DNA from: Escherichia phage NJ01
Sequence record: NC_018835.1
Reading direction: 5' to 3' (one strand)
Length of the DNA stretch: 64,000 nucleotides
Shown: positions 1-64,000 of the stretch, in pieces
Position numbering within the stretch: the first letter of the stretch is position 1
How the letters are laid out: the number at the start of each line of letters is the position of its first letter
Translations under genes and position numbers: made by a program
Notes under the pieces: model-generated
Told to the model about the DNA's origin: nothing
The model's database searches: none
What the model saw: only the letters and a program-made list of their open reading frames with translations

Positions 1-359
1 CTTTCCAAGCCAAAAGTGTTGAGTGCGTTAATATTCTGAAACGTGAGATTCCAAATTGGGATGAAAACTTATATCAAAACTTAATGCAATATGCAATTGA
101 CTTAGGTGCTACTGAAGAAGAAGTATTGAAGGAAAACCGTCCGTCTATTTTCCTAGCTCTCCATAAAGCATACCAATTTGATAAAGGTAAGCAGCAGGTG
201 ATGGCTAAGATTAAACGTCCCGGTGCTCCACGCAAGGTTGTGAAGTCTGATGCTGCAAAGTCTCGTACTTCCAATAAGCCAGACAACGCTAAGGTTGCCA
301 AGGCATTCGCAGAGGGTCGCGTTAGTCACGAAGACGCATTCAAATTCCTCGTAGATTAA
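1..359 (+). CDS. hypothetical protein, 5'-partial (frame open to window start); possible scaffold/head-assembly protein by position
   Basis: Frame of track ORF 84..359 has no stop codon back to nt 3; lies directly upstream of capsid gene; basic C-terminus. Confidence 0.4.
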   Translation, partial: FQAKSVECVNILKREIPNWDENLYQNLMQYAIDLGATEEEVLKENRPSIFLALHKAYQFDKGKQQVMAKIKRPGAPRKVVKSDAAKSRTSNKPDNAKVAKAFAEGRVSHEDAFKFLVD

Positions 360-400
360 TCGACAAATTAATTATTTAATAGTATAGGAGCTAACATAAC

Positions 401-1462
401 ATGGCTAATCCAACTTTATTTGTATCGTATGACCAGAATGGTAAAAAACTTTCTTTTGCTAACTGGATTTCTGTTCTGTCCCCTCAGGATACTCCGTTCG
501 TATCTATGACCGGTAAAGAGTCTATCAACCAGACTATCTTTAGCTGGCAGACCGATGCACTGGCAAGCGTTGATGGTAATAACGCACACGTCGAAGGTTC
601 TCGTGCTGAAGACGGCGAAATGAAACCGACTGTTATCAAGTCTAACGTTACTCAGATTCTGCGTAAGGTTGTTCGTGTTTCTGACACTGCTAACACCACC
701 GCTAACTACGGTCGTGGTCGTGAACTGATGTATCAGCTGGAGAAGAAAGGTAAAGAGATCAAGCGTGACCTCGAGAAAATCCTTCTGTCCGGTCAGGCTC
801 GTACCGACGTTCTGGCTGACCAGTATCTGACTAACTCCGCAGCTGATCCGACTCAGATTGGTAAGAACGACACCCATGCAGCTCGTAAGACTGGTGCATT
901 CCAGTTCCTGTGTGCTCACGGCGGTCTGACTGGTGGCGTTGTTGACAAAACCAAGAATGGTCCTGCTGACCCAGATACCGGTGCTGTAACTGTTAAAGTT
1001 GCACAGAACGCTTCTAACCCGGCTACTAACATCGGTTTTGATGAAGCAGATATCTTTGATATGACTCTGCAACTTTACACCGCTGGTTCTGAAGCAGATA
1101 TCATCATGATTAACCCGGCTCATGCTAAGATCTTCGCTGGTCTGCAAGAAAACACTCAGGGTTCACGTAAGCGTATCTTTGAGAACACCAAGCAGTTCAT
1201 CTACGAAGTTAACAGCATCACTGACCCGCTGGGCCAGAGCTACAAAATCATCGTTAACCGTTGGATGCCTACCGATGCAGTTTACTTCTTCCGTAGCGCT
1301 GACTGGACCCAGATGGTTCTGCGTGCTCCGAAACGTACCGAACTGGCAAAAGATGGTTCTTACGAAAAATGGATGATTGAGATGGAAGTTGGTCTGCGTC
1401 ACCGCAACCCGTATGCTTCCGGTGTTCTGTTCACTGCTGCGGGAAAGGCAGTGGCGGCGTAA
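401..1462 (+). CDS. major capsid protein (short form)
   Basis: 353 aa; SD TAGGAG upstream of ATG 401; first complete gene of late + strand operon; 3' end contains slippery heptamer leading into Ig-like frame. Confidence 0.6.
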   Translation: MANPTLFVSYDQNGKKLSFANWISVLSPQDTPFVSMTGKESINQTIFSWQTDALASVDGNNAHVEGSRAEDGEMKPTVIKSNVTQILRKVVRVSDTANTTANYGRGRELMYQLEKKGKEIKRDLEKILLSGQARTDVLADQYLTNSAADPTQIGKNDTHAARKTGAFQFLCAHGGLTGGVVDKTKNGPADPDTGAVTVKVAQNASNPATNIGFDEADIFDMTLQLYTAGSEADIIMINPAHAKIFAGLQENTQGSRKRIFENTKQFIYEVNSITDPLGQSYKIIVNRWMPTDAVYFFRSADWTQMVLRAPKRTELAKDGSYEKWMIEMEVGLRHRNPYASGVLFTAAGKAVAA

Positions 1463-1989
1463 CAGTAGATACCATAACTGTTAGTCCTTCGTCGGTTGCA
1501 AGCCTTCCGACGGGGGCTACTCAGCAGTTTACAGCTACAGCACAAATGAGTGATAGCTCCACATCAACAACTGGATTTGTTTGGTCCGTTGAGGGTGGTG
1601 GGGCTATTTCTGTTTCTGGACTGTACACTGCACCGAGTGCGTCGCAAGAAACCCCGATCACAGTGAAAGCTACTAAAGGTGGTAAATCCGGTACATCTAC
1701 AATCTCAGCTATTGCTGACCCTGAACCTACAATTGTAAGTCGTGGTCCTATTGCTGGTAAAGTCGGTGGTTCTACTACTGCCTTCTCTACAATGTTTACT
1801 GTAACCAATTCTGCTGGTAGTGATTATGATTTTGTTGTAACCCCTACTGAAGCAGGTACTGTCAGTGCAGCTGGTCTTTTGACTCTTGCTGATGCTGCTA
1901 CTGGTACAGTCTCTGTTGCAGCTACACACAAGACTAAACCTCTTGTAACAGCCACTTGTGAATTCACAGGTGTTACCCCCAAAGCCTAA
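401..1989 (+). CDS. predicted capsid long form: capsid fused to C-terminal BIG2 Ig-like domains via -1 frameshift at 1441-1447
   Basis: -1 frame encodes Ig-like sequence (VTVDTITVSPSSVASLPTGATQQFTATAQ...) that begins upstream of the first ATG at 1546. Confidence 0.5.
1441..1447 (+). promoter_or_regulatory. putative -1 programmed ribosomal frameshift site (slippery heptamer G_GGA_AAG)
   Basis: GGGAAAG in X_XXY_YYZ register relative to capsid frame, 4 codons before capsid stop; -1 frame open 1381..1989. Confidence 0.5.
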
Positions 1990-1995
1990 AACTAA

Positions 1996-2024
1996 AGCTG
2001 CCTTCGGGTGGCTTTTCTTGTTTT
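1996..2024 (+). terminator. intrinsic terminator-like hairpin (UUCG loop) plus T-run
   Basis: agctgcc-ttcg-ggtggct stem-loop followed by ttttcttgtttt. Confidence 0.55.
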
Positions 2025-2046
2025 AAGACCTATACAAGCTAGTGTG

Positions 2047-2056
2047 TAATGTATAT
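2047..2056 (+). promoter_or_regulatory. TAATGTATAT motif, candidate phage middle/late promoter element
   Basis: Same motif also at 18879..18889; both ~33-35 nt upstream of an ATG with strong SD. Confidence 0.4.
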
Positions 2057-2088
2057 TCTTTGTCTACATATAACAAGGAGGACAACCT

Positions 2089-2841
2089 ATGGCGATGCCA
2101 GAAGTGCAAAACCCGATTAACACGTATGGCTGGCTTAAGAAAGCTGTTGCCTTGTGGGCCGATCGAGACGATGATGAATTTGTTAATCAAATTCCAAACT
2201 TTATTAACTTTGCAGAGAAAGAGATTTATCGTAACTTACGTATCCCTCCTCTGGAAAAAGAAGTGTATTTAGATATTAAAGATGGAGTAGCTTACATTCC
2301 TCCTGATTACTTAGAAGCTCAATGGATGATGAGAGCCAAAGATGGTACAATCTTCCAAGTAACATCTCCTGAAGAGATTAGCTATCGTAGACAGCATGGA
2401 ACAATTAACCCATCTCATTGGAATAACCAACCTGTTAACTTTGCTCGTTTCGGTAGTCGTTTCATTTTCTACCCTAGTATTGAAGCAGATACTCCTGTTT
2501 ATCCTGATGATGGAAGTCCTTTGATTCCAGCAGAAAACTCAGTAATTCTCAGTTATTATGCAGACCCACCGGAATTCCATGAAGATGCAGATACCAGTGC
2601 TATTCTTACTATTGCACCAGAACTTCTTCTGTATTTCACTCTACGTCACGCTTGCTTATTTGTTCAAGATGATAATGGAGTTCAGAAATGGTCTGCATTA
2701 GGAAAAGCTATCCTTGATGAAATGGTAGAACAGAATAAGAAACAAGAGTACTCAGGTTCACCTATCGCAATTCCGAATAACATGACTCGACTTCAGAGCA
2801 GCTTGCCTGACATTTATGGTATTCGTACTTCTCGTGTATAA
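2089..2841 (+). CDS. virion structural protein, function unknown
   Basis: 250 aa; SD AAGGAGG; between capsid and tail fiber genes. Confidence 0.5.
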   Translation: MAMPEVQNPINTYGWLKKAVALWADRDDDEFVNQIPNFINFAEKEIYRNLRIPPLEKEVYLDIKDGVAYIPPDYLEAQWMMRAKDGTIFQVTSPEEISYRRQHGTINPSHWNNQPVNFARFGSRFIFYPSIEADTPVYPDDGSPLIPAENSVILSYYADPPEFHEDADTSAILTIAPELLLYFTLRHACLFVQDDNGVQKWSALGKAILDEMVEQNKKQEYSGSPIAIPNNMTRLQSSLPDIYGIRTSRV

Positions 2842-2850
2842 GGAGATAAT

Positions 2851-5409
2851 ATGATCGTTTATAATAACCAAGCACCTGATGCAGTGAATAACGTTGGGCA
2901 GTTTGGTGCTACTGAAGGCTCTATCGGAGCTTACAAGCAAGCAGCAGAATACGCAGCTGACTCCAAATATTGGGCACTGCTAGCGGAATCTAAGTTTGGT
3001 ACAATTGATGACTTGATCGCTGAAGTAGAACGTCTGTATCAACAAGGTGTTCTGATGAAGCAGGATATTGAAGATCTTAAACAAGATTTTAAAGATCAAG
3101 ATGCTCGTCTTATGACCTTGATTGCCCAGACTAACGCAGCTGTTTCTGATGCGAATAACGCTGTTGCTTTAATCAATCAGAAACTTATTGAAGTCCAGAA
3201 TCAGCTTGACGTTCTGTTAGGAATGTCCGTTGATGTAACCACACTTCCTCCGGGAACTCCGGCTACTGGTTCTTTTAATCCTAACACTGGTGTAATCTCT
3301 CTAGGTATCCCAGAAGGCGAACCCGGAAAGGATGGTTCTGTTAAGGATTTAGACACAGCTCCTACTGGTGTTCCAGAGCTAGGTGATTTAGGTTTCTATG
3401 TTGACAAAGATGACAATACCGTCCACAAAACTACTCTAGATAACATTGCTAACTTAATCCCATCTGTTCGTTCTGTCTCTATTAACGGCGGTCCAGCTCT
3501 TGATGGAGAGGTTGCTCTAATACTTAACAAAGAGACGGTAGGTTTAGGAAATGTTCTGAACGTCGCTCAGTACAGTCGTCAAGAGATTAATGACAAATTT
3601 GACAAGACTACCAAGACATACCAATCAAAAGCAGAAGCTGATGCTGATGCTCAGTATCGTCAAGTAGGTGAGAAAGTTTTAGTTTGGGAAGCTACTAAGT
3701 ATGAATTCTATACTGTTGCTGCTAACAAAACACTGACTCCTGTTAAAACTGAAGGTAGAATTCTTACCGTTAACTCTCGCTCTCCAGACTCAAGCGGTAA
3801 TATCGATATCACGATTCCAACAGGTAACCCGTCTTTGTATCTTGGTGAAATGGTAATGTTCCCTTACGACCCATCTAAGAATATCTCCTACCCAGGAGTT
3901 CTTCCTGCTGATGGTCGTCTGGTATCAAAAGAATCTGCTCTCGACTTAGGCCCATCTCTTGTCAGTGGTCAGCTTCCTGTAGTCTCTGAAACTGAATGGC
4001 AAGCAGGGTCTAAACAATATTTCTCATGGGGTAAGCTAGCAGATGGGATTACTGATGCGGATTCTACTAATTTCATCAATATTCGACTTCCTGATTGGAC
4101 TGGAGGGGAGGCAATAAGAGCACCAGATTCTGATAAAGATTCTCAATACAATGGGTCTGTACAGGCTCAGAAACCTTATGTTGTCACGGTAAATAACCAA
4201 GCTCCTGATGAGATTACAGGGAACGTAACCCTCTCCAGATCTATCTTGGGAGCAGCTTCTTCTGGTGCAAACTCTGATATAACATCCCTGACAGGACTCA
4301 CTACAGCTCTCTCTATCGCTCAAGGTGGTACAGGAGGGAAAACTCCATCTGAAGCTAGGGCAAACCTAAATCTTGAAAGATTTCAACAAGACAACTCGCA
4401 GACTTTGATATATTCTCCTGATTATGCCCGTCGTGTTTATGTTGACAACACTGGTGGTTCTTGGGGGTGCCAGAACGTAACAGATGGCGGTTTTATTGCT
4501 CTTGGTATTCCTCAAGGGGGTACAGGGGCTAAGGATGCTGCTGGTGCACGAAGTAATCTCGGTTTGGGTTCAGTGTCCACACTAAACAATATACCCGTAG
4601 CTAATGGAGGTACTGGAGCAACTACTGCTGCTGGTGCTCGTTCCAACTTAGGTCTTGGGAGTGTTTCTACTCTGGATAATGTACCTATTGCTAATGGTGG
4701 GACAGGGGCAGCTGATGCTGCTGGTGCAAGGTTTAATATTGGAGCACTAAGCAGCACCCCAGCAAATACAGGTGTTGGTGGTACTGGTAATCGCGTCCAA
4801 CATGCATCCGGGAATGGCCTGTTTACTTTAGACATGTTTAACTGCTACTGGTATATGCAGCCAGAGGATACTAACTTCTGGGTTGCCCACAGTGTATCAT
4901 ATGCAGGATCTGGTGGCGAAGCCTCTGGATACGGTCGTATAACTTACGCAATAAAGATTGCAGATGGAACAACAAAATATGTCCATTGTCTTACAAACAA
5001 AAATACTATTACCGATGTAAGCGGTTTTATCAAAGCGGCATCTCCGGTAGTTAATATTTACGCCAACGGTCGATATGAGACGAACGATGAATCTGAGGGG
5101 GTCAATGTCATTCGGCAAGGTGTCGGTGAGTATTTGATTACCGGTTGCCTCGGCTTAAACGCAGATGCAAAATGGGGAGGTATCGACGGCGGCTTTGAAA
5201 TCCCTATTGACCGCAACAAACAGCCTAGGGTTTGGCTTGATTATGAGGTTAAAGAAGATGGTTCTATTTTAGTCAAGACCTATCACAGAACCCATTCAAC
5301 ATCCCCAGTTTTTGCTAGAAACGAGTTGGAAGGTTTTTCTGACGGTGACCCAATCGATATCCCTGCTGATGCTTTCATATCAGTTCGTGTTGAAATGCCT
5401 TCTAAATGA
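2851..5409 (+). CDS. tail fiber protein with tandem fiber repeats
   Basis: 852 aa; three ~30-aa repeats (GGTGA..AAGAR.NLGLGSVSTL.N.P.ANGGTGA); SD AAGGAG. Confidence 0.7.
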   Translation: MIVYNNQAPDAVNNVGQFGATEGSIGAYKQAAEYAADSKYWALLAESKFGTIDDLIAEVERLYQQGVLMKQDIEDLKQDFKDQDARLMTLIAQTNAAVSDANNAVALINQKLIEVQNQLDVLLGMSVDVTTLPPGTPATGSFNPNTGVISLGIPEGEPGKDGSVKDLDTAPTGVPELGDLGFYVDKDDNTVHKTTLDNIANLIPSVRSVSINGGPALDGEVALILNKETVGLGNVLNVAQYSRQEINDKFDKTTKTYQSKAEADADAQYRQVGEKVLVWEATKYEFYTVAANKTLTPVKTEGRILTVNSRSPDSSGNIDITIPTGNPSLYLGEMVMFPYDPSKNISYPGVLPADGRLVSKESALDLGPSLVSGQLPVVSETEWQAGSKQYFSWGKLADGITDADSTNFINIRLPDWTGGEAIRAPDSDKDSQYNGSVQAQKPYVVTVNNQAPDEITGNVTLSRSILGAASSGANSDITSLTGLTTALSIAQGGTGGKTPSEARANLNLERFQQDNSQTLIYSPDYARRVYVDNTGGSWGCQNVTDGGFIALGIPQGGTGAKDAAGARSNLGLGSVSTLNNIPVANGGTGATTAAGARSNLGLGSVSTLDNVPIANGGTGAADAAGARFNIGALSSTPANTGVGGTGNRVQHASGNGLFTLDMFNCYWYMQPEDTNFWVAHSVSYAGSGGEASGYGRITYAIKIADGTTKYVHCLTNKNTITDVSGFIKAASPVVNIYANGRYETNDESEGVNVIRQGVGEYLITGCLGLNADAKWGGIDGGFEIPIDRNKQPRVWLDYEVKEDGSILVKTYHRTHSTSPVFARNELEGFSDGDPIDIPADAFISVRVEMPSK

Positions 5410-5418
5410 AACAAGAAT

Positions 5419-5434
5419 GCTCCCTTCGGGGAGC
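5419..5434 (+). other. intercistronic GC-rich hairpin with UUCG tetraloop
   Basis: gctccc-ttcg-gggagc perfect stem; short T-run only. Confidence 0.4.
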
Positions 5435-5449
5435 TTTAAGGAGAAATAA

Positions 5450-7627
5450 ATGTCTAGAGAATTAATGCCCAAATCTGGTATAATGATGCCTCATGTAGTA
5501 GTAACCAGAGATGCGGCTGTTGTTGGTGTTTCTACGGTAGATGGTCAGGCAGGAGCTGTGAATCTGACTGATAAATATTTACAGAAAACTGACGCAGCTG
5601 CTACATACCAGACTAAAGTGGAAGGAGCATCTAAAGATTTTGTACTGGATTCGATTCAACCTATTATGTCTGGTGCTTTATTCAGAGCAGACCCTTGGGT
5701 TGTTAACGACACCCCTCTCCGTTCTACCGGAGCTAACGGTGTAGAGTCAGTGGATATGATGAAGGTTACTCCTGATAACTCAATTAAGATTGGCAGTTAT
5801 GCTTCTTCTGTTCAAGGAGTAGAGATTCATTCTGCTGGTCGTCTTCAAGTAGTAGACCAGAACGACTCTGGTGTAGAAACTAAATATCCAGTATATTCTA
5901 AACGCTATCGTCCTGAGATTGAGGATCTGCCTTTCGCTGCAATTGGTTCTTATGTCAAAGATTCAAAGGGCCGTACTATTGGTGTAAACCGTACCGGTAT
6001 CAACTCTGATATCAAACAACTCACCCAAAAGGTCACTTTTACCCAACCTGTTACTGTAGCAGATGCTGTAGGCGATTATGATGCAGTGACACTGAGACAG
6101 CTTCGTAATAGTGGTGGTGGTTCTGGTGGTCCTACTATGAGTGGTATCTCCAACTTTGGTATTGGTGATTTCCATCTTCGTGATAGTCGTGCTTTCATCC
6201 CTGCATTCGAAGTTGTATCAGATGGTCAGCTACTGAATCGTGCTGATTACCCTGATCTTTGGGCTTATGCCCAGTTGTTAACCCCTATCACAGATGCTGC
6301 TTGGTTGGCTGATGCACAGCAACGAGGTAAATATTCAACTGGTGATGGTTCTACTACCTTCCGTGTTCCTGATAGGAATGGTGTTCAGAGTGGCTCTCTG
6401 AAAGAACTCTTTGCTCGTGGTGATGGTGGTAATAGTAGTAATAATGGAATGGCTTATGATGCGGCACTTCCTAACATCGTAGGTTACACTGCCCACACTC
6501 TTTTAACTGCTGCGAGTAATCAAGGACAGGTTGCTACCGATGGAGCTTTTACCTCTACAACCTCAACCTCAGGTGTTTGGCCTTTGTCTGGCGGTGGCGG
6601 TCTTTATACCAACATTCAGCTTAACGCTAACAACAGTGATGCTACTTATGGTCGCTACGGAATCACAGCGAATGCTATCCCTCGTAACTTCATTGGTGTT
6701 TGGACTATCCGTGCTCATGGTGGTTTTGTAGCAGCTAACACTTCTTGGTCTGTTATTAACAGTGATGCTTCAGAACAACCTTCAGGTACTCCTATTACTG
6801 GTGGATTGGTTTCTTCTAAGTATGTAGTTGGAGGTGTGGATAAGTATCGGTCTTCTATCCAGTTGATAGGGTCTAATGAAGTTGATTTATCAACTAGAAT
6901 TACGACTATAAATGATAGATATTCCATCGGGGCTGCAACTTGGGATTTTAAGTTAGATGGTAAACTTGTTTTTAATAAAAGTTTAAATCCTACCGGAACA
7001 GGATACTCCCCTGCTAACACCTACGTAACTCTTGCTAATACTTGGCTGACTTCTCCCTATAGTGGATACGTTGGTTTTGTTGGTGGCGGTGTTGGAGTTT
7101 CTAACGGAGGTTGGAGAAACTTCATCTCTTTAGGGTCTTTGATTTTCCCTGATTCAGCCCACCCTACTGCTATTATCTCTCAAGTGTATGATTACGATAT
7201 GGCGACCGGGAACCAGCCTAATGGGGACATTGTTCGGAATACATCGTTCAATGCTGAGAGCTATGATATCACTTTCGGGAACAACAGTGGGACTACTAAT
7301 TACATCTTCAGTAAATCTCCAGTCTCTGACGAGCGTCTAAAACATAGCATCAAAGAGGAGGGGACAGCCACAGCTCTTTCTAACCTAAACAAGATGGAGT
7401 ATAAAACCTTTATCTATAATTATGATGAGAAAGCAACTGTAAGGCGTGGATTTATTGCCCAGCAACTTGAAGCTATTGACCCTCAATATGTTAGGAAGTA
7501 TAAAACCTTCAAAGGTACTGATACTCTAGCTTTAGATGAGAATGTGTTGCTTTTAGATGCAATTGCTGCTATCCAAGAGCTTTCTAAAAAGGTTGAGGCT
7601 TTAGAAGCAAAACTAGCAGAGAAGTAA
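5450..7627 (+). CDS. tail fiber/tailspike with C-terminal intramolecular chaperone (peptidase S74-like) domain
   Basis: 725 aa; C-terminus SDERLKHSIKEE...IAQQLEAIDPQYV resembles self-cleaving chaperone domains of phage fibers. Confidence 0.7.
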   Translation: MSRELMPKSGIMMPHVVVTRDAAVVGVSTVDGQAGAVNLTDKYLQKTDAAATYQTKVEGASKDFVLDSIQPIMSGALFRADPWVVNDTPLRSTGANGVESVDMMKVTPDNSIKIGSYASSVQGVEIHSAGRLQVVDQNDSGVETKYPVYSKRYRPEIEDLPFAAIGSYVKDSKGRTIGVNRTGINSDIKQLTQKVTFTQPVTVADAVGDYDAVTLRQLRNSGGGSGGPTMSGISNFGIGDFHLRDSRAFIPAFEVVSDGQLLNRADYPDLWAYAQLLTPITDAAWLADAQQRGKYSTGDGSTTFRVPDRNGVQSGSLKELFARGDGGNSSNNGMAYDAALPNIVGYTAHTLLTAASNQGQVATDGAFTSTTSTSGVWPLSGGGGLYTNIQLNANNSDATYGRYGITANAIPRNFIGVWTIRAHGGFVAANTSWSVINSDASEQPSGTPITGGLVSSKYVVGGVDKYRSSIQLIGSNEVDLSTRITTINDRYSIGAATWDFKLDGKLVFNKSLNPTGTGYSPANTYVTLANTWLTSPYSGYVGFVGGGVGVSNGGWRNFISLGSLIFPDSAHPTAIISQVYDYDMATGNQPNGDIVRNTSFNAESYDITFGNNSGTTNYIFSKSPVSDERLKHSIKEEGTATALSNLNKMEYKTFIYNYDEKATVRRGFIAQQLEAIDPQYVRKYKTFKGTDTLALDENVLLLDAIAAIQELSKKVEALEAKLAEK

Positions 7628-7631
7628 GATA

Positions 7632-7647
7632 AGCCCCTTCGGGGGCT
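7632..7647 (+). other. intercistronic GC-rich hairpin with UUCG tetraloop
   Basis: agcccc-ttcg-ggggct perfect stem after fiber gene. Confidence 0.4.
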
Positions 7648-7719
7648 TTAGTAGTAAGTACCCTTAGTAAGTAATGAAACTAATATATCCCAAGAGGTTA
7701 ATATATAGGAGACACTCAA

Positions 7720-7938
7720 ATGAAAATGATGAAACAAGCTGCATACGGTTTAATCTGTTTAGGTGCAGGTGTTGTGGTGTCAACCGCAGTTCCTGTAAGC
7801 GCAGTTCATCCATTAGTAACTGTCCCTGCTCCAGTAGAGAAGCTTAGCTCTCAATGTAAGCAGAGAACAATTCAAAATAACCTAGTTGTTATTTGTCCTG
7901 ATGCTGAATCTAACGCTCTGAGAAAGATACTACCTTAA
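7720..7938 (+). CDS. small secreted protein (predicted signal peptide)
   Basis: 72 aa; N-terminal MKMMKQAAYGLICLGAGVVVSTAVPVSA hydrophobic signal; SD GGAGA. Confidence 0.45.
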   Translation: MKMMKQAAYGLICLGAGVVVSTAVPVSAVHPLVTVPAPVEKLSSQCKQRTIQNNLVVICPDAESNALRKILP

Positions 7939-7966
7939 TTTAAAGGGACCACAAAGGAGGTTAGAA

Positions 7967-8458
7967 ATGGATAACGCCGCATTGCCACCTGTACAACTAA
8001 ACTTAAGCCCAGCTGGAATGGAATTCATCATGAAGCATGAGGGTATGAGAACCAAGGCTTATAAAGATTCCGCAGGTATCTGGACTATATGTGTAGGGGC
8101 TACGCGCGATATGAATGGTTATCCGGTTAGACAAGGATTAACGTATTCTATAGAGGATTGTCTAGCTCTGCTAGATAGAGACACACAAGACTCTGTTCGT
8201 GCTACTCAGAAGAACATAAAGGTTCCTTTACTAGTTCATGAGTTTGATGCACTCACTTCTTTCAACTTCAATGTTGGCAGTGGTGCTTTGAGAACATCTA
8301 AGTTAAGGAAGGTTATCAATGGAGAAGTGAAAGGGGATGTTTATTCCGAATTTCTTCGTTGGGATAAAATAACGGTCAGGGGAGAAAAGCAGAGAAGTCA
8401 GGGTCTTCATAACAGAAGGGTTGCAGAAGCTGATCTTTACACTGAAGGTAAATATTAA
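7967..8458 (+). CDS. endolysin, T4-lysozyme-like (GH24) muramidase
   Basis: 163 aa; E-9aa-D-6aa-T catalytic spacing in MKHEGMRTKAYKDSAGIWTICVGAT; SD AAGGAGG. Confidence 0.85.
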   Translation: MDNAALPPVQLNLSPAGMEFIMKHEGMRTKAYKDSAGIWTICVGATRDMNGYPVRQGLTYSIEDCLALLDRDTQDSVRATQKNIKVPLLVHEFDALTSFNFNVGSGALRTSKLRKVINGEVKGDVYSEFLRWDKITVRGEKQRSQGLHNRRVAEADLYTEGKY

Positions 8459-8470
8459 TGGAGGTGCCTT

Positions 8471-9274
8471 TTGGCTATCGAAACTAATGCGGTAGTTATT
8501 ACCGACTTAAACCCACTCTATCCTAGAGACAGGGATTACATCTACGAAGGGGCGGCTCAAATCCGCCTCATTAAACAAACACTACAGAATACATTCCCCA
8601 ATGTTACAGAACCAGTTGATATAGATTCTGATACCTTTAAGATTATGTCAGAGAAGCTCAAGTTTACTGGCGATGCAATGGATGTTGGTGGTCTGATGAT
8701 TAAGAACGTCACTCCGGGGACTGGTGACAGGGATGTTGTTACTAAAGGTCAGATGGAAGCGTTCATGAAGAACTGGATGGAGAATAAGCTCTATCGAATT
8801 GGCTCTTACTATATCACTGAAGAAGATATTAACCCCGGTGACTCGATCTCCCTAGGGTTTGGTTCTTGGGCTAAAGTTACTGGTGTTATCATGGGTACTG
8901 GTGTTGTAAACCCTGATGGCTCTGTTCCTAATGCTCAGAGGGTTGAGTTCCAAGCAGGTGGTACTGGTGGTCGTGTCTTCAATACTATTCGTACAGAGAA
9001 CGTACCTTTGATGACAGTTAATGGCTCCAGCTTCTCCTTATCCAGCAACACCCATAGTCACAACATGGTGTTTGGTCGTGGAGATGCTAGTGGTCATAAC
9101 AGCTCGCCTAACTGGTACAGTCCGGGTGGTGGTTACAGTCAGAGAACAGAGAATGATACACACTCTCATACAATCTCTGGTAGTGTGAGTCTTGGTCGTG
9201 ATGACATTTCTCGTCAACCTATCAACACTTTGCCACCATTCAGATCGGCTCACATTTGGAGACGTATTAGCTAA
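8471..9274 (+). CDS. virion-associated protein, function unknown (TTG start)
   Basis: 267 aa; GGAGG 5 nt upstream of TTG; within structural operon. Confidence 0.45.
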   Translation: MAIETNAVVITDLNPLYPRDRDYIYEGAAQIRLIKQTLQNTFPNVTEPVDIDSDTFKIMSEKLKFTGDAMDVGGLMIKNVTPGTGDRDVVTKGQMEAFMKNWMENKLYRIGSYYITEEDINPGDSISLGFGSWAKVTGVIMGTGVVNPDGSVPNAQRVEFQAGGTGGRVFNTIRTENVPLMTVNGSSFSLSSNTHSHNMVFGRGDASGHNSSPNWYSPGGGYSQRTENDTHSHTISGSVSLGRDDISRQPINTLPPFRSAHIWRRIS

Positions 9275-9283
9275 GGAGGAATT

Positions 9284-12200
9284 ATGGCGCTGTATCCAAT
9301 AAAGTCACTAGGTGCTGTAGGCGTTATCGCTGATCAGGCTCCGACAGACTTAGCTCCTAATGCTTTCACTAATGCTATAAATGCTCGATTTGTTGAGCAG
9401 AGAGTATTTAAGACGGGGGGCAATGCCCCTCTTTCTTATGTAGATGAAGATAAGGATTTAACCCCTCTGTCTTTCGTTTCTATGCCTTTCGATTATTATA
9501 GCGCAGGTAATAGCTTTCTTGTTGTAGGTACGGATAAGAAGTTATATAAACTGACAGATGAAAGCTTGACTGACATTAGCCGTAAGGTTGCTACAGTCAC
9601 TAAAAAGGCTTCTGCCTCAATTAAGATTTATCCAGTTGTTTCTCAGATTGTTCCAAAAGAATCAACTATTTCAATGAACTTCAATCAGACTAAGAATCTA
9701 GAAGTTTCTCTTCTTCCTGCTGATGCTAACAATACCGACCTTGTTTGGGAGGTTAGTAATTCATCTTATGGAAGTATTACAGTAGACCCTAGTGATTCTA
9801 AACTTGCTACTCTAACATCTTTTGAGAGAGAGGGTAATCTTGTAGTAACTATCTCTACTGCTGATGATTCTGTAGTGGCTCAGATTGCTGTTAACATTAT
9901 AGATGGTGATTCGGGAATCTTCTTGAGTCAAGACACTGTTACTATCCGTAAAGGAGGGACTACCACTCTTACAGCTGTTACTGGTAAAACTCCTGTAACT
10001 TGGTCCAGCAGCAATGCTTCTATTGTATCTGTAACCCCTAATGCTAATTCCCTAACTGCTGTTATTACTGCTAATGGTGAGGGCAATGTAACAATCACTG
10101 CTGATAACGGAACGAAAACTGCTTCTTGTGAGGTTGTTTCCATACCTCAGATTGACAGTATCACCTTAAGTCAGTCAGATGTGATAGTTAGTAGAGGTTC
10201 TCAATACATTTTAACTGCTACCCTTTCTCCTGCTAACGCCCCTAATCAAAACATTACTTGGACTTCTTCTAATCCAAATATTGCAACAGTATCAGGGACC
10301 AGTACACAAGGGACGGTCAACGCCCTACTCGCTGGCTTTACTGAGATTACGGCTACCACTGAAGAAGGTAACAGAGTTGCTGTCTGTACTGTACGAGTAG
10401 ACTTAGCTGGAAGGGCGATGAGAACAAGTGCTATGGCATTTGCTGCACCTGCATCAGAACCAATTGAATCACAAGAGGAAGAAGTAGTAACTCCTCCTGA
10501 AAGTGAAGAGATGGTTTATTTTGCTGAGCCTACGTCTGGTATTGATACGTCAGGGATGTACGAAGGTAACAGCTTCTATGACTATTCTAACGTAAATGAT
10601 ATTGAAGGTTTTGCAAGAGCTTCTTTGTTCGCAACTCCTTTGTCATCCGTAACCTTAGATGTTGTCAGCGCTTCTCTCGATGTTGGTGAGGAAATAGTTA
10701 TCACAGCTACAGCTTCCCCAGAAGGTGATTATTCTTATCAGTGGTCTGTTGATAAGACTGGTTATGTTTCTACAACTTCAGTTACTGGTAAATCTATCAA
10801 ACTGGTTGCTCTTCGTAAAGGAGAGATTAATGTAACATGTACTGTCAGCCAAATGACTCAGAAGGATTACGACGCTTTTGATGACTACCCTTGGTATCAC
10901 GCTGTTATCTCTAACTGTGCAGTTGCTACAACTCACTATGAAACTCCTCAGGTAAAAGAATTCGAATCAGAATACTTTGTAGACCTTCCGGGATGGGGTG
11001 AGCAAACAGTTGTTGATAATGATGGAAACCCTTCAGTCAAGAAGTTTAACTGGAAATGTGAAAGAGTAAGATCTTTTAACAACCGTCTTTTTGCTCTGAA
11101 TATGAGAGAGGCTAATGCTTCTGGTGTTACCACTAACTACCCACTTCGTCTTCGTTGGTCTAACTTTGCCAATGAGAACAAAGCTCCTACACTGTGGGAT
11201 GACTTTGCCTACGATCGGGTTGTGTCTTCGGACTTGGCTTCTAACATCGTAGGACAGACTCAGGCTTTAGAAAATGGATATGCTGGTTACATTGACCTAG
11301 CGGACTCTAACGGCAGCTTAATTGATATCTTACCTCTTAAAGATTACTTGTTCGTTTATACAGAGTTTGAAACGTATATTGGTTCTCCGACTAATAACAC
11401 ATACCAACCTCTGATGTTCAAGAAACTCTTTAATGACTCTGGTATCCTTGCTCCTGAGTGTGTGGTTGAAGTAGAAGGTAGCCACTTCGTAGTTACTCAG
11501 AACGATGTAATCCTACACAATGGTGCAACCAAGAAGTCAATTGCATCTAACCGTGTTAAGAACATGCTGATTAATGAGGTGTGTCTGGTTAACCCTCTAG
11601 CAACTCGAGTACACTTGCATCAGGATAAGAAAGAAGTTTGGGTTCTCTATGTAGGTCCGGGAGAGCCGAAAGAAAGCTTCGCTTGCACTAAAGCTGCTGT
11701 ATGGAACTACGAGTTTGATACTTGGTCTTTCCGTACTATCCCTTATGCTCAGTGTATCGGTCTGGTTGATCCTCCTGTTCTAGAGAGAGGTCCAATCTGG
11801 TCTGACTTCCAAGAGATCACTTGGGATGACCCATCTATCAAAGAACTCGTTTGGAGAAAGGATGCAACAAACTTTAGACAGAGGGTTACGATAGTAGGTT
11901 CGTTCTTGAGGGGATTCTACCAAGTGGATGTAGGTGCTCTTGATTATTTCTATGACAGGTTAAATGATGTTGTTATAGAGAAGCCTCTGGAGATGAGGTT
12001 GGAGAGAACTGGTCTAGATTTTGATAATGTGACAAATGAGTGGAATCAGAAGCATATTAACAGATTCCGTCCTCAGACAACCGGCTCAGGCACTTATACC
12101 TTTGAAGCTGGAGGTAGTCAATTCTCAAATGAATATGGACACCCACACACATCTAAGACTTATACAATCGGTGTTGACAGGCATGTCTCGGTGAGACTGA

Positions 12201-12301
12201 ACCATCCATACCTTTTCTATAATGTTATAGATAATGATGTTAACAGTAATGCTGCTATCAATGGGTTAACGATAGAGTTTGCTGTTGGCGGACGGAGATA
12301 A
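9284..12301 (+). CDS. large virion structural protein with tandem Ig-like (BIG2) domains
   Basis: 1005 aa; at least three BIG2-like segments (residues ~110-370); SD AAGGAGG. Confidence 0.65.
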   Translation: MALYPIKSLGAVGVIADQAPTDLAPNAFTNAINARFVEQRVFKTGGNAPLSYVDEDKDLTPLSFVSMPFDYYSAGNSFLVVGTDKKLYKLTDESLTDISRKVATVTKKASASIKIYPVVSQIVPKESTISMNFNQTKNLEVSLLPADANNTDLVWEVSNSSYGSITVDPSDSKLATLTSFEREGNLVVTISTADDSVVAQIAVNIIDGDSGIFLSQDTVTIRKGGTTTLTAVTGKTPVTWSSSNASIVSVTPNANSLTAVITANGEGNVTITADNGTKTASCEVVSIPQIDSITLSQSDVIVSRGSQYILTATLSPANAPNQNITWTSSNPNIATVSGTSTQGTVNALLAGFTEITATTEEGNRVAVCTVRVDLAGRAMRTSAMAFAAPASEPIESQEEEVVTPPESEEMVYFAEPTSGIDTSGMYEGNSFYDYSNVNDIEGFARASLFATPLSSVTLDVVSASLDVGEEIVITATASPEGDYSYQWSVDKTGYVSTTSVTGKSIKLVALRKGEINVTCTVSQMTQKDYDAFDDYPWYHAVISNCAVATTHYETPQVKEFESEYFVDLPGWGEQTVVDNDGNPSVKKFNWKCERVRSFNNRLFALNMREANASGVTTNYPLRLRWSNFANENKAPTLWDDFAYDRVVSSDLASNIVGQTQALENGYAGYIDLADSNGSLIDILPLKDYLFVYTEFETYIGSPTNNTYQPLMFKKLFNDSGILAPECVVEVEGSHFVVTQNDVILHNGATKKSIASNRVKNMLINEVCLVNPLATRVHLHQDKKEVWVLYVGPGEPKESFACTKAAVWNYEFDTWSFRTIPYAQCIGLVDPPVLERGPIWSDFQEITWDDPSIKELVWRKDATNFRQRVTIVGSFLRGFYQVDVGALDYFYDRLNDVVIEKPLEMRLERTGLDFDNVTNEWNQKHINRFRPQTTGSGTYTFEAGGSQFSNEYGHPHTSKTYTIGVDRHVSVRLNHPYLFYNVIDNDVNSNAAINGLTIEFAVGGRR

Positions 12302-12307
12302 CAACAA

Positions 12308-12334
12308 GGGGCTTCGTGCCCCTTTTATTGTTTT
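12308..12334 (+). terminator. intrinsic terminator
   Basis: ggggc-ttcgt-gcccc hairpin followed by ttttattgtttt. Confidence 0.6.
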
Positions 12335-12344
12335 GGAGGAACTT

Positions 12345-13313
12345 ATGGGTGCAGGTGGTTTTCGTAAGAACACTGGTCGTAATAACACCACACTCCCGTA
12401 CAACGTTGGGTTTCTCAATAATGTACAGGACACAGAAACATATAACGTAGCCGTATATGACGAGCTACAGAAAGTCAGTACAGCTACTAACCAAATGTTC
12501 CAAGCTATTGATGAGATTCACGATGAGATTGATGTTCGTATCAAAGCTCTTCATGCGATGAATCTACAATTTGATGAGCTTGAGAACAGAATTACCACAG
12601 AGATTGAAACAGCTATCGCAGATATTATAACACAGATGGGGAATCTCTCCACTGAAGATATTTGGGATAATTCTGTTCAACCTCCTGTAAAATTAGAAAG
12701 CACTGTATCTGGCTTTAAGACAAGTATTGAAGGTAACACAACTAAGATTCAAACGGTAGAAGGGATTGTTAACGACCAAGGTCAAGAGATTGCTTTAGTT
12801 CAGACAGAGATTCAAAATATCAATGGAAGCCTCTCTCAGTATATGAAGCTTTCTGAGTATGAAGCTACTTGGGGTGTTAACTCTACGGTCAACGGAAGAT
12901 ACGCTGGGGTCAAGTTAACTAACAACGGAACAAACAGTCAATTCCAAGTAACAGCTAACAAGTTTATTGTTGGTGATGGCAGCTCTGGTAATACCCCTTT
13001 TGTATTTGAAGGCGGAAGAGCTAGGATGGAATTCGCTGACATAAAGAACGTCAACATCACAACAGCTCAGATTGCCAACGCTAGAATTCAATGGGCACAG
13101 ATTGATAACGTATCTATCTCCAATGCTCAAATTCAGAACTTATCAGCGGATAAAATCACTGCTGGTTCTATGTGGGGTTCTAACTGGAGACTTACTGTTG
13201 GGGGTGACTTTGTTATGGGTGGCACAGGTGGTTCTCAGTTGTGGATGAATGGTAATAGAATAGATTTTTATGATGGGAGTGGAACTCTTCGCATAAGAAT
13301 AGGGAGTTGGTAA
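12345..13313 (+). CDS. virion structural protein (coiled-coil N-terminal region), function unknown
   Basis: ATG 12345 with GGAGG SD preferred over overlapping TTG 12279; 322 aa. Confidence 0.55.
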   Translation: MGAGGFRKNTGRNNTTLPYNVGFLNNVQDTETYNVAVYDELQKVSTATNQMFQAIDEIHDEIDVRIKALHAMNLQFDELENRITTEIETAIADIITQMGNLSTEDIWDNSVQPPVKLESTVSGFKTSIEGNTTKIQTVEGIVNDQGQEIALVQTEIQNINGSLSQYMKLSEYEATWGVNSTVNGRYAGVKLTNNGTNSQFQVTANKFIVGDGSSGNTPFVFEGGRARMEFADIKNVNITTAQIANARIQWAQIDNVSISNAQIQNLSADKITAGSMWGSNWRLTVGGDFVMGGTGGSQLWMNGNRIDFYDGSGTLRIRIGSW

Positions 13314-13314
13314 T

Positions 13315-14349
13315 ATGGCGTATGGAATATGGACAAGACCGGTCGGTCCGGGGCCAGCAGCACCTGCTGATATTTACATTGACAGTGGTAGCACATTCCC
13401 TCAGTTAAGAAACAGGGTCAGTGGTAATTTTTCTTTTAATGGTAACACATGTGATCTACCTATAAGCGGTTGGGATGGAAGTGGTCAGATAGTTGTAGTC
13501 CCAACAGGGTCTGTTGTTTGGGAGAGATACATACCTCCTAATGTAACATCTGATGTGTATTGGCTAACGGATATATCTGTTATTAATAACTCAACCTTCA
13601 GAGTTACTATGGATTATAATGTAAACGGTTGGGTATTTGATATGGCTTTTAATGTATATCAAATATGGCCTAGAGCTAACAGGAACTATGGAATCACATT
13701 CTCCAACTCTGCTGACTATTTCTCAATCTCTGATTCTGGAGTTGTTGGTCAATGTATTTGGGCTTGGGAGGGTGACATAAATGGTGCTCTTCAAATACCA
13801 GATATTGGTGGTTTTGATATGAGCCGAGCAACTGTCTACGCGAATTGGAGTAACGGCGGAGCAGGTCTGCTATACAACCCATCCAATAGGGTTGTTTATG
13901 TGTACCAGAACAGGTCTCATGATAATGGTAACACAAACCAAACAGGGTACATTGGTGGTGTTAGGATTGCCGTCTTCTGTGATGGTTCGGGAGTACCAAC
14001 CCACAATGGAGGTTTAAATATCTTTTCTCCAAATGGGTCTCAGTGTGTTTTTTCTACATATAGAACCCCTTTTAGTGTTGAGGGGTTTATGCCTATGAGT
14101 GGTGGTAACACATCTTTGGCCTATCCAATGATACCTCTATCTTATGGTGCTGGAGCAATAAGAGGTAAGGCTAGTGGTTGGTATTTTCAACACACAAGAT
14201 CTCACATGATGAATGGCTCTTCTTTTGGTACAGGTTTCGGAAGGATGATTTACTCTTGGAGTAGTCAATATGATTTAGGAGGGGGTGGTGCCCTCGGGTT
14301 AAGTATTCCAATATTAGATGCTAGAAAGATATTCAGGAGTATACAATAA
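13315..14349 (+). CDS. virion structural protein, function unknown
   Basis: 344 aa; start overlaps upstream stop (TAATATG). Confidence 0.5.
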   Translation: MAYGIWTRPVGPGPAAPADIYIDSGSTFPQLRNRVSGNFSFNGNTCDLPISGWDGSGQIVVVPTGSVVWERYIPPNVTSDVYWLTDISVINNSTFRVTMDYNVNGWVFDMAFNVYQIWPRANRNYGITFSNSADYFSISDSGVVGQCIWAWEGDINGALQIPDIGGFDMSRATVYANWSNGGAGLLYNPSNRVVYVYQNRSHDNGNTNQTGYIGGVRIAVFCDGSGVPTHNGGLNIFSPNGSQCVFSTYRTPFSVEGFMPMSGGNTSLAYPMIPLSYGAGAIRGKASGWYFQHTRSHMMNGSSFGTGFGRMIYSWSSQYDLGGGGALGLSIPILDARKIFRSIQ

Positions 14350-14358
14350 GGAGATATT

Positions 14359-15141
14359 ATGGCAATTAGAATGGGTATCGAAGAACTAGACCCAATGGTA
14401 CAGCAAGCTTCAAAGAAGTATGGGATTCCTGCTGCTTTGATTCATGCTGTAATCCAAAGAGAGTCTAGTGGACGTCCTAAAGTAGCCTCTGGAACTGGTC
14501 CTGTAGGTCTAATGCAGATCAGTAAAGGGTTGGCTAAAGACTATGGATACAAACTAGAAGATAGACTGGACCCAGCAAAGAATATTGACATGGGTGCTCG
14601 TTATATCAGAGATAACTTAAAAGCTTTTAATGGTGATATTAAGAAAGCAATGGTTGGTTACTCTGAAGGGACAGGGGGTGCTAGGCAGATGTTTGCTGGT
14701 AAGAAAGGGTTTACCCCTCAGGCTCTAGACTCAATGAACAATAAACATTTTCTTCCTTTTTACGGTGATGCAGCTTCTCAGATTGCTAACCCAATTGGGG
14801 CTTTACAAGCTGTTCAACCAGCCAATCAGTTTAATCCTGACCTGTTAGATAGAGAGAAGGCTGCACAAGCTCCCACTCAGGCAGAGATTGCTGCTTCTAA
14901 GACGGGTGCTTTAGGTGGTAATCCGGTAGAGTTTTACTCTGATGAAGTACAGGAGGGTGAAGACCAGAAGCCTCAACAGAACTTTGGTAATGCAGTATTA
15001 GGAGTAGCTGCTATGCTTGCTGGTAAACCTCCTACTTCTCAAACAGTTCAGAGGGCAAGTGCACCTCATGCAGCAGGTTCTCAGTACAGTCCACAAACAC
15101 AAGCAGTGCTTAGACGTTTGGCTAGCATTGGTGTTAAGTAA
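14359..15141 (+). CDS. lytic transglycosylase (SLT domain), virion-associated peptidoglycan hydrolase
   Basis: 260 aa; SLT signature VIQRESSGRP...GLMQIS; SD AAGGAG. Confidence 0.8.
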   Translation: MAIRMGIEELDPMVQQASKKYGIPAALIHAVIQRESSGRPKVASGTGPVGLMQISKGLAKDYGYKLEDRLDPAKNIDMGARYIRDNLKAFNGDIKKAMVGYSEGTGGARQMFAGKKGFTPQALDSMNNKHFLPFYGDAASQIANPIGALQAVQPANQFNPDLLDREKAAQAPTQAEIAASKTGALGGNPVEFYSDEVQEGEDQKPQQNFGNAVLGVAAMLAGKPPTSQTVQRASAPHAAGSQYSPQTQAVLRRLASIGVK

Positions 15142-15160
15142 TAGTCATTAAGGAGGACTT

Positions 15161-16213
15161 ATGTCTTTATTTGGAAAATCAGCTTCTAGCAAAACCACAG
15201 TGGCTCCTTCCTCTCAGGTTGATGCCCTGCTGAAGCAGATTGTTGCTAATGCTCAGAATATGCAGAACAACGATCAGGGATTTATTTCCCAACAGCTGGC
15301 TGGGTTTAATGGCAACCAACAAGGTGCTCTGAATAACTTAGCAGCTTCTACAACTCAAAAACAATTGGCTGATATGTACACACCTCGTACACAGCAAGGT
15401 TTGGACCAACTGAACTCTCTTGCCAAACAGTATCAGAATATTGTTAATGGTGGCGGTTTAACTGCTGATGGTGTTAACAACTTTAGTAAAGGATTAAATA
15501 GCTCAGCTCTTGCTCAGGCTACTAGCAAAGCAGCTTCTAATGTTTCTCTTGGCAATGGCTCTGATTCAGGCTCTCTCCGTAGGGCTGCGGCTCAAGGGGC
15601 GGCTTTGAATGGTGCTAATACAAATCTATCTCGTACCATCAATGGTAAGAACATGGGAATCAGTGCTCTTCAACAAGACCAGAACTTCCAGAGAGGTTTG
15701 CTTGGTGCTCAGTCTGGTTTAGCTGGACAGAATCTCAATCTTGGTGCTCAAGGTGTTCAGGCAACTCAGCAAGCTATCCAGAATCAACTTATGGCTGGTA
15801 ATCTACAACAGCAACAAGCTCAAGCTCAAGCAGATATCAATTGGCAAAACGCTATTGGTTCTCAGCAGTATGGATGGAATCAGCTTAACAACCAGCTTAA
15901 TGTATTAAACAGTGTAAGCCCGATGGCTGGATACACAATTAAGAATGCTGCTCCGGGAGTTAATACTGGACAACAGCTCCTAGGTGCTGGTATCACTGGC
16001 TTGGGTATTGCAGGTCGTTTGGGTGCTTTCTCTCCTAACCAACAGACCCAGAATGCTTGGAGTTCCTATAACAACTCAGGTGGGCAGTCTGGTATGGCTG
16101 GTCCTATGATTGGAGGTTCTAATCTTTCTCAACAGAAAGGTCAGTCTAACTGGTTATCCACAACGGGTAATAATATCTTAGGCGGTGTCTTAGGGGCATT
16201 CGGAGCAAACTAA
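15161..16213 (+). CDS. Q/N/G-rich internal virion protein
   Basis: 350 aa low-complexity; shares FN.NQ..ALNNLA motif with next gene. Confidence 0.5.
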   Translation: MSLFGKSASSKTTVAPSSQVDALLKQIVANAQNMQNNDQGFISQQLAGFNGNQQGALNNLAASTTQKQLADMYTPRTQQGLDQLNSLAKQYQNIVNGGGLTADGVNNFSKGLNSSALAQATSKAASNVSLGNGSDSGSLRRAAAQGAALNGANTNLSRTINGKNMGISALQQDQNFQRGLLGAQSGLAGQNLNLGAQGVQATQQAIQNQLMAGNLQQQQAQAQADINWQNAIGSQQYGWNQLNNQLNVLNSVSPMAGYTIKNAAPGVNTGQQLLGAGITGLGIAGRLGAFSPNQQTQNAWSSYNNSGGQSGMAGPMIGGSNLSQQKGQSNWLSTTGNNILGGVLGAFGAN

Positions 16214-16225
16214 AGGAGATTTGAT

Positions 16226-17194
16226 ATGGCTTTATTTGGAGGAGGGAATAGTAAAACTACTTCCCAAATGATTCGCCCTGAATACATTCAACAGTATATT
16301 GACCAGCTTAACCAGCAGATTGGTAATACTAGTTCAGGGGATTATGTTTATCGTGACAATGTAGGGTTTAATAACAACCAGACAGAAGCTCTTAACAACT
16401 TGGCACAATCTGGTGCTCTAGGGACTCTCTCACAACAATACATGGATGCAGCAGGCCAAGGGTTGGGTTATCTAGATAATGCCTATAAAGGCTACCAGAG
16501 CCTTTCTGGACAAGGTGGGGTTACTGGAGAACAGATTGGTGCTCTTGCTGGTCAATTGTATGATGACGATGCTGTGCAAGCAGCTATTACAGCTAATAAC
16601 GAACAAGTTCAACAGAACCTAGCACGTAATGCTTTGCCTCAGTTAGCTCAACAGTATGCTGGTCAGCAGGGTTCAGGTGCTCGTATGGCTAAATCTTTCG
16701 CTCAAGGCGATGCTCTGAATCAGATGCAAGGACAAGCAACAGATATTACCAATAGCGCCTATAACTCAGCTATTAGTCAAGCTGAAAGCATCCTCTCTGG
16801 TAATAGGCAGAATCAGGCAGCTGCTCTCTCAGGTCTTTCTACTATCGGTTCTAATCTTTCTAACTTAGGCCAGCAAGGTGCTAATTTGTCTCAACAGCAA
16901 ATGATGAATCAATGGAATGCAGGGTTGCAGCAACAACAGCAACAACAGAATGAATATGATAATGCCTACCAGAATGCTCAGAACGCAGCTAATTGGGGAT
17001 GGCAAGATATCAACAACCAACTCGGTGCAGCAGGTGTACTTAACGGCGCTCTCGGACAAACTACAACTACTAAAACATCTGGTGGGGGTGGTGGCTTCTT
17101 AGGTGGAGCTATGAGTGGTGCAGCAGCTGGTTCTTCTTTTGGTCCTTGGGGTGCTTTGGCTGGAGGGGTGATTGGCGGGATGGCTAGTTCTTAA
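16226..17194 (+). CDS. Q/N/G-rich internal virion protein (paralog of 15161..16213)
   Basis: 322 aa; shared motif and Gly-rich C-terminus. Confidence 0.5.
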   Translation: MALFGGGNSKTTSQMIRPEYIQQYIDQLNQQIGNTSSGDYVYRDNVGFNNNQTEALNNLAQSGALGTLSQQYMDAAGQGLGYLDNAYKGYQSLSGQGGVTGEQIGALAGQLYDDDAVQAAITANNEQVQQNLARNALPQLAQQYAGQQGSGARMAKSFAQGDALNQMQGQATDITNSAYNSAISQAESILSGNRQNQAAALSGLSTIGSNLSNLGQQGANLSQQQMMNQWNAGLQQQQQQQNEYDNAYQNAQNAANWGWQDINNQLGAAGVLNGALGQTTTTKTSGGGGGFLGGAMSGAAAGSSFGPWGALAGGVIGGMASS

Positions 17195-17207
17195 TTAGGA
17201 GATAAAT

Positions 17208-18857
17208 ATGCAACAGACAACTTATGCTCAGGTCAGAAGTCGCGACCCGAGAAATACTTTCTATGGTGTTAATCCGGGAGCGGCTTCGGCCTCTCCTTAT
17301 ATGGCTAGACCTATTCAGACATCAGATGTTTCTATGTACCAACGTCCTGCTGTACCTGCTGGACTTTCCCGTCTTGTAGGTCAAACTTCAGTAGATTATC
17401 AGAACATGCTGAACCCTGTTCAGAGTAATGGACTCCCTTCTGATATTCCTAATGACGTACAACCTCAAGCACAACAAGCTGTAACTCTTCCTGAGCCTAA
17501 CAATCAGGAAACTGTGCAAGATGCCGGACCTTCTCCTTCTTCTATTCCTCAGGAATCAGAACCTCTTCCGGTAACACCTCCCACTAAACCGCTAGAAGCT
17601 GGTCCTATGGAGTTTACTCCTTCTCAGGTGGAACAGGCACAAGGTGTGGTTAACACTCTTGCTCAAGGACAAGACACTGGTGATGGTATGGCTGCTGCTA
17701 CTCGTGCTAAAGATCAGGAACGTGTTAACAATGACATCATGCAGGTTGCTAAAGCTAAAGACCCTTCAGAAGCTTGGAATAAACTACAGAAAGAACCTTT
17801 CTATCAGAACTCTAGTTTCTATACAGGTTTGATGGGTGTAGGTCTCTCTATCATGTCAGGTAAGTCTCCTATCGAAGCGTTCCAGATTGGTCAAGGAATG
17901 GCTAATCAAGATGAGACTAAGAAGCAACTAGAAGCTAACCGTGATGCATTGGTTGAACAGGGTTTCTCTCAAGACTCAATTGCAGCTGCTATAGCTCAGG
18001 GTGATCCTTCTCTTCTGAAGATGAAAGCTAAAGACCCTCTTCAACAGGAAGCTCTGTATGCTGCTCGTGAAGAACGTCAGAATGCTGAGTGGGATAGACG
18101 TCAACAGATTCAAGAACAGACTATGCGTGAGCGTGCTGATGAGACTCGACGTGCCGCTGAAGAAAGAGCTAACATGAACTTTGAACGTCAGAAAGAGTTG
18201 ATCGGCTTCCGTGATAAGGTTAAGGCTGAACGTGCTGAACAAGCTGCTCAGAGTTTTAACTTTAACCCGAAAGAAGTTCGTCTTGCTCAGAACACCGCTG
18301 AAGGTACAGTTGCTAAGCAGTGGGCTGAGAAGGGTGGTCTGTTTAATCAGTCCAACAAAGACTTGGATTTGGCTGACAAAGCAGTTAAAGATAAAGATTA
18401 CCAGACAGCTCGTTCTGCTTACATGCAGGCTATTATGAACTCTGCAAGGGCTGAAATTGGTGCTACTCGCTCTCTTACCGAAGAAGACTTGGGACATTTT
18501 GCAGAAGACCCATCGGTCTTTATCCGTGTAGGTAACAAGTTTGCTCTGAAGTCAGGATGGCGTCCTACTGACTCTGCTCTTTCTTATGCTCGTAAGCAGG
18601 CCAATGTTGGTCACACCTCTGCGATGAAAGGTGTTGCTGATGCTAAGAGAGCTACTATCGAAGCATATATTGGTTCTGGTATGGACAAGAAAAGAGCTAC
18701 TGCATTGGTTAACCGTGCAATTCCTTCTGGTGGTTTCTATGACCCTCTCGGTGTTTTCTCTGAGCAAGCAGAAGAGTCAGTTGGTGGTGCAGCAACCAAT
18801 CCTAAACTGAATGGTGCTCTATCGGCTGTTGAAGACACTAGCTGGTTCACTGAGTAA
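17208..18857 (+). CDS. internal virion protein, function unknown
   Basis: 549 aa; SD AGGAG; charged coiled-coil C-terminal half. Confidence 0.5.
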   Translation: MQQTTYAQVRSRDPRNTFYGVNPGAASASPYMARPIQTSDVSMYQRPAVPAGLSRLVGQTSVDYQNMLNPVQSNGLPSDIPNDVQPQAQQAVTLPEPNNQETVQDAGPSPSSIPQESEPLPVTPPTKPLEAGPMEFTPSQVEQAQGVVNTLAQGQDTGDGMAAATRAKDQERVNNDIMQVAKAKDPSEAWNKLQKEPFYQNSSFYTGLMGVGLSIMSGKSPIEAFQIGQGMANQDETKKQLEANRDALVEQGFSQDSIAAAIAQGDPSLLKMKAKDPLQQEALYAAREERQNAEWDRRQQIQEQTMRERADETRRAAEERANMNFERQKELIGFRDKVKAERAEQAAQSFNFNPKEVRLAQNTAEGTVAKQWAEKGGLFNQSNKDLDLADKAVKDKDYQTARSAYMQAIMNSARAEIGATRSLTEEDLGHFAEDPSVFIRVGNKFALKSGWRPTDSALSYARKQANVGHTSAMKGVADAKRATIEAYIGSGMDKKRATALVNRAIPSGGFYDPLGVFSEQAEESVGGAATNPKLNGALSAVEDTSWFTE

Positions 18858-18878
18858 TACCTAAGTCCTGCCTTCTAT

Positions 18879-18889
18879 AATGTATATAG
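18879..18889 (+). promoter_or_regulatory. TAATGTATATA motif, candidate phage middle/late promoter element
   Basis: 35 nt upstream of ATG 18924; same motif as 2047..2056. Confidence 0.4.
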
Positions 18890-18923
18890 GGGGTAGGACA
18901 TTTTATTTATAAAAGGAGACGTT

Positions 18924-21900
18924 ATGGCTAACATTAAACCGTGGGAAGAAGCTTCCAAAGCTCCTGCGTATCTGAATGCCTCTCCGGAGCGTCAAGCTCA
19001 AATGAGAGAACAATATAAGGCAGCAGGTGGCTCTATTCCTGAGGAACAACCAGTAGCACAACCACAACAAGAAGAACGTGGTGCTGTAGGTGAGTTTGCT
19101 CAAGGTGTGTCAAATGCTCTTCAGTCCGGCAGTGCTAATATCTCTGCTAACCTTTCTAGAGGTATTGGTGGTTTAGTTGAGATTGGTGAAGACCTAGTTG
19201 GAGCACAAACCGGCTATGGTAAACGTATGCAAGAGAACGCCCAGAACCTTCTTAAAGATCGTATGGATAAGATTGAGGATGGGATTGGTAAAACTGCTGG
19301 TCAGTATGCTGGAGTGGTTGCTGACATTGGTTTGACAGTTGCTAACCCGTTAGCTGCCGCTGCTATCATCGCAGGTCGTGAGACAGGTCGTGCATATGCA
19401 GACCAAACCCCTAAAGAGGGAGAAGACAAATCCGTTCTGGATGCAGCTCTTGTTGGTGGTGCTAACTATGCAGCTCAGAGAATTCTTCCGGGTGCTGTTG
19501 GTACAGCTGAATCCGCACTTGGTCGTATCGGTCAGAACGTTGCTAGTAACGCAGTGGCTGGTGCTAAGGGTGGTGCTATTGTTGGTGCTGCTGAAGCTCA
19601 GAACAAACATGGTGACGATAACAACCTAGCCAAGACATTAGAAGGTGTTATAGAAGAAGGGGCTATGGGTGCTGCATTTGGTGGTGCAGTTGGTGGTGTT
19701 CATGGTTTGATTAGTCGTCCAGATTCTGCTGTCTTTAAGAATACTCCAGAGTATGCAAAGACTGACATTGCTGCTGATGATGAATTAATTCGTAGTGCTA
19801 AGAACGTTGATGAACTGAAAGAAGCCTACTCTAAAGCTGATACTGCTAACGCTGCTTCTGCTCTTAATCTTCTGGATGAGAATGGATTCCGTATCACGGA
19901 CGCTGTTGCTGTGGATTCTCCTGCTGCTCAGCGTATTCTTAATACAGACCAAGCTCGTGCTGAGAAAGCTGCTTCTGCTCAGAAAGAGCATTCTAACATT
20001 CCGGGCCTTAATCCTTTGGCTTCTCCTGCTAAAGTTCGTGGTAAAGCATTCGCTGATAATGAACACAATCAGAAGCAAGCTGTCGCTATGAAAGATGCAA
20101 TGGCTGACTACACCAAGGATAACACGAAAGCTCTTACAGATGTTCTAGATAACCTAGACCGTGAATTAACTTCTCTTAGAGCATCTGGACACTTCACCGG
20201 TAGTCCACTTGACGTTAAGAATCGCACACAAGCTGACCGTGATTTCATTGATGCTTACAAGACTTTCTACAACGAGGCGAATCGATTCAAAGCTCGTGAT
20301 GGTGAAGACTTTAATAACTTTGTAGAGAAAGCTGCTGAGCTACAGAAGATGGCTGATAACGTTTCTCCAGAGATGAAGAAAGCTATTGGCGGGTTGAAGA
20401 AACTGAAAGGTATGCCTGAAGGTTTTAATCCCATTCAAGATGCCTACACTCTGAACAATACAGCTAAATTCATGAGCAACCAAGACCGTGGTTGGACTTC
20501 CCTGACTGATGATGGCTTCCGTGAGACTTCTTCTCCTAGTCTGGTTATGAACACCCTTGGTGCTGCTAAGTATGCTATAAACCGCTTCTCTTCTCAGCGT
20601 GCTCGCTCTCAACGTGTTAAGCAACAAGAGGCTAACAGTGAAGCTATCCGCTCTCTGGCTCGTGGTGATTTGGAAGTTGCTCGTGCTAAATCTACTGCTG
20701 ATGAAGCTCGTGCTAAAATGGAAGAAGAACCAGTTGTTGATGACATTAAATTCAAGACGCAAAATGACGTAGAAACCGAACCGGTTCGGGAGCCTTCTTC
20801 TAGTACTGTGACGGAAGAAAATCTTCCTTCTTCTGCTCCTCAAGAATCTCCTCTTACAGCTCGTGATTTAGTTGCGCAAAGACGTGCTATCCGTCAGGCT
20901 GAACAGCGTCGTGCTGAAGAAGAGGCAGCTGCTGCTCAAGAAGCTCCGGTTGAACAGGCTCCACAGGCTGAACCACTCCCTGCTCGTAATCCTTTAGAGG
21001 AACGTCGTGCAATGGAACAGCAACGTGCTCAAGAAGAGGCCGCACAGGCTCCAGAACCAACCGTAGAGGAACCAACAGCCAAAGCTGAGCCATTACCTGC
21101 TCGTGCTCCTAAAGCTCCTGAGGAAGCTGTACAGGACGTTAAACCGGAAAGCGGTATAGAGTACCTAGCTGCTATGTCAAGTACTGCTCGTCAAGTTGCT
21201 AGAGATCGTGCAACACGTTTTGCTAAATCCTTATACTCTAAGGCTGCTAAGGCTAAAGCTACTGCTGAAAACTTCTTAGCTTACAAAGGCGACCCTTTGG
21301 AGTTGATGCGTCGTATTCGTCGGGAAGATAATGCTATCAACACTGAACGTCATGAAGAGATGGCTCGTAATCAGTTAGCTTCTCAGCAAGGTATTGCTAC
21401 TGCTAAGAACAACACTGTACGAACTAATTTTGCTGAATGGGTTAAGGAACGTGGTCTGCCAGAAGACATTGCTACTAAGGCATTACGTGCTGAAGAGAAA
21501 GGTTTAGGTGGGAACGTGACTAACTTAGATAGTCTGAAACGTCGTGCTGAGAGATTGTATCAGAAGCAGCGTGAGGATGAGTTTGATAGGCTGTACCAAG
21601 AAGCTCTGGAAGAGAACAAAGCTTTCGATAAGAAGGATGCTCCTAAATTGGTTGACCAGAAGAAAGAGCTTCAGTCTGAGATTGATACTTTGATTGATTC
21701 AGAACCTTTACGTCCTGCTCAGAAAGATGCTATGCGCAAGCTGATGAATGATTATGTAGATGGGAAGTTTAAATCTTCAGAGAAGGCTGGTAGAGAAGAG
21801 GCTTTGGAAGTTGGTCAGATGAAGGATGTTTGGGATGGGTTTATTAACACCTATAACAGAGAAGTGAATGCCTTCAACAAAGCTAACAAGAACTCTCAAT

Positions 21901-23345
21901 ACGAAGCTGCTGCTAAACACTTGCAGGCTCGTGAAGAACGTCTTGCTACTCTGAGAAATAAAGCTCAGGCTCGTTCAGATGCTAAAGCTGCTGTTGAAAA
22001 TGAACGTAAAACTCTAGAGGCTATTGCAGCTCAGAAGAGTGAGATTGAGAAGATGATGGAAGGTTTACCTAAGCCTGTTCGTGAAGCTCAGGAATCTCGT
22101 ACATTGAAACAGTTGGCTGCTCACCATGATAAGAACTCTCCAGTTCCTCCAGAGAAGTTCCGTAGTTACATTGAACGTATCCATAACGCCGAGTCAGATT
22201 ACCTTGACCGTCAGCGTCGTTTAACTGATGCAGAGGAAGATGCTCGTCAGGCTAAGTGGAATAAGATGTATGAGCAAGCGGAAGAGATGGACCGTAAATT
22301 TGATATAGACAAAAGAGTTAAACGCAGTGAAGAGCTTAAAGCGGCTCAGAAGCGTGAGAATGATCTCATGGCAGTACAACGTCAACGTGACGACATTCAT
22401 CGTCGCCTGATGCATACTTTGGAAGATAAAGGCATATCTAAAGAGGATGCTGAAGCATTTGCTGGTTCCTACATGGATAACCGTTATGCACTTCTTGATA
22501 AGCCTATGACTCCTACTGAACATCAGAATGCTCGTTCTCGTATCGAAGCTGATGTTGAGAAGTTTGCTAAGAAGTACGAATCAATGACCCCTATCGAGAA
22601 AGAGATTGTTAAGATTACTGGAGATACTGAAGGTAAGCTTGATAACTTGGATGCGGATACTAGGAAGGCTGTTGAGGAGGCTCAGAAGGTTGACTCTGAT
22701 ATTAAGAAACTGCAAGAGGAAGAGTTGGAGATGGAGAAGATTCGTTCTGCTCTGCCTGACGATGAAAAATCTCAAGCAAATTCTGATATCTTGGAAAGTA
22801 TCAAACAGCAGGAAGAAGTCTTTGCTGATAAAGTAGAGAAAGCTTTCTTAAGCGGGAAGAGCTTGGATGAGTTGGCTAGTGTGGCTGAAGTTTTAGACAG
22901 GGTTCATGGTGCAGACAAGGCTGGTAACAACCGTCGCTTTGTACGTGCATTGCAGACTGCTGCTGAAAACAAGAAGAAGTATGGTGATAATCCGGTAGCT
23001 TGGTTTAGTGCTGATGATTATTCTGCTATTGCTAAACTTGGTGCTTCTTCCGCAGGTGGTAACAAATCTAGAGCACTGGAGAAGATCTTTGGTTCTACAG
23101 CTGAACAAGCTAAGAGTAAGTTGCTTGGTAGGGATGATGTAGCGAAGATGAGACGTGTAATTGAAGAGAACCCTGATGTTAAGATTCCTTCTTACAAGAC
23201 AACGAATCGTACTGAGTACTTGCAGTTCTTGGAGAAGTTTAATGACGAAGGGAAGCCGAAGATTAAACGTGGCTCATTGTCAGAGAAGCTTGAACGCAGT
23301 AAGCGTCAATCGAGACTCCGTGTAAGAGTTCGACCTAAGGAGTGA
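18924..23345 (+). CDS. very large internal virion protein (1473 aa), Ala/Glu/Lys-rich coiled-coil
   Basis: Single uninterrupted ORF with SD AAGGAG; last gene of + strand module. Confidence 0.6.
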   Translation: MANIKPWEEASKAPAYLNASPERQAQMREQYKAAGGSIPEEQPVAQPQQEERGAVGEFAQGVSNALQSGSANISANLSRGIGGLVEIGEDLVGAQTGYGKRMQENAQNLLKDRMDKIEDGIGKTAGQYAGVVADIGLTVANPLAAAAIIAGRETGRAYADQTPKEGEDKSVLDAALVGGANYAAQRILPGAVGTAESALGRIGQNVASNAVAGAKGGAIVGAAEAQNKHGDDNNLAKTLEGVIEEGAMGAAFGGAVGGVHGLISRPDSAVFKNTPEYAKTDIAADDELIRSAKNVDELKEAYSKADTANAASALNLLDENGFRITDAVAVDSPAAQRILNTDQARAEKAASAQKEHSNIPGLNPLASPAKVRGKAFADNEHNQKQAVAMKDAMADYTKDNTKALTDVLDNLDRELTSLRASGHFTGSPLDVKNRTQADRDFIDAYKTFYNEANRFKARDGEDFNNFVEKAAELQKMADNVSPEMKKAIGGLKKLKGMPEGFNPIQDAYTLNNTAKFMSNQDRGWTSLTDDGFRETSSPSLVMNTLGAAKYAINRFSSQRARSQRVKQQEANSEAIRSLARGDLEVARAKSTADEARAKMEEEPVVDDIKFKTQNDVETEPVREPSSSTVTEENLPSSAPQESPLTARDLVAQRRAIRQAEQRRAEEEAAAAQEAPVEQAPQAEPLPARNPLEERRAMEQQRAQEEAAQAPEPTVEEPTAKAEPLPARAPKAPEEAVQDVKPESGIEYLAAMSSTARQVARDRATRFAKSLYSKAAKAKATAENFLAYKGDPLELMRRIRREDNAINTERHEEMARNQLASQQGIATAKNNTVRTNFAEWVKERGLPEDIATKALRAEEKGLGGNVTNLDSLKRRAERLYQKQREDEFDRLYQEALEENKAFDKKDAPKLVDQKKELQSEIDTLIDSEPLRPAQKDAMRKLMNDYVDGKFKSSEKAGREEALEVGQMKDVWDGFINTYNREVNAFNKANKNSQYEAAAKHLQAREERLATLRNKAQARSDAKAAVENERKTLEAIAAQKSEIEKMMEGLPKPVREAQESRTLKQLAAHHDKNSPVPPEKFRSYIERIHNAESDYLDRQRRLTDAEEDARQAKWNKMYEQAEEMDRKFDIDKRVKRSEELKAAQKRENDLMAVQRQRDDIHRRLMHTLEDKGISKEDAEAFAGSYMDNRYALLDKPMTPTEHQNARSRIEADVEKFAKKYESMTPIEKEIVKITGDTEGKLDNLDADTRKAVEEAQKVDSDIKKLQEEELEMEKIRSALPDDEKSQANSDILESIKQQEEVFADKVEKAFLSGKSLDELASVAEVLDRVHGADKAGNNRRFVRALQTAAENKKKYGDNPVAWFSADDYSAIAKLGASSAGGNKSRALEKIFGSTAEQAKSKLLGRDDVAKMRRVIEENPDVKIPSYKTTNRTEYLQFLEKFNDEGKPKIKRGSLSEKLERSKRQSRLRVRVRPKE

Positions 23346-23354
23346 TAAAAGAAA

Positions 23355-23390
23355 AGCCCCAACCGAAAGGAAGGGGCTTTATTTATTTCT
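23355..23390. terminator. bidirectional terminator at convergence of + and - transcription units
   Basis: agcccc...ggggct hairpin flanked by T-runs on both strands. Confidence 0.6.
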
Positions 23391-23794
23391 AGATTTTCTT
23401 GTAAGTGATAGTTCCTTCTTTAACAGCTTTATCATAAGCCGCTTTGAACTTTTTCATCATATCAATTTTGCTCTGTTTTATCTTTTCAAAAACCATCAAA
23501 TTCGTCATACATCCCAATTCTCTTCAGAAGTCTGGATGTTCATCTTCAAAGCATCCTGAGATGCCTCCGTAGAACCAATCTGATTTACTGCCAAGAATAA
23601 CAACTCCTTCATTCATACACCCTCCTAGATTGTGTTTATAAAATTAGTAAGTTTCTCTTCGCTTTCATCAAAAGCTTTTCCAGCTGCTTCCATCTCCCAA
23701 GTTTCGGCATTGTCAATAAAGCTCTGAGCTTCTAATAGATCGTGGATTAAGTCGAAGAGTTTATTTTTATCTGCTTGTGTGATCATGTCAGTTC

Positions 23795-24022
23795 CTAGAT
23801 TAAATCGTAATACTGAATAATGTCAGAGAGTTTGAACTCTCGAATCTCATCTTTCTCTACATCTATCGCTGTCATAATCCAACAAGGTTTGCCACCGTTA
23901 TGAAAACGGGAGCTAGCAACGGAGGTTCGGAGTGGAATAACGGACCGGTCAGCAATCTCGCCTCTCCAATTGCGATAGCGAAAGCGAAGCACTTGTTGCG
24001 TAGATTTTTGATCATCACTCAT
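23795..24022 (-). CDS. hypothetical protein
   Basis: 75 aa; ATG overlaps HNH gene stop (ATGAGTGA) with AAGGAA SD; track start 24163 rejected. Confidence 0.4.
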   Translation of the reverse strand: MSDDQKSTQQVLRFRYRNWRGEIADRSVIPLRTSVASSRFHNGGKPCWIMTAIDVEKDEIREFKLSDIIQYYDLI

Positions 24023-24416
24023 TTCCTTTTTTGAATTGTTTTCTTGCATCATTCTCTTCTTTTGTTTTAATCTTATGACAAGGGTCTTTACACAGAACCT
24101 GAAAACCTTCTTTTTCACATAGAGCACGAGAGATGATTTCATCCCAAGTTGCTTCATGGTCAAGAGGGACTATAGGCTCTATGTGGTCAATAGCCATATC
24201 CTTTACAGGGTGGTCAGAACCACACATGGCACACTTAAAGTGCATTGCCAGTCTTCCTGTCTTTGGATTAATTTTCTGCTCTGTCTTGGCGTCTGCTAGT
24301 GCATCGAACATAGGCTTCCACTTTCTAGTCAGAGAACGAATCCCTGACTTGATGAAAGAATTGTAACGAGCTTCAGTCCACATTCCAGAGCATCTAGTCT
24401 TCTCAGCCTTCGCCAT
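24015..24416 (-). CDS. HNH endonuclease
   Basis: 133 aa; CAMCG...DHIEPIVP...LCKDPCHKIKT HNH motif. Confidence 0.75.
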   Translation of the reverse strand: MAKAEKTRCSGMWTEARYNSFIKSGIRSLTRKWKPMFDALADAKTEQKINPKTGRLAMHFKCAMCGSDHPVKDMAIDHIEPIVPLDHEATWDEIISRALCEKEGFQVLCKDPCHKIKTKEENDARKQFKKGNE

Positions 24417-24594
24417 AACCTACACTCATATCATCTTCTTCCCATACACGTTTATCCACTCGATGTGATACTTTTTCACGCTTTTCTTTAATATAGCGAT
24501 TGCCTAATTCATGACTATATTTAATACGCTGCTCTTTTCGAGATTCGCGATTGGAGGAGTTTTCATCATATGAACGATAGTCAAATTTACCCAT
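24403..24594 (-). CDS. hypothetical basic protein
   Basis: 63 aa; internal ATG 8 nt after upstream stop with AAGGA SD. Confidence 0.35.
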   Translation of the reverse strand: MGKFDYRSYDENSSNRESRKEQRIKYSHELGNRYIKEKREKVSHRVDKRVWEEDDMSVGYGEG

Positions 24595-24604
24595 TATAAT
24601 ATCC

Positions 24605-25426
24605 TTATTCCCAAGTTTTTTCGAGCCACGACCAATCAAATAGGTCTTCCGGAGTCTGACCAACAAAGAGCAGCCGAGCATTCTCAAGCATCTTCTCTTC
24701 ATCTTCAGTATCGAACTTCTTATAATATTCCATTCGTACTATATGATACATGGTCCACTTGTCTGTAACACCAGCCAATAACTTAGCTGCTGCTTTCTTC
24801 CCTATTCCTTGACGTCGAAGCTGAAGCTTACCGCCCCACATAACTTCTTTACGTTCTCCACATCCGGGGATATTATCTGTACCATCTCCAACCAACATCT
24901 GATAGAAGAAGTTTTGCCATGAAACTAAATCAGATACATAGTGAGGAGGGACTTCTTTCTGTCTTTCTCCACAAGCCCAACGGTAGTGCCATCCGGGAGT
25001 TATCAACAAATCCTTGTCTCTAGTACAGATGATAGTGTTCTTATCCCTACGTTGCCTTTCAGCTAGTGCATCATCAGCCTCTCTCCCAAATACATCTATA
25101 TATTCATACTTACCTTTAATGTAATCACCAACGTTCTGCCAGTGAAAAGGTCTTTCTCCGGGAGGTCTGTTTGCTTTGTAGTCTTGCTGCTTAGCAACAT
25201 CAAAACGGAAGTTACCGCCTTCGCTGAAGTAGAACACAACCTTACTGCAACCTGAGCGAGCAATGATAGTATCTATCTTGTACTGAAGTCGTTCAATCAT
25301 GAAATTGTAATCAACTGGAACACGTCCTGTGTCAAGAAAGGGATGCTCCTGAGTAAGAGCACCCACTTCATATCGAAGAACGTCAGCATCCACTATAGCT
25401 ACTTCAGGGAGCTTAACGTCTTCCAT
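24605..25426 (-). CDS. 5'-3' exonuclease / flap endonuclease (FEN family)
   Basis: 273 aa; VGDGTDNIPG motif typical of Pol I-type 5' nucleases. Confidence 0.8.
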   Translation of the reverse strand: MEDVKLPEVAIVDADVLRYEVGALTQEHPFLDTGRVPVDYNFMIERLQYKIDTIIARSGCSKVVFYFSEGGNFRFDVAKQQDYKANRPPGERPFHWQNVGDYIKGKYEYIDVFGREADDALAERQRRDKNTIICTRDKDLLITPGWHYRWACGERQKEVPPHYVSDLVSWQNFFYQMLVGDGTDNIPGCGERKEVMWGGKLQLRRQGIGKKAAAKLLAGVTDKWTMYHIVRMEYYKKFDTEDEEKMLENARLLFVGQTPEDLFDWSWLEKTWE

Positions 25427-25427
25427 A

Positions 25428-25954
25428 TTATTCTCCTAACAGCTTACGAATTTCACTACGGAAATTATCATACTCTTCAGGGTATTCAAACCCGCATTCG
25501 AGAAGAGCATAATGAACAACCTTCAGCAAATCCTGAACCTTATTCTTATCTTTGTGTCGATAAGCGTATTTGATCATATTGGTTTGTTGGAAGTTCAACT
25601 GAGGGTTTGCATGATAAAATTCAACAGGCTGAATGATTTTAGATTCAGGGTTATAGTGTGCACCACCAACCATAGTGTCTAAAGCTGGACTCCTTTTGCT
25701 GGTTTGTTCAGTTGTAGCTTTAAAGCTGACTACAGGAACAGAGGAATAAATTGGATACTCTTCACCTACTGGCGGCTTTACCATCAACTTTTTCATTGCA
25801 AATCGAATTTCTGTATCAGAGGAACATGAAGAGATTTCTTCAACAGATTTACGATAACTGTCAATAACTGCACGTAGCATGGAGACTGTCTTAGTCTTCT
25901 CTTTTAACTTCTCTGTTAATACAATAACTTCTGCTCTTTTGGATTCAAACTCGG

Positions 25955-25964
<10 letters not shown>
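25428..25964 (-). CDS. hypothetical protein with DUF3310-like C-terminal region
   Basis: 178 aa; AHYNPESKIIQPVEFYHANPQLNFQQTNMIKYAYRHKDK pattern recalled from DUF3310 phage proteins. Confidence 0.4.
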
Positions 25965-27248
<1,284 letters not shown>

Positions 27249-27492
27249 AATGCATCTCTTTATAAATGGTTTCCGTGTTCTTCTTCCAGCTAGATAAACC
27301 GGTAAGAACTCTCTGAGCAACTTCATCAGCTGCCTTACTTCTTTCAATCTCTAACTCTTGTTGATGTTTCTCTTTGTCTAGATTACTGCTGTCTGTTTGA
27401 TATTCGTTAAACTTCATACCACCAAAGAATACAAGAGCTGAGAAAACGATAAACCCTAAGTTATCACTTAACGTGTTTTGCATGTTGTCTCC

Positions 27493-27519
27493 AACGAAAA
27501 AAGCCACCCGAAGGTGGCT
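27493..27519 (-). terminator. intrinsic terminator (minus strand)
   Basis: agccacc-ttcg-ggtggct hairpin followed by TTTTT on minus strand, immediately upstream of spanin RBS. Confidence 0.55.
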
Positions 27520-27540
27520 AAGCTATAACAAGGAGAGTTA

Positions 27541-28287
27541 TTAGAATGGGCTATCGTTGTCGTCTTCGTAAGTAGAAGCAGGCTCTCTATCAATCGTAGG
27601 GATTGAAGGAGTAGCTTCTTTCTGTTCTGTCTCAGAAGCACGAGTAATTTCACGACCAGCCAGAGGCATGTTCTTAGCGTCATTAGCTTGAGTAAGCAGG
27701 TTGCGCTGGAACGGGAACATCAGTTGATAGGATGCTACGTTCTCATCGGTTTCAGCATACGGTTCGAAGAATACCAGAGGACTACGAGCTTCACCAACTG
27801 CTGCACGATATTTGGTTGGGATTGGAGAAATGGTTTTGATGGAGTTTTTAACTTCACCAGCTTTATTAGTGTAAGAGTTAACCAGAATGTTGACAGGCTG
27901 ACCTAACAGTACATCCTTAAACCAAGACAGATCACCTTTCAGTGCTTGAATGCTTGGGTCAATCATCTTGCAGAGATCAAGGATACCAGAGTTCTTAGCT
28001 CGTGGGTTTACATCATAGCTCTTGAACTGGCAAGCAGGACGTGGTTCTAATGCCTTACCATCGGAATCTTTACCAGTAGCATCAACACCAATCAGCTCGA
28101 AAGCCAAATCCATACGGAAAGCTGGATTCTTAGGAGTTACTGCTTTGGTCTTCGGGTCAATCCAAGGGTCACGATTGTGAACACCCAAACCTACTACACG
28201 AACAATACGTGCTTCGTACTCGCCATCAGGGATAATGTCGTAGTTGGATTTACGAGAAGAAGTTGCGATAGTTGGAATCATAGACAT
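27541..28287 (-). CDS. ssDNA-binding protein, T7 gp2.5-like
   Basis: 248 aa; acidic C-terminal tail ending DDNDSPF (cf. SSB DDDIPF); N-terminal region resembles gp2.5 start. Confidence 0.55.
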   Translation of the reverse strand: MSMIPTIATSSRKSNYDIIPDGEYEARIVRVVGLGVHNRDPWIDPKTKAVTPKNPAFRMDLAFELIGVDATGKDSDGKALEPRPACQFKSYDVNPRAKNSGILDLCKMIDPSIQALKGDLSWFKDVLLGQPVNILVNSYTNKAGEVKNSIKTISPIPTKYRAAVGEARSPLVFFEPYAETDENVASYQLMFPFQRNLLTQANDAKNMPLAGREITRASETEQKEATPSIPTIDREPASTYEDDNDSPF

Positions 28288-28344
28288 ATTTTAATTTCCT
28301 TATTTAATTTGAAAGATTGTTGCTCTCTTTGAGCGGTTATGTAT

Positions 28345-28355
28345 AATATACATTA
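28345..28355 (-). promoter_or_regulatory. TAATGTATAT-like motif on minus strand upstream of SSB gene
   Basis: Reverse complement of + strand aatatacatta; ~55 nt upstream of SSB ATG. Confidence 0.35.
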
Positions 28356-28418
28356 CGCTTATACCGATAAGAGTGCTATATAATATAAGTATCTTTGGTA
28401 GTAGATATAACACATTAG

Positions 28419-28429
28419 TAATGTATATA
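28419..28429 (+). promoter_or_regulatory. orphan + strand TAATGTATATA motif in AT-rich intergenic region
   Basis: Identical to motifs at 2047 and 18879 but no + strand ORF downstream. Confidence 0.3.
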
Positions 28430-28703
28430 TTGTATAGCTGATAAAGTTATTGCAGGCTTGTATATTGGGCAATTCACAGAATCCCTTGCAAGTACCGAAG
28501 GGCAGGAGCCACCTGCGAGATAAAAATAGAGAATTAAGGAATCCTTGATTTAGGTTGTAGGGACTCCTAGGGACTTTGATTCTCTATTTAAAAGAATATT
28601 AATTACTTACTACCTAAATAATTAACTAACTTACTTAAACCAAATTCAAGAATAATAGATAAAAAGATTATTCCTAAGAAAGCTAAAAAGTAAAGTATAT
28701 AAG

Positions 28704-28868
28704 TTACCATTCAAGTAAACCTTTAAAGTTAGATTGTTCTACTATTCGCTGATAACGAAGATTAGAATCAGCTTGTTTCTTTAACATCTCATTATATTGG
28801 TCTCTGATAGAGTCTTTATAAACTACAGGTTCTTTAAATAATGAGATCTTGTTCTTTTCTTCTTTCAT
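28704..28868 (-). CDS. hypothetical protein
   Basis: 54 aa; internal ATG with AGGAAGG SD. Confidence 0.35.
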   Translation of the reverse strand: MKEEKNKISLFKEPVVYKDSIRDQYNEMLKKQADSNLRYQRIVEQSNFKGLLEW

Positions 28869-29337
28869 CGAAAACCTTCCTAATCTCTTGCAGAGAAACA
28901 GCTTTATAGTTAATTTGCTCCATTGATGTACAGAAATATCTCCAATCATCAATTACATGATTATGTGTATGAGCATAAATATTAAACTTCCCTCTCATTT
29001 CATCAGTGTGAATAGGAATGTGAGTTATCCAAAACTCTTTATACTTATAATCACCAGAGATTCTACGAAAGACTTTCATCATATCAGGGAGAAGTTCTAA
29101 CCTATCATGGTTTCCTAAGACCAGATGCTTCTCTCCTTTCACTTCAGCGATAATATCAAGGGCATACTTTTCAAATACCCAATCACCAGTAAAGAAGATT
29201 TTATCACGTTTGGTTACGTGGTCAAAAGCAGCCAGAATTGCTTTGTCATGTTCTTCGATGTTTTTAAATTGCTTACGAAAACTACAGATGTTGCGATGGC
29301 CTAAGTGACCATCTCCTGCAAAATAAACTTCAGCCAT
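28834..29337 (-). CDS. metallophosphoesterase (calcineurin-like)
   Basis: 167 aa; GDGHLGH, GDWV, GNHD and HTH motifs. Confidence 0.75.
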   Translation of the reverse strand: MAEVYFAGDGHLGHRNICSFRKQFKNIEEHDKAILAAFDHVTKRDKIFFTGDWVFEKYALDIIAEVKGEKHLVLGNHDRLELLPDMMKVFRRISGDYKYKEFWITHIPIHTDEMRGKFNIYAHTHNHVIDDWRYFCTSMEQINYKAVSLQEIRKVFDERRKEQDLII

Positions 29338-29346
29338 AAAGACCTC

Positions 29347-29829
29347 TTAAATAGTTAATTTGTGATCTTCCTCCGCTCTGTTTCTAACAGAGACGGCTTC
29401 CTCTAGGGTTGAGAAAGTTCCTAGGTATTTAGTTTTACCCTTAATGTGGATATTGGCTATGTACTTCCCTCTTGAATTGAGGTATACACCCTTAGCCCCT
29501 GATGTGTTGTTAGAGTTCAAACCCTTGTTCCAAGAGTTATTCTCGTTGTTAACTTCTCTAAGGTTGCCTATGGAATCATTGGAAGGGTTTCGATCAATGT
29601 GATCTATTTGATCTTTAGGTAAAACGCCATTAGCAAAATACCAAATAACGTGGTATCTGTAAATGGCTCTTCCTTTCAATCGAATAAGCACTCTTCCATC
29701 CTTTTTTAAAGTTCCTGCCTCATCACCCCGCCTGCATTTTGTTCCGTTGTGAATTCTCCAGAACACTTTCCCAGATGATAAATCACAAACAAAGAACTCA
29801 TCCAGAAGATCTTCTATCATATCATGCAA
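29347..29829 (-). CDS. HNH homing endonuclease with AP2 DNA-binding domain
   Basis: 160 aa; IDHIDRNPSNDSIGNLREV HNH motif; C-terminal AKGVYLNSRGKYIANIHIKGKTKYLGTFSTLEEA AP2-like. Confidence 0.75.
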   Translation of the reverse strand: MHDMIEDLLDEFFVCDLSSGKVFWRIHNGTKCRRGDEAGTLKKDGRVLIRLKGRAIYRYHVIWYFANGVLPKDQIDHIDRNPSNDSIGNLREVNNENNSWNKGLNSNNTSGAKGVYLNSRGKYIANIHIKGKTKYLGTFSTLEEAVSVRNRAEEDHKLTI

Positions 29830-30038
29830 CCATCACAAGTAAGGTCTCCAAGAAGGGACAGTGATAACAAACGAGACTGCTCATCACTATACAGTTGATC
29901 AATCTCTTCTTTAAGTTTTGCCAATTCCATAAAGTTAATAAGCTGTCCATGTTCGAGACAGTCTGTTTTCAATACGAATAAAACATCAGCGTCTGTTGAA
30001 TCTTCACTTGAATATTTATCAATGTATTCCATTTTCAC
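29817..30038 (-). CDS. hypothetical protein
   Basis: 73 aa ORF in coupled minus-strand array. Confidence 0.35.
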   Translation of the reverse strand: MKMEYIDKYSSEDSTDADVLFVLKTDCLEHGQLINFMELAKLKEEIDQLYSDEQSRLLSLSLLGDLTCDGCMI

Positions 30039-30187
30039 CCCTATCTATTATGACCAAGACTTAGCTGTTACTTCAACATACGTTTTAACTTCACCTTTCA
30101 ACACCTCCTGAGAAGCGTTTGCACTCTCTTCAGAGTGATGTACAACGGTGATCTCTTTCTTTCCAATCTTATAAGTGTGAATCCAAA

Positions 30188-30370
30188 TCATGATACTTCC
30201 TTAATATCAATTAGTTCATAGCTACATCCTGCATCTTTGCAAGATTGCTCCAATTTCTGTGTTGCCTCTATTGGGTTTTCGCCATCAACTACCTCTTTTT
30301 TACAAGAGGCTACTACGTTATAGGCATCAGTCCAAAATCTACTTTTATACTCAATTAGATAATATTTCAT
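30188..30370 (-). CDS. hypothetical protein
   Basis: 60 aa; start ATG overlaps upstream stop (ATGA). Confidence 0.35.
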   Translation of the reverse strand: MKYYLIEYKSRFWTDAYNVVASCKKEVVDGENPIEATQKLEQSCKDAGCSYELIDIKEVS

Positions 30371-30546
30371 CGAGATGTTGTCCTCCCCCAATCTTTTACG
30401 TAGCATCGACCGTTAACCCACTTTGTCTCTGATTTAAACTCTTGAGACAGCCTCACTTCACAGTCTTCTCTACTGGCATCCCCTCCGATATCAATCAGAT
30501 ACAGGAATAGAGCTATACCTAAAGTCCAAAGGATTATCTTCTTCAT
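30367..30546 (-). CDS. small membrane/secreted protein
   Basis: 59 aa, below track cutoff; N-terminal MKKIILWTLGIALFLYLIDIGG hydrophobic segment; ATGA overlaps both neighbours. Confidence 0.4.
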   Translation of the reverse strand: MKKIILWTLGIALFLYLIDIGGDASREDCEVRLSQEFKSETKWVNGRCYVKDWGRTTSR

Positions 30547-30941
30547 CGAATCACCAGAGGCTCTTCAGAGTACACAGGAGCGGCTATTTCTACAGGAGGT
30601 GCTGCCCTAAGGTCATTAAGTCTTACACCCTTCAGCATCCCGTCTAGGTGATCTTTCTTAGGGATTCCAACAGGGAAGTCGTCAATCCAAATATCTACAA
30701 AGAAACCTAGCTGACGACATACATCATCCTTCTGAACACCATTGCAAAAGATGATAGGAATCTGCAAACACTCTGCATCAATCTTAATGTCGTGATTATC
30801 GTACCCATTAGGCTCTGCAAAGCGATAAGTTACAAAACGTACATCATAACCTTTGGCTTGCATTAATGCCACCACAGAGCGCCACAGCTTCTTATCTGAG
30901 GTGTAAGTATCATCGTAATCTAAACCAATATTCATATCCAA
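30543..30941 (-). CDS. HAD-superfamily phosphatase-like protein
   Basis: 132 aa; N-terminal IGLDYDDT matches DxDxT motif I. Confidence 0.5.
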   Translation of the reverse strand: MDMNIGLDYDDTYTSDKKLWRSVVALMQAKGYDVRFVTYRFAEPNGYDNHDIKIDAECLQIPIIFCNGVQKDDVCRQLGFFVDIWIDDFPVGIPKKDHLDGMLKGVRLNDLRAAPPVEIAAPVYSEEPLVIR

Positions 30942-30949
30942 ATCCTTTA

Positions 30950-30976
30950 GACAAGAAAAGCCGCCCTAAGGCAGCT
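30950..30976 (-). terminator. intrinsic terminator (minus strand)
   Basis: agctgcc-ttag-ggcggct hairpin followed by TTTCTTG on minus strand. Confidence 0.5.
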
Positions 30977-30982
30977 CTTTAT

Positions 30983-31159
30983 TTAGTCGGTCACTTTAGC
31001 TTCAAGTGCTTCATTTTCGATACTCAAGTCAATCACTACACCAGTAAGCTCAACAACTGCTTGGCGAAGGGCATCTTTACCCATAGAGTGTACTTGAGTT
31101 AGGAAGAAAGCTTTACCTTCTTCGGTGGACAGGGTTTCTTTTAATTCAGAAGCAGTCAT
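30983..31159 (-). CDS. hypothetical protein
   Basis: 58 aa, below track cutoff; AAGGAA-type SD; followed by terminator. Confidence 0.4.
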   Translation of the reverse strand: MTASELKETLSTEEGKAFFLTQVHSMGKDALRQAVVELTGVVIDLSIENEALEAKVTD

Positions 31160-31168
31160 TGATATTCC

Positions 31169-31363
31169 TTATGTTATGTTATAAATTCGCATGATTGTAC
31201 CGCCATTGGCTTCAATAGCAGCAACCATTTGGTTTCGTTCTTCATCTGTGTAAACTAACACACTTCTAAACTCACCAGTTGCATCAGTATAAAGGATGTT
31301 GTATTTCGGAGGCGGCTTACGGTAGATACCTTCCATCATTCTTTCTCCTCTCGTTCTTTCCAC
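31169..31363 (-). CDS. hypothetical protein
   Basis: 64 aa track ORF; true start may be internal MMEGIY. Confidence 0.35.
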   Translation of the reverse strand: MERTRGERMMEGIYRKPPPKYNILYTDATGEFRSVLVYTDEERNQMVAAIEANGGTIMRIYNIT

Positions 31364-31519
31364 AGTTCAGCAAGTTCTAAATAAAACTCAGCTTCATCAG
31401 GACGTCCTTGTTCATTACAGATGGCGCTCTGACGATAACACCAATCCGATGGCATCTCTTCCACTTCAATCTCCTTGTTACGAACCAATCAATAAGAATA
31501 GTTCATTCGTCTTATTTAT

Positions 31520-31711
31520 TCACTCTACCAATGCAGGTACTTCTATCCTTTTAACTGTGAATGTCTTGTTTGGAAACTTTCGAACTAGCTCTGCTGCTTT
31601 GGTTATTGCTAAGTTCTCTGTCTCAAAGATACACAGTTGACCATTTAATGCTACGAGAGTGGAGCCACCGCTGAAGACGGCCCAAGATTCATAATAACCT
31701 TTAACACTCAT
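31520..31711 (-). CDS. hypothetical protein
   Basis: 63 aa immediately downstream of DNA polymerase gene. Confidence 0.35.
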   Translation of the reverse strand: MSVKGYYESWAVFSGGSTLVALNGQLCIFETENLAITKAAELVRKFPNKTFTVKRIEVPALVE

Positions 31712-31719
31712 ATTTTACC

Positions 31720-33564
31720 TTAGTGTGTATGCATCCAGTTAAGTCCAATCTGACAATCAGATGCCAGAGGACATTCCATGTTCAAATACTCACCAGCTTT
31801 CTTAACGCAAAGCTCAGTGTGCTCTTTGAGTTTCTGTACATCATTACGATTCACTGAGAACTGGCCCTCATCGTGCATGTCAATTACCTTCGCACAGCGA
31901 ACTCCATCTTTCTCAATCCACTTGTTAAGGAACATCATAGCATATTTCATAACAACAGCACCAGCGCATTGCAGGAGTGTGTTAAGAGCTTTATGAACCA
32001 TAACCTTACCAGTGGCATCTCGTCTCATTGTAATCTTACGACCATCAACACCAATCAAGTATCCTTGAGCAGCTTTCTCTGTCATACGATCAATGAGGAT
32101 TGCAATACATGGGTTCTCTGCCAAGAATCGTGCTCGCATCACTGAACCTTCGTCAGCCCCACCACCTACAATTGAACCGAGCTTAGCGTCACCAGCACCA
32201 TAGTTGAATGCGTAGATAAACGTCTTAGCGTTGTCACGAGTAGGAAGACCAGCAAGTTTCTGGTTGTGGGAGTGAATATCACCTTCAAGGAGGATATCAC
32301 GATACATAATAGCAGAAGCTAAACCACGCTCTGCCAGAGCTTTCTTAGCTGGATTGTTCTCTTCAATTGCTTCAGCAAGCATATCCCTACACTCTTTAAT
32401 GAGGTAGTGTGCAAGCATACGCAATTCTAATCCAGAACCATCATACCCTAAGAATACTTCTTTACCAGCGGGTATGTAATATTTGTAAGCACCTACAGGT
32501 TTATCTTTCTTCCCCGGCTTACCTTTCTCGTAAATTACGTTAGTACCTTTTCGTATATAACAACCATCAGGAACAACGTTAGTAATAACGAAAGGACGAG
32601 AGTGATCACCATCTGAGTTACAGTCAGACTCAAACAAACCGCGACACTCATGACCAAACAAACCACGGGAGGGAATATTAACCACGATACGATGTTTGAA
32701 TCGAAAAGTCGGCGTAGCACAGCTGTTAGCTTCTGCCGAAAGTTTACCATCTTCGCGTTCCTTTGCTATGAGTCCACTGATAAGACCTAGCCTGTGAGCC
32801 GCTACAACGCGTCTCTTAAGCAAACTTCCGACACTCCCTAGCTCACCCCCTAACCCTTCTTCAAGAGTCTCCTCGAGGTTTGTAGGAGCTGTAGGCCACT
32901 TGTTTGAGGTAGCTAGTGCTATCTTAATCTCATCAAAAGTGATAGGTCTACGTCGGTTAGGATTTAAACCTAAACCAAATACATAAGCCTTCATGTAGTT
33001 CTTAGTTTTAAACCTAAAATGCTTCTCTAAGAACTTCCTAATATCAGCGTCAACCATCTCGGCTGTCTGCTTCTGTTTAGCATTACCTCTCATCCAAGCT
33101 GAATACCACGCTTGGTATGTTCCATACTTTCGCATATCTTTCTTGATTTCAAAAGTATTCCAAGGTTTCTTTGATACGTTAAACTCTGGAGGAAGAAAAC
33201 CCTCATCCATAAGGGCTTCTTTAACTCGTGCATCTTTCGATGGGTCAAAGTCCACGTATTCAACACAGGTGAATGCTCCACCAATGTCTTCTCTCTTAAG
33301 ACCAACTCTATCACAATAGGCTTGAGGCCACTTCTGTAAAGCTCCAGACTTCTTAAATGGCTTCATATAAGTAGAGCCATCTAATCTCATCTTAGGTAAG
33401 AGAGGAATCAGTTCTTTGTCAATATTAACAATAATCTCTTTAAGGAGGTGAACATACCACCGAGCATTTCTTCGGTTGAAACTCACTCCGTGCTTCGCTT
33501 GCTTAGAGATTATATCAGCGACAGTCATCTCTGTCAAAAATGGGAGAGCGTCCGGGTTGCTCAC
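31720..33564 (-). CDS. DNA polymerase, family A (polymerase domain only)
   Basis: 614 aa; motif A DGSGLELRMLAHY, motif B RDNAKTFIYAFNYGAG, motif C MHDE. Confidence 0.85.
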   Translation of the reverse strand: MSNPDALPFLTEMTVADIISKQAKHGVSFNRRNARWYVHLLKEIIVNIDKELIPLLPKMRLDGSTYMKPFKKSGALQKWPQAYCDRVGLKREDIGGAFTCVEYVDFDPSKDARVKEALMDEGFLPPEFNVSKKPWNTFEIKKDMRKYGTYQAWYSAWMRGNAKQKQTAEMVDADIRKFLEKHFRFKTKNYMKAYVFGLGLNPNRRRPITFDEIKIALATSNKWPTAPTNLEETLEEGLGGELGSVGSLLKRRVVAAHRLGLISGLIAKEREDGKLSAEANSCATPTFRFKHRIVVNIPSRGLFGHECRGLFESDCNSDGDHSRPFVITNVVPDGCYIRKGTNVIYEKGKPGKKDKPVGAYKYYIPAGKEVFLGYDGSGLELRMLAHYLIKECRDMLAEAIEENNPAKKALAERGLASAIMYRDILLEGDIHSHNQKLAGLPTRDNAKTFIYAFNYGAGDAKLGSIVGGGADEGSVMRARFLAENPCIAILIDRMTEKAAQGYLIGVDGRKITMRRDATGKVMVHKALNTLLQCAGAVVMKYAMMFLNKWIEKDGVRCAKVIDMHDEGQFSVNRNDVQKLKEHTELCVKKAGEYLNMECPLASDCQIGLNWMHTH

Positions 33565-33580
33565 TTTATACTCCTTTAAA

Positions 33581-34003
33581 TTATTGGTAAATCAAATCCG
33601 TAAATGCTTGATTGTCTTCTATCACATCTAACACGGTAGCTTCATAACTGTAAGCCCTAACCGCCCCGTTAACAACTATCCGAGGAGTAGGTGGAGGTGG
33701 TGCATGGTTAGCCCTAGCTTCACGAGGTTGCTCTCGTACTAGATGAGCCACAACCCTTTGGTTGGCGACCTCTTCTCTTTCTCGGATAGCTCTCTGGATG
33801 TAAGCCAACTTCATACCCCAAGCTTCTTCAAACTCTTGAGGGTGCTTATCACTGATAACCACATACTGACGTTCAGGGATACCAGAGCGAATCTCTGATA
33901 ATAGCTCATGGAACAAATCCAGTTCATGTTCAGTGAGATTCATTTCGATATCATCCCACTTGAGAACTAAGAAACGGTTTTGGTGTCTAGCTGGTAATGG
34001 CAT
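33581..34003 (-). CDS. hypothetical protein
   Basis: 140 aa; start GGAGTAGAATG coupled to upstream small ORF. Confidence 0.4.
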   Translation of the reverse strand: MPLPARHQNRFLVLKWDDIEMNLTEHELDLFHELLSEIRSGIPERQYVVISDKHPQEFEEAWGMKLAYIQRAIREREEVANQRVVAHLVREQPREARANHAPPPPTPRIVVNGAVRAYSYEATVLDVIEDNQAFTDLIYQ

Positions 34004-34166
34004 TCTACTCCACCTCTACTCTAACGTAAGTTCTCTCGCCAACATCATCTTTCCAGACCCATGCCTTGGCATCTTCTTCAGACTTAAAAGCTTTCACAAC
34101 GCTGTATCCACCTTCCCATTCATCACCGAACCAGCGCTGTCCTACGTAAACATATTCTTTCATTAT

Positions 34167-34442
34167 TTAACCTTTTGGGAATGGCATTAAAGATTCCATA
34201 GCAGATTTAATTTCGCTATTGATTCGAGCATCTCGATAAGAGATAAACTTACCTTTGCTATCTCGTAACATCACATGGGTTCTAGCTGTTACGTGGGGAA
34301 GTAATGTAATACTAGTTGGGATAGTGTCAATCCCTACAGAAAATTTGTCAATAGTCTTGCTTTCACTTAACAGATAAGACCAAGTTTGCTTCGGATGGTT
34401 AGGGTATGTGTCTCGAATTTGAACCATAGCTAACTTATTCAT
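34167..34442 (-). CDS. hypothetical protein (paralog of 34444..34695)
   Basis: 91 aa; shared C-terminal GKFISY...E..AVESLMPFPKG motif. Confidence 0.45.
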   Translation of the reverse strand: MNKLAMVQIRDTYPNHPKQTWSYLLSESKTIDKFSVGIDTIPTSITLLPHVTARTHVMLRDSKGKFISYRDARINSEIKSAMESLMPFPKG

Positions 34443-34443
34443 A

Positions 34444-34695
34444 TTAAACTCCTTTAGGGAATGGGATGAGGTTTTCTACTGCAACACGGAACTCTTTCTC
34501 TACGTTTTTATTCTTATAAGAAATGAATTTACCATCAGCCCCACGGAGGATTACGTTAGTACGAGCTGTTTTTGGGTTATGACCAATCTGGTTTGCAATA
34601 ATATTAGCAATGCCGTGGTTATTGGTAAATTTCCATTTAACCATACGATTGTTAGACATTACATCAATGATATTTACAGATTTTACAATAGACAT
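34444..34695 (-). CDS. hypothetical protein (paralog of 34167..34442)
   Basis: 83 aa; shared C-terminal motif ...AVENLIPFPKG. Confidence 0.45.
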   Translation of the reverse strand: MSIVKSVNIIDVMSNNRMVKWKFTNNHGIANIIANQIGHNPKTARTNVILRGADGKFISYKNKNVEKEFRVAVENLIPFPKGV

Positions 34696-34763
34696 ATTTA
34701 TTACCTAAGAAGTTTAATTTGGTTTATATAAAAGAAAAGGCCACCCATTTGGGTAGCCTTATA

Positions 34764-35081
34764 TTACGATGAGCTTAAAGCTCCTTTTCGTGCTCCAGCC
34801 GCTTTTCCAGCTCGATCACCACTTTTGCCGCCGTTTGAACGGTTTGAGCTGACTGATTCAACACGTAAGTTGCTTGACGCATTAGAGCCTCCAGACTTGA
34901 CAGCTCGTTTGTGTCCAACATCTTTACCTCTGACAGCAGCTTTTCCATCGCGCTTTTCAACGATGCGACGTGCACGGTGGCGCTGAGCATCTCCGCTCTT
35001 GCTACCAATTCCCGTTTCACCACGGGCAATTGCGGTACGTCTTTCTTGTGCATAATCTCTCTTTCCTACATGGTCTGCCAT
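34764..35081 (-). CDS. highly basic low-complexity protein (G/R/K/S/A-rich)
   Basis: 105 aa; strong SD AAGGAG 6 nt upstream; alternative overlapping frame 34775..35053 lacks comparable SD. Confidence 0.4.
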   Translation of the reverse strand: MADHVGKRDYAQERRTAIARGETGIGSKSGDAQRHRARRIVEKRDGKAAVRGKDVGHKRAVKSGGSNASSNLRVESVSSNRSNGGKSGDRAGKAAGARKGALSSS

Positions 35082-35137
35082 TTAGAACTCCTTAATATAT
35101 CAGTATACACTAAGGAGTATACATTATAAGTTACTGT

Positions 35138-35875
35138 TTAAGCTTTCTTTTCCATTGCTTTAACAATCGCCTTACAGAAACCAGAACGAACAATGTCATC
35201 TGATTCCCCATCTACTATCTCAGCGAACTCATACAGATCATGTTCATCAATAAAGTTAGTAGCCCAAGTAAGACCACTCTCACGACCACGCATATCATGC
35301 TGGTTAGTATCACCCATGCAGAACAGCTGAGAGGTCTCTCCCAATCGAGTCATGATTGAGAAGGCTTCATCTTTAGTGGTGTTCTGGAACTCATCTACGA
35401 TAACAATAGCATCATTGAAAGAACGACCACGGAGATACTCCAGAGGTACGAACTCAATATTACTGTTACCGAGCTGGCATTCATAGAACCCTTTACCATA
35501 TCGCTGAGTAATAACATCAATGATAGGCATCAAATATGGTTCAAACTTCTCACGCATCCCTCCCGGAAGCAACCCAAGAGAATTACCCATGCCGACCGAA
35601 GGGCGACTCAAGATAATCTTCTGAATCTTACCACTCTTCAGTGCATCGATAACCGTGGAAGTGATTACAAAGGTCTTACCACAGCCCGCAGGAGCGTCTG
35701 TGAACACAACTTGTTTAGTCTTGATAGCATTGAGCAGTTCAGACTGGAACTGGTTCTGAGGGACTACAGGCTTTGCTAAAACCACCTCTTCAAACTCGCG
35801 CTTACCCTTACGAGTGACAAGTGCTTCCCGACGAAGGTCTTTCCGTGATTCTTTCCGTGATTGACGACGACTCAT
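35138..35875 (-). CDS. phoH: PhoH-like ATPase
   Basis: 245 aa; Walker A DAPAGCGKTF and PhoH-like overall pattern. Confidence 0.8.
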   Translation of the reverse strand: MSRRQSRKESRKDLRREALVTRKGKREFEEVVLAKPVVPQNQFQSELLNAIKTKQVVFTDAPAGCGKTFVITSTVIDALKSGKIQKIILSRPSVGMGNSLGLLPGGMREKFEPYLMPIIDVITQRYGKGFYECQLGNSNIEFVPLEYLRGRSFNDAIVIVDEFQNTTKDEAFSIMTRLGETSQLFCMGDTNQHDMRGRESGLTWATNFIDEHDLYEFAEIVDGESDDIVRSGFCKAIVKAMEKKA

Positions 35876-36084
35876 TTACGCTCTCCAATTTCTTCGTAAT
35901 GACATTCAGTAGTTAAACAATCTTTACAGATTGCTGTATAAACCCTGACGTTAGTAAATCGTTTGTTCTTCCCTTTGGTTGGAGAGCCTTTGGCAAGCTC
36001 TCTGATAACCTTGTTACTTAAATGAAGGTTTGTCCCTTCACATCTAGAGCACTTCACCACAATGTCCATTCGGTAAGAGACCAC
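35872..36084 (-). CDS. small zinc-ribbon protein
   Basis: 70 aa; CSRCEG...CKDC Cys pairs. Confidence 0.4.
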   Translation of the reverse strand: MVSYRMDIVVKCSRCEGTNLHLSNKVIRELAKGSPTKGKNKRFTNVRVYTAICKDCLTTECHYEEIGERK

Positions 36085-36254
36085 AGAGAGTCACCTATGT
36101 GGGCATTGTCATTCCTGATGAGGTCTTTGATTTTATCAACATCAGTTAAGTGAGTCACATTCAAAATATCCTCAACATCTGGGGCATATTTAAATATGGC
36201 AACAATACTGTTGTGATCTTCAGCATATCTTTCTAGAACATAAACTACGCTCAT
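36054..36254 (-). CDS. hypothetical protein
   Basis: 66 aa ORF in coupled array. Confidence 0.3.
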   Translation of the reverse strand: MSVVYVLERYAEDHNSIVAIFKYAPDVEDILNVTHLTDVDKIKDLIRNDNAHIGDSLWSLTEWTLW

Positions 36255-36574
36255 GCGAAGTTAACCTCTTTATGAAGTCTGTAAACAGCTGTCGCCATAC
36301 AAGCAACAGCTTCGTTATGTGGGAGATGCATCCCTGTAGAACCATCCCAATCTTTGAACTCATTGTCAAAGACTCCGGTAGGCTCTGGATACAAGGCTTG
36401 CAACTCAACCAAATCGTTAGCAACTTGTTGCCATTTATCATCAGACCAGATAGGGTCATCCAACCAGTAATACAAATAGGAATGGATGATCAATTGCCTT
36501 CTGTGCCGATTAATTACTTCAGCGGGACTTATCTCACTTCCATTTGAAGTCCTAAATGTATTACTGTCAATCAT
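36251..36574 (-). CDS. hypothetical protein (weak resemblance to NAD-ligase N-terminal Ia region)
   Basis: 107 aa; HSYLYYWLDDPIWSDDKWQQVANDLVELQALYPE pattern; resemblance is by eye only. Confidence 0.35.
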   Translation of the reverse strand: MIDSNTFRTSNGSEISPAEVINRHRRQLIIHSYLYYWLDDPIWSDDKWQQVANDLVELQALYPEPTGVFDNEFKDWDGSTGMHLPHNEAVACMATAVYRLHKEVNFA

Positions 36575-36756
36575 TTCACAACCTTAAATTTGAATGTTGT
36601 TGGGTGATAATAATGCAACCTGTTAATGGTGTGCTTTGTTTCAAGATATATCCTACAAGAGTGACACATCACATGATTCAGACCAGTTACAGGATTAGGT
36701 TTAAAGTTGGCGATAGGCTTCTCTTTCTTACAGAAGCTACAGACTTTCTTTTCCAT
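36571..36756 (-). CDS. small zinc-finger protein
   Basis: Internal ATG with GGAGA SD; CSFC...CHSC motif. Confidence 0.35.
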   Translation of the reverse strand: MEKKVCSFCKKEKPIANFKPNPVTGLNHVMCHSCRIYLETKHTINRLHYYHPTTFKFKVVK

Positions 36757-36970
36757 CTTTTCTCCAGTGGTCAACGAACTGCTGAAACACTTTACGGTCA
36801 AATGTGAAATTACGAGCAATTCCGCATTCTCTAAAAGTGGCAGGCATATAATCTACATCACCTTCAGATGTATGACCATAGACTTGAATAAGCTTCTTAA
36901 TCTTATCCTTCTCTCTTCGAGGAAGCATTCTAAATGCCTCCTGAATATCTGTAATATGTTTTATCTTCAT
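36737..36970 (-). CDS. hypothetical protein
   Basis: 77 aa ORF. Confidence 0.35.
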   Translation of the reverse strand: MKIKHITDIQEAFRMLPRREKDKIKKLIQVYGHTSEGDVDYMPATFRECGIARNFTFDRKVFQQFVDHWRKDGKESL

Positions 36971-37116
36971 CAGAAATTCCTGCTAATCCTCTGAGTTGTG
37001 GGAACAGCAATATTCACATACTCCACAACAAGGGCAAATTTCTACACTTGGGTCATATGCATCATCAACTGTCATCCCACACTTGGTGCAGAACACATCA
37101 TCATCTTCTTCCAATA

Positions 37117-37773
37117 TTAACTCTCCAAAGTTTTCTTCAGAGCTGCCCACGAGATTGGGTAGAGTTTAGCCATCTCTTCATCCAGAGATTGAGCAAACAC
37201 TCGAACTTCATACTGAGCATGGGAGGATAGTCGCTGACGACACAACTCAAACCAGCCATACAAAGAACCAGTCCACACCCACTCAGTGATCATTCCCTGA
37301 GGAAGAACAAATCGGGCTTGTTCTGGTGCAACGAATTCAATCAACTTGTCATATGCTGCTAGAGAAGCTTCATATGCATCGTTAATCAACATTAATGCTT
37401 CAGCTCGTTCTCCATCGATGAGTTGAACCCCTGAACCTGCATGGAGGTCCGAAGGTCTCGCAAAAATCTCTTTAGGGATGAAGACTTCAACTGCTCCATC
37501 TTTATACCGCCGGGACATTTCGTTCCACGAGAATCCAACCTGATGCTTGCCCAACTGTCTCGCAATTGCGATAGGTGCTTTGCATCGGAAACTGACTTGT
37601 GGGTGTCGGAATGGAGTAACATGCTTCTCTCTTGCGAGGAAGTTGATGAGACGTTCATCACGTTCATTTAAATCACCTTCACGGGTTACGCCAAAGGAAA
37701 CTCGAGCTGCGTTTACTACGCTACGATCACTTCCCATAGCTTCGATTAATGTTGCTTGTAATTGTTCATTCAT
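37117..37773 (-). CDS. thyX: FAD-dependent thymidylate synthase ThyX homolog with divergent signature
   Basis: 218 aa; ThyX-like overall pattern (ARVSF..., KAPIAIARQ, ...SHAQYE) but expected RHR is KHQ. Confidence 0.7.
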   Translation of the reverse strand: MNEQLQATLIEAMGSDRSVVNAARVSFGVTREGDLNERDERLINFLAREKHVTPFRHPQVSFRCKAPIAIARQLGKHQVGFSWNEMSRRYKDGAVEVFIPKEIFARPSDLHAGSGVQLIDGERAEALMLINDAYEASLAAYDKLIEFVAPEQARFVLPQGMITEWVWTGSLYGWFELCRQRLSSHAQYEVRVFAQSLDEEMAKLYPISWAALKKTLES

Positions 37774-37788
37774 CCGTGAATTTCCTTA

Positions 37789-37998
37789 TTAATATTCTTT
37801 TACATAATAAACCACTAAGGTTCCCATCTCTGACAATGTTGATTTATGTAAGCTTACTTTACTATAAATCTTTGGGGCCATCTTAAGAGCCTTCTTAAAA
37901 CGGCGAGCATCTTTACGAGTAGCAAAGTGCTCTGTAACAGGTATAGCCGGGTCTTGGTAGAGGTAATATACCACCGTCCAATATTTTTTCATAATCAA
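37789..37998 (-). CDS. small protein, TRK.AR..KK paralog family member
   Basis: 69 aa; shares T.K.AR.FKK.LK motif with 39852, 40061, 40270 genes. Confidence 0.4.
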   Translation of the reverse strand: MIMKKYWTVVYYLYQDPAIPVTEHFATRKDARRFKKALKMAPKIYSKVSLHKSTLSEMGTLVVYYVKEY

Positions 37999-38267
37999 AC
38001 ACCTAGGGCAGTAGTTAAGAATGCTTTCAGGTTTGCTTCGGTCTGCATACCAGAGAGACTATAGTGTGCACCACTATTACGGTCAGGTACAACGAAAGCA
38101 GGGATGCTTCTTACACCATACTTAACAGCTTGTTCACGACCATCACCTTCAAGGATGTTAATCTCTTCTACTTCTACATCGAACTCCTTAACAACCTTCT
38201 CAAAGGTAGGAGCCATTGCTTTACATGGAGCACACTGATCACTATAAAACTTAATCACTTTAGACAT
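37995..38267 (-). CDS. thioredoxin
   Basis: Start at internal ATG with AAGGAA SD; CAPC active site (YSDQCAPCKAM). Confidence 0.75.
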   Translation of the reverse strand: MSKVIKFYSDQCAPCKAMAPTFEKVVKEFDVEVEEINILEGDGREQAVKYGVRSIPAFVVPDRNSGAHYSLSGMQTEANLKAFLTTALGV

Positions 38268-38268
38268 T

Positions 38269-38445
38269 CTATTCCTTGTTAATAAACAGGTTGATATGAC
38301 GTTGGGTAGCAGGAACAACAATAAAAGATTTATACTGACCTTTTGCTAAGTCATGAGCAATCTTCTTTGTCTGACCAAGACCCATCACACAGCCACTAAC
38401 AATAATGGCGTGTGCTTGCAACTCTTCAGGGAGTTTTAGTTTCAT
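38269..38445 (-). CDS. hypothetical protein
   Basis: 58 aa, below track cutoff; stop TAG overlaps thioredoxin SD/start. Confidence 0.35.
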   Translation of the reverse strand: MKLKLPEELQAHAIIVSGCVMGLGQTKKIAHDLAKGQYKSFIVVPATQRHINLFINKE

Positions 38446-38457
38446 TCTTCAGGTTCC

Positions 38458-38643
38458 TTACAGCATAGCAAGAATGATAATAAGAGGTAATGTTATAGCG
38501 AAATTAATAAGAACAGCGCTGCCTAGCTTGATAGCTTTAACATCCTCTTCTGATGGGTTTTCTTTAATTGCTAAATTTCGAGCTTTATATATAACAGTAC
38601 CAATTATTAACGACCACACGGCCCACACAATCAGTGAAATCAT
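38458..38643 (-). CDS. small membrane protein with two predicted TMDs
   Basis: 61 aa; hydrophobic-charged-hydrophobic layout; paralog of adjacent gene. Confidence 0.45.
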   Translation of the reverse strand: MISLIVWAVWSLIIGTVIYKARNLAIKENPSEEDVKAIKLGSAVLINFAITLPLIIILAML

Positions 38644-38652
38644 ATCAAACCC

Positions 38653-38832
38653 TTATGCAGTCAGGAGGTGAAGCAGGAATGGGATAACAACAGCTACGAC
38701 AACCATGATGGTTGATGCTGTTTGAATCTCACCTTTCTTGTCAGGGGTTTCTTCAATAAGCTTGCCAGAAGCCCAATAGATACCACCACCAATAAAGACA
38801 GCCCAAATACCCCATACGATTGCTGATAACAT
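38653..38832 (-). CDS. small membrane protein with two predicted TMDs (paralog)
   Basis: 59 aa MLSAIVWGIWAVFIGGGIYW... found by manual translation; SD AAGGAT; replaces track ORF 38694..38948. Confidence 0.45.
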   Translation of the reverse strand: MLSAIVWGIWAVFIGGGIYWASGKLIEETPDKKGEIQTASTIMVVVAVVIPFLLHLLTA

Positions 38833-38893
38833 ATATCTATATCCTTATAAATAAGTTCGCCCCACCTCGGGTTAGGAGACAGGGCGGAGGTTT

Positions 38894-47889: not shown

Positions 47890-49920
47890 TTAACCTCTAT
47901 TCAATGAACATTTAGGAGAATTACAATAAACTTGATTCATAGAACCAAGCGTACAACTTTCAGCATCGCGCCACGGAATCTGCTTAAAACACTCTGAGCA
48001 GTAGCCGAGGGTTGACCACATGGCTTTGGTGAAGTCAGTGCTTCGGTTTCCGTCGAAGCTGACAACAGTTTTGCGGAGAGCTGTTCGTGATTCAGGAAAC
48101 ACACCTGCTTTCTCAGCAGGTTCCTCCTTTTTTGGCTTAGTTGAGATTGCAAAAATACTGTTGCTACGTTTCTCAACATAAGCATCAACAACATCCTCCA
48201 GAGTGATGCCTGTCTGTTTCGCTGAGGAAGGTAATACAGTCATACGACCGATCATATCTTCAGTTACACGTAAAGCAAATTCAGGACGACGGGCGTTTGT
48301 TGTATCTGTTGCTTTAATCCAGACATAACCATCTTTGATCGTAGCATTAGATACCTTCTTCTTTACATCTACAGCGCAGACTTTACAGATATCTTCACCA
48401 CGAAGACGACTAAGTTCTTCATCGAACTCATTCTCCGTTTTAACTTCACCGCAGATTTCACAAACACCAATAGGAGTTTCCTCCTCTTCTTCATCTTTAG
48501 GTTTAGTCAAACCTTCCAGACATTCAGGGTGCCAGTAGCATTGATATGCGAAGACTGCTTTAGGTGCATCCTTCCAATCAATGTGTTTGTCACAACCACC
48601 GCAATCACCATGAGAGTGTGCTTCCCAGAATTTACGAGTGATAGTAACGCCATTCTTGTTGACGAAACTATCATTCATATCAAAAGGGATATCATCATCG
48701 AAGTCAGCAGTAGTAGACTCAGGCTCCTTTTTCTCCAGAGATGGGTCAACAAAACGACCTGCTGTGATTACTAAACGAACCATAGCATTAACTTCGGAGA
48801 TGCAGGATACTGTCCCACGGTAAACGATTTTAGGGTCTTTCAGGGCATCCTGATAAGCCTTAATGTCTACGTTATGAACATCGCCTTCAATATACTCTTG
48901 AGACTTCTCATCGTAGATATAACCAATCATCTTACCACGAGAAGGAACAGCACCAGCTGTTGCATAAGGAACAAACTCATGTGGTGTGATTTCCACAGTC
49001 ATGTCGCGGCGAATGTCAATGTTTCGATCGCTTGCGATTTTGTTTTGACTTACCACTGCGTTTCTTCGACGAACGTCTGCCGCTGTCACTCCCGGCTTCG
49101 TGTCGTAAGGATTGCTTGTACTGCTTTTTGAGGAACTTTGATAATTGCTTTGGCTGTAGTTGTTCGAGTAGTAATTGCCCCAACGATTGATTACCGTAAA
49201 AACCGGAAGCTCGTGGGCGACCTCTTCAACTAGAGTCATACTGTTGTTTGACATATCAAAGATATATTCTGTACCAACTTTACATTCAAAGTGCTCATCA
49301 ATTCGGTTTTTGTGAGACTTAGAACGCTTCAGAATCCACATCAACATGTCTTCTTCAGAAGCACCAAACCAATCTCTGTTACAACGTGCGAGATGGAAAG
49401 GACGCTCTTCATTACGGATGATATGAAGGCGGTTATCAGAAGCATCATGCCAGATTAAGGTGAAAGCACCATCCAGCTTTTGAATAGTCTCTGCTGCACC
49501 AATAGTGTTAATAGAGTGGCAGATGTTCTCACTGTCTACCTCGAAGTTTTTGCTGTCAGGTAACAGATCTTGGTCCATCAAGGTTCCATTATGAACCAGA
49601 GTGATGTTACCATGTTGGAAAGGATGGGCGTTCTTGGCGTTAACTGCACCTTTCGTTGCATGACGGCTGTGACCAACAATCCATGAAGGCGCTACAGTGT
49701 AAGCTGTTTCACCAGTGGTGTGTTTCTTGTACTCATCTTGAAGGATGAATGCGAAAGAAGGAAGTGCCTCTTTATAAGTGAAGACTTCCTTAGTGCTCTT
49801 ACGCTGACCAAAGATACCAGAGGAATGTTGCCCTCGGAATACCCCAGCATAAAAGAGTTGGTTAAATACGTCTAAATCAGTGCTTGACAGATTACCGCCA
49901 GCTAATACGATGCCACAAAT
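47890..49920 (-). CDS. class-II (Ntn) glutamine amidotransferase fused to Cys-rich zinc-ribbon C-terminal region; non-canonical start
   Basis: Frame open 676 codons; N-terminus (I)CGIVLAGG...FRGQHSSGIF...HSRHATKG matches PurF-type GATase; no ATG/GTG/TTG before Cys; track start 49581 is internal. Confidence 0.7.
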   Translation of the reverse strand: MCGIVLAGGNLSSTDLDVFNQLFYAGVFRGQHSSGIFGQRKSTKEVFTYKEALPSFAFILQDEYKKHTTGETAYTVAPSWIVGHSRHATKGAVNAKNAHPFQHGNITLVHNGTLMDQDLLPDSKNFEVDSENICHSINTIGAAETIQKLDGAFTLIWHDASDNRLHIIRNEERPFHLARCNRDWFGASEEDMLMWILKRSKSHKNRIDEHFECKVGTEYIFDMSNNSMTLVEEVAHELPVFTVINRWGNYYSNNYSQSNYQSSSKSSTSNPYDTKPGVTAADVRRRNAVVSQNKIASDRNIDIRRDMTVEITPHEFVPYATAGAVPSRGKMIGYIYDEKSQEYIEGDVHNVDIKAYQDALKDPKIVYRGTVSCISEVNAMVRLVITAGRFVDPSLEKKEPESTTADFDDDIPFDMNDSFVNKNGVTITRKFWEAHSHGDCGGCDKHIDWKDAPKAVFAYQCYWHPECLEGLTKPKDEEEEETPIGVCEICGEVKTENEFDEELSRLRGEDICKVCAVDVKKKVSNATIKDGYVWIKATDTTNARRPEFALRVTEDMIGRMTVLPSSAKQTGITLEDVVDAYVEKRSNSIFAISTKPKKEEPAEKAGVFPESRTALRKTVVSFDGNRSTDFTKAMWSTLGYCSECFKQIPWRDAESCTLGSMNQVYCNSPKCSLNRG

Positions 49921-49999
49921 TTTCTAATCCACCTGAAGGGTAAACCCTTTCATCTAATTAACCTTTAAATTGTGCCCCTTTGTCAGAGGCACCCATTGA

Positions 50000-51103
50000 T
50001 TACAGCGCTTGCTCTAACTGATTTTCCAGATGATCTGGAATGTACCCTGTGATGTTGTTATCACTGTGGCCTGACTCACGTAGCAAGTCAAAAATAGCAC
50101 GGATACGTTGCTCTGGTGCAGATCGTACAGTAGATAGATCAGTTGTACGAAGCATAACCAGAATCTCTTGGTACAAGTTATTAGCGTTCCCTCGAACATA
50201 TCCAAGGAATCCATAGAAGTCTGTGATAAGACGTAGGTCAACAAGAACTTCTCCGTTGGAGTTGGTTCGACGTAAACGAATACGACCAGACTGCTCTACT
50301 TCATGAGAACGACAATACAAAACATCACGGGCCATACAATACCCTGAATGCAAATCCGATTCGTCCAGATTGTAATCCAGAGGAAGGTAAGGAAGCATTG
50401 GGGCAAATCGTACAGTATTTAAATGCTCAATAAACTGATCATTGCTCATCTCTGCGTTATCTAATGCAAGCTTCTTCAACATCAAGAAGCGGTTAACCAG
50501 ATTGAGAAGTTGACCACGTTTCCACTTAGGCTCACTGATACGGAACTCGATCGAACCGTATTGGGCAAGTGGCAGAAGGTTCAGAGATGTATATTTATCC
50601 CATGAACGAACCAGACGGTTGAAGAACTCTTCATCGTCGTAGTTAAATGCGTCAGAGGCATTCATTACCTGTGCTTGTACCACTGCGAAAGCAGGGCAGA
50701 AGTTGCTACGGTAACGATGGTAGCCTGAACACTTGAACAACATCTTTTCATAGAAGGTCCAAGCGAGAATGGTTTTCTTGAGGATATTACTATCAGCATC
50801 CCTCATATCCATATGAACGTGAGTAGAGCAACGCCAAGTCCCCTCGGCGTGCGATTCAGCTACTGCTTCACTCAGGTTGTTGATAGCGTCTAACAACTCC
50901 TGTCCGTTGTAAGGTCGTGAACATACCATTTCACAACCATTACGCAGGGAACCATCCTCTGTACAATCCCACATATCTGCTTCGATATGATCGGAACCTT
51001 CGAGTTCAAGTTCAATACCGACACCGCACTGAAGTGCAATTGAACTATGCGCCTCAGTTAAACGACCTTCTCGATATCCAAAAGTTTGCGCTACAGTTGT
51101 CAT
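50000..51103 (-). CDS. GCS2/YbdK-type carboxylate-amine ligase (amidoligase)
   Basis: 367 aa; N-terminal GVGIELELEG and later THVHMDM resemble YbdK GIELE / HVHVG motifs (from memory). Confidence 0.6.
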   Translation of the reverse strand: MTTVAQTFGYREGRLTEAHSSIALQCGVGIELELEGSDHIEADMWDCTEDGSLRNGCEMVCSRPYNGQELLDAINNLSEAVAESHAEGTWRCSTHVHMDMRDADSNILKKTILAWTFYEKMLFKCSGYHRYRSNFCPAFAVVQAQVMNASDAFNYDDEEFFNRLVRSWDKYTSLNLLPLAQYGSIEFRISEPKWKRGQLLNLVNRFLMLKKLALDNAEMSNDQFIEHLNTVRFAPMLPYLPLDYNLDESDLHSGYCMARDVLYCRSHEVEQSGRIRLRRTNSNGEVLVDLRLITDFYGFLGYVRGNANNLYQEILVMLRTTDLSTVRSAPEQRIRAIFDLLRESGHSDNNITGYIPDHLENQLEQAL

Positions 51104-51717
51104 AACGAATCCACCAACGTAATATTGTAATTGCTAAGGTTTTCAGAAATGTGATGAAAGTGTTCCAGAAGTCGCATCGGTTGCTGACCGTAAGAGTCAC
51201 GAGGCGCTTCCAGATCTACTTGTCCTACCAGTGCACCTTTATAATGCACCTTACCATCAGTAGGGTTGATGTAAATATAACGAGTGACCAATCCTTCGAA
51301 TTCAGGATTGAACAGACTGTAAACCATCTCCCCGGAGATAGCACGACCAACACCCGGAGCATTTCGAATCTTGTTACCCATCAAACCCTTTGCTCTCTGA
51401 CGAACAGGGTTAATATGAGTCCAGCTTACAGTGTTACCGTTATGGAACAGATAACCAACATCAGGTGATTCAAGAATCAAGGTTGGGTCGAACACTGGAA
51501 TATTCATTGTAGTGTTTCGAAGATTCCCTTGCTCGTTCTTGTACCACTGCTCTACAACAAAGTATAGAGCCTGTTCTGCTTCGTGAGAGAAGTCATCACT
51601 GCGGAAGTTACCGCTCTGCTCAACACCAATCACAAAACACGGAAGGTTGATATTACCTGCTCGTTTAGCAATCCATGTACCATTATAGTAATGAGAAAAA
51701 TCAGCTACTAAGCTCAC
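51100..51717 (-). CDS. hypothetical protein of amidoligase operon
   Basis: 205 aa; ATGA overlap with downstream ligase gene. Confidence 0.45.
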   Translation of the reverse strand: MSLVADFSHYYNGTWIAKRAGNINLPCFVIGVEQSGNFRSDDFSHEAEQALYFVVEQWYKNEQGNLRNTTMNIPVFDPTLILESPDVGYLFHNGNTVSWTHINPVRQRAKGLMGNKIRNAPGVGRAISGEMVYSLFNPEFEGLVTRYIYINPTDGKVHYKGALVGQVDLEAPRDSYGQQPMRLLEHFHHISENLSNYNITLVDSL

Positions 51718-51726
51718 GATAACCTC

Positions 51727-52533
51727 TTATGCTACCTGAAGGAGTTTGATCTGCTGGTCCGCTTCTTTAACGTTGTTGCCGTTAATGATTTCATGAAGCT
51801 TCTCAATCGGAAGGCGAGAGTGTAATGCCATCAGAGTGGACATATCACACTGCTGAACAACTTTGTCAACCTGATCATAAACAAACTTACGATTTTCACG
51901 ATCACTAATCCAGAAGTTAGACAGTGAACGATATTCAATACCATAATCTTTATAACGGATTGCAGATGCTTTACCGTAGAGTTCTTTACGGCGAGTATCT
52001 TTATCCATAATAACTGCTGGAAGGGACAGGAAGTAGTCACACAGCACACCCAACATCATCTGAGTTTGCAGGGTGATATCCAAAGCACCAACTACGCCAA
52101 GATGTACGTGACCACCGGCAGTACGAAGTCCCTTATTCTGAGAAGTCGGGGATGGATTCTTCTGACCAGTGAAAGCGTTGAAATCAGGAGTACATCCGAA
52201 GATGAACGCTGATTCATTGAAAGTCTTCATCTCTTCTTCAGTGAAGATGTGAGAGCTAACACCCGGAGATGTTTCCATGTCCAGTTTGTTCAGGACATTG
52301 TTGGTGAGATCGATACCACGTTGCATGTTATCGTTAAACGCGTCAAAGCCGCTCTGTGGGTCGATATCAAACTCAGCCAGTACGTTGTCCTCTTGAAGAC
52401 GAACATCCTTAGCCAGAGTGATCTTATCGTCCTTAGAACAACCTAACAGACCAGCTACAGAGGTGATGATGCCATTGCTGGTACGAACGAACATCTCGGG
52501 ATCACTCCCAATAAGGAATTTGCGCTTAGTCAT
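51727..52533 (-). CDS. divergent GCS2-like carboxylate-amine ligase (second amidoligase)
   Basis: 268 aa; N-terminal IGSDPEMF and GGHVHLGV motifs parallel the Glu-rich strand and HVH motif of GCS2-type ligases. Confidence 0.45.
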   Translation of the reverse strand: MTKRKFLIGSDPEMFVRTSNGIITSVAGLLGCSKDDKITLAKDVRLQEDNVLAEFDIDPQSGFDAFNDNMQRGIDLTNNVLNKLDMETSPGVSSHIFTEEEMKTFNESAFIFGCTPDFNAFTGQKNPSPTSQNKGLRTAGGHVHLGVVGALDITLQTQMMLGVLCDYFLSLPAVIMDKDTRRKELYGKASAIRYKDYGIEYRSLSNFWISDRENRKFVYDQVDKVVQQCDMSTLMALHSRLPIEKLHEIINGNNVKEADQQIKLLQVA

Positions 52534-53497
52534 TGTAATACTCCACTAGTTCAGAAAAGAGAGATGAGATTGTGTTACCAACTTCTTCAGTAGTAAGGCC
52601 AGAGCTTGGGCCAGTACGCTGAATCAGTCGGGCTGTAAAGTTTTGTACTGTAATGTTTTCCAACTTATTGTCTATTGCTTCACGTTTGTGACCATGACAG
52701 TTGGACCAGAGTCTTAACCACTCTGACATTGTTTCATACTCGTCCGGGTCTTGATCTTTAGCACGAGCAAATCTTCGTAAGGCTTCTTGACTATGGTTAC
52801 GAACATAACCATTCTCGTTGTCACCAACACCGAAGGGGTTTTGAACCCATACTTGTTTCGTGTATTCATCAGAGTCTACAACCAAAGGAAGGAATGCTGC
52901 TGCTGACATATCGTTATTAACAACAATAGAGGTGCTCTCGCTACTCCCATTAGCTCTTCCTCGTTGAGACCACCCACCGAAGAAGTCACGACCCAACCCA
53001 GCTAACACTAGAGCGATTCCGATTCGTTTACGCTTCAGCCACTCTTCCCTGTCTTCAATTCCTTCTGCTAGGAAATCCATTCCACGATACTGCCCTTCCA
53101 GAATGCTACGGAAGAGCATAAGTCCTGTGAAGATCTGATCTGCTGGATGCTCACGGAGGTTGACAGCTACACTATTCGCTGAAGTGATTGTAAATACATC
53201 ACGATAGCAAGACATAGAGTTCATAATGTCTGCTGTTTCAACCAAGTTCTTTTCAATTTCAGATGGAACATGACCGTGAAAAGAGTGAGTCCAGTAATTC
53301 AACATCTCCAATTGCAAGTTGATATCACGGTTGAAGCGTCTATAACGCCCCTCTTCAGTGATAACTTCACCATTAATATCATTTACACACTGGCCTTGCA
53401 TATAGTTGTGGATACCGAAGCACCCACGACCTAAGAACTTCTGTTCCCCTAAATCTTGTTGAAGATTCAGAGGTACGATCGTTGTGGAGATTGACAT
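52526..53497 (-). CDS. hypothetical protein of amidoligase operon
   Basis: 323 aa; 8-nt overlap with downstream gene. Confidence 0.45.
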   Translation of the reverse strand: MSISTTIVPLNLQQDLGEQKFLGRGCFGIHNYMQGQCVNDINGEVITEEGRYRRFNRDINLQLEMLNYWTHSFHGHVPSEIEKNLVETADIMNSMSCYRDVFTITSANSVAVNLREHPADQIFTGLMLFRSILEGQYRGMDFLAEGIEDREEWLKRKRIGIALVLAGLGRDFFGGWSQRGRANGSSESTSIVVNNDMSAAAFLPLVVDSDEYTKQVWVQNPFGVGDNENGYVRNHSQEALRRFARAKDQDPDEYETMSEWLRLWSNCHGHKREAIDNKLENITVQNFTARLIQRTGPSSGLTTEEVGNTISSLFSELVEYYND

Positions 53498-53507
53498 AAC
53501 TAACCTT

Positions 53508-54701
53508 TTATTTTCCTAAAAATAATCCGCTCATAATACCATCCCACTCAGAGGATGGAATCACTGAATACACTGAACTTTGGTCCATAGTTCCACTACT
53601 AAATCGCTGAACAATGTTATAAATGTTGAACAGATCTTTAGTCTCAGCACGGATGCCGTAGATTAGACTATTAGCTGTTCTCTCATCTTTAGATACGCGA
53701 CGGGTAAAGTTAATCAGAAGGTTGTCACATTTCAGGATTTCTGATTCATTCTCTACTAAATCAGGGTGCATCACCGGCAAGAACATCGAGTTATTAACTC
53801 GTAATTCTGCTGTTTCATCATTCTCGTAATGAATCCACTTAAAGTCTTCATCACGGAAGTGACCACATCCATCTCTGTATGACTGTTGACGCCAAGGCAC
53901 TTGAAATGCTTCAGCATATTTATCAGCCATACCAACCGTAAACAACGACGCTGGGAAGATACAAGCATCCCAATCATTACCAACAAGAGTAGCTTTCGTT
54001 TCACCCAAGAGGTTAGTGTAAGTGCTAACCATTCGTGAGTAAACGTAAGCCTGAAGAATTGTCCAGCCTTCAACCAACCATTTATGAAGGAAGGTTTCAA
54101 CTTGACTCTCTTCATCATCACAATAGAAGGTTCGATCTAACATTAAATAGAACAGACAACGATCAGCAGGAACATTCTCAGTTGCTACACCCATAAAACC
54201 TTTTTCGTGCCAGCGTAAACAGGAGGGACGATCTTTGTCCACAAATGCTTCCATAGCTTCCAGTACAGCACGAGGTGAGGTTTGATACTCAGGGTTTTTA
54301 TCATTCCAGTGCTCAATGTTATTTTTAAGCTCGCCTTCGTGATCAATTGCACCCCAACATAAATCTGCGGATACAGGTTTTTCATCACGCCATCGTCTAA
54401 AACCTAACATCTTCATGTGAGTTCCGGAGTTCCAGATATGCTTGATTTTACACATATCCATCTCTCGGCTTAACAGGAACTCTTCCCCATCAGCACTACG
54501 AACGTTAGCTTCTTCATGCCACACTCGAACGTGCATATTCCATCCATGAGTTGCCTCATACATGTTAGGGTCGAAGTATTCATCTTCGTAATCATCTTCA
54601 TCAACGCCACCATTATAGTTGCGAAGCTGAAGGAACCCATAACAAGGAGGGTGGACCGTTAAAACATTACCTTCAGTATCTTCTAATGTTACTGGAAACA
54701 T
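53508..54701 (-). CDS. hypothetical protein of amidoligase operon
   Basis: 397 aa; no motif recognised. Confidence 0.45.
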   Translation of the reverse strand: MFPVTLEDTEGNVLTVHPPCYGFLQLRNYNGGVDEDDYEDEYFDPNMYEATHGWNMHVRVWHEEANVRSADGEEFLLSREMDMCKIKHIWNSGTHMKMLGFRRWRDEKPVSADLCWGAIDHEGELKNNIEHWNDKNPEYQTSPRAVLEAMEAFVDKDRPSCLRWHEKGFMGVATENVPADRCLFYLMLDRTFYCDDEESQVETFLHKWLVEGWTILQAYVYSRMVSTYTNLLGETKATLVGNDWDACIFPASLFTVGMADKYAEAFQVPWRQQSYRDGCGHFRDEDFKWIHYENDETAELRVNNSMFLPVMHPDLVENESEILKCDNLLINFTRRVSKDERTANSLIYGIRAETKDLFNIYNIVQRFSSGTMDQSSVYSVIPSSEWDGIMSGLFLGK

Positions 54702-54712
54702 TATACCAACCT

Positions 54713-55075
54713 CTATTGGTTTTTAATCAACTCAATTGACTTACGGATATAAAGAATATCTCGGAAGTTTCTGTAGTTGTTCATAAATTGGTGCTTCTGG
54801 AAAGTAGCTTCTTCCATAGCTTTCTTTGCATCTGCGTAGTTTTTACGGGCAAGATGTACAACCCGCTCTGGTAACGTATTTGCACGACGGATGATATACT
54901 TGTGAGCTTTCATGTTGCTTTGCTCACGAGCAATCTTACCTTTAGCAACTTTGATACCATTTGCAATCCAAGCAAGTTCTTGCTCAAGATCCTCGTTGGA
55001 CATTCCACCGAGATTTGATGCAACCTTGTTCAGAGTTTCAATATTAACGTTGCCCTTAATGGGACGTGTATTCAT
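54713..55075 (-). CDS. hypothetical protein
   Basis: 120 aa; SD AGGAG; coupled to upstream small membrane gene. Confidence 0.4.
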   Translation of the reverse strand: MNTRPIKGNVNIETLNKVASNLGGMSNEDLEQELAWIANGIKVAKGKIAREQSNMKAHKYIIRRANTLPERVVHLARKNYADAKKAMEEATFQKHQFMNNYRNFRDILYIRKSIELIKNQ

Positions 55076-55077
55076 AC

Positions 55078-55230
55078 TTACTCCTGTTGTTTACACTCGT
55101 CAATAACCCACTGATAAGTGGATTGCCCAGAAAAGAAACACTGAATAAATCCAGATGTTCTCTGCGTTACCAGTGCTAGTGCACAAATCACTATCGCTGC
55201 TGCTAGCAGTTTTAAATCTAATTTAGACAT
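55078..55230 (-). CDS. small membrane protein
   Basis: 50 aa, below track cutoff; SD GAGAGG; TMD LLAAAIVICALALV; first gene after leader terminator. Confidence 0.4.
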   Translation of the reverse strand: MSKLDLKLLAAAIVICALALVTQRTSGFIQCFFSGQSTYQWVIDECKQQE

Positions 55231-55243
55231 ATTTCCTCTCATT

Positions 55244-55274
55244 GAATTTAAAAAAGGACTCTCCGAAAAGAGTC
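55244..55274 (-). terminator. intrinsic terminator/attenuator (minus strand) in leader of amidoligase operon
   Basis: gactct-tttcgg-agagtc hairpin followed by CTTTTTTAAATT on minus strand, ~15 nt before SD. Confidence 0.55.
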
Positions 55275-55456
55275 AAGCTTTAAATCCAAAAAGATATTAC
55301 CCAATATCTGTGGATAACCTGCTCTTAAAATATCTATCCGACGGATGTTTGAGGAGTATTCCTCGCCCTAGCATCGGCCCCATACGGGAAATATATTAAG
55401 ATTAGGTTAGTTGAGTCAGAATAACTCATATAGCCCTCCGAAGAAGGCTATAGATG

Positions 55457-55924
55457 TTACTCTATCTTAACTGAAGGGCAGTACTTCTCTTTCTTGCTGC
55501 GATACATCACAACAATCCAGTTCGAATCACGACGTTGCTTTTTAAGTCGTTTCTTTTCGGCACGAATTTCGTATGTGCTATCTCGGCGATCTAGGAATTT
55601 ATCCCGCGCCTTAGTTGAAAGCCACGTTGTACCAATTATGAAACCGACTAGGCTTCCAGCAGCACCTAAACCAACCATAGGAGCAGCAAACCAAGTCCAC
55701 CATACAAACGTACCTGCTGTATCATGTCCTAGCAGTGCACCACCAATAAGGCTTAACGCTACATATACCATAGCGGATAGCACTATTAATATAGCAAAGT
55801 TTTGCACTGTTCGCCAGAAGTATTCACAGAAGTTGGTCATGTTGTCCCAATGATAATTGGGTAGGCTTGACATGGCTTTGTTGAATTTGTGCAACCAGCC
55901 GTTCTTGTTAACCTTGATCATCAC
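55457..55924 (-). CDS. membrane protein with several predicted TMDs
   Basis: 155 aa; hydrophobic stretches ILIVLSAMVYVALSLIGGALLG and WFAAPMVGLGAAGSLVGFIIG. Confidence 0.45.
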   Translation of the reverse strand: MMIKVNKNGWLHKFNKAMSSLPNYHWDNMTNFCEYFWRTVQNFAILIVLSAMVYVALSLIGGALLGHDTAGTFVWWTWFAAPMVGLGAAGSLVGFIIGTTWLSTKARDKFLDRRDSTYEIRAEKKRLKKQRRDSNWIVVMYRSKKEKYCPSVKIE

Positions 55925-56154
55925 TCACCTTTCTTGGCACGATCTTTGGCAGTTTTGCCAGTGCGGATACGATGGGAAACGTTAACCAGAGTACCACCAT
56001 CAACTACGGTAACGCTCTTGTTTTTAGCCAGATCAAACACAGTCTTCTCTGTGCCACCCAAGCGAATTTGCTTAGGCTCACTGAAGGTTTGGGTTGATTT
56101 AGATTGGAACTGGAACGGTTGACGGATTGCATCAATTGCGCTTACTTTAGACAT
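55921..56154 (-). CDS. hypothetical protein
   Basis: 77 aa ORF, 4-nt overlap with downstream gene. Confidence 0.35.
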   Translation of the reverse strand: MSKVSAIDAIRQPFQFQSKSTQTFSEPKQIRLGGTEKTVFDLAKNKSVTVVDGGTLVNVSHRIRTGKTAKDRAKKGE

Positions 56155-56386
56155 AGGGGAAATTCCTTAAAAATTATGGCTGCGTAGAGGGAATTCCCTA
56201 CGCAAATTGGGCCGCCCACAGAGAGGCGTCATAGTACTAAAAGGAGGAGAGAAGAGGGCTTATTTAGCTACCTTTTTCTGTCCGTTTACGAACCAGATAA
56301 TTGAACCGTCAGGCTGGCGTTGACCGAAACCTTTCTGGTTGATCATATCGTCATAAGAATATGCTTTTGTTTTCACTTACTTACCC

Positions 56387-56632
56387 TTACATTGGAGTTA
56401 AGATGATCTCTGCTTTGGCAAACTTCTCACCAACTTCGAGAGTATCAGCAACAGGACGAGGTACACCAGTACCCAAACAAACAGCCCTTCGGTACCCACC
56501 AGATACAGTCATCATCAAATAAATGACCTGATTATCATCTTCTTTTAAAGTAAAAATATCAGCGATTGATAAGTCTTTAACAAAGAGTTTCTTTTCTTCT
56601 TTGTGACGAACCTTAATATTAATAATGCTCAT
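56387..56632 (-). CDS. small protein, early-region paralog family (divergent member)
   Basis: 81 aa; motif VKDLSIADIFTL...VIYLMM...AVCLGTGVP. Confidence 0.4.
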   Translation of the reverse strand: MSIINIKVRHKEEKKLFVKDLSIADIFTLKEDDNQVIYLMMTVSGGYRRAVCLGTGVPRPVADTLEVGEKFAKAEIILTPM

Positions 56633-56634
56633 AC

Positions 56635-56880
56635 CTACTCCTGAACCACTGACATGCGAATCATCTCGACCTGATCGTCAAGACCTTTAACAGATAGCAC
56701 ACCTGTGGAAAGGTTTACCACAGGAACCCAACCACTGGCTATACGGATGTTACCAGAAGCATTTTCAACCCTCATGTAATACTGAGGAGAGGCACTTCCT
56801 ATCTGAACTACGAAAGGGTTTCCGGGAATGATCGTTTCCAACCGTACCGTATTATCCTTTTTCTTTGGGATGATCTTCAT
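56635..56880 (-). CDS. small protein, early-region paralog family
   Basis: 81 aa; motif LETIIPGNPFVV...YYMRV...VVNLSTGVL. Confidence 0.4.
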   Translation of the reverse strand: MKIIPKKKDNTVRLETIIPGNPFVVQIGSASPQYYMRVENASGNIRIASGWVPVVNLSTGVLSVKGLDDQVEMIRMSVVQE

Positions 56881-57128
56881 TATGTGTTATCCACCAAAAG
56901 TTCTGCTGACACAGGAATAACTCGACACCAAATAGAAGGTGCTGTTACGTTACCATCGGATAGACGAAGGGTGATTGCTCGATCAGAGTTGATGGTGACA
57001 TTTGGGCTTTCAGATACAGATCCCTTAACATACAGGGTTGTATTATCAGGGAACCTAAACACGGTCCCGCTGGGAAGTGAGTTGAGATCAACCGTGGTCA
57101 CTTCTTCTTTCTTGTGAGTAATCTTCAT
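56880..57128 (-). CDS. small protein, early-region paralog family
   Basis: 82 aa; motif VDLNSLPSGTVFRF...LYVKG. Confidence 0.4.
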   Translation of the reverse strand: MKITHKKEEVTTVDLNSLPSGTVFRFPDNTTLYVKGSVSESPNVTINSDRAITLRLSDGNVTAPSIWCRVIPVSAELLVDNT

Positions 57129-57136
57129 CTTGATTC

Positions 57137-64000: not shown

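Follow-up and report, generated by a model that had tools for sequence, protein, structure and literature searches.

The capsid locus of Escherichia phage NJ01 raises the question of how a long reading frame that encodes immunoglobulin (Ig)-like domains, and that overlaps the end of the major capsid gene in the -1 frame, comes to be translated. This locus was analysed within a window of 64,000 nucleotides, the whole stretch of DNA under study, to which all positions refer. Very probably, a programmed -1 slip of the ribosome at the heptamer G_GGA_AAG makes a minor 529-aa capsid protein with two Ig-like domains. The frameshift observation is correct but not new, because the signal has been described for this phage group since 2008.

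The capsid gene and its slippery heptamer

401..1462, plus strand: major capsid protein gene in the 0 frame (ORF, 353 aa, 38.8 kDa)
1441..1447, plus strand: slippery heptamer G_GGA_AAG, the proposed -1 frameshift site, in register with the capsid frame
1460..1468, plus strand: 0-frame stops, TAA at 1460-1462, then CAG, then TAG at 1466-1468, so that the 0 frame reads stop, Q, stop after the capsid protein

The 353-aa capsid protein matches the Pfam family SU10_MCP (E 6.9e-77), and it aligns with the solved structure of the SU10 major head protein (PDB 7z45) over that protein's full 352 residues (E 1e-232). Its gene ends ...GCG GGA AAG GCA GTG GCG GCG TAA, with GGA at 1442 and AAG at 1445, which places GGGAAAG at 1441-1447 in the register of the capsid frame, as the initial annotation had read it. 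That annotation spoke of a textbook slippery site. The heptamer is the same as that of lambda G/GT, and G_GGA_AAG is described as highly shift-prone in E. coli (PMC5009743, PMC3296357). The signal exceeds chance because it is the only in-register X_XXY_YYZ motif in the capsid gene, because this gene alone among the window's 36 ORFs of 150 aa or more carries such a motif within its last 30 codons, and because the heptamer is invariant in all 31 Kuravirus-like loci compared (31/31), which comprise 20 distinct junction sequences.

The open stretch of the -1 frame runs from 1381 to 1989 and contains its first ATG at 1546, both as originally reported, and no further slip site was found in the overlap at 1381-1462. 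Read-through of the capsid stop codon was considered as the source of the Ig domains and excluded, because the second 0-frame stop, TAG 1466-1468, lies two codons past the TAA; moreover, these domains are encoded in the other frame. Transcriptional slippage was likewise rejected, as homopolymer runs of at least five nucleotides are absent from the overlap.

The extension and its Ig-like domains

1447..1989, plus strand: -1 frame extension, 180 codons plus TAA (1987-1989), with a GSGG linker followed by two Ig-like domains
About 1465-1704, plus strand: Ig-like domain 1 (Big_2), extension residues about 7-86
About 1729-1977, plus strand: Ig-like domain 2, extension residues about 95-177
1546..1548, plus strand: ATG at which gene callers begin a free-standing 'Ig domain protein' of 147 aa; as a start codon it is probably not genuine
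1994..2025, plus strand: intrinsic terminator after the extension, with a 9-bp stem at 1994-2015, a TTCG loop and a T-rich tail

Both domains had initially been assigned to the BIG2 type. Pfam confirms this for the first only, with a Big_2 match to extension residues 7-79 (E 1.7e-6), while a Pfam search with the second domain alone gave no match; the second is Ig-like as judged by its predicted structure. The AlphaFold2 model of the extension (pLDDT 96.1) consists of two beta-sandwiches, and in Foldseek its best solved match is the tandem Big_2 pair of LigA (8gyr, E 3e-11). Foldseek also matches the extension to phi29 gp8 and to the 894-aa major capsid protein (MCP) of phage Paul, which is the top viral fold match. 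The phi29 gp8 match is found by sequence (6qvk, E 0.0017) as well as by fold (8f2n, 33% identity), and PHROG 13745, 'Ig domain containing protein', also matches the extension.

Domain 1 begins at extension residue 7, 27 codons upstream of ATG 1546, and this ATG encodes Met34 of the extension, which in the model lies past three beta-strands of the domain. The Pfam match and the predicted fold thus bear out the earlier statement that the Ig-like sequence starts ahead of the first ATG. Across the extension, pN/pS ranges from 0.26 to 0.45, indicating purifying selection in the -1 frame. Between the window and phiEco32, the 33 codons before the ATG differ at 5, 4 and 16 sites in the first, second and third codon positions (pN/pS about 0.28); in the -1 frame this stretch evolves like a coding region.

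A capsid-Ig fusion had been predicted, with a size of about 528 aa that becomes 529 aa (56.0 kDa) on recounting. Its junction reads ...FTAAGK-GSGGVTV. The junction peptide TAAGK-GSGGVTV, put forward earlier for detection in virions, is right in sequence, but trypsin cuts it at the junction Lys. Cleavage after this residue gives a 73-residue fusion-specific peptide; a junction-spanning peptide would be, for example, TAAGKGSGGVTV(D...).

The terminator that follows the Ig frame is present as well, although at 1994-2025 rather than 1996-2024; its stem at 1994-2015 is followed by TCTTGTTTT. A terminator is annotated at the corresponding place in the SU10, Paul and 4E8 records. As a side observation, hundreds of phage records from Klebsiella (221), Enterobacter, Citrobacter, Cronobacter and related hosts match the window through two segments of 33-43 nt. 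These short multi-genus matches are trivial, because the first segment is a terminator hairpin.

Conservation among related phages

Comparison with the capsid genes of related phages, which the initial annotation had suggested as a check, shows that the arrangement is conserved in Kuravirus-like loci and in Proteus phage P59. Among the Kuravirus-like loci, the -1 extensions run from 178 to 545 codons and the long open frame is kept in 30 of 31; SU10 is the sole truncated case, in which a 1-nt insertion creates a premature TAG in the -1 frame. Indels directly past the heptamer come in multiples of three, so that both frames are kept. The window itself comes from a Kuravirus (phiEco32-like). One of these indels, a 3-nt GCA insertion, is common to the window and phage 172-1, its nearest relative (99.8% nucleotide identity over the capsid-Ig region). 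The distance from heptamer to capsid stop is 13 nt in the window and 10-13 nt in Kuraviruses. The gene order scaffold, MCP, Ig ORF, terminator and adaptor is likewise present in the window, as in Kuraviruses. In type, the first Ig domain of the window resembles that of Paul and Bas86 and not that of phiEco32 (pS 0.07 vs 0.55).

In P59, whose capsid protein is 57% identical, the sequence reads G_GGA_AAG_TAA, and the -1 frame beyond it encodes I-set and Big_2 domains. Distant relatives otherwise reach the same architecture with a weak heptamer and a proximal hairpin, or with a duplicated in-frame paralogue. In Aeromonas-type relatives the hairpin lies exactly 6 nt downstream of the slip site. 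Salmonella phages have natural in-frame SU10_MCP-Big_2 fusions, and in 7-11-like Salmonella phages a second capsid paralogue, 74% identical, supplies the long form. Elsewhere in the window, the adjacent 344-aa ORFs at 12279-14349 were considered as possible paralogues and rejected, as the two are not paralogous.

RNA structure around the slip site

1427..1465, plus strand: possible stem-loop whose apical loop holds the heptamer, arms CUGUUCACUGCUGC / GGCGGCGUAACAG, RNAalifold consensus
1474..1532, plus strand: conserved hairpin inside the extension coding sequence, inner helix 1482-1495 with 1507-1519 (dG -24.6 kcal/mol, z -4.05)
1549..1611, plus strand: another stable hairpin, 3 nt downstream of ATG 1546 (dG -30.3 kcal/mol, z -5.1)

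Structure prediction downstream of 1447, another check proposed at the outset, yielded a conserved hairpin at 1474-1532 but none at the canonical spacing of 5-9 nt. The latter held for this clade in single-sequence folding and in RNAalifold with and without the upstream arm, and folding downstream of the heptamer gave only scattered, unconvincing outer pairs at +6 to +16. Frameshift efficiency may be low because of this lack of a stimulatory structure at canonical spacing. On a plain reading of the sequence, no SD-like element is evident upstream of the heptamer, and an Rfam search of the window matched only a tRNA. The stem-loop at 1427-1465 shows no covariation in the RNAalifold alignment, where every paired column is invariant or changed on one side. 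A similar but shorter stem-loop enclosing the heptamer was proposed for SU10 (PMC4281155). Such a structure presumably could not form while a ribosome occupies the slip site.

The hairpin at 1474-1532 begins about 26 nt past the slip site. Over 20 distinct sequences, 98.5% of its cells are paired, compared with at most 52% for slid partners, and it occurs as four complementary, co-varying haplotypes. Its third-codon positions are constrained in the stem and vary freely in the loop (Fisher p=0.044). The hairpin at 1549-1611 is conserved in part; across 17 relatives, one of its pairs co-varies. No other local structure of the extension is as strong as these two in the window, phiEco32, Paul or Bas86. 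One speculative reading, which is rather unlikely, is that the first hairpin, perhaps with the second, acts as a non-canonical long-range modulator of frameshifting or of capsid-gene termination, a role likened to that of the distal element in T7 gene 10, which is itself unexplained. On the same tentative footing, prolate C3-podophages might more broadly have three interchangeable routes to a minor Ig-bearing capsid isoform: one would use a strong heptamer and no structure close by, another would pair the weak heptamer G_GUA_AAG with a proximal hairpin, and in the third the capsid gene would be duplicated and extended in frame.

Proposed mechanism and products

In the proposed mechanism, most ribosomes on the capsid gene would stop at TAA 1460-1462 and release the 353-aa capsid protein, while a small fraction would slip back one base at 1441-1447. 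In the slip, the P-site tRNA-Gly would re-pair from GGA to GGG and the A-site tRNA-Lys from AAG to AAA. The slipped ribosomes would then read the -1 frame up to TAA 1987-1989, giving a 529-aa capsid protein whose C-terminus carries two tandem Ig-like domains behind a short Gly/Ser linker. This protein would co-assemble as a minor capsid species. Since lambda G/GT shifts at about 4% efficiency with the same GGGAAAG heptamer (PMC3296357), a few tens of the roughly 715 capsid subunits may be of the long form.

By analogy with relatives, this phage is likely to produce both proteins and to carry both in its virions. Mass spectrometry of SU10 found capsid forms of 38.5 and 55.4 kDa (PMC4281155), and Proteus phage Privateer shows two capsid bands on SDS-PAGE, with the long form detected in virions by mass spectrometry (PMC7881722). 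Two products are also attributed to phiEco32, as cited in PMC4281155 and PMC7881722 and in the phage Paul record. In other work on SU10, the cryo-EM map lacks Ig density and SDS-PAGE lacks a long-form band (PMC9509320, PMC9965538). However, SU10 is unique in its truncated -1 frame, and flexible domains on a few percent of subunits would be averaged out anyway. To judge by the viability of SU10, the long form may not be essential, at least under laboratory conditions.

Alternative explanations

The Ig frame might instead be a free-standing gene read from ATG 1546, whose product (147 aa, 14.4 kDa) would attach to the capsid non-covalently as a decoration protein. It is annotated in this way by gene callers and in several GenBank records (172-1, NJ01, XT18, PE006), and the authors of the SU10 cryo-EM study regarded gp10 as possibly a minor capsid protein in its own right (PMC9509320). 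The codon itself speaks against such a role and makes this very improbable: it has no Shine-Dalgarno sequence (anti-SD duplex +1.2 kcal/mol, compared with -6.5 to -11.4 kcal/mol for real neighbouring genes of the window), it is replaced by AAA (Lys) in the phiEco32, SU7 and ECBP2 clades, and it is wedged between hairpins of -24.6 and -30.3 kcal/mol. A product started there would come without the three N-terminal beta-strands of domain 1, and the 33 codons ahead of it are under purifying selection in the -1 frame. The missing Shine-Dalgarno sequence, the AAA in relatives and the constraint before the ATG support the initial claim that the frame cannot be expressed independently from this position. 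Re-initiation after the capsid TAA, in which translational coupling would release a free Ig protein from a start near the stop, draws on a -1 frame GTG about 9-12 nt past the capsid stop in the phiEco32-type clade, which serves as the start in the phiEco32, SU7 and ShigP1 records. Yet the codon at this annotated start of phiEco32 gp12 is ATA in the window and GTA in Paul, Bas86, ECBP2 and L038, and the -1 frame of the window has no ATG, GTG or TTG between 1381 and 1546. The heptamer is the sole signal conserved across all clades, and coupling of this kind is extremely unlikely.

A further view treats heptamer and open -1 frame as relics of past evolution, with slippage that is negligible or a product without function. 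SU10, which has lost the extension through its premature TAG (PMC9965538) and is nevertheless viable, with neither Ig density nor a long band (PMC9509320), lends this view some plausibility. Against it stand the long open frame kept in all loci but one, the purifying selection over the extension, its modular character with growth to 545 codons in some phages, the same architecture obtained by other routes in distant relatives, and the long form in Privateer virions (PMC7881722). Taken together, these points leave the relic view with hardly any credibility, and programmed slippage at the heptamer is the reading followed below.

Relation to known systems

Programmed slippage places the window beside phiEco32 gp11/gp12, SU10 gp9/gp10 and the long MCPs of Paul and YF01 (Kuravirus / Gordonclarkvirinae), which share the SU10_MCP family, GGGAAAG, a Big_2 extension in the -1 frame, the terminator and the gene order. 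The extension of Paul has 545 codons, whereas that of the window has two Ig domains. Privateer and P59 (Grimontviridae) have the same capsid family (57% identity), heptamer and -1 Ig extension, but their heptamer abuts the stop (G_GGA_AAG_TAA), and the types (I-set and Big_2) and order of their Ig domains differ from those of the window.

The T7 10A/10B system and T3 gene 10 likewise use a -1 shift near the end of the major capsid gene to make a minor C-terminally extended protein, at about 10% for frameshifts of this type as cited in PMC9965538. The extension of T3 gene 10 is Ig-like (PMC5009743), while that of T7, unlike the window's, is not. In T7 gene 10, X_XX is G_GU and an unexplained element more than 200 nt downstream is required (PMC5009743). 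The window heptamer is not of the G_GUU_UUC type, its capsid protein belongs to SU10_MCP, and no T7-type record appears among the capsid matches listed; T7 10A/10B is analogous in mechanism, and the window system is not a member of it.

Lambda G/GT has the identical heptamer with a 0-frame stop just downstream, as in the window. It is not known to require a stimulatory structure. Lambda GT is a tail assembly chaperone absent from the virion, whereas the window product is a predicted structural capsid isoform. Phi29 gp8 and the long paralogue of Salmonella 7-11-like phages are also HK97-fold capsid proteins with a covalent C-terminal Big_2 domain, but in frame and without recoding. In phi29 this domain is on every capsid subunit, while in the window it is predicted on a minority only.

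Annotation and significance

Capsid frameshifting has been published for phiEco32 (2008, as cited), SU10 (2014, PMC4281155), Privateer (2021, PMC7881722) and "YF01 and other group phages" (2023, PMC9965538), and the present results leave current understanding unchanged. The main value for the window is in annotation. The 172-1, NJ01, PE006, XT18 and many other GenBank records present the one recoded gene as two, encoding a 'major head protein' and a truncated 'Ig domain containing protein'; a joined CDS, as annotated for the long MCP in the RefSeq record of phage Paul, should replace these split genes.

The series from frameshift through weak heptamer with hairpin to duplicated paralogue is a tidy natural experiment on the capsid isoform ratio. 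The long form would put Ig-like domains on the capsid surface, where they probably bind weakly to carbohydrates of cell surfaces or the environment, or decorate the capsid. A role in weak adherence to carbohydrates or mucus has been proposed for domains of this kind, which is relevant because Kuraviruses are under development for phage therapy.

Capsid gene and slip site

The window opens among the late, structural genes of a tailed phage, where the major capsid gene and the features around it are arranged as follows.

401-1462, + strand: major capsid ORF, 353 aa, 3' end GCG GGA AAG GCA GTG GCG GCG TAA
1381-1989, + strand: -1 open frame, in which the earliest ATG/GTG/TTG is the ATG at 1546
1441-1447, + strand: slippery heptamer GGGAAAG, read G_GGA_AAG in the capsid frame
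1474-1532, + strand: conserved hairpin in the first-Ig-domain coding sequence, -24.6 kcal/mol, z -4.05
1549-1611, + strand: second stable hairpin in the same coding sequence, -30.3 kcal/mol, z -5.1
1994-2015, + strand: terminator-like hairpin with TTCG loop and T-rich tail, 3' of the extension
59231-59305, - strand: tRNA-Arg, anticodon TCT, the sole Rfam match in the window

The capsid ORF belongs to Pfam SU10_MCP (E 6.9e-77), and it aligns over the full 352 residues of the SU10 major head protein (PDB 7z45, E 1e-232). The initial annotation proposed that a -1 frameshift near its end fuses the capsid protein to Ig-like domains, and such a fusion is very probably made. The heptamer lies in the proposed G_GGA_AAG register, the X_XXY_YYZ phase required by tandem -1 slippage, and the extent of the -1 frame and its first ATG are as first described. 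This is the only in-register X_XXY_YYZ motif in the capsid gene, and among the 36 window ORFs of at least 150 aa no other gene carries one within its last 30 codons; beyond it the -1 frame stays open for 175 further codons. The slip product comprises 529 aa (56.0 kDa), one residue more than the approximately 528 first given, with the junction ...FTAAGK/GSGGVTVDTITV...; the tryptic junction peptide suggested as evidence would be unobservable, since the lysine at the junction is itself a trypsin cleavage site. A terminator hairpin does follow the extension, with bounds slightly different from those first assigned. The tRNA-Arg reads neither slip-site codon.

Phage relationships and earlier descriptions

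By its sequence the phage is a Kuravirus. Identity to Escherichia phage 172-1 is 99.8% over 380-2090 and 97.2% over 1-24000; the structural module is 97-99.8% identical to 172-1, while over 40001-64000 the best identity to any phage record searched is only 94-96% (MN05, PE006), so that the phage is a mosaic relative and distinct from 172-1. Elsewhere, two segments of 33-43 nt (23347-23389 and 23490-23526) are 93-100% identical to hundreds of phage records, mostly T4-like phages of Klebsiella, Enterobacter, Citrobacter and Cronobacter; the former is a bidirectional terminator hairpin (AAAAGCCCC...GGGGCTTT) where convergent gene modules join.

The capsid-Ig frameshift is already known for the Kuravirus group. 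In the SU10 genome paper, slippage at GGGAAAG was described "as in phage phiEco32", with forms of 38.5 and 55.4 kDa reported from mass spectrometry (MS) (PMC4281155). The Privateer paper reported the same signal, together with two bands on SDS-PAGE and detection by MS; it also stated that the frameshifted product had been observed in phiEco32 and SU10 (PMC7881722). According to the YF01 paper, the capsid protein of "YF01 and other group phages" occurs in two forms through GGGAAAG slippage, SU10 being the sole group member without the long form (PMC9965538). In RefSeq, phage Paul has a joined CDS annotated [quoted passage not shown]. More broadly, C-terminal Ig-like extensions added to phage capsid and tail proteins by frameshifting are recognised as a class (PMC5009743, which cites Fraser et al. 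2006).

Other routes to the Ig domains

Neither stop read-through nor transcriptional slippage is an alternative route to the Ig domains, since a second 0-frame stop (TAG) lies two codons past the capsid TAA and the frame overlap contains no homopolymer run of at least 5. Translation of a free-standing Ig ORF from the ATG at 1546 would yield a 147-aa protein, which is 100% identical to a phage NJ01 entry; four lines of evidence speak against it, in agreement with the initial annotation. This Met is extension residue 34, whereas the Big_2 match begins at residue 7, so the Ig-like sequence starts 5' of the ATG; as three beta-strands of domain 1 (7-13, 25-27, 29-34) would be left out, the product would be a truncated domain. 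For the 20 nt 5' of the ATG the anti-SD duplex energy is +1.2 kcal/mol, compared with -6.5 to -11.4 kcal/mol for the window's capsid, adaptor and two fibre genes. The ATG is also not conserved: the phiEco32, SU7 and ECBP2 clades have AAA (Lys) at its position; where phiEco32 gp12 has its annotated GTG start, the window has ATA and Paul, Bas86 and ECBP2 have GTA; and no start codon for the Ig ORF is common to all clades. Finally, the ATG is flanked by the stable hairpins at 1474-1532 and 1549-1611.

Fold of the extension

The BIG2 identity first assigned to the 180-residue extension is borne out by Pfam (Big_2, residues 7-79, E 1.7e-6), and PHROGs labels it "Ig domain containing protein". A very confident AlphaFold2 model with 31 homologues as input (mean pLDDT 96.1) contains two beta-sandwich domains, at residues ~7-86 and ~95-177. 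Among solved structures, the Big_2 domains in tandem in Leptospira LigA match best (8gyr, E 3e-11), and the phi29 capsid protein has a BIG2 domain that resembles the extension in sequence and fold. Among viral models, phage Paul supplies the top match with its 894-aa "Major capsid protein", itself a deposited frameshift fusion; a 585-aa major head protein from Salmonella phage 7-11 is another match. On the two-domain model and the fold matches both halves are Ig-like, of which Pfam recognises only the first.

Conservation among Kuravirus-like phages

Comparison with related capsid genes, as initially suggested, covered 31 loci that resemble Kuravirus or Suseptimavirus, taken from GenBank, IMG/VR and metagenomes, with 20 distinct junction sequences. 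GGGAAAG is kept in 31/31, either 10 or 13 nt 5' of the capsid stop, and 30/31 have a -1 frame running 178-545 codons. Indels right after the heptamer are multiples of three throughout, so both overlapping frames are preserved. Over the 33 codons from slip site to ATG, differences between the window and phiEco32 at codon positions 1/2/3 number 5/4/16 (pN/pS 0.28); over the entire extension pN/pS is 0.34-0.45 against eight relatives. The extension measures 178, 179, 180, 217, 264, 372, 437, 443, 457, 459 or 545 codons, which argues that Ig modules are gained and lost 3' of a fixed junction; the loci listed with varied lengths are L015, L018, L027-L029, L038 and L042-L044. The window capsid is nearest the phiEco32 type (pS 0.12), but its first Ig domain is of the Paul/Bas86 type (pS 0.07 vs 0.55), which indicates a recombination breakpoint close to the slip site. 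An HNH endonuclease gene lies between the extension terminator and the adaptor gene in Bas86 (L018 6024-6536) and XT18 (L040 2012-2313); the window has no such insertion.

The one locus of the 31 without a long -1 frame is SU10 (L002, 2562-2603), where a 1-nt insertion (GTCTAC vs GT-GAC) brings a TAG 11 codons past the slip, a truncation likewise recorded in the YF01 paper (PMC9965538). The 55.4-kDa SU10 fusion found by MS in 2014 is at odds with the deposited SU10 sequence, a conflict pointed out in the same paper (PMC9965538); it reflects either a sequencing error in the record or differing stocks.

Slippage mechanism and the distal hairpin

As is established for X_XXA_AAG sites, both tRNAs would be able to re-pair fully in the -1 frame here, Gly GGA to GGG and Lys AAG to AAA. 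G_GGA_AAG is rated highly shift-prone in E. coli (PMC5009743), and the identical heptamer in lambda G/GT, with a 0-frame stop just 3', yields ~4% (PMC3296357). No consensus RNA structure was found in the Kuravirus clade at the canonical spacing of 5-9 nt past the heptamer, which leaves the heptamer alone as the only demonstrable signal. The SU10-type head contains 715 capsid proteins (PMC9509320); slippage of a few percent would place a few tens of long subunits in each, presumably too few and too flexible for symmetrised cryo-EM maps.

RNA structure downstream of 1447, which the initial annotation put forward for prediction, was instead found farther away, in the conserved hairpin at 1474-1532. 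Its base lies 26 nt beyond the heptamer, a gap too great for a canonical stimulator, and ~12 nt beyond the 0-frame stop, where the mRNA enters a ribosome that is terminating. In the window, phiEco32, Paul (526 windows) and Bas86, the extension has no stronger local structures than this hairpin and the one at 1549-1611. In 20 distinct sequences, 98.5% of the cells of the 1474-1532 hairpin are paired, against 92.8 +/- 0.9 in shuffles and at most 52% for partners slid out of register, and the inner helix is 100% paired. The haplotypes GUCGG/CCGAC, GUCUU/GAGAC, GUCUG/CAGAC and GUCAG/CUGAC, all complementary, alter the encoded residue (P/E/Q/L) yet keep pairing, although this covariation comprises only about four independent haplotypes and scores no better than one slid control. 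Third-codon positions are variable in the loops (6/6) and just 3' of the hairpin (9/9), whereas in the stems 7/13 are invariant and 4/13 vary solely in pair-preserving ways (Fisher p=0.044). It may be a modulator that acts at long range, an element for mRNA stability or processing, or a suppressor of internal initiation.

Distant relatives

In Proteus phage P59, whose capsid protein is 57% identical, the site is G_GGA_AAG_TAA, and the -1 frame then encodes I-set and Big_2 domains. Aeromonas-type contigs and Serratia phage KSP100 also encode Ig domains in the -1 frame; they have no X_XXY_YYZ motif and carry the weaker G_GTA_AAG or A_GTA_AAG just 5' of the capsid stop. Sites and loci in these more distant relatives are:

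L009-L011, ~4412-4480: G_GTA_AAG / A_GTA_AAG site
L012 and L022, ~4412: the same type of site
L024, ~3286: the same type of site
L020 (pSal-SNUABM-01), 2482-5294: two tandem capsid paralogues, the second with an in-frame extension (597 aa)
L023 (PKM.Hi.22.6), 3501-6856: two tandem capsid paralogues, the second with an in-frame extension (778 aa)

The P-site variant G_GU is known, for example from T7 gene 10 (PMC5009743), and in three Aeromonas-type contigs (L009-L011) a GC-rich hairpin begins exactly 6 nt past the heptamer, the canonical stimulator spacing. These sites are probably unannotated frameshifts; the KSP100 -1 ORF is annotated "major tail subunit". In IMG/VR contig L014 (~4421-4555; related capsid, 55% identity), A_AAA_AAG stands 4 nt 5' of the capsid stop and the -1 frame is open for merely 41 further codons, which may represent either a short or a degraded extension.

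Two Salmonella phages have tandem capsid paralogues, which in pSal-SNUABM-01 share 74% identity across the capsid core. In each phage the second copy has an in-frame, Big_2-containing extension; here the long isoform arises by gene duplication instead of frameshifting. The covalent capsid-Ig architecture thus appears, from these comparisons, to have been reached by three routes within the SU10_MCP family, which supports the fusion, rather than a free Ig protein, as the selected product. At this known frameshift locus the annotation should be corrected, as records of the 172-1/NJ01 type split one recoded gene.

Follow-up and report, generated by a model that had tools for sequence, protein, structure and literature searches.

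The window analysed here, the whole 64,000-nucleotide stretch of DNA, comes from a phiEco32-like coliphage (Kuravirus). In a megablast of positions 1500-9500, Escherichia phage 172-1 was 96.5% identical and phiEco32 91%; almost all of the 108 related records were from coliphages. Gene order is as in phiEco32, with structural genes on the + strand to ~23.3 kb, followed by middle and early genes on the minus strand. Because position 1 of the window corresponds to ~7060 in phiEco32, promoter P6 lies outside it. Non-coding DNA makes up ~9% of the window, and the cumulative GC skew turns at ~24 kb. An Rfam scan of the whole window returned one tRNA and nothing else; this gene (59234-59305, minus strand; RF00005, 57 bits) is the tRNA-Arg annotated in phiEco32 and ECBP2. 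Two genes encode homologues of phiEco32 transcription proteins:

26344..26988, minus strand: phage sigma factor gene (gp36 homologue), 213 of 214 residues identical to phiEco32 gp36
45995..46243, minus strand: gp79 homologue gene, 82 of 82 residues identical to phiEco32 gp79

The sole change in the sigma factor relative to phiEco32 gp36 is K28R. The protein matches PDB 9m7y chain F with E=2.6e-145, and all the contact residues of gp36 are present (E79, H80, Y83, R84, W90, S91, S94, N95, Y186 and R187).

The feature under study is a 10-nucleotide word, TAATGTATAT, at 2047-2056, upstream of a gene of the SU10 adaptor family (2089-2841; Pfam PF24175). The initial annotation, made by eye, had proposed that this word and its copies were phage-specific promoters, and had added that further copies might have been missed. 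A search of the whole window located the exact 10-mer at 2047-2056, 13650-13659, 18878-18887 and 28419-28428 on the + strand, and at 28346-28355 on the minus strand. The copy at 13650 had indeed been overlooked, as had three others, all on the minus strand: TAATGTATAC at 35117-35126 and AAATGTATAT at 39818-39827, which each differ from the 10-mer by one base and occupy true promoter positions, and the 8-mer core AATGTATA at 63413-63420. The second + strand site is present, with its coordinates one off: the 11-mer TAATGTATATA occupies 18878-18888, not 18879-18889. The minus-strand copy given as 28345-28355 is exact over the 10-mer, although the final base of the 11-mer is T, not A. A distance of 33-35 nt to a downstream ATG fits the first site (33 nt) and not the second (36-37 nt), whereas the strong Shine-Dalgarno sequences described at both + strand sites are there, as AAGGAG(G) in both genes.

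The promoter reading had been offered subject to an exhaustive motif search and a comparison with chance, in which the exact 10-mer proved to be ~25-fold enriched (five copies against 0.20 expected), with at least five copies in 0 of 100 dinucleotide shuffles. The 8-mer core was found eight times against 2.79 expected (at least eight in 0 of 100 shuffles), and six of these eight copies lie within the ~9% of the window that is non-coding. Five of the six intergenic copies face a gene with a Shine-Dalgarno sequence, 27-53 nt past the predicted start. Were the copies simply AT-rich words arising by chance in a genome of 42% GC, or a side effect of coding sequence, one would not expect this excess of exact copies or this concentration in non-coding DNA, nor would orthologous intergenic copies be kept in phages that are only ~80% identical. 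Two observations do fit such an origin: the 10-mer is not enriched when one mismatch is allowed (8 matches against 5.4 expected), and the copy at 13650 encodes a conserved FNVY, for which phiEco32 uses synonymous codons and no longer has the DNA word. For the intergenic copies this explanation is refuted by the enrichment and by conservation in ECBP2, and as an account of the motif we regard it as extremely improbable.

Two of the eight core copies lie inside genes:

13650..13659, + strand: intragenic exact copy, in gene 13315-14349 (DUF6453 membrane protein), encoding F-N-V-Y
63413..63420, minus strand: intragenic AATGTATA, in the 98-aa ORF 63222-63518 (phi32_116, gp116 homologue); the preceding base is G, not T

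At the counterpart of the first, phiEco32 encodes the same residues with TTCAACGTATAC and ECBP2 has FQAY, so that the word is not conserved as DNA; judged from these sequences, the copy is probably a by-product of codon choice and not a promoter. A scan for AATGTAT found no copy inside the ECBP2 homologue of gp116 (ECBP2_0113, 70629-70934). Since neither word is conserved as DNA in ECBP2, the copy at 63413 is also probably a by-product of coding sequence and not a promoter. With two of its eight copies intragenic and probably inactive, the 8-mer core alone is insufficient to define a promoter.

A scan of phiEco32 combined with comparison of the flanks paired five of the intergenic sites one-to-one with phiEco32 promoters: 2048 with P13 (phiEco32 9102), 18879 with P26 (phiEco32 26015), and 28354, 35125 and 39826, all on the minus strand, with P40, P58 and P68. 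All five sites are kept in ECBP2 (Suseptimavirus, ~80% genome identity). These promoters and their associated blocks are:

2024..2032, + strand: P13 upstream block TAAGACCTA, at -38..-30, with the same spacing at P26
2047..2055, + strand: P13-type late promoter, -10-like element TAATGTATA; predicted transcription start ~2062-2064; serves 2089-2841 and the tail/lysis genes downstream
18855..18863, + strand: P26 upstream block TAATACCTA, at -38..-30; TAAGACCTA in phiEco32 and ECBP2
18878..18886, + strand: P26-type late promoter, TAATGTATA; predicted start ~18893; serves a 1473-aa gene, 18924-23345
28347..28355, minus strand: P40-type middle promoter, TAATGTATA; predicted start ~28340; serves 27541-28287 (minus strand) and downstream genes including the sigma gene
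35118..35126, minus strand: P58-type middle promoter, TAATGTATA; predicted start ~35111; serves 34764-35081 (minus strand)
39819..39827, minus strand: P68-type middle promoter, AAATGTATA; predicted start ~39812; serves 39450-39779 (minus strand)
39839..39849, minus strand: P68 -35 block GGTAGTAGATA; the same block occurs at the orphan copy, 28397..28407 (+ strand)

The starts at 2062, 18893, 28340(-), 35111(-) and 39812(-) were predicted by setting AATGTA at -14..-9, and give leaders of 27-53 nt. The description of the motif as lying upstream of late operons holds for 2047 and 18878 only; the sites at 28346(-), 35118(-) and 39819(-) are middle promoters. Fitted to the consensus tAATGTAtA, the 9-mer is TAATGTATA at 2047, 18878, 28355(-), 35126(-) and 28419, and AAATGTATA at 39827(-), in agreement with Table S3 of PMC8948821. 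A first multiple alignment of the flanks was uninformative because the sites share little sequence beyond the motif.

From about -40 to the ATG, P13 is near-identical to its phiEco32 orthologue (9101-9109), with ~3 substitutions, and is also kept in ECBP2. Just upstream of it is an intrinsic terminator at 1994-2015, with a stem formed by AAAGCTGCC...GGTGGCTTT and a T-run (1994-2025, + strand). At phiEco32 P6, a terminator is likewise followed by a promoter. The late-promoter block (TAAGACCTA or TAATACCTA) lies exactly 24 nt upstream of AATGTA at both P13 and P26, and is found at the same spacing in P13 and P26 of phiEco32 and ECBP2; P6 has no such block. We regard the block as a putative functional element of both promoters. 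Upstream blocks were also considered as markers of temporal class, and rejected: TAAGACCTA is present in P13 and P26 but not in P6, and GGTAGTAGATA in P68 and the orphan copy but not in P40 or P58. The literature mostly calls gp36 promoters single-element.

The P26 promoter is orthologous to phiEco32 P26 at 26014-26022. A 15-bp terminator-like hairpin (18865-18899, + strand) has the -10 element of P26 in its top; it is followed by ATTTTATTTA and lies at the end of the gene at 17208-18857. All pairs of this hairpin are kept in ECBP2 despite five base changes in its arms. As the predicted start at ~18893 falls within the 3' arm, the hairpin would form only in transcripts arriving from upstream.

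P40 of the window is orthologous to phiEco32 P40 and is conserved in 13 relatives. An inverted repeat, CTTATACCGATAAG (28359-28372, + strand), lies between its -10 and -35 regions, is partly kept in relatives, and could be an operator. The gp40 homologue served by P40 (27541-28287, minus strand) had been called an SSB gene. Its product has the acidic C-terminal tail EDDNDSPF, a feature typical of SSB or T7 gp2.5-type proteins; the assignment lacks domain support, with no Pfam match and no annotated PHROG match.

P58 is orthologous to phiEco32 P58 and is kept in ECBP2. Downstream of its -10 element (35081-35117, minus strand) there is an 8-bp inverted repeat, ACTCCTTA...TAAGGAGT, whose pairing would mask the Shine-Dalgarno sequence of gene 34764-35081. 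Transcription from P58 is predicted to start at the last base of the 5' arm of the repeat, and therefore only read-through transcripts from upstream could form it. The repeat is invariant in phiEco32 and ECBP2 and hence shows no covariation. P68 is orthologous to phiEco32 P68, the promoter of the open complex solved by cryo-EM (PMC12276001).

Measured against the phiEco32 gp36 promoters, those of the window have the same 9-mer consensus, genomic positions and downstream genes, and the sigma factor and activator are 99.5% and 100% identical. The upstream block of P26 carries one substitution (TAATACCTA), as does the -10 flank of P40 (TATT against TACT), and nothing essential differs. The extra + strand copy at 28419 is absent from the published phiEco32-type lists.

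Reportedly, Pavlova et al. in 2012 described the gp36-dependent promoters of phiEco32 as P6, P13, P26, P40, P58 and P68. Three later reports (PMC4331800, PMC4281155, PMC8948821) give an experimentally determined consensus for gp36-dependent promoters, tAATGTAtA, and describe six of them: late ones before genes 6, 13 and 26, and middle ones before genes 40, 58 and 68. According to these reports, they are recognised by E. coli core RNA polymerase with gp36 through a single consensus, and transcription starts 6-8 nt downstream. In the 2025 cryo-EM structure of the gp79/gp36/P68 open complex, AATGTA spans -14..-9, with its centre at -11.5; gp36 makes base-specific contacts with -14A, -13A, -12T and -11G, and its C-terminal domain contacts -37G via R187 and -34A via Y186 (PMC12276001). 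The gp36 holoenzyme transcribes P26 in vitro with 4-fold stimulation by gp79, which activates both P26 and P68 and inhibits the sigma70 holoenzyme; gp36 transcription in vitro with stimulation by gp79 was shown for these two phiEco32 promoters only (PMC12276001). For 172-1, the nearest relative of the window, the six promoters have been tabulated by Lavysh et al. (2022; Table S3 of PMC8948821). We found no transcriptome of phiEco32-like phages in the literature.

Taken together, these data identify the motif with high confidence as the -10-like element through which gp36 recognises middle and late promoters in a phiEco32-like phage; the element is tAATGTAtA, and its AATGTA occupies -14..-9. 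Within the window, four things support this: the motif sequences, the degree to which they exceed chance, the orthology of the sites to mapped phiEco32 promoters, and the genes for the cognate sigma factor and activator. Transcription starts, gp36 dependence and base contacts are taken from the literature on phiEco32; since the promoters keep the 9-mer element and the sigma factor differs at one residue, we infer by analogy that the same start sites, dependence and contacts apply in this phage. The initial proposal of a phage-specific promoter of the phiEco32 middle/late type is borne out by the orthologous positions, the published consensus, and the encoded sigma factor and co-activator. It is correct, and the element is a known one, because its orthologues are mapped, gp36 and gp79 are encoded, and the promoters of 172-1 have already been tabulated.

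By analogy with phiEco32, the early genes would be transcribed by the host sigma70 holoenzyme after infection, and the phage would next make the divergent sigma factor gp36 together with gp79. The latter, which in phiEco32 inhibits the sigma70 holoenzyme and activates the gp36 holoenzyme (PMC12276001), would displace sigma70 region 4 and stabilise the gp36 C-terminal domain. Joined to gp36, the E. coli core RNA polymerase would then melt the DNA at AATGTA and initiate 6-8 nt past the 9-mer, giving the late units from P13 at 2047 and P26 at 18878 and, on the opposite strand, the middle units from P40 at 28355, P58 at 35126 and P68 at 39827.

We also considered whether the motif might instead be a sigma70-type promoter (-10 or extended -10), or an operator to which some other DNA-binding protein binds. 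The AT-rich sequence of the motif is similar to TATAAT, and the SU10 genome paper suggested that sigma70 may also read middle promoters (PMC4281155). There is a weak sigma70-like match overlapping the orphan copy at 28419, and in one metagenomic variant the -10 element of that copy is TATAAT. In phiEco32, however, it is the gp36 holoenzyme that transcribes these promoters, the -11G is read specifically by gp36, and gp79 shuts off sigma70 when they fire (PMC12276001, PMC8948821). A scan of positions 1-20000 with the sigma70 consensus yielded 26 sites against 34.8 expected from shuffles. We consider a sigma70 promoter or a foreign operator very unlikely.

Recognition by gp36 can be placed among known systems. 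T4 middle promoters combine a MotA box with appropriation of sigma70 by AsiA, and sigma70 region 2 is retained for the -10 element. As in T4, sigma70 region 4 is put out of action by a small phage protein, and new promoter specificity comes from a second one; here, by contrast, a whole replacement sigma factor, gp36, reads the AATGTA -10-like element. The arrangement is also like that of sigma70 -10 and ECF promoters, in that the element lies at about -10, melting begins at -11, base reading falls to a sigma2-like domain, and contact with the -35 region is made by a sigma4-like one. It differs in that the element is AATGTA rather than TATAAT or an ECF -10 sequence, and in that most gp36 promoters have no common -35 consensus. 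The gp47 late promoters of Salmonella phage 7-11 occupy comparable genome positions, and there too a divergent phage sigma factor redirects the host core RNA polymerase. Their consensus is, however, bipartite and unrelated (GTAAtg-N16-aCTA), the two sigma factors are ~15% identical, and gp79 is absent (PMC8948821). In three 7-11-like loci (L007-L009), no AATGTA was found upstream of the gp40 homologue.

The sixth intergenic copy, described in the initial annotation as an orphan, is an exact match and faces away from the neighbouring genes. The features around it are:

28397..28407, + strand: orphan -35-like block GGTAGTAGATA, at -37..-27; matches the P68 block exactly in both sequence and spacing
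28419..28429, + strand: orphan copy TAATGTATATA, with the full consensus; divergent from P40 and directed away from all neighbouring genes; predicted start ~28434
28434..28594, + strand: conserved ORF-free region, with a 5' hairpin (28435-28449), a replaceable middle and a near-invariant 95-nt 3' domain

This copy is also present in phiEco32 (36705). It is absent from the six published promoters (Table S3 of PMC8948821), and the spacer between genes 40 and 41 (36573-36887) bears no annotation in either phiEco32 record. The block GGTAGTAGATA has two exact copies only in the window, at the orphan and at P68, and the orphan block includes the -37G and -34A that gp36 contacts in P68 (PMC12276001). 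Aligning 13 genomes of Kuravirus and Suseptimavirus showed GGTAGTA and TAATGTATATA to be invariant, with free variation in the spacer between them. Outside that alignment, the copy in metagenome contig L029 (8936-8945) reads AATATA: a G-to-A change at -11 loses the base contacted by gp36 and creates a perfect TATAAT.

Downstream of the orphan, the + strand contains no ORF that starts with ATG or has a Shine-Dalgarno sequence; there are only ORFs of 21-32 aa with TTG starts, and these are broken by 1-nt indels in relatives. A 6-bp hairpin begins at the predicted +1. Two of its pairs have changes on both sides, one being UA or GC and the other CG, UA or AU, and a third pair is GC or GU. Only this hairpin covaries; the remaining 27 pairs are essentially invariant and hence uninformative about structure. 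The middle segment exists in two unrelated versions of ~45 nt and ~70 nt, and which version occurs is independent of the hairpin type. The 95-nt 3' domain, which ends in a long hairpin at ~28524-28588, is 93.8% identical between the window and ECBP2, compared with 76-82% for the flanking protein genes.

Searches with three variants of this module in Rfam gave no match better than E ~2, and its core had no match in E. coli genomes. Pattern scans with the core recovered four contigs from a viral collection and six metagenome contigs; the four viral ones are kuravirus-type genomes of 76-78 kb, and the contigs contributed little extra diversity. The 7-11-like phages that carry gp40 have a short, different intergenic region with neither motif nor module. 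When the candidate RNA was compared by RNAduplex with all translation-initiation regions and with 60-nt windows, only its own antisense stood out, in a test that is poorly discriminating at this length.

The reading best supported by these features, which we propose tentatively and with somewhat less than even confidence, is that the orphan copy is a seventh gp36 promoter, divergent from P40, that yields a non-coding RNA of ~160 nt (28434 to ~28594). Possible roles for such an RNA are as a regulatory or decoy RNA, as an antisense to read-through from the upstream operon, or as a primer or activator transcript for replication. A near-even chance, in our judgement, attaches to a different account of this copy, in which 28356-28600 is an element acting at the DNA level, such as a transcription-activated origin, or a minus-strand terminator beside a decaying or decoy promoter. 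Origins of this kind are known at phi1.1A/B of T7 and at T4 middle promoters, and T4 uses orphan middle promoters in this way.

The evidence bears on both accounts. The 3' domain is invariant and hence shows no covariation, and it contains direct repeats (TAGGGAC twice) followed by AT-rich DNA, as a DNA-level element might. The + strand has no clear U-tract terminator; read on the minus strand, the long hairpin runs into TTTTTAT and might act, additionally or alternatively, as a terminator for the upstream operon. All the other + strand gp36 promoters have a terminator just upstream, and one contig carries the G-to-A change at -11. Conversely, both promoter elements of the orphan are conserved and the spacer between them drifts, and the predicted +1 is precisely where the hairpin with compensatory changes starts. 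Owing to G.U pairs, the predicted fold is more stable on the + strand (-45.8 kcal/mol, z -2.45) than on the minus strand (-35.3 kcal/mol, z -1.34). All 26 of the 26 G.U cells of the consensus structure become A.C mismatches on the other strand, a comparison biased toward the + strand because the structure was derived on that strand. The turn in GC skew at ~24 kb lies away from the module.

The motif finding is in the main a rediscovery of a well-studied phage transcription signal, and it indicates that sequence reading alone can pick out low-copy promoters of a phage sigma factor. The window can now be annotated correctly, with predicted starts for two late and three middle transcription units. 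The only unreported element that we identified is the candidate orphan promoter with its conserved downstream module, and further research interest is confined to this copy. Should it be active, a gp36 transcript that is non-coding and unusually conserved has gone unmapped in the phiEco32 model system.

Follow-up and report, generated by a model that had tools for sequence, protein, structure and literature searches.

Introduction

In phage lambda, the 77-nt OOP RNA is transcribed from its own promoter (pO), is antisense to the 3' end of cII and was once proposed to be a replication primer. Lambdoid phages also carry morons, which are independent promoter-gene-terminator units inserted between genes. 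Stable small RNAs, whose function is either not known or regulatory, include RNA C and RNA D of T4, the prophage-borne DicF and IpeX, and the anti-sRNAs AgvB and AsxR. In the primary origin of T7, the phi1.1A/B promoters are combined with an AT-rich region, and in oriF and oriG of T4 a middle promoter is combined with a DNA-unwinding element. Phage phiEco32 serves as a model for phage-encoded sigma factors and for sigma displacement (gp36/gp79).

The promoters of the phiEco32 sigma factor gp36 share a single element, tAATGTAtA (PMC4281155, PMC8948821, PMC12276001), and the published set comprises P6, P13, P26, P40, P58 and P68 (PMC8948821, supplementary table). In the cryo-EM structure of the P68 open complex, gp36 contacts AATG at -14 to -11, G at -37 and A at -34 (PMC12276001).

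We analyzed positions 28288-28703 of a 64,000-nucleotide stretch of Escherichia phage NJ01 DNA (NC_018835.1), hereafter called the window. Our preferred reading, to which we assign a probability of roughly 0.6, is that this region holds two back-to-back middle-phase units: P40, which serves gp40, and a predicted promoter, designated P+, which would serve an accessory, self-contained non-coding RNA gene of ~156 nt.

This arrangement resembles OOP in that the predicted RNA has its own promoter and a terminal hairpin, lies in a replication region, opposes the surrounding genes and is convergent with an mRNA. However, OOP works by overlapping cII, whereas here the conserved sequence and the converging gene are kept apart: the last conserved position is 28590, the gp41 stop follows 13 nt further on at 28603, and in phage Paul 35 nt separate the block from the phosphatase stop. 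The conserved RNA thus lacks the overlap with the convergent gene that a cis-antisense RNA of the OOP type has. Also unlike OOP, it faces different partner genes in different phages, has twice the length and includes a swappable module. An own promoter and a terminal hairpin, a position between two conserved genes and an occurrence in some relatives but not in others recall the morons. The unit described here differs from them in that it carries an RNA, resides in a lytic phage and has a promoter that depends on a phage sigma factor. Like T4 RNA C and RNA D, DicF, IpeX, AgvB and AsxR, the RNA is phage-borne, structured, non-coding and within 100-200 nt, but it has no sequence or Rfam kinship with them, its promoter type and architecture differ and it lacks an Hfq-type U-tail terminator. 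Finally, the T7 and T4 origins share with this region a phage-specific promoter without an ORF, AT-rich DNA further on and a location in a replication cluster. Unlike in these origins, a conserved, folded 156 nt precedes the AT-rich DNA, the AT-rich part itself is not conserved and the unit is dispensable in relatives.

Genomic context of the region

The phage in the window is a Kuravirus (phiEco32-like podophage) with 97.7% identity to Escherichia phage 172-1. The 1.9 kb around the region are 96-98% identical to 172-1, SU10, phiEco32 and about 90 other Gordonclarkvirinae (Kuravirus and Suseptimavirus). From ~24 kb to 64 kb of the window genes are carried on the minus strand, and the features discussed below are collected in Table 1. 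As stated in a first-pass annotation of this DNA, the region abuts an SSB gene: with its OB fold and acidic C-terminal tail the gp40 homologue is SSB-like. This protein also has a weak, sub-threshold match to an NCBIfam family named "phage replication initiation protein".

Table 1. Features in and around the analyzed region (window coordinates)
Feature	Coordinates	Strand	Remarks
gp36 phage sigma factor ORF	26344-26988	-	
gp40 homologue (phi32_40)	27541-28287	-	248 aa; OB fold, SSB-like; acidic C-terminal tail, last residue F
gp40 5' UTR	28288-28340	-	predicted start A28340, placed by the published -11G geometry
P40	28341-28378	-	known gp36-dependent middle promoter; -10 TAATGTATA at 28355-28347, exact consensus
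Variable spacer between the divergent promoters	28361-28395	.	overlaps P40 -35 region
P+	28396-28433	+	predicted, unlisted gp36-type promoter; -35 TGGTAG 28396-28401; -10 TAATGTATA 28419-28427
Predicted ncRNA	28434-28590	+	~156 nt (142-184 nt in relatives); from conservation bounds, strand bias and absence of a kept frame
P1, 5'-terminal hairpin	28434-28450	+	AUAGCU-GAUAA-AGUUAU; covaries in relatives
Hypervariable internal module	28455-28494	+	type A here, 40 nt
Conserved core	28495-28523	+	hairpin GCAGG-AGmCA-CCUGC at 28502-28516; A-rich linker GAGAUAAAAAU
P3, 66-nt hairpin	28524-28589	+	16-bp outer stem incl. 2 G·U; inner stems UCC/GGA and UAGG/CCUA
gp41 homologue (phi32_41)	28603-28710	-	35-aa hydrophobic small ORF; annotated in phiEco32 and relatives
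Metallophosphoesterase ORF	28834-29337	-	

The region had been described as 416 bp of AT-rich non-coding DNA. Its AT-richness is clear (29.6% GC, compared with 42.2% for the whole window), whereas its right end is occupied by the gp41 ORF, which takes about a quarter of the 416 bp and thus reduces the true non-coding stretch to ~315 nt (28288-28602); the region consists of these ~315 nt, a 12-nt spacer and the small annotated ORF. The gp41 ORF matches phrog_24970 (E 4e-23), and its ATG and the stop codon of the preceding ORF overlap (ATGGTAA). It was found in only a subset of relatives and is absent from Paul, XT18, Bas86, E20-1 and ECBP2, in which the phosphoesterase gene directly adjoins the RNA gene. 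HNH endonuclease genes come and go near the region among relatives. The first-pass annotation called the region the longest non-coding stretch of the replication region; a crude scan for gaps listed others of 350-390 nt in the early region, at least one of the listed gaps being an artefact.

A divergent pair of gp36-type promoters

The window contains the 9-mer TAATGTATA in six exact copies, where 0.61 are expected, and none of 100 shuffles reached six. Two of the six copies lie inside the region, on opposite strands and 72 bp apart. The first-pass annotation had reported TATAAT-like repeats here, and the strings that it quoted are in place (gtataatatacat at 28341-28353, ctatataatataag at 28376-28389 and taatgtatatattgtatag at 28419-28437). 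Such motifs are indeed present beyond chance, but they are copies of the gp36 element tAATGTAtA rather than sigma-70 boxes, and one of them belongs to the published P40. A generic sigma-70 scan gave seven sites, no excess over the 5.8 expected from shuffles. As a promoter motif ctatataatataag has to be set aside: it falls in the poorly conserved spacer, in the -35 region of P40. The suggestion of divergent promoters itself was borne out, with P40 on the minus strand and P+ on the plus strand.

The minus-strand promoter is P40 of the gp36 promoter table (PMC8948821, supplementary table). Its sequence also appears in the SU10 S2 table, as the middle promoter located between CDS37 and 38; flanks included, the two differ only in one base just 3' of TAATGTATA, which is C in SU10 and T in the window. 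P40 drives gp40. The 5' UTR of gp40 contains a small conserved hairpin, GCUC-AAAGA-GAGC, at 28334-28322 and a Shine-Dalgarno sequence, AAGGAA, at 28301-28296; positions 28314-28337 are invariant across 18 relatives. The ~35 bp between both promoters are poorly alignable among relatives, and phages of the myPSH2311 type have an insertion of ~140 nt in this spacer with a 47-aa ORF (the ORF in variant L016).

On the plus strand, TGGTAG of P+ occupies -38 to -33, which places G28397 at -37, A28400 at -34 and G28423 at -11 relative to a predicted start at A28434. The -10 element is an exact tAATGTAtA with AATG at -14 to -11, and the upstream contact positions carry the G and the A that gp36 touches in P68. 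In the window P68 reads ttGGTAGtagatatggtaactctcaAATGtatatagagtA and P+ reads ttGGTAGtagatataacacattagtAATGtatatattgtA. P68, P40 and P+ have an identical -10 sequence, (t/a)AATGTATATA; P68 and P+ are in addition identical in the -35 block TGGTAGTAGATA and in spacing. In the 64-kb window this 12-mer is confined to P+ and P68, with one copy in each, and in both the -10 element follows at a distance of 11 nt; since it is common to both at equal spacing, all known gp36 contacts are in register. Like the P68/gp36 promoters, P+ would start on an A 11 nt after the -11G, with a small hairpin at +1. Its -10 element is unchanged in 18 of the 18 aligned Gordonclarkvirinae, and its upstream element TGGTAGTAGATA is conserved in all 18, with TGGTAGTA-AT likewise invariant and myPSH2311 differing at 2 of the 12 bases.

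Unlike the published gp36 promoters, the predicted P+ is oriented opposite to the gene cluster and is not followed by an ORF. It does not stand upstream of a middle or late protein gene, and it is the sole intergenic consensus promoter without a downstream Shine-Dalgarno sequence and ATG within 20-55 nt. The earlier observation that the plus-strand motif at 28419 has no ORF downstream thus holds, the only frame there being a non-conserved one with a UUG start. P+ is absent from the published six; this comparison was with that set, and Savalia 2008 and Pavlova 2012, which lie outside it, might mention P+. Judged by its sequence, P+ is a predicted seventh gp36-type promoter, not listed before, and a predicted structural twin of P68, which would presumably fire in infected cells.

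A predicted non-coding RNA downstream of P+

We aligned 18 GenBank relatives over the region and gathered 24 distinct variants of the RNA from GenBank, IMG/VR, JGI metagenomes and Logan assemblies. Conservation starts at the -35 element of P+ and stops at the end of the P3 hairpin, and homology ends there even in phages that have other genes to the right. Such a block, running from a promoter to a hairpin, fits a plus-strand RNA gene, and a non-coding plus-strand RNA, one of the functions proposed in the first-pass annotation, is the best-supported reading of the region. We consider the chance that a discrete, functional plus-strand RNA exists to be somewhat better than even.

The most variable part of the RNA is its internal module, for which four unrelated types were found: type A (40 nt) is replaced in relatives by type B (66 nt), C (31 nt) or D (32 nt). 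The module is bordered by conserved UUGCA on one side and CNGAAGGG on the other. The 95-nt 3' half that follows, from CNGAAGGG to the end of P3 (28495-28590), shows 93-100% identity, compared with 72-81% for the gp40 coding sequence. The core hairpin (28502-28516) varies at a single base, which is located in its loop. Its CCUGCGA has an alternative pairing partner in UUGCAGG (28450-28456), and a G-to-A change in variants L050 and L051 converts a U·G into a U-A pair in this long-range helix. The alleles of the RNA form a mosaic among the variants, and the near-identity of the 3' half could in part reflect recent recombination rather than selection at every base.

The first-pass annotation had also noted a direct repeat and a small hairpin. 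Several hairpins are present, including P1 and P3. The repeat TAGGGACT is real, at 28558-28565 and 28568-28575, so that the start noted for it (28555) is 3 nt early. As a stand-alone feature or iteron it could not be sustained: the window holds 4 copies where 2.1 are expected, and both copies discussed here lie in one long conserved hairpin, the former in the apical loop of P3 and the latter in its 3' strand. In one allele both lose a G together. The significance of this repeat comes from conservation and not from copy number.

Folding, strand and covariation

P1 folds with -2.9 kcal/mol, and 0 of 200 shuffles were as good. In every variant a hairpin of 5-6 bp opens at the predicted +1; its sequence shifts while pairing is kept (AUAGCU/AGUUAU, AUAGCU/AGCUAU, AGAGUU/AACUCU, AUAGA/UCUAU, AUAGUU/AACUAU, ACAUC/GAUGU and ACAGU/ACUGU). 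Two of its pairs have double changes, and none of 500 shuffles matched the observed covariation score. The minus strand cannot fold P1 (0 kcal/mol) because of the G·U pair in this stem. The other 42 pairs, outside P1, are invariant or changed on one side only; since almost all of them are invariant, covariation does not prove structure there.

The plus-strand fold of P3 has -23.5 kcal/mol (z -3.4), and its natural variation is confined to loops and bulges, yields G·U pairs or is compensatory. The variants show AAU, AAAU or AUU, an apical-loop UA that is deleted or changed to UG, and deletion of a bulged G; L045 and L051 have an extra C (UCCC in place of UCC), with which the bulged G pairs. The middle domain folds no better than shuffles (z -0.4). 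For the whole RNA the plus strand gives -44.6 kcal/mol and the minus strand -35.3 kcal/mol. In the consensus structure, the plus strand has 690 canonical pair cells out of 693 and the minus strand 638 of 693, a strand-specific difference that is due to the G·U pairs in P1 and P3.

P3 as a candidate terminator

P3 is bordered by A5 on its 5' side and U3 on its 3' side and is thus a candidate bidirectional terminator. Compared with intrinsic terminators, it is long and has an A+U-rich base. Beyond the hairpin, the minus strand continues with UUUUUAU and the plus strand only with UUUAAAAG (UUU(U)AAAA), or with UUUUAAAAC in distant relatives; a scan of the region for the canonical terminator pattern returned none. 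P3 is most likely a bidirectional terminator that is better suited to the minus strand, where it would also end the converging operon. The plus-strand tail is poor for intrinsic termination and leaves the 3' end uncertain: weak termination or trimming may set it at P3, or the plus-strand RNA may in part read on as antisense.

Distribution among relatives

All 97 of the 97 GenBank phage records (Escherichia and Shigella) that match the flanks also match the core (query positions 25-343). Metagenomic relatives whose gp40 is 70-75% identical have a diverged unit, in which the promoter reads GGTAG...TAATGAATA and P1 and the modules are new. Those at 63-69% gp40 identity (L027-29, L048 and L049) have only a gp40 leader of ~147-190 nt and no RNA unit. 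Conservation in related phages, which the first-pass annotation had named as a point on which its proposal could fail, applies to 18 of 18 aligned relatives but not to the more distant ones, from which the unit is missing. Its presence in some relatives and absence from others indicates an accessory insertion, and from these sequences the unit appears to resemble a moron with an RNA cargo more than an essential cis-element.

Searches for coding potential, families and targets

The only plus-strand ORF downstream of P+ is the 32-codon UUG frame at 28450-28548, and this candidate frame is broken or shifted in most variants, so that no conserved reading frame is kept. A search for a structured-RNA family, suggested in the first-pass annotation, returned none: at the gathering threshold, Rfam 15 gave no hit in the region and only tRNA-Arg elsewhere in the window, and permissive searches with both module types yielded only matches with E > 1 (snoRNA, ES056, CRISPR-DR47, RsaA, CopA and DUF2815). 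A tRNA/tmRNA search of the region was likewise negative. Apart from recurring promoter elements, no second copy of the RNA was found in the window. No match to the RNA was seen in 5,426 E. coli genomes, a search whose reach does not extend to short seeds.

With RNAduplex, the best interaction with 233 translation-initiation regions scored -44, compared with -45 ± 2.7 for shuffles, and exact complementarity of at least 11 nt elsewhere in the window showed no excess over shuffles. In the phiEco32/Kuravirus literature that was searched, which did not include the primary papers Savalia 2008 and Pavlova 2012, we found no description of this RNA.

Three further candidates were rejected. The minus strand of P3 resembles the leader plus 5' acceptor of the phage tRNA-Arg (16 of 17 positions alike), and apical P3 resembles the T-arm and acceptor of tRNA-Arg. 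We regard this link as chance: WFI101126 has the same RNA gene with another tRNA-Arg and leader, and most relatives are without the leader. A CsrA sponge was considered on account of four GGA motifs; its GGC-AGGA-GCC loop is broken by a C/A polymorphism and no supporting pattern was seen. The likeness of GCAGG-loop-CCUGC, followed by GAGAUAAA, to a CRISPR repeat is a loose one, seen with type I-E/I-F repeats.

Alternative explanations

The region may be viewed from the opposite strand, with P3 serving mainly as a terminator or RNase III-type processing hairpin of the gp41/phosphoesterase operon and P+ giving rise only to antisense transcription or interference, with no discrete small RNA. The outcome would be convergent-transcription interference or dsRNA, as with lambda OOP. 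The RNA gene and the upstream operon do converge, the minus-strand hairpin is stable (-18.2 kcal/mol, z -3.9) and is followed by UUUUUAU, and the poor plus-strand tail makes read-through antisense to gp41/phosphoesterase likely. However, an element or terminator in the 3' UTR of the minus-strand operon does not fit, because ~90 conserved nt (28434-28523) are situated past the minus-strand U-tract and would be out of reach of a minus transcript that terminates there. Moreover, the covarying P1 hairpin can form only on the plus strand, 2-3 of the G·U pairs in P3 turn into A·C on the minus strand, and conservation ends at the hairpin whatever gene lies beyond, so that an antisense partner is not conserved. 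We consider this explanation unlikely. Slightly less probable in our judgment is a promoter-activated replication origin, by analogy with T7 or with T4 oriF/oriG, in which the plus-strand transcript would prime replication or open the AT-rich DNA to the right; an origin or primer transcript was among the functions first proposed for the region. A middle-class promoter without an ORF, ~80% A+T DNA (28591-28703) 156 nt downstream, an adjoining SSB-like gene within the replication gene cluster and the sub-threshold match of gp40 noted above are in its favor. Yet the region has no iterons, tandem repeats or DnaA-box arrays, and cumulative GC skew, which had been recommended as a check, shows no inflection beyond the strand switch at ~23.8 kb. 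The AT-rich DNA is itself not conserved: depending on the phage, it corresponds to a small ORF or to the end of the phosphoesterase gene. Among relatives, some lack the unit yet retain the same replication genes, which would not be expected of an essential origin. Nor would a role as primer or in an R-loop explain a hypervariable module within an invariant scaffold. On balance, we see no positive support for an origin.

The invariance of the 3' half even in predicted loops, the mosaic recombination of alleles and the mobility of the nearby HNH endonuclease genes might instead point to an element that acts only as DNA (an operator, a homing-endonuclease target or a boundary of module exchange) next to a silent or incidental promoter. 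This seems improbable, as P+ is invariant and matches P68 at every known contact, a covarying hairpin with G·U from +1 indicates single-strand pairing rather than duplex recognition, and there is one copy per genome. Least probable by far is a small plus-strand protein such as one encoded by the UUG ORF. A similar open frame exists in SR02, Bas89, L045 and L051, but the frame has neither an AUG nor a Shine-Dalgarno sequence, and in phiEco32 it is closed by a stop after only 9 codons. With modules of 40, 39, 66, 31 and 32 nt, the conserved part falls in all three frames, and the type B frame ends before the conserved part.

Proposed organization and significance

In the preferred reading of two back-to-back units, P40 would drive the SSB-like gp40 leftward. 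Rightward, and against every surrounding gene, P+ would start at A28434 and produce a non-coding RNA that extends to P3 (~28590); we infer the exact 5' and 3' ends of this RNA. Its parts would be a stabilizing 5' hairpin, a frame formed by UUGCA...CCUGCGA, the swappable module and a nearly invariant 3' scaffold. P3, situated between the RNA gene and the converging gp41/phosphoesterase operon, would terminate both ways, and the whole would form a moron-like accessory unit with its own promoter, RNA gene and terminator.

We infer further that the product is a stable middle-phase RNA acting in trans, with a regulatory or protein-binding role, and that the variable module sets its specificity. A more specific and doubtful version is an accessory riboregulator or decoy, whose 3' scaffold would bind a conserved host or phage factor while the recombining cassette sets the target, e.g., in RNA counter-defence or host takeover. 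If true, a lytic coliphage would possess a small RNA that swaps cassettes, a design that is not known to have been described among phage small RNAs; the combination of a scaffold and a swappable cassette hints at a specificity-determining function.

So far the phiEco32 promoter set has been taken to comprise six members, each of which serves protein genes. One more would add a layer of regulatory RNA to a well-studied transcription programme and would give an easily testable small RNA of a lytic phage that is tied to the middle phase. With regard to annotation, the 315-nt "gap" should bear two promoters and an ncRNA feature. In some records spurious ORFs have been called in this gap, e.g., g037c in phage 4E8.

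Leader and surroundings of gp40

In the gp40 5' UTR, Rfam returned a match to the DUF2815 RNA motif (RF03084) that scored at chance level (15.2 bits, where the gathering score is 41.2; E 1.2-7), and the hairpin of the model was absent from the matched segment. The DUF2815 motif is located upstream of phage SSB-like genes. Because gp40 itself encodes an OB-fold SSB-like protein, it is conceivable, by analogy with this motif, that gp40 has an autoregulatory leader.

The predicted RNA gene is absent from the related phage sequences L027-L029, L048 and L049, which have in common a different conserved gp40 leader of ~100 nt. This leader contains hairpins (CTAGC-AAA-GCTAG and AGCATAT...ATATGCT) and, on the gene strand, a TAATGGATA element; together, these features suggest that the sigma specificity is a variant one and that the leader of the SSB gene is structured.

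Features in the window and in related phages
Feature	Sequence	Coordinates	Strand	Location
DUF2815 RNA motif (RF03084), weak Rfam match	window	28285-28326	-	gp40 5' UTR
Insertion of ~140 nt with 47-aa ORF	myPSH2311 (L016)	924-1067 (window equivalent between ~28360 and 28396)	-	between the two divergent promoters
g037c, 64-aa 'hypothetical protein'	phage 4E8 (L005)	1237-1431	-	spans P40, plus-strand promoter and RNA region
HNH homing-endonuclease gene	WFI101126 (L001)	1543-1956 (window equivalent ~27520)		between gp39 and gp40
Metallophosphoesterase gene	window	28834-29337	-	
Exact TAATGTATA	window	13650-13658	+	inside late 344-aa ORF (13315-14349)
tRNA-Arg(UCU)	window	59231-59305	-	

The insertion of myPSH2311 was also present in the relatives L020, L031, L033, L035, L039 and L040. 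Its ORF is unannotated and encodes a basic product (MKFNHKYAATEKARAYV...), and its ATG and the plus-strand promoter's -35 element overlap (CATGGTAGTA). Another reading frame, g037c of phage 4E8, showed no conservation among relatives; its annotation across the ncRNA locus is probably spurious.

The surroundings of gp40 and the phosphoesterase gene form a hot spot of mobile endonucleases. An HNH gene lies downstream of gp40 in some relatives (WFI101126, SU10 and Ptacy1532) and is absent from the window, and further HNH genes occur to the right of the phosphoesterase gene in 172-1, XT18 and Bas89. The phosphoesterase gene itself was found in most relatives and is absent from phiEco32, where only 5% of it aligns.

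Other loci

An additional exact copy of TAATGTATA in the window, which has no GGTAG -35 block, is either a chance occurrence or a candidate internal gp36 promoter.

The window and WFI101126 carry distinct alleles of tRNA-Arg at equivalent places, with acceptor stems GUCCCUA and GCGCUCU, respectively. The leader of the window gene is common only to XT18, pEC-N1203-2Af.1 and, in part, 172-1 and ECBP2. Within the genus, the tRNA-Arg gene has thus undergone replacement.

Follow-up and report, generated by a model that had tools for sequence, protein, structure and literature searches.

The gene at positions 37117..37773 of the window (the whole stretch of 64,000 nucleotides of Escherichia phage NJ01, NC_018835.1, that was analysed) encodes a full-length ThyX, as seen both from its profile matches and from its fold, in which the RHR of the flavin-dependent thymidylate synthases is replaced by KHQ. 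Judged from the sequences compared, this variant signature is the hallmark of a large viral branch of ThyX that carries coherent, clade-wide substitutions, and the enzyme probably still works as a flavin-dependent thymidylate synthase, its phosphate and flavin shell having been re-wired. The RHRx7-8S motif is treated as the defining and universal signature of ThyX, and the non-RHR branch challenges this assumed universality. The identity of the protein as ThyX and its GenBank annotation (the gene is labelled thymidylate synthase) were already known; what is new is the clade-wide non-RHR signature and the lost FAD-phosphate arginine. The gene is described as follows.

37117..37773, minus strand: thyX, a ThyX homologue of the non-RHR (KHQ/SRRY) viral subfamily, 218 aa, supported by Pfam, NCBIfam, an AF2 model and dN/dS.

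The open reading frame starts with ATG and is preceded by AAGGA about 9 nt upstream. The original prediction had taken it for a ThyX homologue, and the profile searches and the fold bear this out. Pfam PF02511 (Thy1), the only Pfam family matched, gave E=1.4e-43 and 149.4 bits (cut-off 24.8) over profile positions 1-190 of 191; the NCBIfam equivalog TIGR02170 (thyX) scored 128.8 bits against a cut-off of 87.9, and the PHROG thymidylate synthase profile matched with E=6.6e-63. The AF2 model (pLDDT 87.3, pTM 0.83), which was weakest in the motif loop (residues 71-90, pLDDT 64-69), retrieved T. maritima ThyX entries from the PDB by Foldseek (E ~1e-17, TM 0.78-0.82), showing that the phage protein has the ThyX fold. 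The window belongs to a Kuravirus, a phiEco32-like coliphage of the subfamily Gordonclarkvirinae. Over bases 36000-39000 it shares 99.5% identity with Escherichia phage 172-1, and matches to 97 phage records were obtained. The gene is embedded in a long run of minus-strand genes that serve replication and nucleotide metabolism. A promoter scan of 35000..42000 returned nothing above shuffled expectation, and no convincing terminator was found around thyX in the same interval, the gene lying inside a long minus-strand operon.

The signature and the other informative codons were located as listed below.

37504..37548, minus strand: ThyX signature segment K76-H77-Q78-VGFSWNEM-S87-R88-R89-Y90, read from the sequence and aligned to T. 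maritima R78-H79-R80...S88-G89-R90-Y91.
37540..37548, minus strand: KHQ codons AAG CAT CAG, read from the sequence.
37504..37515, minus strand: SRRY codons, read from the sequence.
37258..37260, minus strand: codon of Y172, aligned with T. maritima Arg165 and M. tuberculosis Arg190, the canonical FAD-phosphate ligand.
37231..37314, minus strand: segment R154-R181, with the R154 codon at 37312..37314 (T. maritima R147) and the R181 codon at 37231..37233 (T. maritima R174).

The ThyX signature has been given as RHRX7S (PMC2826268). In pairwise HMMER comparisons with solved ThyX enzymes (T. thermophilus 6j61, E=2.4e-31; T. maritima 1kq4, E=5e-25), the query 'arqlgKHQvgfswnemSrrY' was placed on 'arqwfRHRia-synelSgrY', and MAFFT alignments of 111-127 sequences likewise set K76-H77-Q78 of the query on R78-H79-R80 of T. 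maritima. Mutants named in the titles of PDB entries (H53, S88, R90, Y91, E144, R174) confirm the T. maritima numbering. Instead of R-H-R-x(7-8)-S, the query thus reads K76-H77-Q78-x8-S87, with the histidine, the serine and the spacing kept and both arginines replaced, and its motif ends in S-R-R-Y as opposed to the S-G-R-Y of T. maritima. The claim that KHQ stands in the place of RHR, and that the ORF holds no RHR, is therefore sustained by the agreement of the HMMER and MAFFT alignments, and the replacement is non-accidental. A misaligned motif was ruled out, as the string RHR is absent from the whole of 37117..37773 and three independent alignments share the register; a one-off mutation or sequencing error was ruled out by the hundreds of independent sequences that retain the signature. 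The spacer to the catalytic serine has 8 residues in the query and 7 in T. maritima and T. thermophilus. The spacer of the ThyX signature ranges from 7 to 8 residues, and the idea that the longer spacer is the anomaly was discarded, given that RHR enzymes of actinophages have 8 residues too.

The original prediction had treated the change as a peculiarity of a single ORF, and the homologue searches overturned this view, as the change is the signature of a large viral subfamily, which can be written as [K/R]-[H/S/Y]-x, never RHR, followed by S-R-R-Y. Of the 120 nearest homologues, which reach down to 54% identity, 119 have KHQ and the remaining one reads KSQ. RHR did not occur in any of the 150 best cluster representatives at 50% identity; these carried KHQ (69), KHK (15), RHT (10), RHQ (6) and other forms including K/R-S-x and K-Y-x, and nearly all had SRRY. 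A scan of IMG/VR recovered at least 591 viral relatives, and the motifs were counted in the best 80 loci of these (39-56% identity), which read KHQ in 62 cases, KHK in 10, KHT in 4 and KHM, KHE, KHS and RHT in one each, with SRRY in all 80. Two subfamily members, outside the 109-sequence alignment used below, read KHR and KSR. Across 43 homologues of 53-93% identity, K76, Q78, S87, R89 and Y90 were invariant, and H77 and R88 were at least 90% conserved.

Carriers of the signature belong to unrelated groups, namely phages of Escherichia, Aeromonas, Vibrio, Roseobacter, Pseudoalteromonas, Rheinheimera, Bacillus and Streptomyces. The canonical RHR with S[G/A/Q]RY was read in Thermus phage P23-45, mycobacteriophages L5 and ErnieJ, Gordonia phage Tanis, Ruegeria phage V13, cyanophage S-RIM44 and halovirus HCTV-5. 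A neighbour-joining tree, built without bootstrap and with a non-RHR sample taken from the top matches, grouped the non-RHR sequences as one clade beside the T. maritima, Thermus-phage and actinophage enzymes. A scan of 185,579 species genomes turned up close relatives on just two contigs (526 and 1983 nt), both probably contamination; in the sequences sampled here the non-RHR subfamily was found to be viral only. With cellular genomes that rely on a close relative nearly absent, nature offers no 'sole thymidylate synthase' proof. The best PDB match of the query is an RHR enzyme and no member of the subfamily has a solved structure; the open-access literature yielded no biochemical or complementation data and no paper on a non-RHR ThyX.

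Residue changes across the subfamily were counted, in T. maritima numbering, in a MAFFT alignment of 109 subfamily and 8 canonical sequences. Within the 109, position 78 carries a basic residue throughout (K 91, R 18), position 79 has H in 98 and S in 10, and position 80 has Q, K, T, H or V and never R. The substitutions are coupled to others outside the triplet: G89 becomes Arg in 103/109, N163 becomes Ser in 102/109, position 169 is altered too, and R143 is Pro in most of the subfamily sequences. The position of R165 is never occupied by Arg in the 109 (Y/A/L/F/Q); of the 8 canonical sequences, 7 have Arg there. Three basic residues of canonical ThyX are thus lost (R80, R143, R165) and two are gained (R88 of the query and K/R at T. 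maritima position 43). In the query itself the two FAD-phosphate arginines are missing, R80 being replaced by Q78 and R165 by Y172, and the positive charge at the position facing flavin N1 is kept as K76.

The residues at H53, Q75, E86, S88, R90, Y91, E144, R147, R174 and Q180 were invariant or nearly so in the 109 sequences and the 43 homologues, and the catalytic residues remained invariant down to about 40% identity. The query possesses the dUMP-binding and catalytic residues, with S87, R89, Y90, R154, R181, Q73 and E85 as the equivalents of S88, R90, Y91, R147, R174, Q75 and E86. R154 and R181 occur in all 109 subfamily sequences and in all of the best 80 among the at least 591 IMG/VR loci, and the set of R154, R181, Q73 and E85 is kept in 79 of those 80. 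His53 is represented by H51 in the query and is retained in 107/109 of the subfamily.

The roles of these residues have been described in canonical enzymes. R174 activates dUMP, while S88, Y91 and R90 assist the one-carbon transfer (PMC8316439); His53 stacks on folate and flavin, and R78 lies opposite N1/C2=O of reduced flavin (PMC11940539). Hydrogen bonds to the phosphates and ribityl of FAD come from the RHR triad and from Ser71 and Arg190 of M. tuberculosis (PMC6514825). These two residues correspond to T55 and R165 of T. maritima, and the Ser/Thr is kept in the subfamily. The original prediction held that the arginines contact dUMP and folate; the first part agrees with the hydrogen bonds of R78 and R80 to dUMP (PMC3498832), and for the folate contact no support was found. 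Set against these roles, the altered residues belong to the phosphate-binding shell and not to uracil recognition or activation. In the ThyX of PBCV-1, the side chain of residue 89, which follows Ser88, can enter the dUMP phosphate pocket (PMC3498832). It is plausible that the subfamily arginine after the catalytic serine (R88) acts as a stand-in for Arg80.

Purifying selection on the gene is evident from the pairwise, gene-wide dN/dS of 0.06-0.18 within Gordonclarkvirinae thyX. In the best 80 of the at least 591 viral loci, codon 76 was AAG (50) or AAA (29) and codon 78 was CAG (33) or CAA (29) in most cases; each of the two codons is one transition away from an Arg codon and is saturated for synonymous change. 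Arg was nevertheless present at position 76 in 1/80 and at position 78 in 0/80 of these loci. Synonymous saturation combined with the near absence of Arg indicates that the lysine and the non-arginine residue are kept by selection and are not merely tolerated. Arg88 uses all six Arg codons in the same best 80 loci. Inteins, which favour essential sites, were seen in four relatives, inserted exactly between 'KHQxGF' and 'SWNE'. With the invariant dUMP-binding and catalytic residues and the low dN/dS, a 'functional but divergent thymidylate synthase', one of the options in the original prediction, is the best reading of the gene.

The genes for nucleotide metabolism around thyX provide the context in which the enzyme would act. 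Two further features are relevant.

40671..41204, minus strand: dCTP deaminase (Dcd), Pfam DCD E=3.5e-34, equivalog TIGR02274 107.7 bits (cut-off 92.8), PHROG dCTP deaminase E=2.7e-60.
25428..25964, minus strand: deoxynucleoside monophosphate kinase of the DUF3310 nucleotide-kinase type, PHROG 26149 E=8.8e-109, phrog_236 'nucleotide kinase', Pfam DUF3310.

The dCTP deaminase had been predicted at these coordinates, and the Pfam and TIGR02274 matches confirm it; as the usual enzyme upstream of a thymidylate synthase, it is no hint of unusual chemistry. ThyX is the sole thymidylate-synthase-like gene in the window, where a phmmer search with E. coli ThyA gave no match and neither a dUTPase nor a second ThyX was found. 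In the annotation of phage 172-1, ThyA, dUTPase, ribonucleotide reductase and DHFR are all missing, and the 905 kb of flanks of 80 related loci held no ThyA. A second function hinted at by ThyA co-occurrence was accordingly dismissed, there being none in the window or in those flanks. A thioredoxin gene lies two genes from thyX in this window, and in Rheinheimera phage Barba6A a glutaredoxin adjoins thyX. The idea of a dedicated redox partner was dropped, as Grx/NrdH was linked in 3/80 related loci and thioredoxin in 0/80.

An active ThyX with a re-wired phosphate and flavin shell would catalyse dUMP + CH2H4folate + NAD(P)H -> dTMP. The basic residue at the first signature position (Lys, sometimes Arg) would place its charge opposite flavin N1/C2=O and stabilise FADH-. 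Arg80, Arg143 and Arg165 (T. maritima numbering) are given up, and a new, near-invariant Arg directly after the catalytic serine may reach the dUMP-phosphate pocket with its side chain and play a compensating role. The set for uracil activation and methylene transfer (R174, S88, Y91, R90, R147, Q75, E86 and H53) is left untouched. We infer a pathway in which dCTP is converted to dUTP by the phage Dcd, dUTP to dUMP by the host Dut, dUMP to dTMP by ThyX and dTMP to dTDP by the phage kinase; Dcd would thus serve as the supplier of deoxyuridine nucleotides. The outcome would be a larger supply of dTTP while the phage copies its 42% G+C genome in E. coli. The G+C content of the window is 42.2%, and that of E. 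coli is higher.

The possibility of a modified base was considered as well. According to the passages of PMC11990801 on Gordonclarkvirinae, these phages show remarkable resistance to restriction-modification with no known mechanism or modification pathway, and covalent DNA modification is suspected (PMC11990801). The same passages offer the guess that deoxyuracil replaces thymidine, drawn from the dCTP deaminase and a nucleotidyltransferase (PMC11990801). ThyX goes unmentioned in those retrieved passages. Plain dU-DNA is hard to square with a ThyX that is conserved, under selection and complete in its catalytic set. In the window, palindromic hexamers with 4 G/C had a median observed/expected ratio of 0.19, compared with 0.85 for non-palindromes (p=1e-8); the ratios were 0.00 against 0.22 with 6 G/C and 0.75 against 1.03 with 2 G/C, and all-A+T palindromic hexamers were not avoided. 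CCWGG occurred 2 times against 73 expected, while EcoRI sites (15) and EcoRV sites (31) were at normal frequency. Avoidance that scales with G+C content demonstrates that restriction enzymes do reach the DNA at sites rich in G+C. The palindrome pattern as a whole is compatible with either simple site avoidance or some protection of A+T-rich sites.

These observations bear on the idea of a neofunctionalised ThyX that joins dUMP and a folate one-carbon unit into a modified nucleotide such as 5-hydroxymethyl-dUMP, by a route in which the exocyclic-methylene intermediate would be hydrated and not reduced. Such an enzyme would speak to the unexplained restriction resistance described in the available passages of PMC11990801; protection directed at thymine could produce normal EcoRI and EcoRV counts along with unavoided all-A+T palindromes, and the exocyclic methylene formed along the ThyX route could be attacked by nucleophiles (PMC8989533). 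The residues that changed, however, are ligands of the phosphates and the flavin tail, and S88, Y91, R90 and R174 are invariant. The signature is also shared by many phage groups that are unrelated and for which DNA modification has not been reported, and the window showed no recognisable genes for downstream hypermodification or dTTP exclusion (dTMPase, ThyA inhibitor, phage dUTPase). The strong avoidance of CCWGG and of palindromes with 4-6 G+C shows DNA that restriction enzymes can reach, and the termini of phiEco32 were mapped by restriction profiling and sub-cloning (PMC9965538). With the one-carbon residues intact, the signature in many phage groups and modification genes missing, a modified-nucleotide role is improbable. 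If true, a non-canonical thymine analogue in Gordonclarkvirinae DNA would be the missing cause of the restriction resistance, and the protein would be the first ThyX-fold enzyme devoted to DNA base modification. A different substrate, with methylation of dCMP, UMP or another pyrimidine nucleotide as in the ThyX-like UMP methylase PolB, is less probable still. It draws on the deviating signature itself and on the existence of a ThyX paralogue with another substrate, 4p5a (E=1.3e-16), which we take to be PolB, the UMP C5-methylase. Against it, the match to a bona fide thymidylate synthase is far stronger (E=2.4e-31), the genomic partner dCTP deaminase makes deoxyuridine nucleotides, and R181 (the equivalent of R174, which deprotonates uracil N3), R154, Q73, E85, S87 and R89 are invariant. 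The altered pyrimidine specificity entertained in the original prediction is not supported, given the invariance of Q75, E86, S88, R90, Y91, R147 and R174 in the query and nearly all of the subfamily.

Different handling of the cofactor within the same overall reaction, through another FAD pose, weaker binding, FMN or a donor other than NADPH, is a minor but real prospect, and it refines the reading of an active, re-wired ThyX without being an exclusive alternative to it. Loss of the FAD-phosphate ligands Arg80 and Arg165 would lead the subfamily to bind flavin differently. Two of the three FAD-contact arginines are gone with the Ser/Thr kept (roles as in PMC6514825), N163 is Ser in 102/109 with position 169 altered, and three basic residues are lost for two gained. 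K76 nonetheless still provides charge at flavin N1 and H77 is mostly retained, and Grx/NrdH in 3/80 linked loci, with no thioredoxin, gives no pointer to a dedicated alternative reductant. That the loss of RHR killed the enzyme, leaving a decaying gene or a structural or regulatory protein, is scarcely credible. Such a relic would follow only from the textbook view of RHR as universal and indispensable, and it conflicts with the dN/dS of 0.06-0.18, with catalytic residues that are invariant to about 40% identity, with selection for K and Q at their two sites although synonymous changes are saturated, and with the at least 591 viral relatives. Ordinary dTMP synthesis would be the most probable activity of the KHQ enzyme.

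ThyX is a drug target, and the variant branch has a bearing on both its mechanism and the design of inhibitors. The arginines are credited with key parts in the binding of FAD and dUMP and in the stabilisation of reduced flavin, and a large, selected viral branch that lacks two or three of them can be viewed as natural mutagenesis of contacts that would be dispensable and re-wirable. An evolutionary study dropped the sequences that deviated too far from the RHR signature (PMC2826268), and motif-based filters will undercount phage ThyX genes. A functional-looking ThyX also narrows the search for the basis of Gordonclarkvirinae restriction resistance. Should the enzyme turn out ordinary in activity, the result would help annotation but would not amount to a discovery.

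The known phage route to modified pyrimidine nucleotides from a folate one-carbon unit is provided by pyrimidine hydroxymethylases of the ThyA family (PMC8989533). These enzymes (T4 gp42, acting on dCMP; SPO1-, ViI- and M6-type, acting on dUMP) are unrelated to the query in sequence and fold, and the query does not belong to the Pfam family Thymidylat_synt. The PolB-type paralogue 4p5a gave a weaker match (E=1.3e-16) than T. thermophilus ThyX (2.4e-31). The PolB type is marked by a nucleoside-antibiotic gene cluster, whereas the query stands in the replication and nucleotide module of a lytic phage and falls outside that type.

Canonical ThyX enzymes (T. maritima TM0449, 1kq4/1o26; T. thermophilus 6j61) have the same fold as the query (TM 0.73-0.82) at about 32-35% identity, with a full-length profile match. 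T. maritima ThyX shares H53, Q75, E86, S88, R90, Y91, E144, R147, R174 and Q180 with the query and differs from it by R78K, R80Q, G89R, R143P, N163S, R165Y and N169E, with one additional spacer residue in the query. The enzymes of Gordonia phage Tanis ('RHRVGFSYNEQSGRY') and Mycobacterium phage ErnieJ have the 8-residue spacer and the 'VGFS.NE' core of the query ('KHQVGFSWNEMSRRY'). As these actinophage enzymes carry RHR with an 8-residue spacer, the spacing of the query lies within the canonical range. Unlike the query, Tanis and ErnieJ ThyX retain RHR, SGRY and Arg165, and they fall outside the non-RHR clade in the neighbour-joining tree.

A further comparison is with the named members of the subfamily, which are 34-54% identical to the query. 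These include Escherichia phage ST32 (Chaseviridae), Aeromonas phage APT65, Vibrio phage 11895-B1, Roseobacter phage CRP-143 (a Roseobacter autographivirus), Pseudoalteromonas phage pYD6-A (Schitoviridae) and Rheinheimera phage Barba6A (KHK), together with the K-Y-x forms of Bacillus phages Taylor/280BB001 and Streptomyces phage BoomerJR. The Bacillus and Streptomyces forms differ from the query in having Tyr for His and a much longer spacer. The clade of the query (Gordonclarkvirinae and Chaseviridae) has lost the flexible-loop 'WR...KQGS' residues, which are kept in most of the subfamily. All of the named members are annotated as plain thymidylate synthase, and they share with the query [K]-[H/Y]-x in the place of RHR, S-R-R-Y, a residue other than Arg at position 165 and the invariant catalytic set.

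Across the whole window (1..64000), palindromic hexamers were depleted in a manner that scaled with their G+C content. The median observed/expected ratio was 0.00 for palindromes with six G/C positions, 0.19 for those with four (compared with 0.85 for non-palindromes, p=1e-8) and 0.75 for those with two, while avoidance was not seen in the window for palindromes made up entirely of A+T. CCWGG was observed twice where 73 occurrences were expected, RGGNCCY was absent where 32 were expected, and the window held no sites for BamHI, PstI, SacI, SalI, SphI or StuI. EcoRI (15) and EcoRV (31) sites were undepleted. Restriction resistance has been reported for Gordonclarkvirinae phages (PMC11990801), and the pattern of palindrome avoidance bears on this property. 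Two genes were considered in this context:

38894..39505, minus strand: ferritin/Dps-like ORF, 203 aa, with a weak Pfam Ferritin match (E=2.9e-7)
41214..42626, minus strand: 'nucleotidyltransferase', 470 aa, between the dCTP deaminase gene and the DNA-polymerase exonuclease subunit gene

The counterpart of the former is annotated as 'DNA binding protein' in the near-identical phage 172-1, and a Dps-like protein coating the DNA could likewise be relevant to restriction resistance. The nucleotidyltransferase carries a GGxVRD...DIDIF motif reminiscent of the heads of CCA-adding enzymes or poly(A) polymerases. The product had no match in Pfam or NCBIfam, its sole profile match being a PHROG likewise named nucleotidyltransferase, and its C-terminal third has a low-complexity appearance. 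A role of this gene in DNA modification was suspected by the BASEL authors (PMC11990801).

Further along the same strand, a group of putative ligase genes was found, in which three additional ORFs lacked a Pfam match:

45129..54701, minus strand: phiEco32-type gene cluster whose products are putative ligases for peptides or metabolites, comprising the entries below
45129..45548, minus strand: gamma-glutamyl cyclotransferase-like gene
46250..47446, minus strand: 398-aa ORF, S6 glutaminyl transferase (RimK-like) in RefSeq, no Pfam match
47890..49581, minus strand: glutamine amidotransferase-like gene
50000..51103, minus strand: Amidoligase_2
51727..52533, minus strand: COOH-NH2 ligase type 2

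The surroundings of thyX, the flavin-dependent thymidylate synthase homologue, and of the dCTP deaminase gene contained several small ORFs and a thioredoxin gene:

36983..37150, minus strand: Cys-rich small ORF directly downstream of thyX (…CTKCG…CPCCGVCEYCC…)
37789..37998, 39852..40061, 40061..40270 and 40270..40467, all minus strand: four paralogous ORFs of 65-69 aa flanking the two genes
37995..38321, minus strand: phage thioredoxin with a CAPC active site (Pfam E=2e-13), located two genes upstream of thyX

The four paralogues share the pattern M..W...TR..AR..K...Y-end, with 23-28% identity to the first copy. The Cys-rich product is labelled 'membrane protein' in RefSeq, although its sequence is more suggestive of a zinc-ribbon peptide. 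Despite the thioredoxin gene, the annotation of phage 172-1 lists no ribonucleotide reductase, and a link between thioredoxin and ThyX was unsupported across the best 80 of at least 591 related viral loci. By analogy with T7, the thioredoxin might partner the family-A DNA polymerase.

Outside the window, the ThyX relatives P0122, P0135, P0187 and P0268 carried inteins (C...HN|S/C) exactly within the signature, inserted between 'KHQxGF' and 'SWNE.SRRY'. In Vibrio phage pVa5, the thyX match was split into two pieces, with an annotated HNH endonuclease gene under the match. A further change was located in the flexible loop:

37440..37480, minus strand: ThyX flexible loop, residues 99-112, altered in Gordonclarkvirinae and Chaseviridae

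Here, 'W-R-x-R-P-x3-K-Q-G-S' has become 'I-F-x-R-P-x2-L-H-x-G-S'. The change forms a second divergence, close to the substrate loop and specific to the Gordonclarkvirinae/Chaseviridae clade, to which the ThyX of the window belongs. The original residues are kept in most of the ThyX subfamily that lacks RHR, and the loop of T. thermophilus ThyX is similar to this original form.

Follow-up and report, generated by a model that had tools for sequence, protein, structure and literature searches.

Where does translation begin on a gene whose product must start with a catalytic cysteine, when no conventional start codon precedes that cysteine? The question arises in the window, the whole 64-kb stretch of DNA analysed here, which comes from a Kuravirus (a phiEco32/SU10-like coliphage). 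On the minus strand, the frame of its amidotransferase gene reads ATG (49953-49951), AAA GGG TTT ACC CTT CAG GTG GAT, TAG (49926-49924), AAA, ATT (49920-49918), TGT (49917-49915), GGC ATC GTA, exactly as the initial annotation had described it. That annotation held that the gene has no canonical start, and we agree: an in-frame TAG lies two codons 5' of Cys1, no ATG, GTG or TTG follows the ATT for 112 codons, and the first such triplet stands at codon 114. The best explanation, which we consider probable, is that the ATT is the translation start of the amidotransferase and part of a frozen cassette of about 45 nt that comprises, in order, a three-frame stop cluster, a 5-bp hairpin, a Shine-Dalgarno (SD) sequence, a 7-nt spacer and the ATT (Table 1).

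Table 1. Features of the amidotransferase locus and its leader (positions in the window)
Feature	Position	Strand	Basis or remark
Amidoligase_2 enzyme, upstream neighbour	50000..51103	-	Pfam PF12224, 4e-8; annotations
Upstream hairpin, GUGCCUCU-GACAA-AGGGGCAC	49972..49992	-	RNA fold; just 3' of amidoligase stop
Stop cluster TAATTAGATGA	49950..49960	-	Stops in all three frames, directly 5' of leader hairpin; holds uORF ATG
uORF, ATG to TAG	49924..49953	-	9 codons; probably incidental
Leader hairpin AAGGG-TTTA-CCCTT	49936..49949	-	Centroid fold; stem -4.6 kcal/mol; 3' end 15 nt before ATT
Shine-Dalgarno AGGTGGA	49928..49934	-	Sequence reading; followed by 7-nt spacer TTAGAAA, 49921-49927
ATT, inferred initiation codon	49918..49920	-	Directly 5' of invariant Cys1; no canonical alternative
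Glutamine amidotransferase CDS from ATT	47890..49920	-	676 codons + stop; translation
TGT, Cys1, catalytic N-terminal nucleophile	49915..49917	-	C1 and G2 invariant; GlmS/PurF alignment
N-terminal class-II (Ntn) glutaminase domain, ~240 aa	49198..49917	-	Pfam and PDB profile matches
TTG, first canonical in-frame start (codon 114)	49579..49581	-	GenBank start in phage Paul, SDYTW1
Example peptide from residues 1-112, CGIVLAGGNLSSTDLDVFNQLFYAGVFR			

The enzyme and its first residue

The premise that a PurF-like domain must begin with Cys is upheld, since Cys1 is invariant and, in a family profile, aligns with Cys1 of E. coli GlmS (1xff) and of PurF. Pfam matches GATase_6 (55.1 bits against a cut-off of 27, 1e-14) and GATase_7 (27.4 bits against 25, 3.7e-6), and a PDB search with the family profile retrieved GlmS (3.9e-15) as well as PurF and AsnB, whereas the same search with the single sequence gave no match. 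Among 13 diverse homologues (alignment A1), C1 and G2 are invariant, as are R28 G29, N96, H109 N110 G111 and D128 S129; by analogy with GlmS, the invariant Arg, Asn-Gly (oxyanion) and Asp would be the glutamine-site residues with the corresponding catalytic roles. On sequence grounds the protein is a class-II (Ntn) amidotransferase with predicted glutaminase activity. Its C-terminal 430 residues gave no Pfam match.

Because the TAG closes the frame upstream and no canonical start follows for 112 codons, the ATT is the sole start that yields Cys1. The mature protein has 675 residues, Cys being the first, within a stop-to-stop frame of 677 codons (49923..47890). Initiation at ATT, which the initial annotation considered possible, is strengthened by homologues from other phages that carry ATG-TGT at the exact position, and by the ATT or ATC found there in 32 of 131 distinct leaders among the matches listed. 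An SD had been placed about 8 nt before the ATT, and GGTGGA (49933-49928) indeed ends 7 nt upstream; the predicted SD/anti-SD duplex has -5.9 kcal/mol. To judge from infC and pcnB, fMet-tRNA would initiate on AUU with reduced and IF3-sensitive efficiency, and deformylase and methionine aminopeptidase would then expose Cys1, as in every class-II amidotransferase. No other plausible coding frame in the 64-kb window has a comparably long N-terminal stretch without a start. One comparable start-less frame in the window lies on the strand opposite genes.

Could the gene instead start internally, or be decaying, with the N-terminal glutaminase half not made? Gene callers pick the TTG at 49581, and the proteomics table for phage SU10 lists 63.8 kDa for this protein (PMC4281155). 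However, that figure was only calculated from the database entry: the truncated form has a computed mass of 63,831 Da and the full protein one of 75,990 Da. Moreover, the glutaminase domain encoded by the 112 codons upstream of the TTG is intact and conserved, its catalytic residues are invariant, and about 95 genomes show neither stops nor frameshifts in the frame. A start at the TTG would remove the catalytic Cys and half the glutaminase domain, and we regard this explanation as very improbable. The SU10 enzyme was seen by mass spectrometry with nine peptides, at a listed expected mass of 63.8 kDa (PMC4281155); the data are uninformative on residues 1-112 because the truncated 563-aa sequence was used.

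The ATT start has precedent in the databases. The records of phiEco32 (phi32_83, 2008) and SU10 (gp85) already annotate the coding sequence from the same ATT. Most other Kuravirus records give a truncated 563-aa protein without Cys1, and about 85% of the sampled Kuravirus records annotate the enzyme without its catalytic Cys, as do the records of O4, BUCT695, VPp1, 275E43-1 and Klyazma, a consequence of gene callers not accepting ATT or ATC as starts. Functional or proteomic work resting on such entries is compromised. In the literature covered, which did not extend to the phiEco32 genome paper or Iyer et al. 2009, we found no paper linking an ATT start, a phage and an amidotransferase, and no text on the ATT start, leader, hairpin or endonuclease link for phi32_83 or gp85. 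Depletion of ATG, GTG and TTG from the first 112 codons is no general rule, as NC-B-type Kuraviruses have Met codons there.

A frozen leader in Kuravirus and its counterparts elsewhere

How well is the leader preserved? Of the GenBank phage records, 67 match the 63 nt at 49900-49962 with 100% identity and 28 depart from them at one base (GGC>GGT, synonymous, where inspected); two Aeromonas phage records (BUCT695) have 93% identity. The ATT is invariant in the 95 Kuravirus records and in BUCT695, and the same leader occurs in 5 IMG/VR and 7 metagenome contigs. Over the whole amidotransferase gene region, nucleotide identity drops to 60-80% in 29 records, and the leader and ATT are held constant while the flanking sequence diverges. 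Upstream, the amidoligase stop (TAA, 50002-50000) is 79 nt from the ATT, and the hairpin just beyond it varies across Kuravirus contigs with compensatory changes where the leader is constant. A sequencing error at the TAG or ATT, which the initial annotation had allowed for, is excluded because the leader and start are identical or one synonymous base off in 95 GenBank genomes; 12 contigs conserve the leader as well. Such perfect conservation fits function and relic equally well.

An Rfam search found no known RNA family in the leader (best E-value 0.12, far below gathering scores). On the coding strand, neither a sigma-70 promoter nor an intrinsic terminator is predicted there, and for the stretch between CDS85 and CDS86 the SU10 authors list neither kind of signal (PMC4281155). 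TTTAAAGGT matches the phiEco32 gp36 promoter consensus tAATGTAtA poorly, though relatives have TTTAAATGT. BUCT695 carries AGGCGGA in place of the SD AGGTGGA, and its leader hairpin differs solely in the loop (TTAA). An alternative hairpin of the minimum-energy fold, GGUUUAC/GUGGAUU, which would sequester the SD, was rejected as it is not conserved in BUCT695. A role for the leader hairpin as a 5'-terminal mRNA stabiliser is disfavoured: many ATT/ATC loci have no room for a promoter, their upstream ORF ending inside the hairpin or 0-6 nt short of it. We also rejected a prfB-like +1 frameshift at GGA-TAG fusing an upstream ORF to the enzyme, because the frames are inconsistent between lineages and the TAG of the window is in frame.

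The initial annotation offered, as one option, initiation at ATT coupled to termination of the 9-codon uORF. The ATT start stands, but the evidence leans against the coupling. In such a scheme, a ribosome on the uORF would melt the hairpin and end at UAG, the SD would hold it, and it would restart on AUU, so that output would depend on the uORF. The uORF stop lies 3 nt before the ATT, a geometry of stop, one codon and AUU that equals the UAA GGU AUU of E. coli thrS-infC, a site served in roughly equal parts by reinitiation and by de novo initiation (PMC3592434). Moreover, the uORF ATG and TAG are kept in Kuravirus and BUCT695 alike, and in the homologous leaders L056, L076 and L111 a longer upstream ORF spans both hairpin and SD to end 4 nt short of the ATT. 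However, the uORF occurs only in Kuravirus and BUCT695 and is missing from all other ATT/ATC leaders among the matches listed. Its ATG sits inside the stop cluster, 1 nt from the hairpin that would need melting; Kuravirus offers it only a weak SD (AAAGG) and BUCT695 none; and each of the two differences between Kuravirus and BUCT695 changes an amino acid of the uORF. In GAP52, the homologous GATGAAAGG belongs to the SD region of a gene that starts with ATG and does not itself serve as a start. ATT/ATC leaders show no significant enrichment of stop triplets in the spacer, such triplets being equally common in ATG leaders (among the matches listed). Reinitiation thus described is unlikely. The uORF is probably an incidental by-product, because its ATG belongs to the stop cluster TAGATGA.

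Does the ATT start extend beyond Kuravirus? Our census covered 131 distinct homologue leaders, among the matches listed: 32 have ATT or ATC, and the rest include 89 ATG and 9 TTG. Counted as the codon before Cys1, again among the matches listed, a first set of 80 loci held 60 ATG, 12 ATT, 4 ATC and 2 TTG, and a second set held 40 ATG, 20 ATT, 8 ATC, 9 TTG and 1 GTG. A hairpin whose 3' end lies 11-17 nt upstream of the start accompanies 17 of the 32 ATT/ATC leaders, 1 of the 89 with ATG and none of the 9 with TTG (matches listed; Fisher 4e-11, a p-value that is inflated, like others in this census, because the leaders are not phylogenetically independent). At other distances from the start, hairpins are not enriched among these 131 listed leaders. 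SDs are stronger in ATT/ATC leaders than in the others (matches listed). ATT and ATC are spread over at least five clusters of a neighbour-joining tree, and their ATG sisters have no adjacent hairpin. Hairpin stems vary by compensatory changes beside near-identical SD-spacers (L082/L070/L057 and VPp1/WD615); counts of helix covariation are circular, the sequences having been chosen and registered by the hairpin finder. Twelve ATT/ATC leaders among the matches listed have neither hairpin nor endonuclease. Judged by these leaders, the hairpin-SD-ATT/ATC type of cassette extends beyond Kuravirus and recurs in many unrelated phages.

The census also bears on amber read-through from the uORF ATG, another of the options first proposed. 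Propeptides occur in some Ntn amidotransferases, such as B. subtilis PurF, and read-through would yield a comparable 12-residue propeptide (MKGFTLQVD-X-KI) to be removed autocatalytically. The frame is continuous save for the TAG, and in homologue L057 the frame is open from an ATG 12 codons upstream of the Cys. However, the N-terminal extension is interrupted in the window by the in-frame TAG, so that UAG suppression would be required in ordinary E. coli hosts. Homologues with ATG have that codon directly before the Cys, no conserved propeptide sequence was seen, and the good SD is spaced for the ATT and not for a read-through product. Read-through is unsupported because 25 of the 32 ATT/ATC leaders (among the matches listed) have no in-frame upstream start; we consider it extremely improbable.

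Homing endonucleases beside homologous leaders

Why would a phage use ATT where ATG would serve? The change may tune the gene to low or IF3-dependent expression, or it may confer target-site immunity by altering a rare mutable base of ATG-TGT-GG. It is plausible that the ATT leader is a regulatory device limiting expression, as the initial annotation had it. Comparison across phages suggests that it arose, in addition or instead, as the flank of a homing-endonuclease cassette.

Among the matches listed, an HNH homing-endonuclease gene lies directly upstream of 6 of the 32 ATT/ATC leaders and of none of the 99 others. In several lineages a free-standing HNH endonuclease gene ends in the leader hairpin or just 5' of it, and in endonuclease-bearing relatives the endonuclease stop codon sits where Kuravirus has its stop cluster. 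Intact copies stand beside the leader at 6 IMG/VR loci and in 5 cultured phages; cultured Vibrio and Klebsiella phages show the endonuclease followed by hairpin, SD and ATT, ATC or TTG, and their endonuclease-less sister KIT05 has an ATG start. Pseudomonas phage UFV-P2 has the endonuclease, yet starts with ATG. To our knowledge, a link between the presence of an endonuclease and a non-AUG start of the neighbouring gene has not been described before.

The Aeromonas phage BUCT695 connects these loci to Kuravirus. Its leader is 95% identical to the Kuravirus leader, the proteins are 52% identical and the flanks are unrelated, and it retains a deleted remnant of an HNH endonuclease gene upstream of this Kuravirus-type leader. 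Neither the window nor 12 further Kuravirus contigs have an endonuclease ORF, intact or remnant, upstream of the leader, and a search of IMG/VR and metagenomes for an intact one beside a Kuravirus-type leader found none. At most, therefore, the window carries a relic of an endonuclease flank and does not belong to the endonuclease-bearing class; the step that derives its leader from a cassette rests on BUCT695 and on analogy. By that analogy, the proposal that the 3' flank of an HNH endonuclease cassette became the Kuravirus leader, the endonuclease being lost later, could equally well be right or wrong. If right, a former endonuclease flank would now be retained as the amidotransferase gene's only ribosome-binding site.

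A broader proposal, which we hold only tentatively, is that hairpin-SD-AUU/AUC is a mobile, selected initiation cassette travelling with HNH endonucleases, that the change from ATG to ATT, ATC or TTG provides self-immunity, and that Kuravirus carries a fixed relic. The endonucleases would attack phage Ntn-amidotransferase genes at their 5' end, the start change would fall on a rare free base of the invariant ATG-TGT-GG, and the start thus weakened would remain functional thanks to the hairpin and the strong SD. If true, this would be the first selfish endonuclease to explain recurrent non-canonical starts in a host gene. More generally, the endonuclease link, if true, would mean that selfish DNA shapes the translation signals of neighbouring genes.

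Alternatively, the ATT and hairpin could be purely adaptive, setting expression through low, IF3-sensitive translation and through a structure that positions or stabilises the 30S or the mRNA, with no endonuclease history. The absolute conservation of the leader across Kuravirus, the stronger SDs of ATT/ATC leaders (matches listed), the compensatory stem changes and the precedents of infC and pcnB all fit such tuning; in a reporter series, weak hairpins just 5' of the ribosome-binding site stimulated expression (PMC3592434). However, tuning leaves unexplained why, in the unbiased set (matches listed), endonucleases stand only beside non-ATG alleles, and why a 45-nt leader is common to phages with 52% identical proteins and unrelated flanks. 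Moreover, most homologues work with ATG. Tuning as the whole account is thus possible but doubtful.

Comparison with known systems

The ATT start itself was already annotated in phiEco32 and SU10, whose phi32_83 and gp85 are the same gene as the window's amidotransferase in the same neighbourhood, but the design recurs in many unrelated phages, often with an endonuclease gene alongside. A natural AUU/AUC start, one of few that are well supported, accounts for about 25-35% of one phage protein family (among the matches listed), and the ATG, ATT, ATC and TTG alleles with and without hairpin form a natural series for studying how near-cognate starts work. The phage cluster of amidoligase, GATase, ATP-grasp and GGCT was reportedly described by Iyer and Aravind in 2009. 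Because the enzyme belongs to this uncharacterised amidoligase/ATP-grasp/gamma-glutamyl-cyclotransferase cluster, knowing where it truly begins and how much of it is made is relevant to elucidating the pathway.

Cellular class-II amidotransferase genes (GlmS, PurF, AsnB) start with ATG. Like the phage enzyme, their products have a Cys1 nucleophile bared by Met removal and a profile match from residue 1, but the C-terminal 430 residues of the phage protein are unlike known synthase domains.

The endonucleases also have known counterparts. Phage free-standing HNH genes of the T7 group (gp7.7/gp2.8-like, HNH_3 family) are likewise intergenic, lie beside highly conserved coding sequences, are patchy among close relatives, include decayed copies and have a hairpin at the gene boundary; unlike such loci, the window has no endonuclease gene. 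The T-even mobE and seg genes are functional analogues of the HNH endonucleases found here.

The closest parallels to the start are E. coli infC (IF3) and pcnB, which, like the phage gene, have AUU as their sole start, an SD upstream and a start conserved among orthologues. The phage gene shares with them an AUU start defined by homology, an SD at functional spacing and conservation among orthologues, and where infC has a stop one codon before its start, the phage counterpart is UAG AAA AUU. IF3 autoregulation is a feature of infC and not, on present evidence, of the phage gene. Unlike infC and pcnB, the phage gene encodes an enzyme that requires a catalytic Cys as its first residue after Met, its hairpin abuts the SD, and the trait recurs in many unrelated phages within one protein family.

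The start codon of the amidotransferase

The amidotransferase gene, encoded on the minus strand, matches Pfam GATase_6 with 55 bits (cut-off 27) and also GATase_7. A profile built from 13 homologues starts with a Cys, and its alignment begins there, with this Cys on the catalytic N-terminal nucleophile (Cys1) of E. coli GlmS (1xff), PurF, and AsnB; residues C1, G2, R28, G29, N96, H109-N110-G111, and D128 are invariant in the homologue alignment. The Pfam matches, the Cys1 alignment, and the invariant residues therefore place the protein among the class-II (Ntn) amidotransferases, so the need for the domain to begin with Cys, as the initial annotation had assumed, holds. The C-terminal ~430 residues (47890-49197, minus strand) have no significant Pfam match; several CxxC pairs in this part (CGGC...C..HPEC, CEICG...CKVC, CSEC...CNSPKC) resemble zinc ribbons.

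The window is from a Kuravirus, an E. coli podophage akin to phiEco32 and SU10. Together with a COOH-NH2 ligase type 2, an Amidoligase_2, a DUF7195 protein, an ATP-grasp protein, and a gamma-glutamyl cyclotransferase, the amidotransferase forms part of the cluster that Iyer et al. 2009 predicted to modify peptides or metabolites. The SU10 amidotransferase cluster was placed in the early-gene region, and neither a promoter nor a terminator is listed between CDS85 and CDS86 (PMC4281155).

Features of the amidotransferase locus and of a related leader
Feature	Position	Strand	Remark
Start region	ATG 49953-49951, AAA GGG TTT ACC CTT CAG GTG GAT, TAG 49926-49924, AAA	minus	sequence read
ATT, then Cys1	ATT 49920-49918, TGT 49917-49915, GGC ATC GTA after	minus	sequence read
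First in-frame ATG/GTG/TTG	TTG 49579-49581	minus	codon 114; frame scan
Leader hairpin AAGGG-TTTA-CCCTT	49949-49936	minus	ends 15 nt before ATT, abutting SD
Upstream 8-bp hairpin	49972-49992	minus	directly after amidoligase stop codon
Neighbourhood (span of all genes), first genes listed	45129-54701	minus	GGACT cyclotransferase, ATP-grasp, two small ORFs (one DUF7195), amidotransferase
Neighbourhood (same span), remaining genes	45129-54701	minus	Amidoligase_2, unknown ORF, phiEco32-type COOH-NH2 ligase
Endonuclease pseudogene, unannotated	L007 51-300 = BUCT695 record 23393-23640		between gamma-glutamylcysteine-ligase-like and amidotransferase genes

Our reading of the minus strand reproduced exactly the initial layout of ATG...TAG AAA ATT TGT. 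The amidotransferase frame begins at 49923 and stays open for 677 codons until its stop at 47890, and in a scan of all long stop-to-stop frames of the window it was the sole plausible gene with a start-less N-terminus this long. The in-frame TAG two codons 5' of ATT rules out an N-terminal extension, a start at the next canonical codon would remove the Cys nucleophile and half of the domain, and the Shine-Dalgarno (SD) sequence proposed earlier is present as AGGTGGA, 7 nt 5' of ATT. Because these three features combine, ATT is the only route to a Cys1 protein; read in this way, the region shows ATT, with its SD and spacer, as the sole start available to the gene. Read-through yielding a propeptide, also suggested initially, is not supported: it would require UAG suppression in ordinary E. 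coli hosts, and 25 of 32 distinct ATT/ATC leaders of homologues have no upstream start in frame. The protein is not a member of the propeptide-type Ntn amidotransferases. The first 112 codons (49582-49917, minus strand) lack ATG, GTG, and TTG although several Val and Leu residues are present. Internal starts downstream of a weak start codon might have been selected against; however, NC-B-type Kuraviruses carry Met codons in the same stretch, so chance may account for the absence.

The codon before Cys in homologues settles the predicted start position. It is ATG in Proteus P59, GAP52, SE131, LAh_9, PJNS034, Bjorn, KIT05, LUZ24, and Laroye. Profiles of the N-terminal domain, used in two scans of IMG/VR, gave 80 loci per scan. 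In the first set this codon was ATG in 60, ATT in 12, ATC in 4, and TTG in 2; in the second, built around Pseudomonas phage O4 (whose own start is ATC), it was ATG in 40, ATT in 20, ATC in 8, TTG in 9, and GTG in 1. Removal of duplicates left 32 ATT/ATC, 89 ATG, 9 TTG, and 1 GTG leaders. Of the 32 ATT/ATC leaders, 25 have no in-frame canonical start after the stop that precedes ATT/ATC. In a neighbour-joining tree, which is approximate and has long branches, ATT/ATC alleles are spread over five or more clusters, beside sisters that start with ATG.

Conservation and annotation of the leader

The leader (~45 nt) is embedded in a 63-nt stretch (49900-49962) that 67 GenBank records share with 100% identity. 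In 28 more it differs by a single base, which is the synonymous GGC>GGT at codon 2 in those inspected. Identity is 93% in two records of Aeromonas phage BUCT695. The gene region overall has only 60-80% nucleotide identity in 29 records, and the Kuravirus leader is an invariant island with sharp boundaries. The same leader occurs in five IMG/VR and seven metagenome contigs. Retention of the ATT leader throughout the matching Kuravirus records and in these contigs disposes of the sequencing error once considered.

The ATT start of this gene is already annotated in databases. The same gene is annotated from the same ATT in phiEco32 (phi32_83, 54493..56523) and SU10 (gp85), and the database has thus contained this start ever since publication of the type phage. 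Of 60 records sampled across the set, only ~9 annotate a CDS across the leader, and the others give a 563-aa TTG form or similar. Most Kuravirus records place the start at the internal TTG, giving 563 aa without the catalytic Cys; mis-annotation was seen at loci L001, L002, L007, L014, L178-L180, and L183, and YF01 is annotated from yet another internal codon. In BUCT695, O4, VPp1, 275E43-1, and Klyazma, whose true start is ATT or ATC, internal starts are annotated for that reason as well. SU10 proteomics detected 9 peptides of the protein, with a listed expected mass of 63.8 kDa (PMC4281155). The masses we computed are 63,831 Da (truncated entry) and 75,990 Da (full protein); the listed mass is that of the truncated form, and the proteomics therefore says nothing on the N-terminus.

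Hairpins and homing endonucleases

A contiguous-stem hairpin with a threshold energy of -3 kcal/mol and its end 11-17 nt 5' of the start was found in 17/32 ATT/ATC, 1/89 ATG, and 0/9 TTG leaders (Fisher 4e-11, for leaders that are not phylogenetically independent). The same leaders gave no enrichment in the 18-24, 25-31, and 32-38 nt bins. The SD is stronger in ATT/ATC leaders (-7.9 vs -6.3 kcal/mol). Wholly different stems stand beside near-identical SD-spacers (L082/L070/L057, L081/L153, O4/L142, and VPp1/WD615), and these differences are compensatory. Pair counts (94-100% paired, 0/500 shuffles) serve only as illustration, because they were computed on hairpins chosen as hairpins.

In six ATT/ATC loci (L066, L080, L082, L111, L120, L123) the ORF directly 5' is an HNH endonuclease matching HNH_3, zf-His_Me_endon, and HTH, which terminates within the hairpin or with its stop codon 0-4 nt 5' of it; an upstream HNH endonuclease was present in 0/99 ATG/TTG/GTG leaders. 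The best GenBank homologues of the endonuclease all lie directly 5' of the amidotransferase gene. Endonuclease and hairpin are followed by CGGAGGATAGTCCT and ATT in Vibrio phage 275E43-1, by CTAAGGTGAACCGTT and ATT in Vibrio phage VPp1, by CGGAGGATAATACT and ATC in Klebsiella phage Klyazma, and by TTG in Vibrio phage WD615. Pseudomonas phage UFV-P2, with the endonuclease and then ATG, is a counter-example. With a different hairpin, TTGAAAT-AGAAGG-ATTTCAA, whose loop contains the SD (L181 1270-1300), UFV-P2 solves the same junction in another way. KIT05, a relative of VPp1 and WD615 without the endonuclease, has a near-identical 5' coding sequence, an ATG start, and an unrelated leader. At the sequence level, these comparisons show that the hairpin, ATT/ATC, and the endonuclease occur together across the family. 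The window itself does not carry the endonuclease cassette. In one Kuravirus, YF01, an HNH endonuclease gene lies directly downstream of the amidotransferase (L178 2515-3021), a site that differs from the upstream slot of the marine phages.

Further upstream, the 8-bp hairpin after the amidoligase gene varies in stem and loop among Kuravirus contigs with compensatory changes (e.g. GGGCGCTCTTATACAGGGCGC) beside an invariant leader; it is not a classic terminator because a U-tract is absent. ATG-start relatives (L005, L006, L008, L021, L025) and BUCT695 (L007) carry TTTAAATGT(A) ~20-35 nt before the start, often 3' of a terminator-like hairpin and resembling the phiEco32 gp36 promoter element tAATGTAtA. 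The Kuravirus counterpart at 49961-49969 is the degenerate TTTAAAGGT; a phage-sigma promoter may have been lost or weakened here.

Possible origin of the leader and probable initiation at AUU

Where did the Kuravirus leader come from? The BUCT695 amidotransferase is only 52% identical to that of the window and groups with ATG-start GAP52, yet only two bases separate its leader, TTAGATGAAAGGGTTAACCCTTCAGGCGGATTAGAAAATT, from that of the Kuravirus, with both flanks unrelated or far more diverged. The 246-nt spacer 5' of this leader carries a 29-codon ORF, MDKVLKKITHQGDCWLWTGCINSDGYPKE*, that matches the N-termini of all the endonucleases (blastp 1e-10 to 1e-5) and has the Klyazma endonuclease as its only non-self GenBank match; the spacer also holds a weak C-terminal HTH remnant. 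By these matches, the spacer is evidently an internally deleted HNH homing-endonuclease gene. We consider the chances evenly balanced that the Kuravirus leader derives from sequence flanking an endonuclease cassette on its 3' side and was fixed later.

The 9-codon uORF flagged initially could couple its termination to restart on AUU, although we regard this as improbable. Its stop-one codon-AUU spacing is the thrS-infC geometry, for which reporters showed roughly equal contributions of reinitiation and de novo initiation (PMC3592434), and a genuine upstream ORF ends 4 nt before ATT in three lineages. However, the uORF ATG is embedded in TAATTAGATGA, which stops all three frames directly 5' of the hairpin and occupies the position of the endonuclease stop codon in endonuclease-bearing relatives. 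This ATG is only 1 nt from the hairpin base, and AAAGG is its only candidate SD in the Kuravirus, with none in BUCT695. These leaders differ at one base of the hairpin loop and at one base of the SD that serves ATT, and both changes are non-synonymous for the uORF. Moreover, every other ATT/ATC leader lacks a comparable uORF, and in GAP52 the homologous GATGAAAGG simply forms the SD region of a gene that starts with ATG.

We favor direct initiation at AUU, with a hairpin that would act at the RNA level, on ribosome binding or insulation from upstream translation. In a reporter series, weak hairpins just 5' of the ribosome-binding site were mildly stimulatory and stable ones mildly inhibitory (PMC3592434). 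Why use ATT instead of ATG? The codon might serve dosage or IF3-linked control, or it might be a change that confers immunity at the endonuclease target, at one of the few mutable bases of ATG-TGT-GG. Our literature search found no published description of the family-wide ATT/ATC, hairpin, and endonuclease pattern, which is open to direct testing. Initiation with fMet at AUU would be weak and IF3-sensitive, and Met excision would then expose Cys1. What is established for infC and pcnB, both with an AUU start, is the basis for these steps, and by analogy the gene in the window would work likewise.

Follow-up and report, generated by a model that had tools for sequence, protein, structure and literature searches.

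At 55 kb in the 64,000-nucleotide stretch of Escherichia phage NJ01 DNA analyzed here (NC_018835.1; the whole of it is referred to as the window), a hairpin with a U-run stands almost on the ribosome-binding site of the gene behind it. The original prediction had found the same arrangement at three further sites and had called it attenuator-like. This raises the question of whether such hairpins are regulated switches or simple stops within an operon, and whether the site at 55 kb, ahead of the amidoligase genes, is of the same kind as the others.

Judged by its sequence, the window comes from a Kuravirus, a phiEco32-like podophage of the C3 morphotype; the region around the 55-kb site shares 95% DNA identity with phage 172-1 and 90% with phiEco32, and genes are numbered here after their counterparts in the phiEco32 record. 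The plus strand carries the late structural genes, which reach to about 23.3 kb; from about 23.5 kb onward, middle and early genes fill the minus strand as far as the window extends. [quoted passage not shown] The gp36 promoter is a single element, tAATGTAtA, located upstream of genes 6, 13, 26, 40, 58, and 68 (PMC4331800). Early transcription follows a path of more than 20 kb, with several terminators on the way. Searches of ten flanking proteins against PHROGs and Pfam provided names for the spanin and for a "membrane protein" only. The relatives used for comparison were GenBank phage records, protein-anchored searches of IMG/VR having yielded just 3 to 7 loci.

All four predicted sites, which we call A to D, were present on the minus strand. 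Examined as intrinsic terminators, each of them showed a stem-loop on the coding strand and a U-run directly 3' of the stem. Terminator A (55250..55274) consists of a 7-bp stem with three GC pairs, GACTCTT-TTCG-GAGAGTC (55274..55257), followed by C and TTTTTT at 55256..55250 (dG -7.9). Nine nucleotides separate its last U from the Shine-Dalgarno sequence (SD) GAGAGGA (55240..55234), which together with the ATG at 55230 (minus strand, 55228..55240) opens the gene-90 homologue; this gene of 50 aa is the first of the block 90-84, to which the amidoligase belongs. Terminator B (27497..27519), between the gene-40 homologue and an Rz-like spanin gene, has a 7-bp stem, AGCCACC-TTCG-GGTGGCT (27519..27502), and a run of five to six U residues extending to 27497 (dG -12.7); GGAG follows 4 nt past the U-run, and the ATG is at 27483. 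Terminator C (30950..30976), between the gene-48 and gene-47 homologues, begins 6 nt past a stop codon with a stem of 7 to 10 bp (30976..30959; dG -15.2 for the extended stem), continues with UUUUCUUGUCU, and is followed by the SD AAGGA at 30947, 8 nt past the tail, and by an ATG at 30935. Terminator D (61184..61217) begins 7 nt past a stop codon and is built of an 11-bp stem (61217..61192) and the tail GUUGUUUU (dG -18), with 30 nt between U-run and SD and 45 nt between U-run and ATG (61140). The description of the hairpins as lying immediately upstream of an SD is thus accurate for A, B, and C, while D is more loosely placed.

Two additional sites on the minus strand have a similar design. 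A terminator after the gene-58 homologue (34735..34762; dG -17.5, z -4.0) begins 3 nt past the stop codon, and a hairpin after the gene-67 homologue (38857..38887; dG -15.5, z -2.3) begins 7 nt past the stop codon and has a poor, interrupted U-run. Since the U-runs of C and D are interrupted as well, weaker termination is expected at both, and some of the hairpins at C, D, and 38887 may act mainly in RNA stabilization rather than in termination.

When folded in isolation, hairpins B, C, and D gave z values of -3.8, -4.0, and -4.6, compared to -1.7 for hairpin A, which 12 out of 200 shuffled sequences equaled in folding. Hairpin A alone is within chance; the case for it is made by conservation and covariation. 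Over the whole window, 20 hairpins with a dG of at most -10 and a T-rich tail were counted, against 4.8 ± 2.1 in 30 dinucleotide shuffles (about fourfold), and a looser scan of the 46- to 64-kb region gave 24 terminator-like hairpins against 12 ± 3.9.

All four terminators are kept in relatives, often where the flanking genes are non-homologous or have been replaced. Terminator B is invariant in these relatives, and in two distant ones (loci L014 and L015), whose gp40 homologue is 66 to 69% identical, the same place, directly after the gp40 homologue and a few nucleotides ahead of the next SD, is taken by a terminator whose stem differs. Terminator C shows a compensatory change between G-C and A-U among relatives whose upstream genes are non-homologous, and terminator D is kept while both of its neighbor genes vary from phage to phage. 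The stem of terminator A is intact in 24 distinct sequences despite one-sided and double changes (A-U to G.U, and an exchange among U.G, C-G, and G-C). In the GenBank entries for phages 7-11 (HM997019, 70683..70707) and SU7 (MZ342906, 63691..63732), the counterpart of A carries a "terminator" annotation, and lists of predicted Kuravirus terminators are given in the SU10 and SU7 papers (PMC4281155, PMC8399022). The 43-nt leader that links terminator D to the following start codon (61141..61183, minus strand; UAAUUAAGGGACAACUCUUACUUAAACUAACAAGAGG...) is also almost invariant in relatives, though the genes downstream are unrelated.

The original prediction had further stated that no promoter is present between hairpin and SD. 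Our data agree with this: at none of the sites A to D did we find a promoter in this interval that fits or is conserved. The 43 nt after D match neither promoter consensus, and for phage 7-11 the sigma70 promoters predicted in the literature (PMC4331800, Table 2) include none close to the counterpart of site A. A TTGACT lying over hairpin A (55276..55271) was considered and rejected: no acceptable -10 element is found at 17 to 19 nt, and transcription would start on the SD. In many relatives, this hexamer reads TTGGCT, which turns an A-U pair of the hairpin into G.U. Without a promoter after the hairpins, the downstream genes need polymerases that read through, as had been proposed.

The position of the gp36 promoters fits this picture. 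The gp36-type consensus occurs on the minus strand of the window with starts at 28355, 35126, and 39827, giving the gp36-dependent promoters P40 (TAATGTATA, 28347..28355), P58 (TAATGTATA, 35126..35118), and P68 (AAATGTATA, 39827..39819). In all three cases a hairpin closes the unit after one or two genes: gene 40 is followed by terminator B, gene 58 by the terminator at 34762, and genes 68 and 67 by the hairpin at 38887. The result is a set of short promoter-gene-terminator cassettes nested inside a longer read-through operon, a map with which the suggested terminator-dependent dosage control is consistent. It predicts that the middle genes 40, 58, and 68/67 are expressed far above their neighbors and that polymerases passing terminator B are needed for expression of the spanin gene and of gene 36, which encodes the sigma factor. 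The proximity of hairpin and SD at B, C, and D can be explained by the short spacers of a compact genome, in which a terminator placed after one gene must adjoin the SD of the next; these spacers (57, 47, and 84 nt, respectively) contain a terminator, an SD, and little else.

We estimate at roughly 60% the probability that A to D are functional Rho-independent terminators in co-directional early and middle operons, acting as partial stops that set gene dosage. The genes past each hairpin would then be made by the fraction of polymerases that reads through. At C, D, 34762, and 38887, where the stem begins 3 to 7 nt past a stop codon, a terminating ribosome would be expected from its general footprint to mask the 5' arm, and this could favor read-through on well-translated transcripts.

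Internal partial terminators are known from other phage operons, examples being TE and T-phi of T7 and tR1 of lambda. As in these, GC-rich hairpins with a U-run lie here between co-directional genes, the downstream genes are promoterless and reached by read-through, and a stop after a strongly transcribed gene cuts the dosage of what follows. Unlike in T7 and lambda, the switch in this phage is from the sigma70 holoenzyme to the gp36 holoenzyme and not to a phage polymerase, and we know of no N- or Q-type antiterminator identified in the phiEco32-like group. For B, C, and D, there is no evidence that they are attenuators: neither a leader open reading frame (ORF), nor an alternative antiterminator pairing, nor a conserved upstream sensor was found at these three sites. 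Attenuation is thus not supported as a general reading of the arrangement, nor is regulated antitermination; only site A has an upstream structured domain, not noted in the original prediction, through which termination could be regulated. At B, C, and D, the layout is an ordinary, already annotated feature of phage operons, and a terminator ahead of an SD teaches little by itself, compact phage operons tuning dosage in this way.

What is new at the 55-kb site is the RNA domain upstream of terminator A. The GenBank terminator features of 7-11 and SU7 cover the hairpin alone and not this domain, and neither the domain nor its second copy described below is mentioned in the Kuravirus literature examined. 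Together with terminator A, it forms a structured RNA module of 212 nt (element A; 55244..55455, minus strand) that extends from the upstream stop codon to the terminator and scores 250.8 bits with R1, a covariance model built from the alignment of element A. It lies in a 226-nt spacer ahead of gene 90, which is better conserved than the surrounding genes: the identity of this spacer is 94.7% in phage EP335, compared to 73 to 92% for the flanking genes, and 84.8% in E20-1, where the neighbors are 67 to 74% identical or have no match. By BLAST, element A was recovered from 102 to 103 phage records at 70 to 99% identity, and sequence similarity thus places it in about 100 phages of the phiEco32-like and 7-11-like groups. 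Among these, the Salmonella phages 7-11, SE131, pSal-SNUABM-01, and SeKF_80 carry it at full length with around 70% identity; a BLAST search started from the 7-11 copy detected no homologues outside phages of E. coli, Shigella, and Salmonella.

The alignment of 24 sequences was folded with RNAalifold into 52 pairs in ten helices, with 99.7% of the cells paired. Two-sided changes were seen in 12 pairs, compared to 0 to 3 when the partners were slid by 1 to 3 columns, although these compensatory changes mostly divide two clades and represent few independent events. The covariation score was 0.203, against 0.013 to 0.057 in the slid controls, and the window sequence of element A gave a fold z of -5.6. 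G.U accounts for about 10% of the paired cells and would become an A.C mismatch on the opposite strand, indicating that the structure belongs to the minus-strand RNA.

Element A starts with a hairpin straight after the stop codon, H1 (ATAGCCTT/GAGGGCTAT, 55430..55451), which has no U-run and whose pairing is kept through changes between U-A and A-U and between U.G and C-G. A small second hairpin, H2, comes next. It is followed by UAACCU (55404..55409), the 5' strand of a closing helix predicted to pair over a long range with AGGUUA (55320..55315); both strands are invariant, and this helix is a prediction without proof from covariation. The core (55338..55388) comprises CCC-GUAU-GGG, CCGAUG/CGUCGG, and GAGGA-loop-UCCUC, together with an internal loop, CUAGGG(C/A)//(A/G)AACAUC. 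Comparison of the E. coli phage clade with the Salmonella phage clade showed compensatory changes of C-G to G-C, C-G to U-A, A-U to G-C, and G-C to C-G in the core. The nucleotides flanking the GAGG hairpin, at 55365 and 55350, show a perfect two-state covariation, being C..A in 8 sequences and A..G in 16, with both states present in both clades, a pattern indicative of a specific non-canonical pair. When the internal loop was compared by eye with the kink-turn, the sarcin-ricin motif, and loop E of 5S RNA, only partial likeness was seen, and these assignments were discarded. A variable hairpin, absent in 7-11, lies between the core domain and terminator A; the terminator itself is the last helix of the element and stands between A-rich and U-rich runs that are complementary. 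At the gathering threshold, Rfam reported only a tRNA-Arg, and a search with 55150..55520 at E <= 10 gave no credible match. A loose pattern scan of 596 Gb of genome sequence returned 72 matches, of which a single one, on a phage contig in a MAG (L108), fits the covariance model, the rest being due to chance.

A diverged second copy, which covers H1, H2, and the core (the 5' two-thirds of the element), was found with R1 at 61926..62069 on the minus strand (50.1 bits, E ~3e-10), 6.6 kb upstream of element A in the direction of transcription. The loci of eight relatives scored 45 to 63 bits for this copy, and its stems differ from those of the first by compensatory changes (CACCG/CGGUG; GGC-AUAU-GCC). 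Copy 2 is part of a structured 387-nt spacer (61688..62074, minus strand) between the gene-113 and gene-112 homologues, for which RNAalifold predicted 80 pairs from 9 sequences, 14 of them with compensatory changes, and which has no Rfam match (61650..62110, E <= 5). This spacer also harbors a hairpin, GATGACTCT/AGAGTCATC (61847..61824), with the GACTCT/AGAGTC stem of terminator A but without a U-run, so that the folded domain is not obligatorily tied to termination. Elsewhere in the window, and at the phiEco32 right end (70 to 77.5 kb), no further copies were detected. On this comparative evidence, element A is a conserved structured RNA family with two copies per genome that is absent from Rfam.

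In Kuravirus, the gene downstream of element A is gene 90, followed by the rest of the amidoligase block, while in 7-11, SE131, pSal-SNUABM-01, and SeKF_80 it is an endolysin-like gene; copy 2 is followed by gene 112. The only sigma70-like match in the element, CTGACT-18-TATATT at 55419..55390, is located inside covarying helices and is lost in the E20-1 and Salmonella clades. As this match is not conserved, the RNA of element A is part of the early polycistronic transcript. A leader peptide was also considered and rejected, as the 31-codon ORF starting at 55429 is lost in relatives, in which the ATG is followed by TGA; the indels in the alignment of element A are not multiples of three.

We propose, with low confidence, that the folded domain works in cis as the early transcript is being made and would set or modulate the share of polymerases that stop at terminator A and hence the entry into genes 90-84. 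More generally, we tentatively suggest that element A and copy 2 could be a new class of cis-acting RNA, riboswitch-like or similar to the put sites of phage HK022, steering terminator read-through in the early operons of C3 podophages. If so, this class would be shared by the Gordonclarkvirinae and the 7-11 group and would time the entry into amidoligase or lysis-related genes. Whatever its activity, element A is an undescribed and well-supported structured RNA present in around 100 sequenced phages of two groups, several of which are under study for therapy. To our knowledge, the only regulators of phiEco32 studied so far are the proteins gp36 and gp79; a new phage RNA with a binding partner in host or phage, or with control over termination, would offer a tractable way into early-gene regulation in this model system.

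Several explanations compete for the activity of element A, and among them we rank, with low confidence, a cis effect on termination and read-through first and a stable RNA as about equally likely. One form of such a cis effect would be regulated termination, in which element A is a riboswitch-like or protein-binding leader that senses a signal and decides whether the terminator forms. This is a possible though minority explanation. It is suggested by the canonical layout, since, as in riboswitch and attenuator leaders, an ORF and its SD are preceded by an intrinsic terminator and this in turn by a covarying multi-helix domain, here with highly conserved unpaired nucleotides. Copy 2 would then have to use another expression platform, such as masking of the gene-112 SD, and in the RNAalifold structure of copy 2, UCCUC of the 5' module is indeed paired with AGAGAGA, the SD region of the gene that follows; this pairing is, however, invariant and hence unproven. 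Inspection of the alignment revealed no conserved, mutually exclusive antiterminator helix, and the complementarities seen are only 4 to 6 nt long (AAGAGC with GCUCUU) and lost in the Salmonella clade. Unlike riboswitch leaders, element A has neither a riboswitch match in Rfam nor a conserved leader peptide, and it lies in mid-operon instead of behind a promoter. Moreover, its downstream genes are unrelated and functionally incoherent between clades, which argues against a pathway-specific ligand. A cis effect could also be exerted on the polymerase itself, as in HK022, where the nascent RNAs putL and putR act in cis on the transcribing polymerase against downstream terminators. By analogy, both copies would bind the polymerase and make it resistant to the terminators ahead. 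The resemblance lies in two paralogous structured RNAs of the early transcript, each ahead of a U-run terminator (the distances being about 50 nt from copy 1 to A and about 600 nt from copy 2 to D), on transcripts that have to traverse more than 20 kb and several terminators. Element A is, however, far larger and more branched than the two-hairpin put RNA, and when R1 was run on HK022 24 to 32 kb, a region we take to include the put sites, it detected no similarity beyond generic hairpins (8.8 bits or less). We therefore regard put-like antitermination as improbable.

Element A could, alternatively, be the 3' untranslated region (3' UTR) of gene 92 or 91 and be freed as a stable small RNA acting in trans on an RNA or protein of the host or the phage, in which case terminator A would make the 3' end of this RNA and would not control gene 90. 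We hold this to be about as plausible as regulated termination, and no more probable than that. Hfq-dependent small RNAs derived from 3' UTRs typically start at a stop codon and end in an A/U-rich stretch, a hairpin, and U6; CpxQ and SroC are bacterial examples that are terminator ended. Like these, element A begins at a stop codon, here with a protective hairpin, and its 3' part runs from an A/U-rich stretch through a hairpin into six U residues. In addition, its upstream neighbor, the gene-92 homologue, is kept across clades where the downstream gene changes, and a specific binding partner is suggested by the conserved, complex fold and the precision of its non-canonical covariation. Unlike CpxQ and SroC, element A folds into a complex junction in which unpaired nucleotides are conserved, and is not a simple seed with a terminator; furthermore, it has no conserved promoter of its own, and copy 2 lacks a terminator. 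The same hairpins might instead serve mainly in RNA processing or stability, as nuclease sites or 3'-protective structures and not as terminators, the RNase III sites between the early genes of T7 providing a model. H1, the 38887 hairpin, and the GACTCT hairpin of copy 2 lack good U-runs, and the core with its order of stem, internal loop, and stem is repeated in two early spacers. Against this, uninterrupted runs of five to six U residues come straight after the stem at A and B, with U-rich tails at C, D, and 34762, and the core helices of 6 and 5 bp are short for cleavage by RNase III; this explanation is unlikely. Least probable is a role of the DNA itself, in which TTATCCACA (55309..55317, minus strand) would be a DnaA box serving as a component of an origin or as a DnaA roadblock to transcription. 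This consensus match is perfect, invariant in 24 of 24 sequences, and surrounded by AT-rich DNA. Three perfect boxes occur in the window, where about 0.5 would be estimated by chance, and the one at 55317..55309 is the only intergenic copy: it stands single in its spacer, and the other two are in coding DNA. The GC skew does not change at 55 kb, and copy 2 has no box. The 12 compensatory pairs and the many G.U pairs point to a one-strand RNA, and this covariation makes a purely DNA-level role unlikely.

Gene 91 of phiEco32 is absent both from the window and from phage 172-1 (compare 55457..55921, minus strand, in the window with 62075..62754 in phiEco32). The gene 92 homologue of these two phages, which encodes a membrane protein (phrog_944), shares only ~71% DNA identity with that of phiEco32, whereas the spacer adjoining it is ~97% identical. 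In element A, the conserved structured RNA that ends in terminator A, a perfect match to the DnaA-box consensus TTATCCACA was found at 55309..55317 (minus strand), and this box is identical in all 24 aligned copies. Two further perfect DnaA boxes are present in the window, at 6835 (minus strand) and 16154 (plus strand), both within coding DNA.

A full-length copy of element A was also found (255 bits) in an 8.2-kb contig, CALKAR010000070.1, that had been binned as uncultured Peptococcaceae. Almost certainly, this contig belongs to a Kuravirus-like phage and was wrongly assigned to the metagenome-assembled genome of a Firmicute.

The 387-nt spacer between the gene 113 and gene 112 homologues (61688..62074, minus strand), which includes a second, diverged copy of element A, is a large conserved structured RNA with 80 predicted pairs, 14 of them compensatory (9 sequences). 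It harbors two CUAGGGG(U)A repeats, and its terminal hairpin has an insertion of ~60 nt in phiEco32, EP335, PGN6866, and Bas89.

Terminator D, a hairpin with a U-rich tail, forms together with its 43-nt leader a nearly invariant linker (61141..61217, minus strand), and the genes on either side of this linker are unrelated from phage to phage. This pattern suggests that the linker serves as a junction where recombination shuffles genes, comparable to the promoter/stem-loop modules of T4-like phages.

On the late-gene side, a terminator at 1993..2016 (plus strand) follows a 147-aa gene and precedes the P6 promoter (TAATGTATA, at 2047), while a bidirectional-looking hairpin at 12304..12326 (both strands) lies 18 nt ahead of the gene start at 12345. 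Both hairpins show the same logic as the minus-strand operon terminators. Our terminator scan of the window also picked up an inverted repeat of 13 to 15 bp (18865..18899, plus strand; dG, -16.7) directly upstream of a 1473-aa gene. The loop and upper stem of this repeat are occupied by P26, the gp36 late-promoter element TAATGTATA, a sequence given as a late promoter in the SU10 supplement.

The early region contains a further long spacer of 291 nt (57449..57739, minus strand), which is 96.6% identical to that of EP335 and has a fold z score of about -4. Within it, a G/C-rich hairpin, GGGAGG...CCCTCCC (57508..57531), was flagged on both strands. Finally, a tRNA-Arg gene (anticodon TCT; 59231..59305, minus strand) also lies in the early region, between the two copies of element A, and is kept in relatives.
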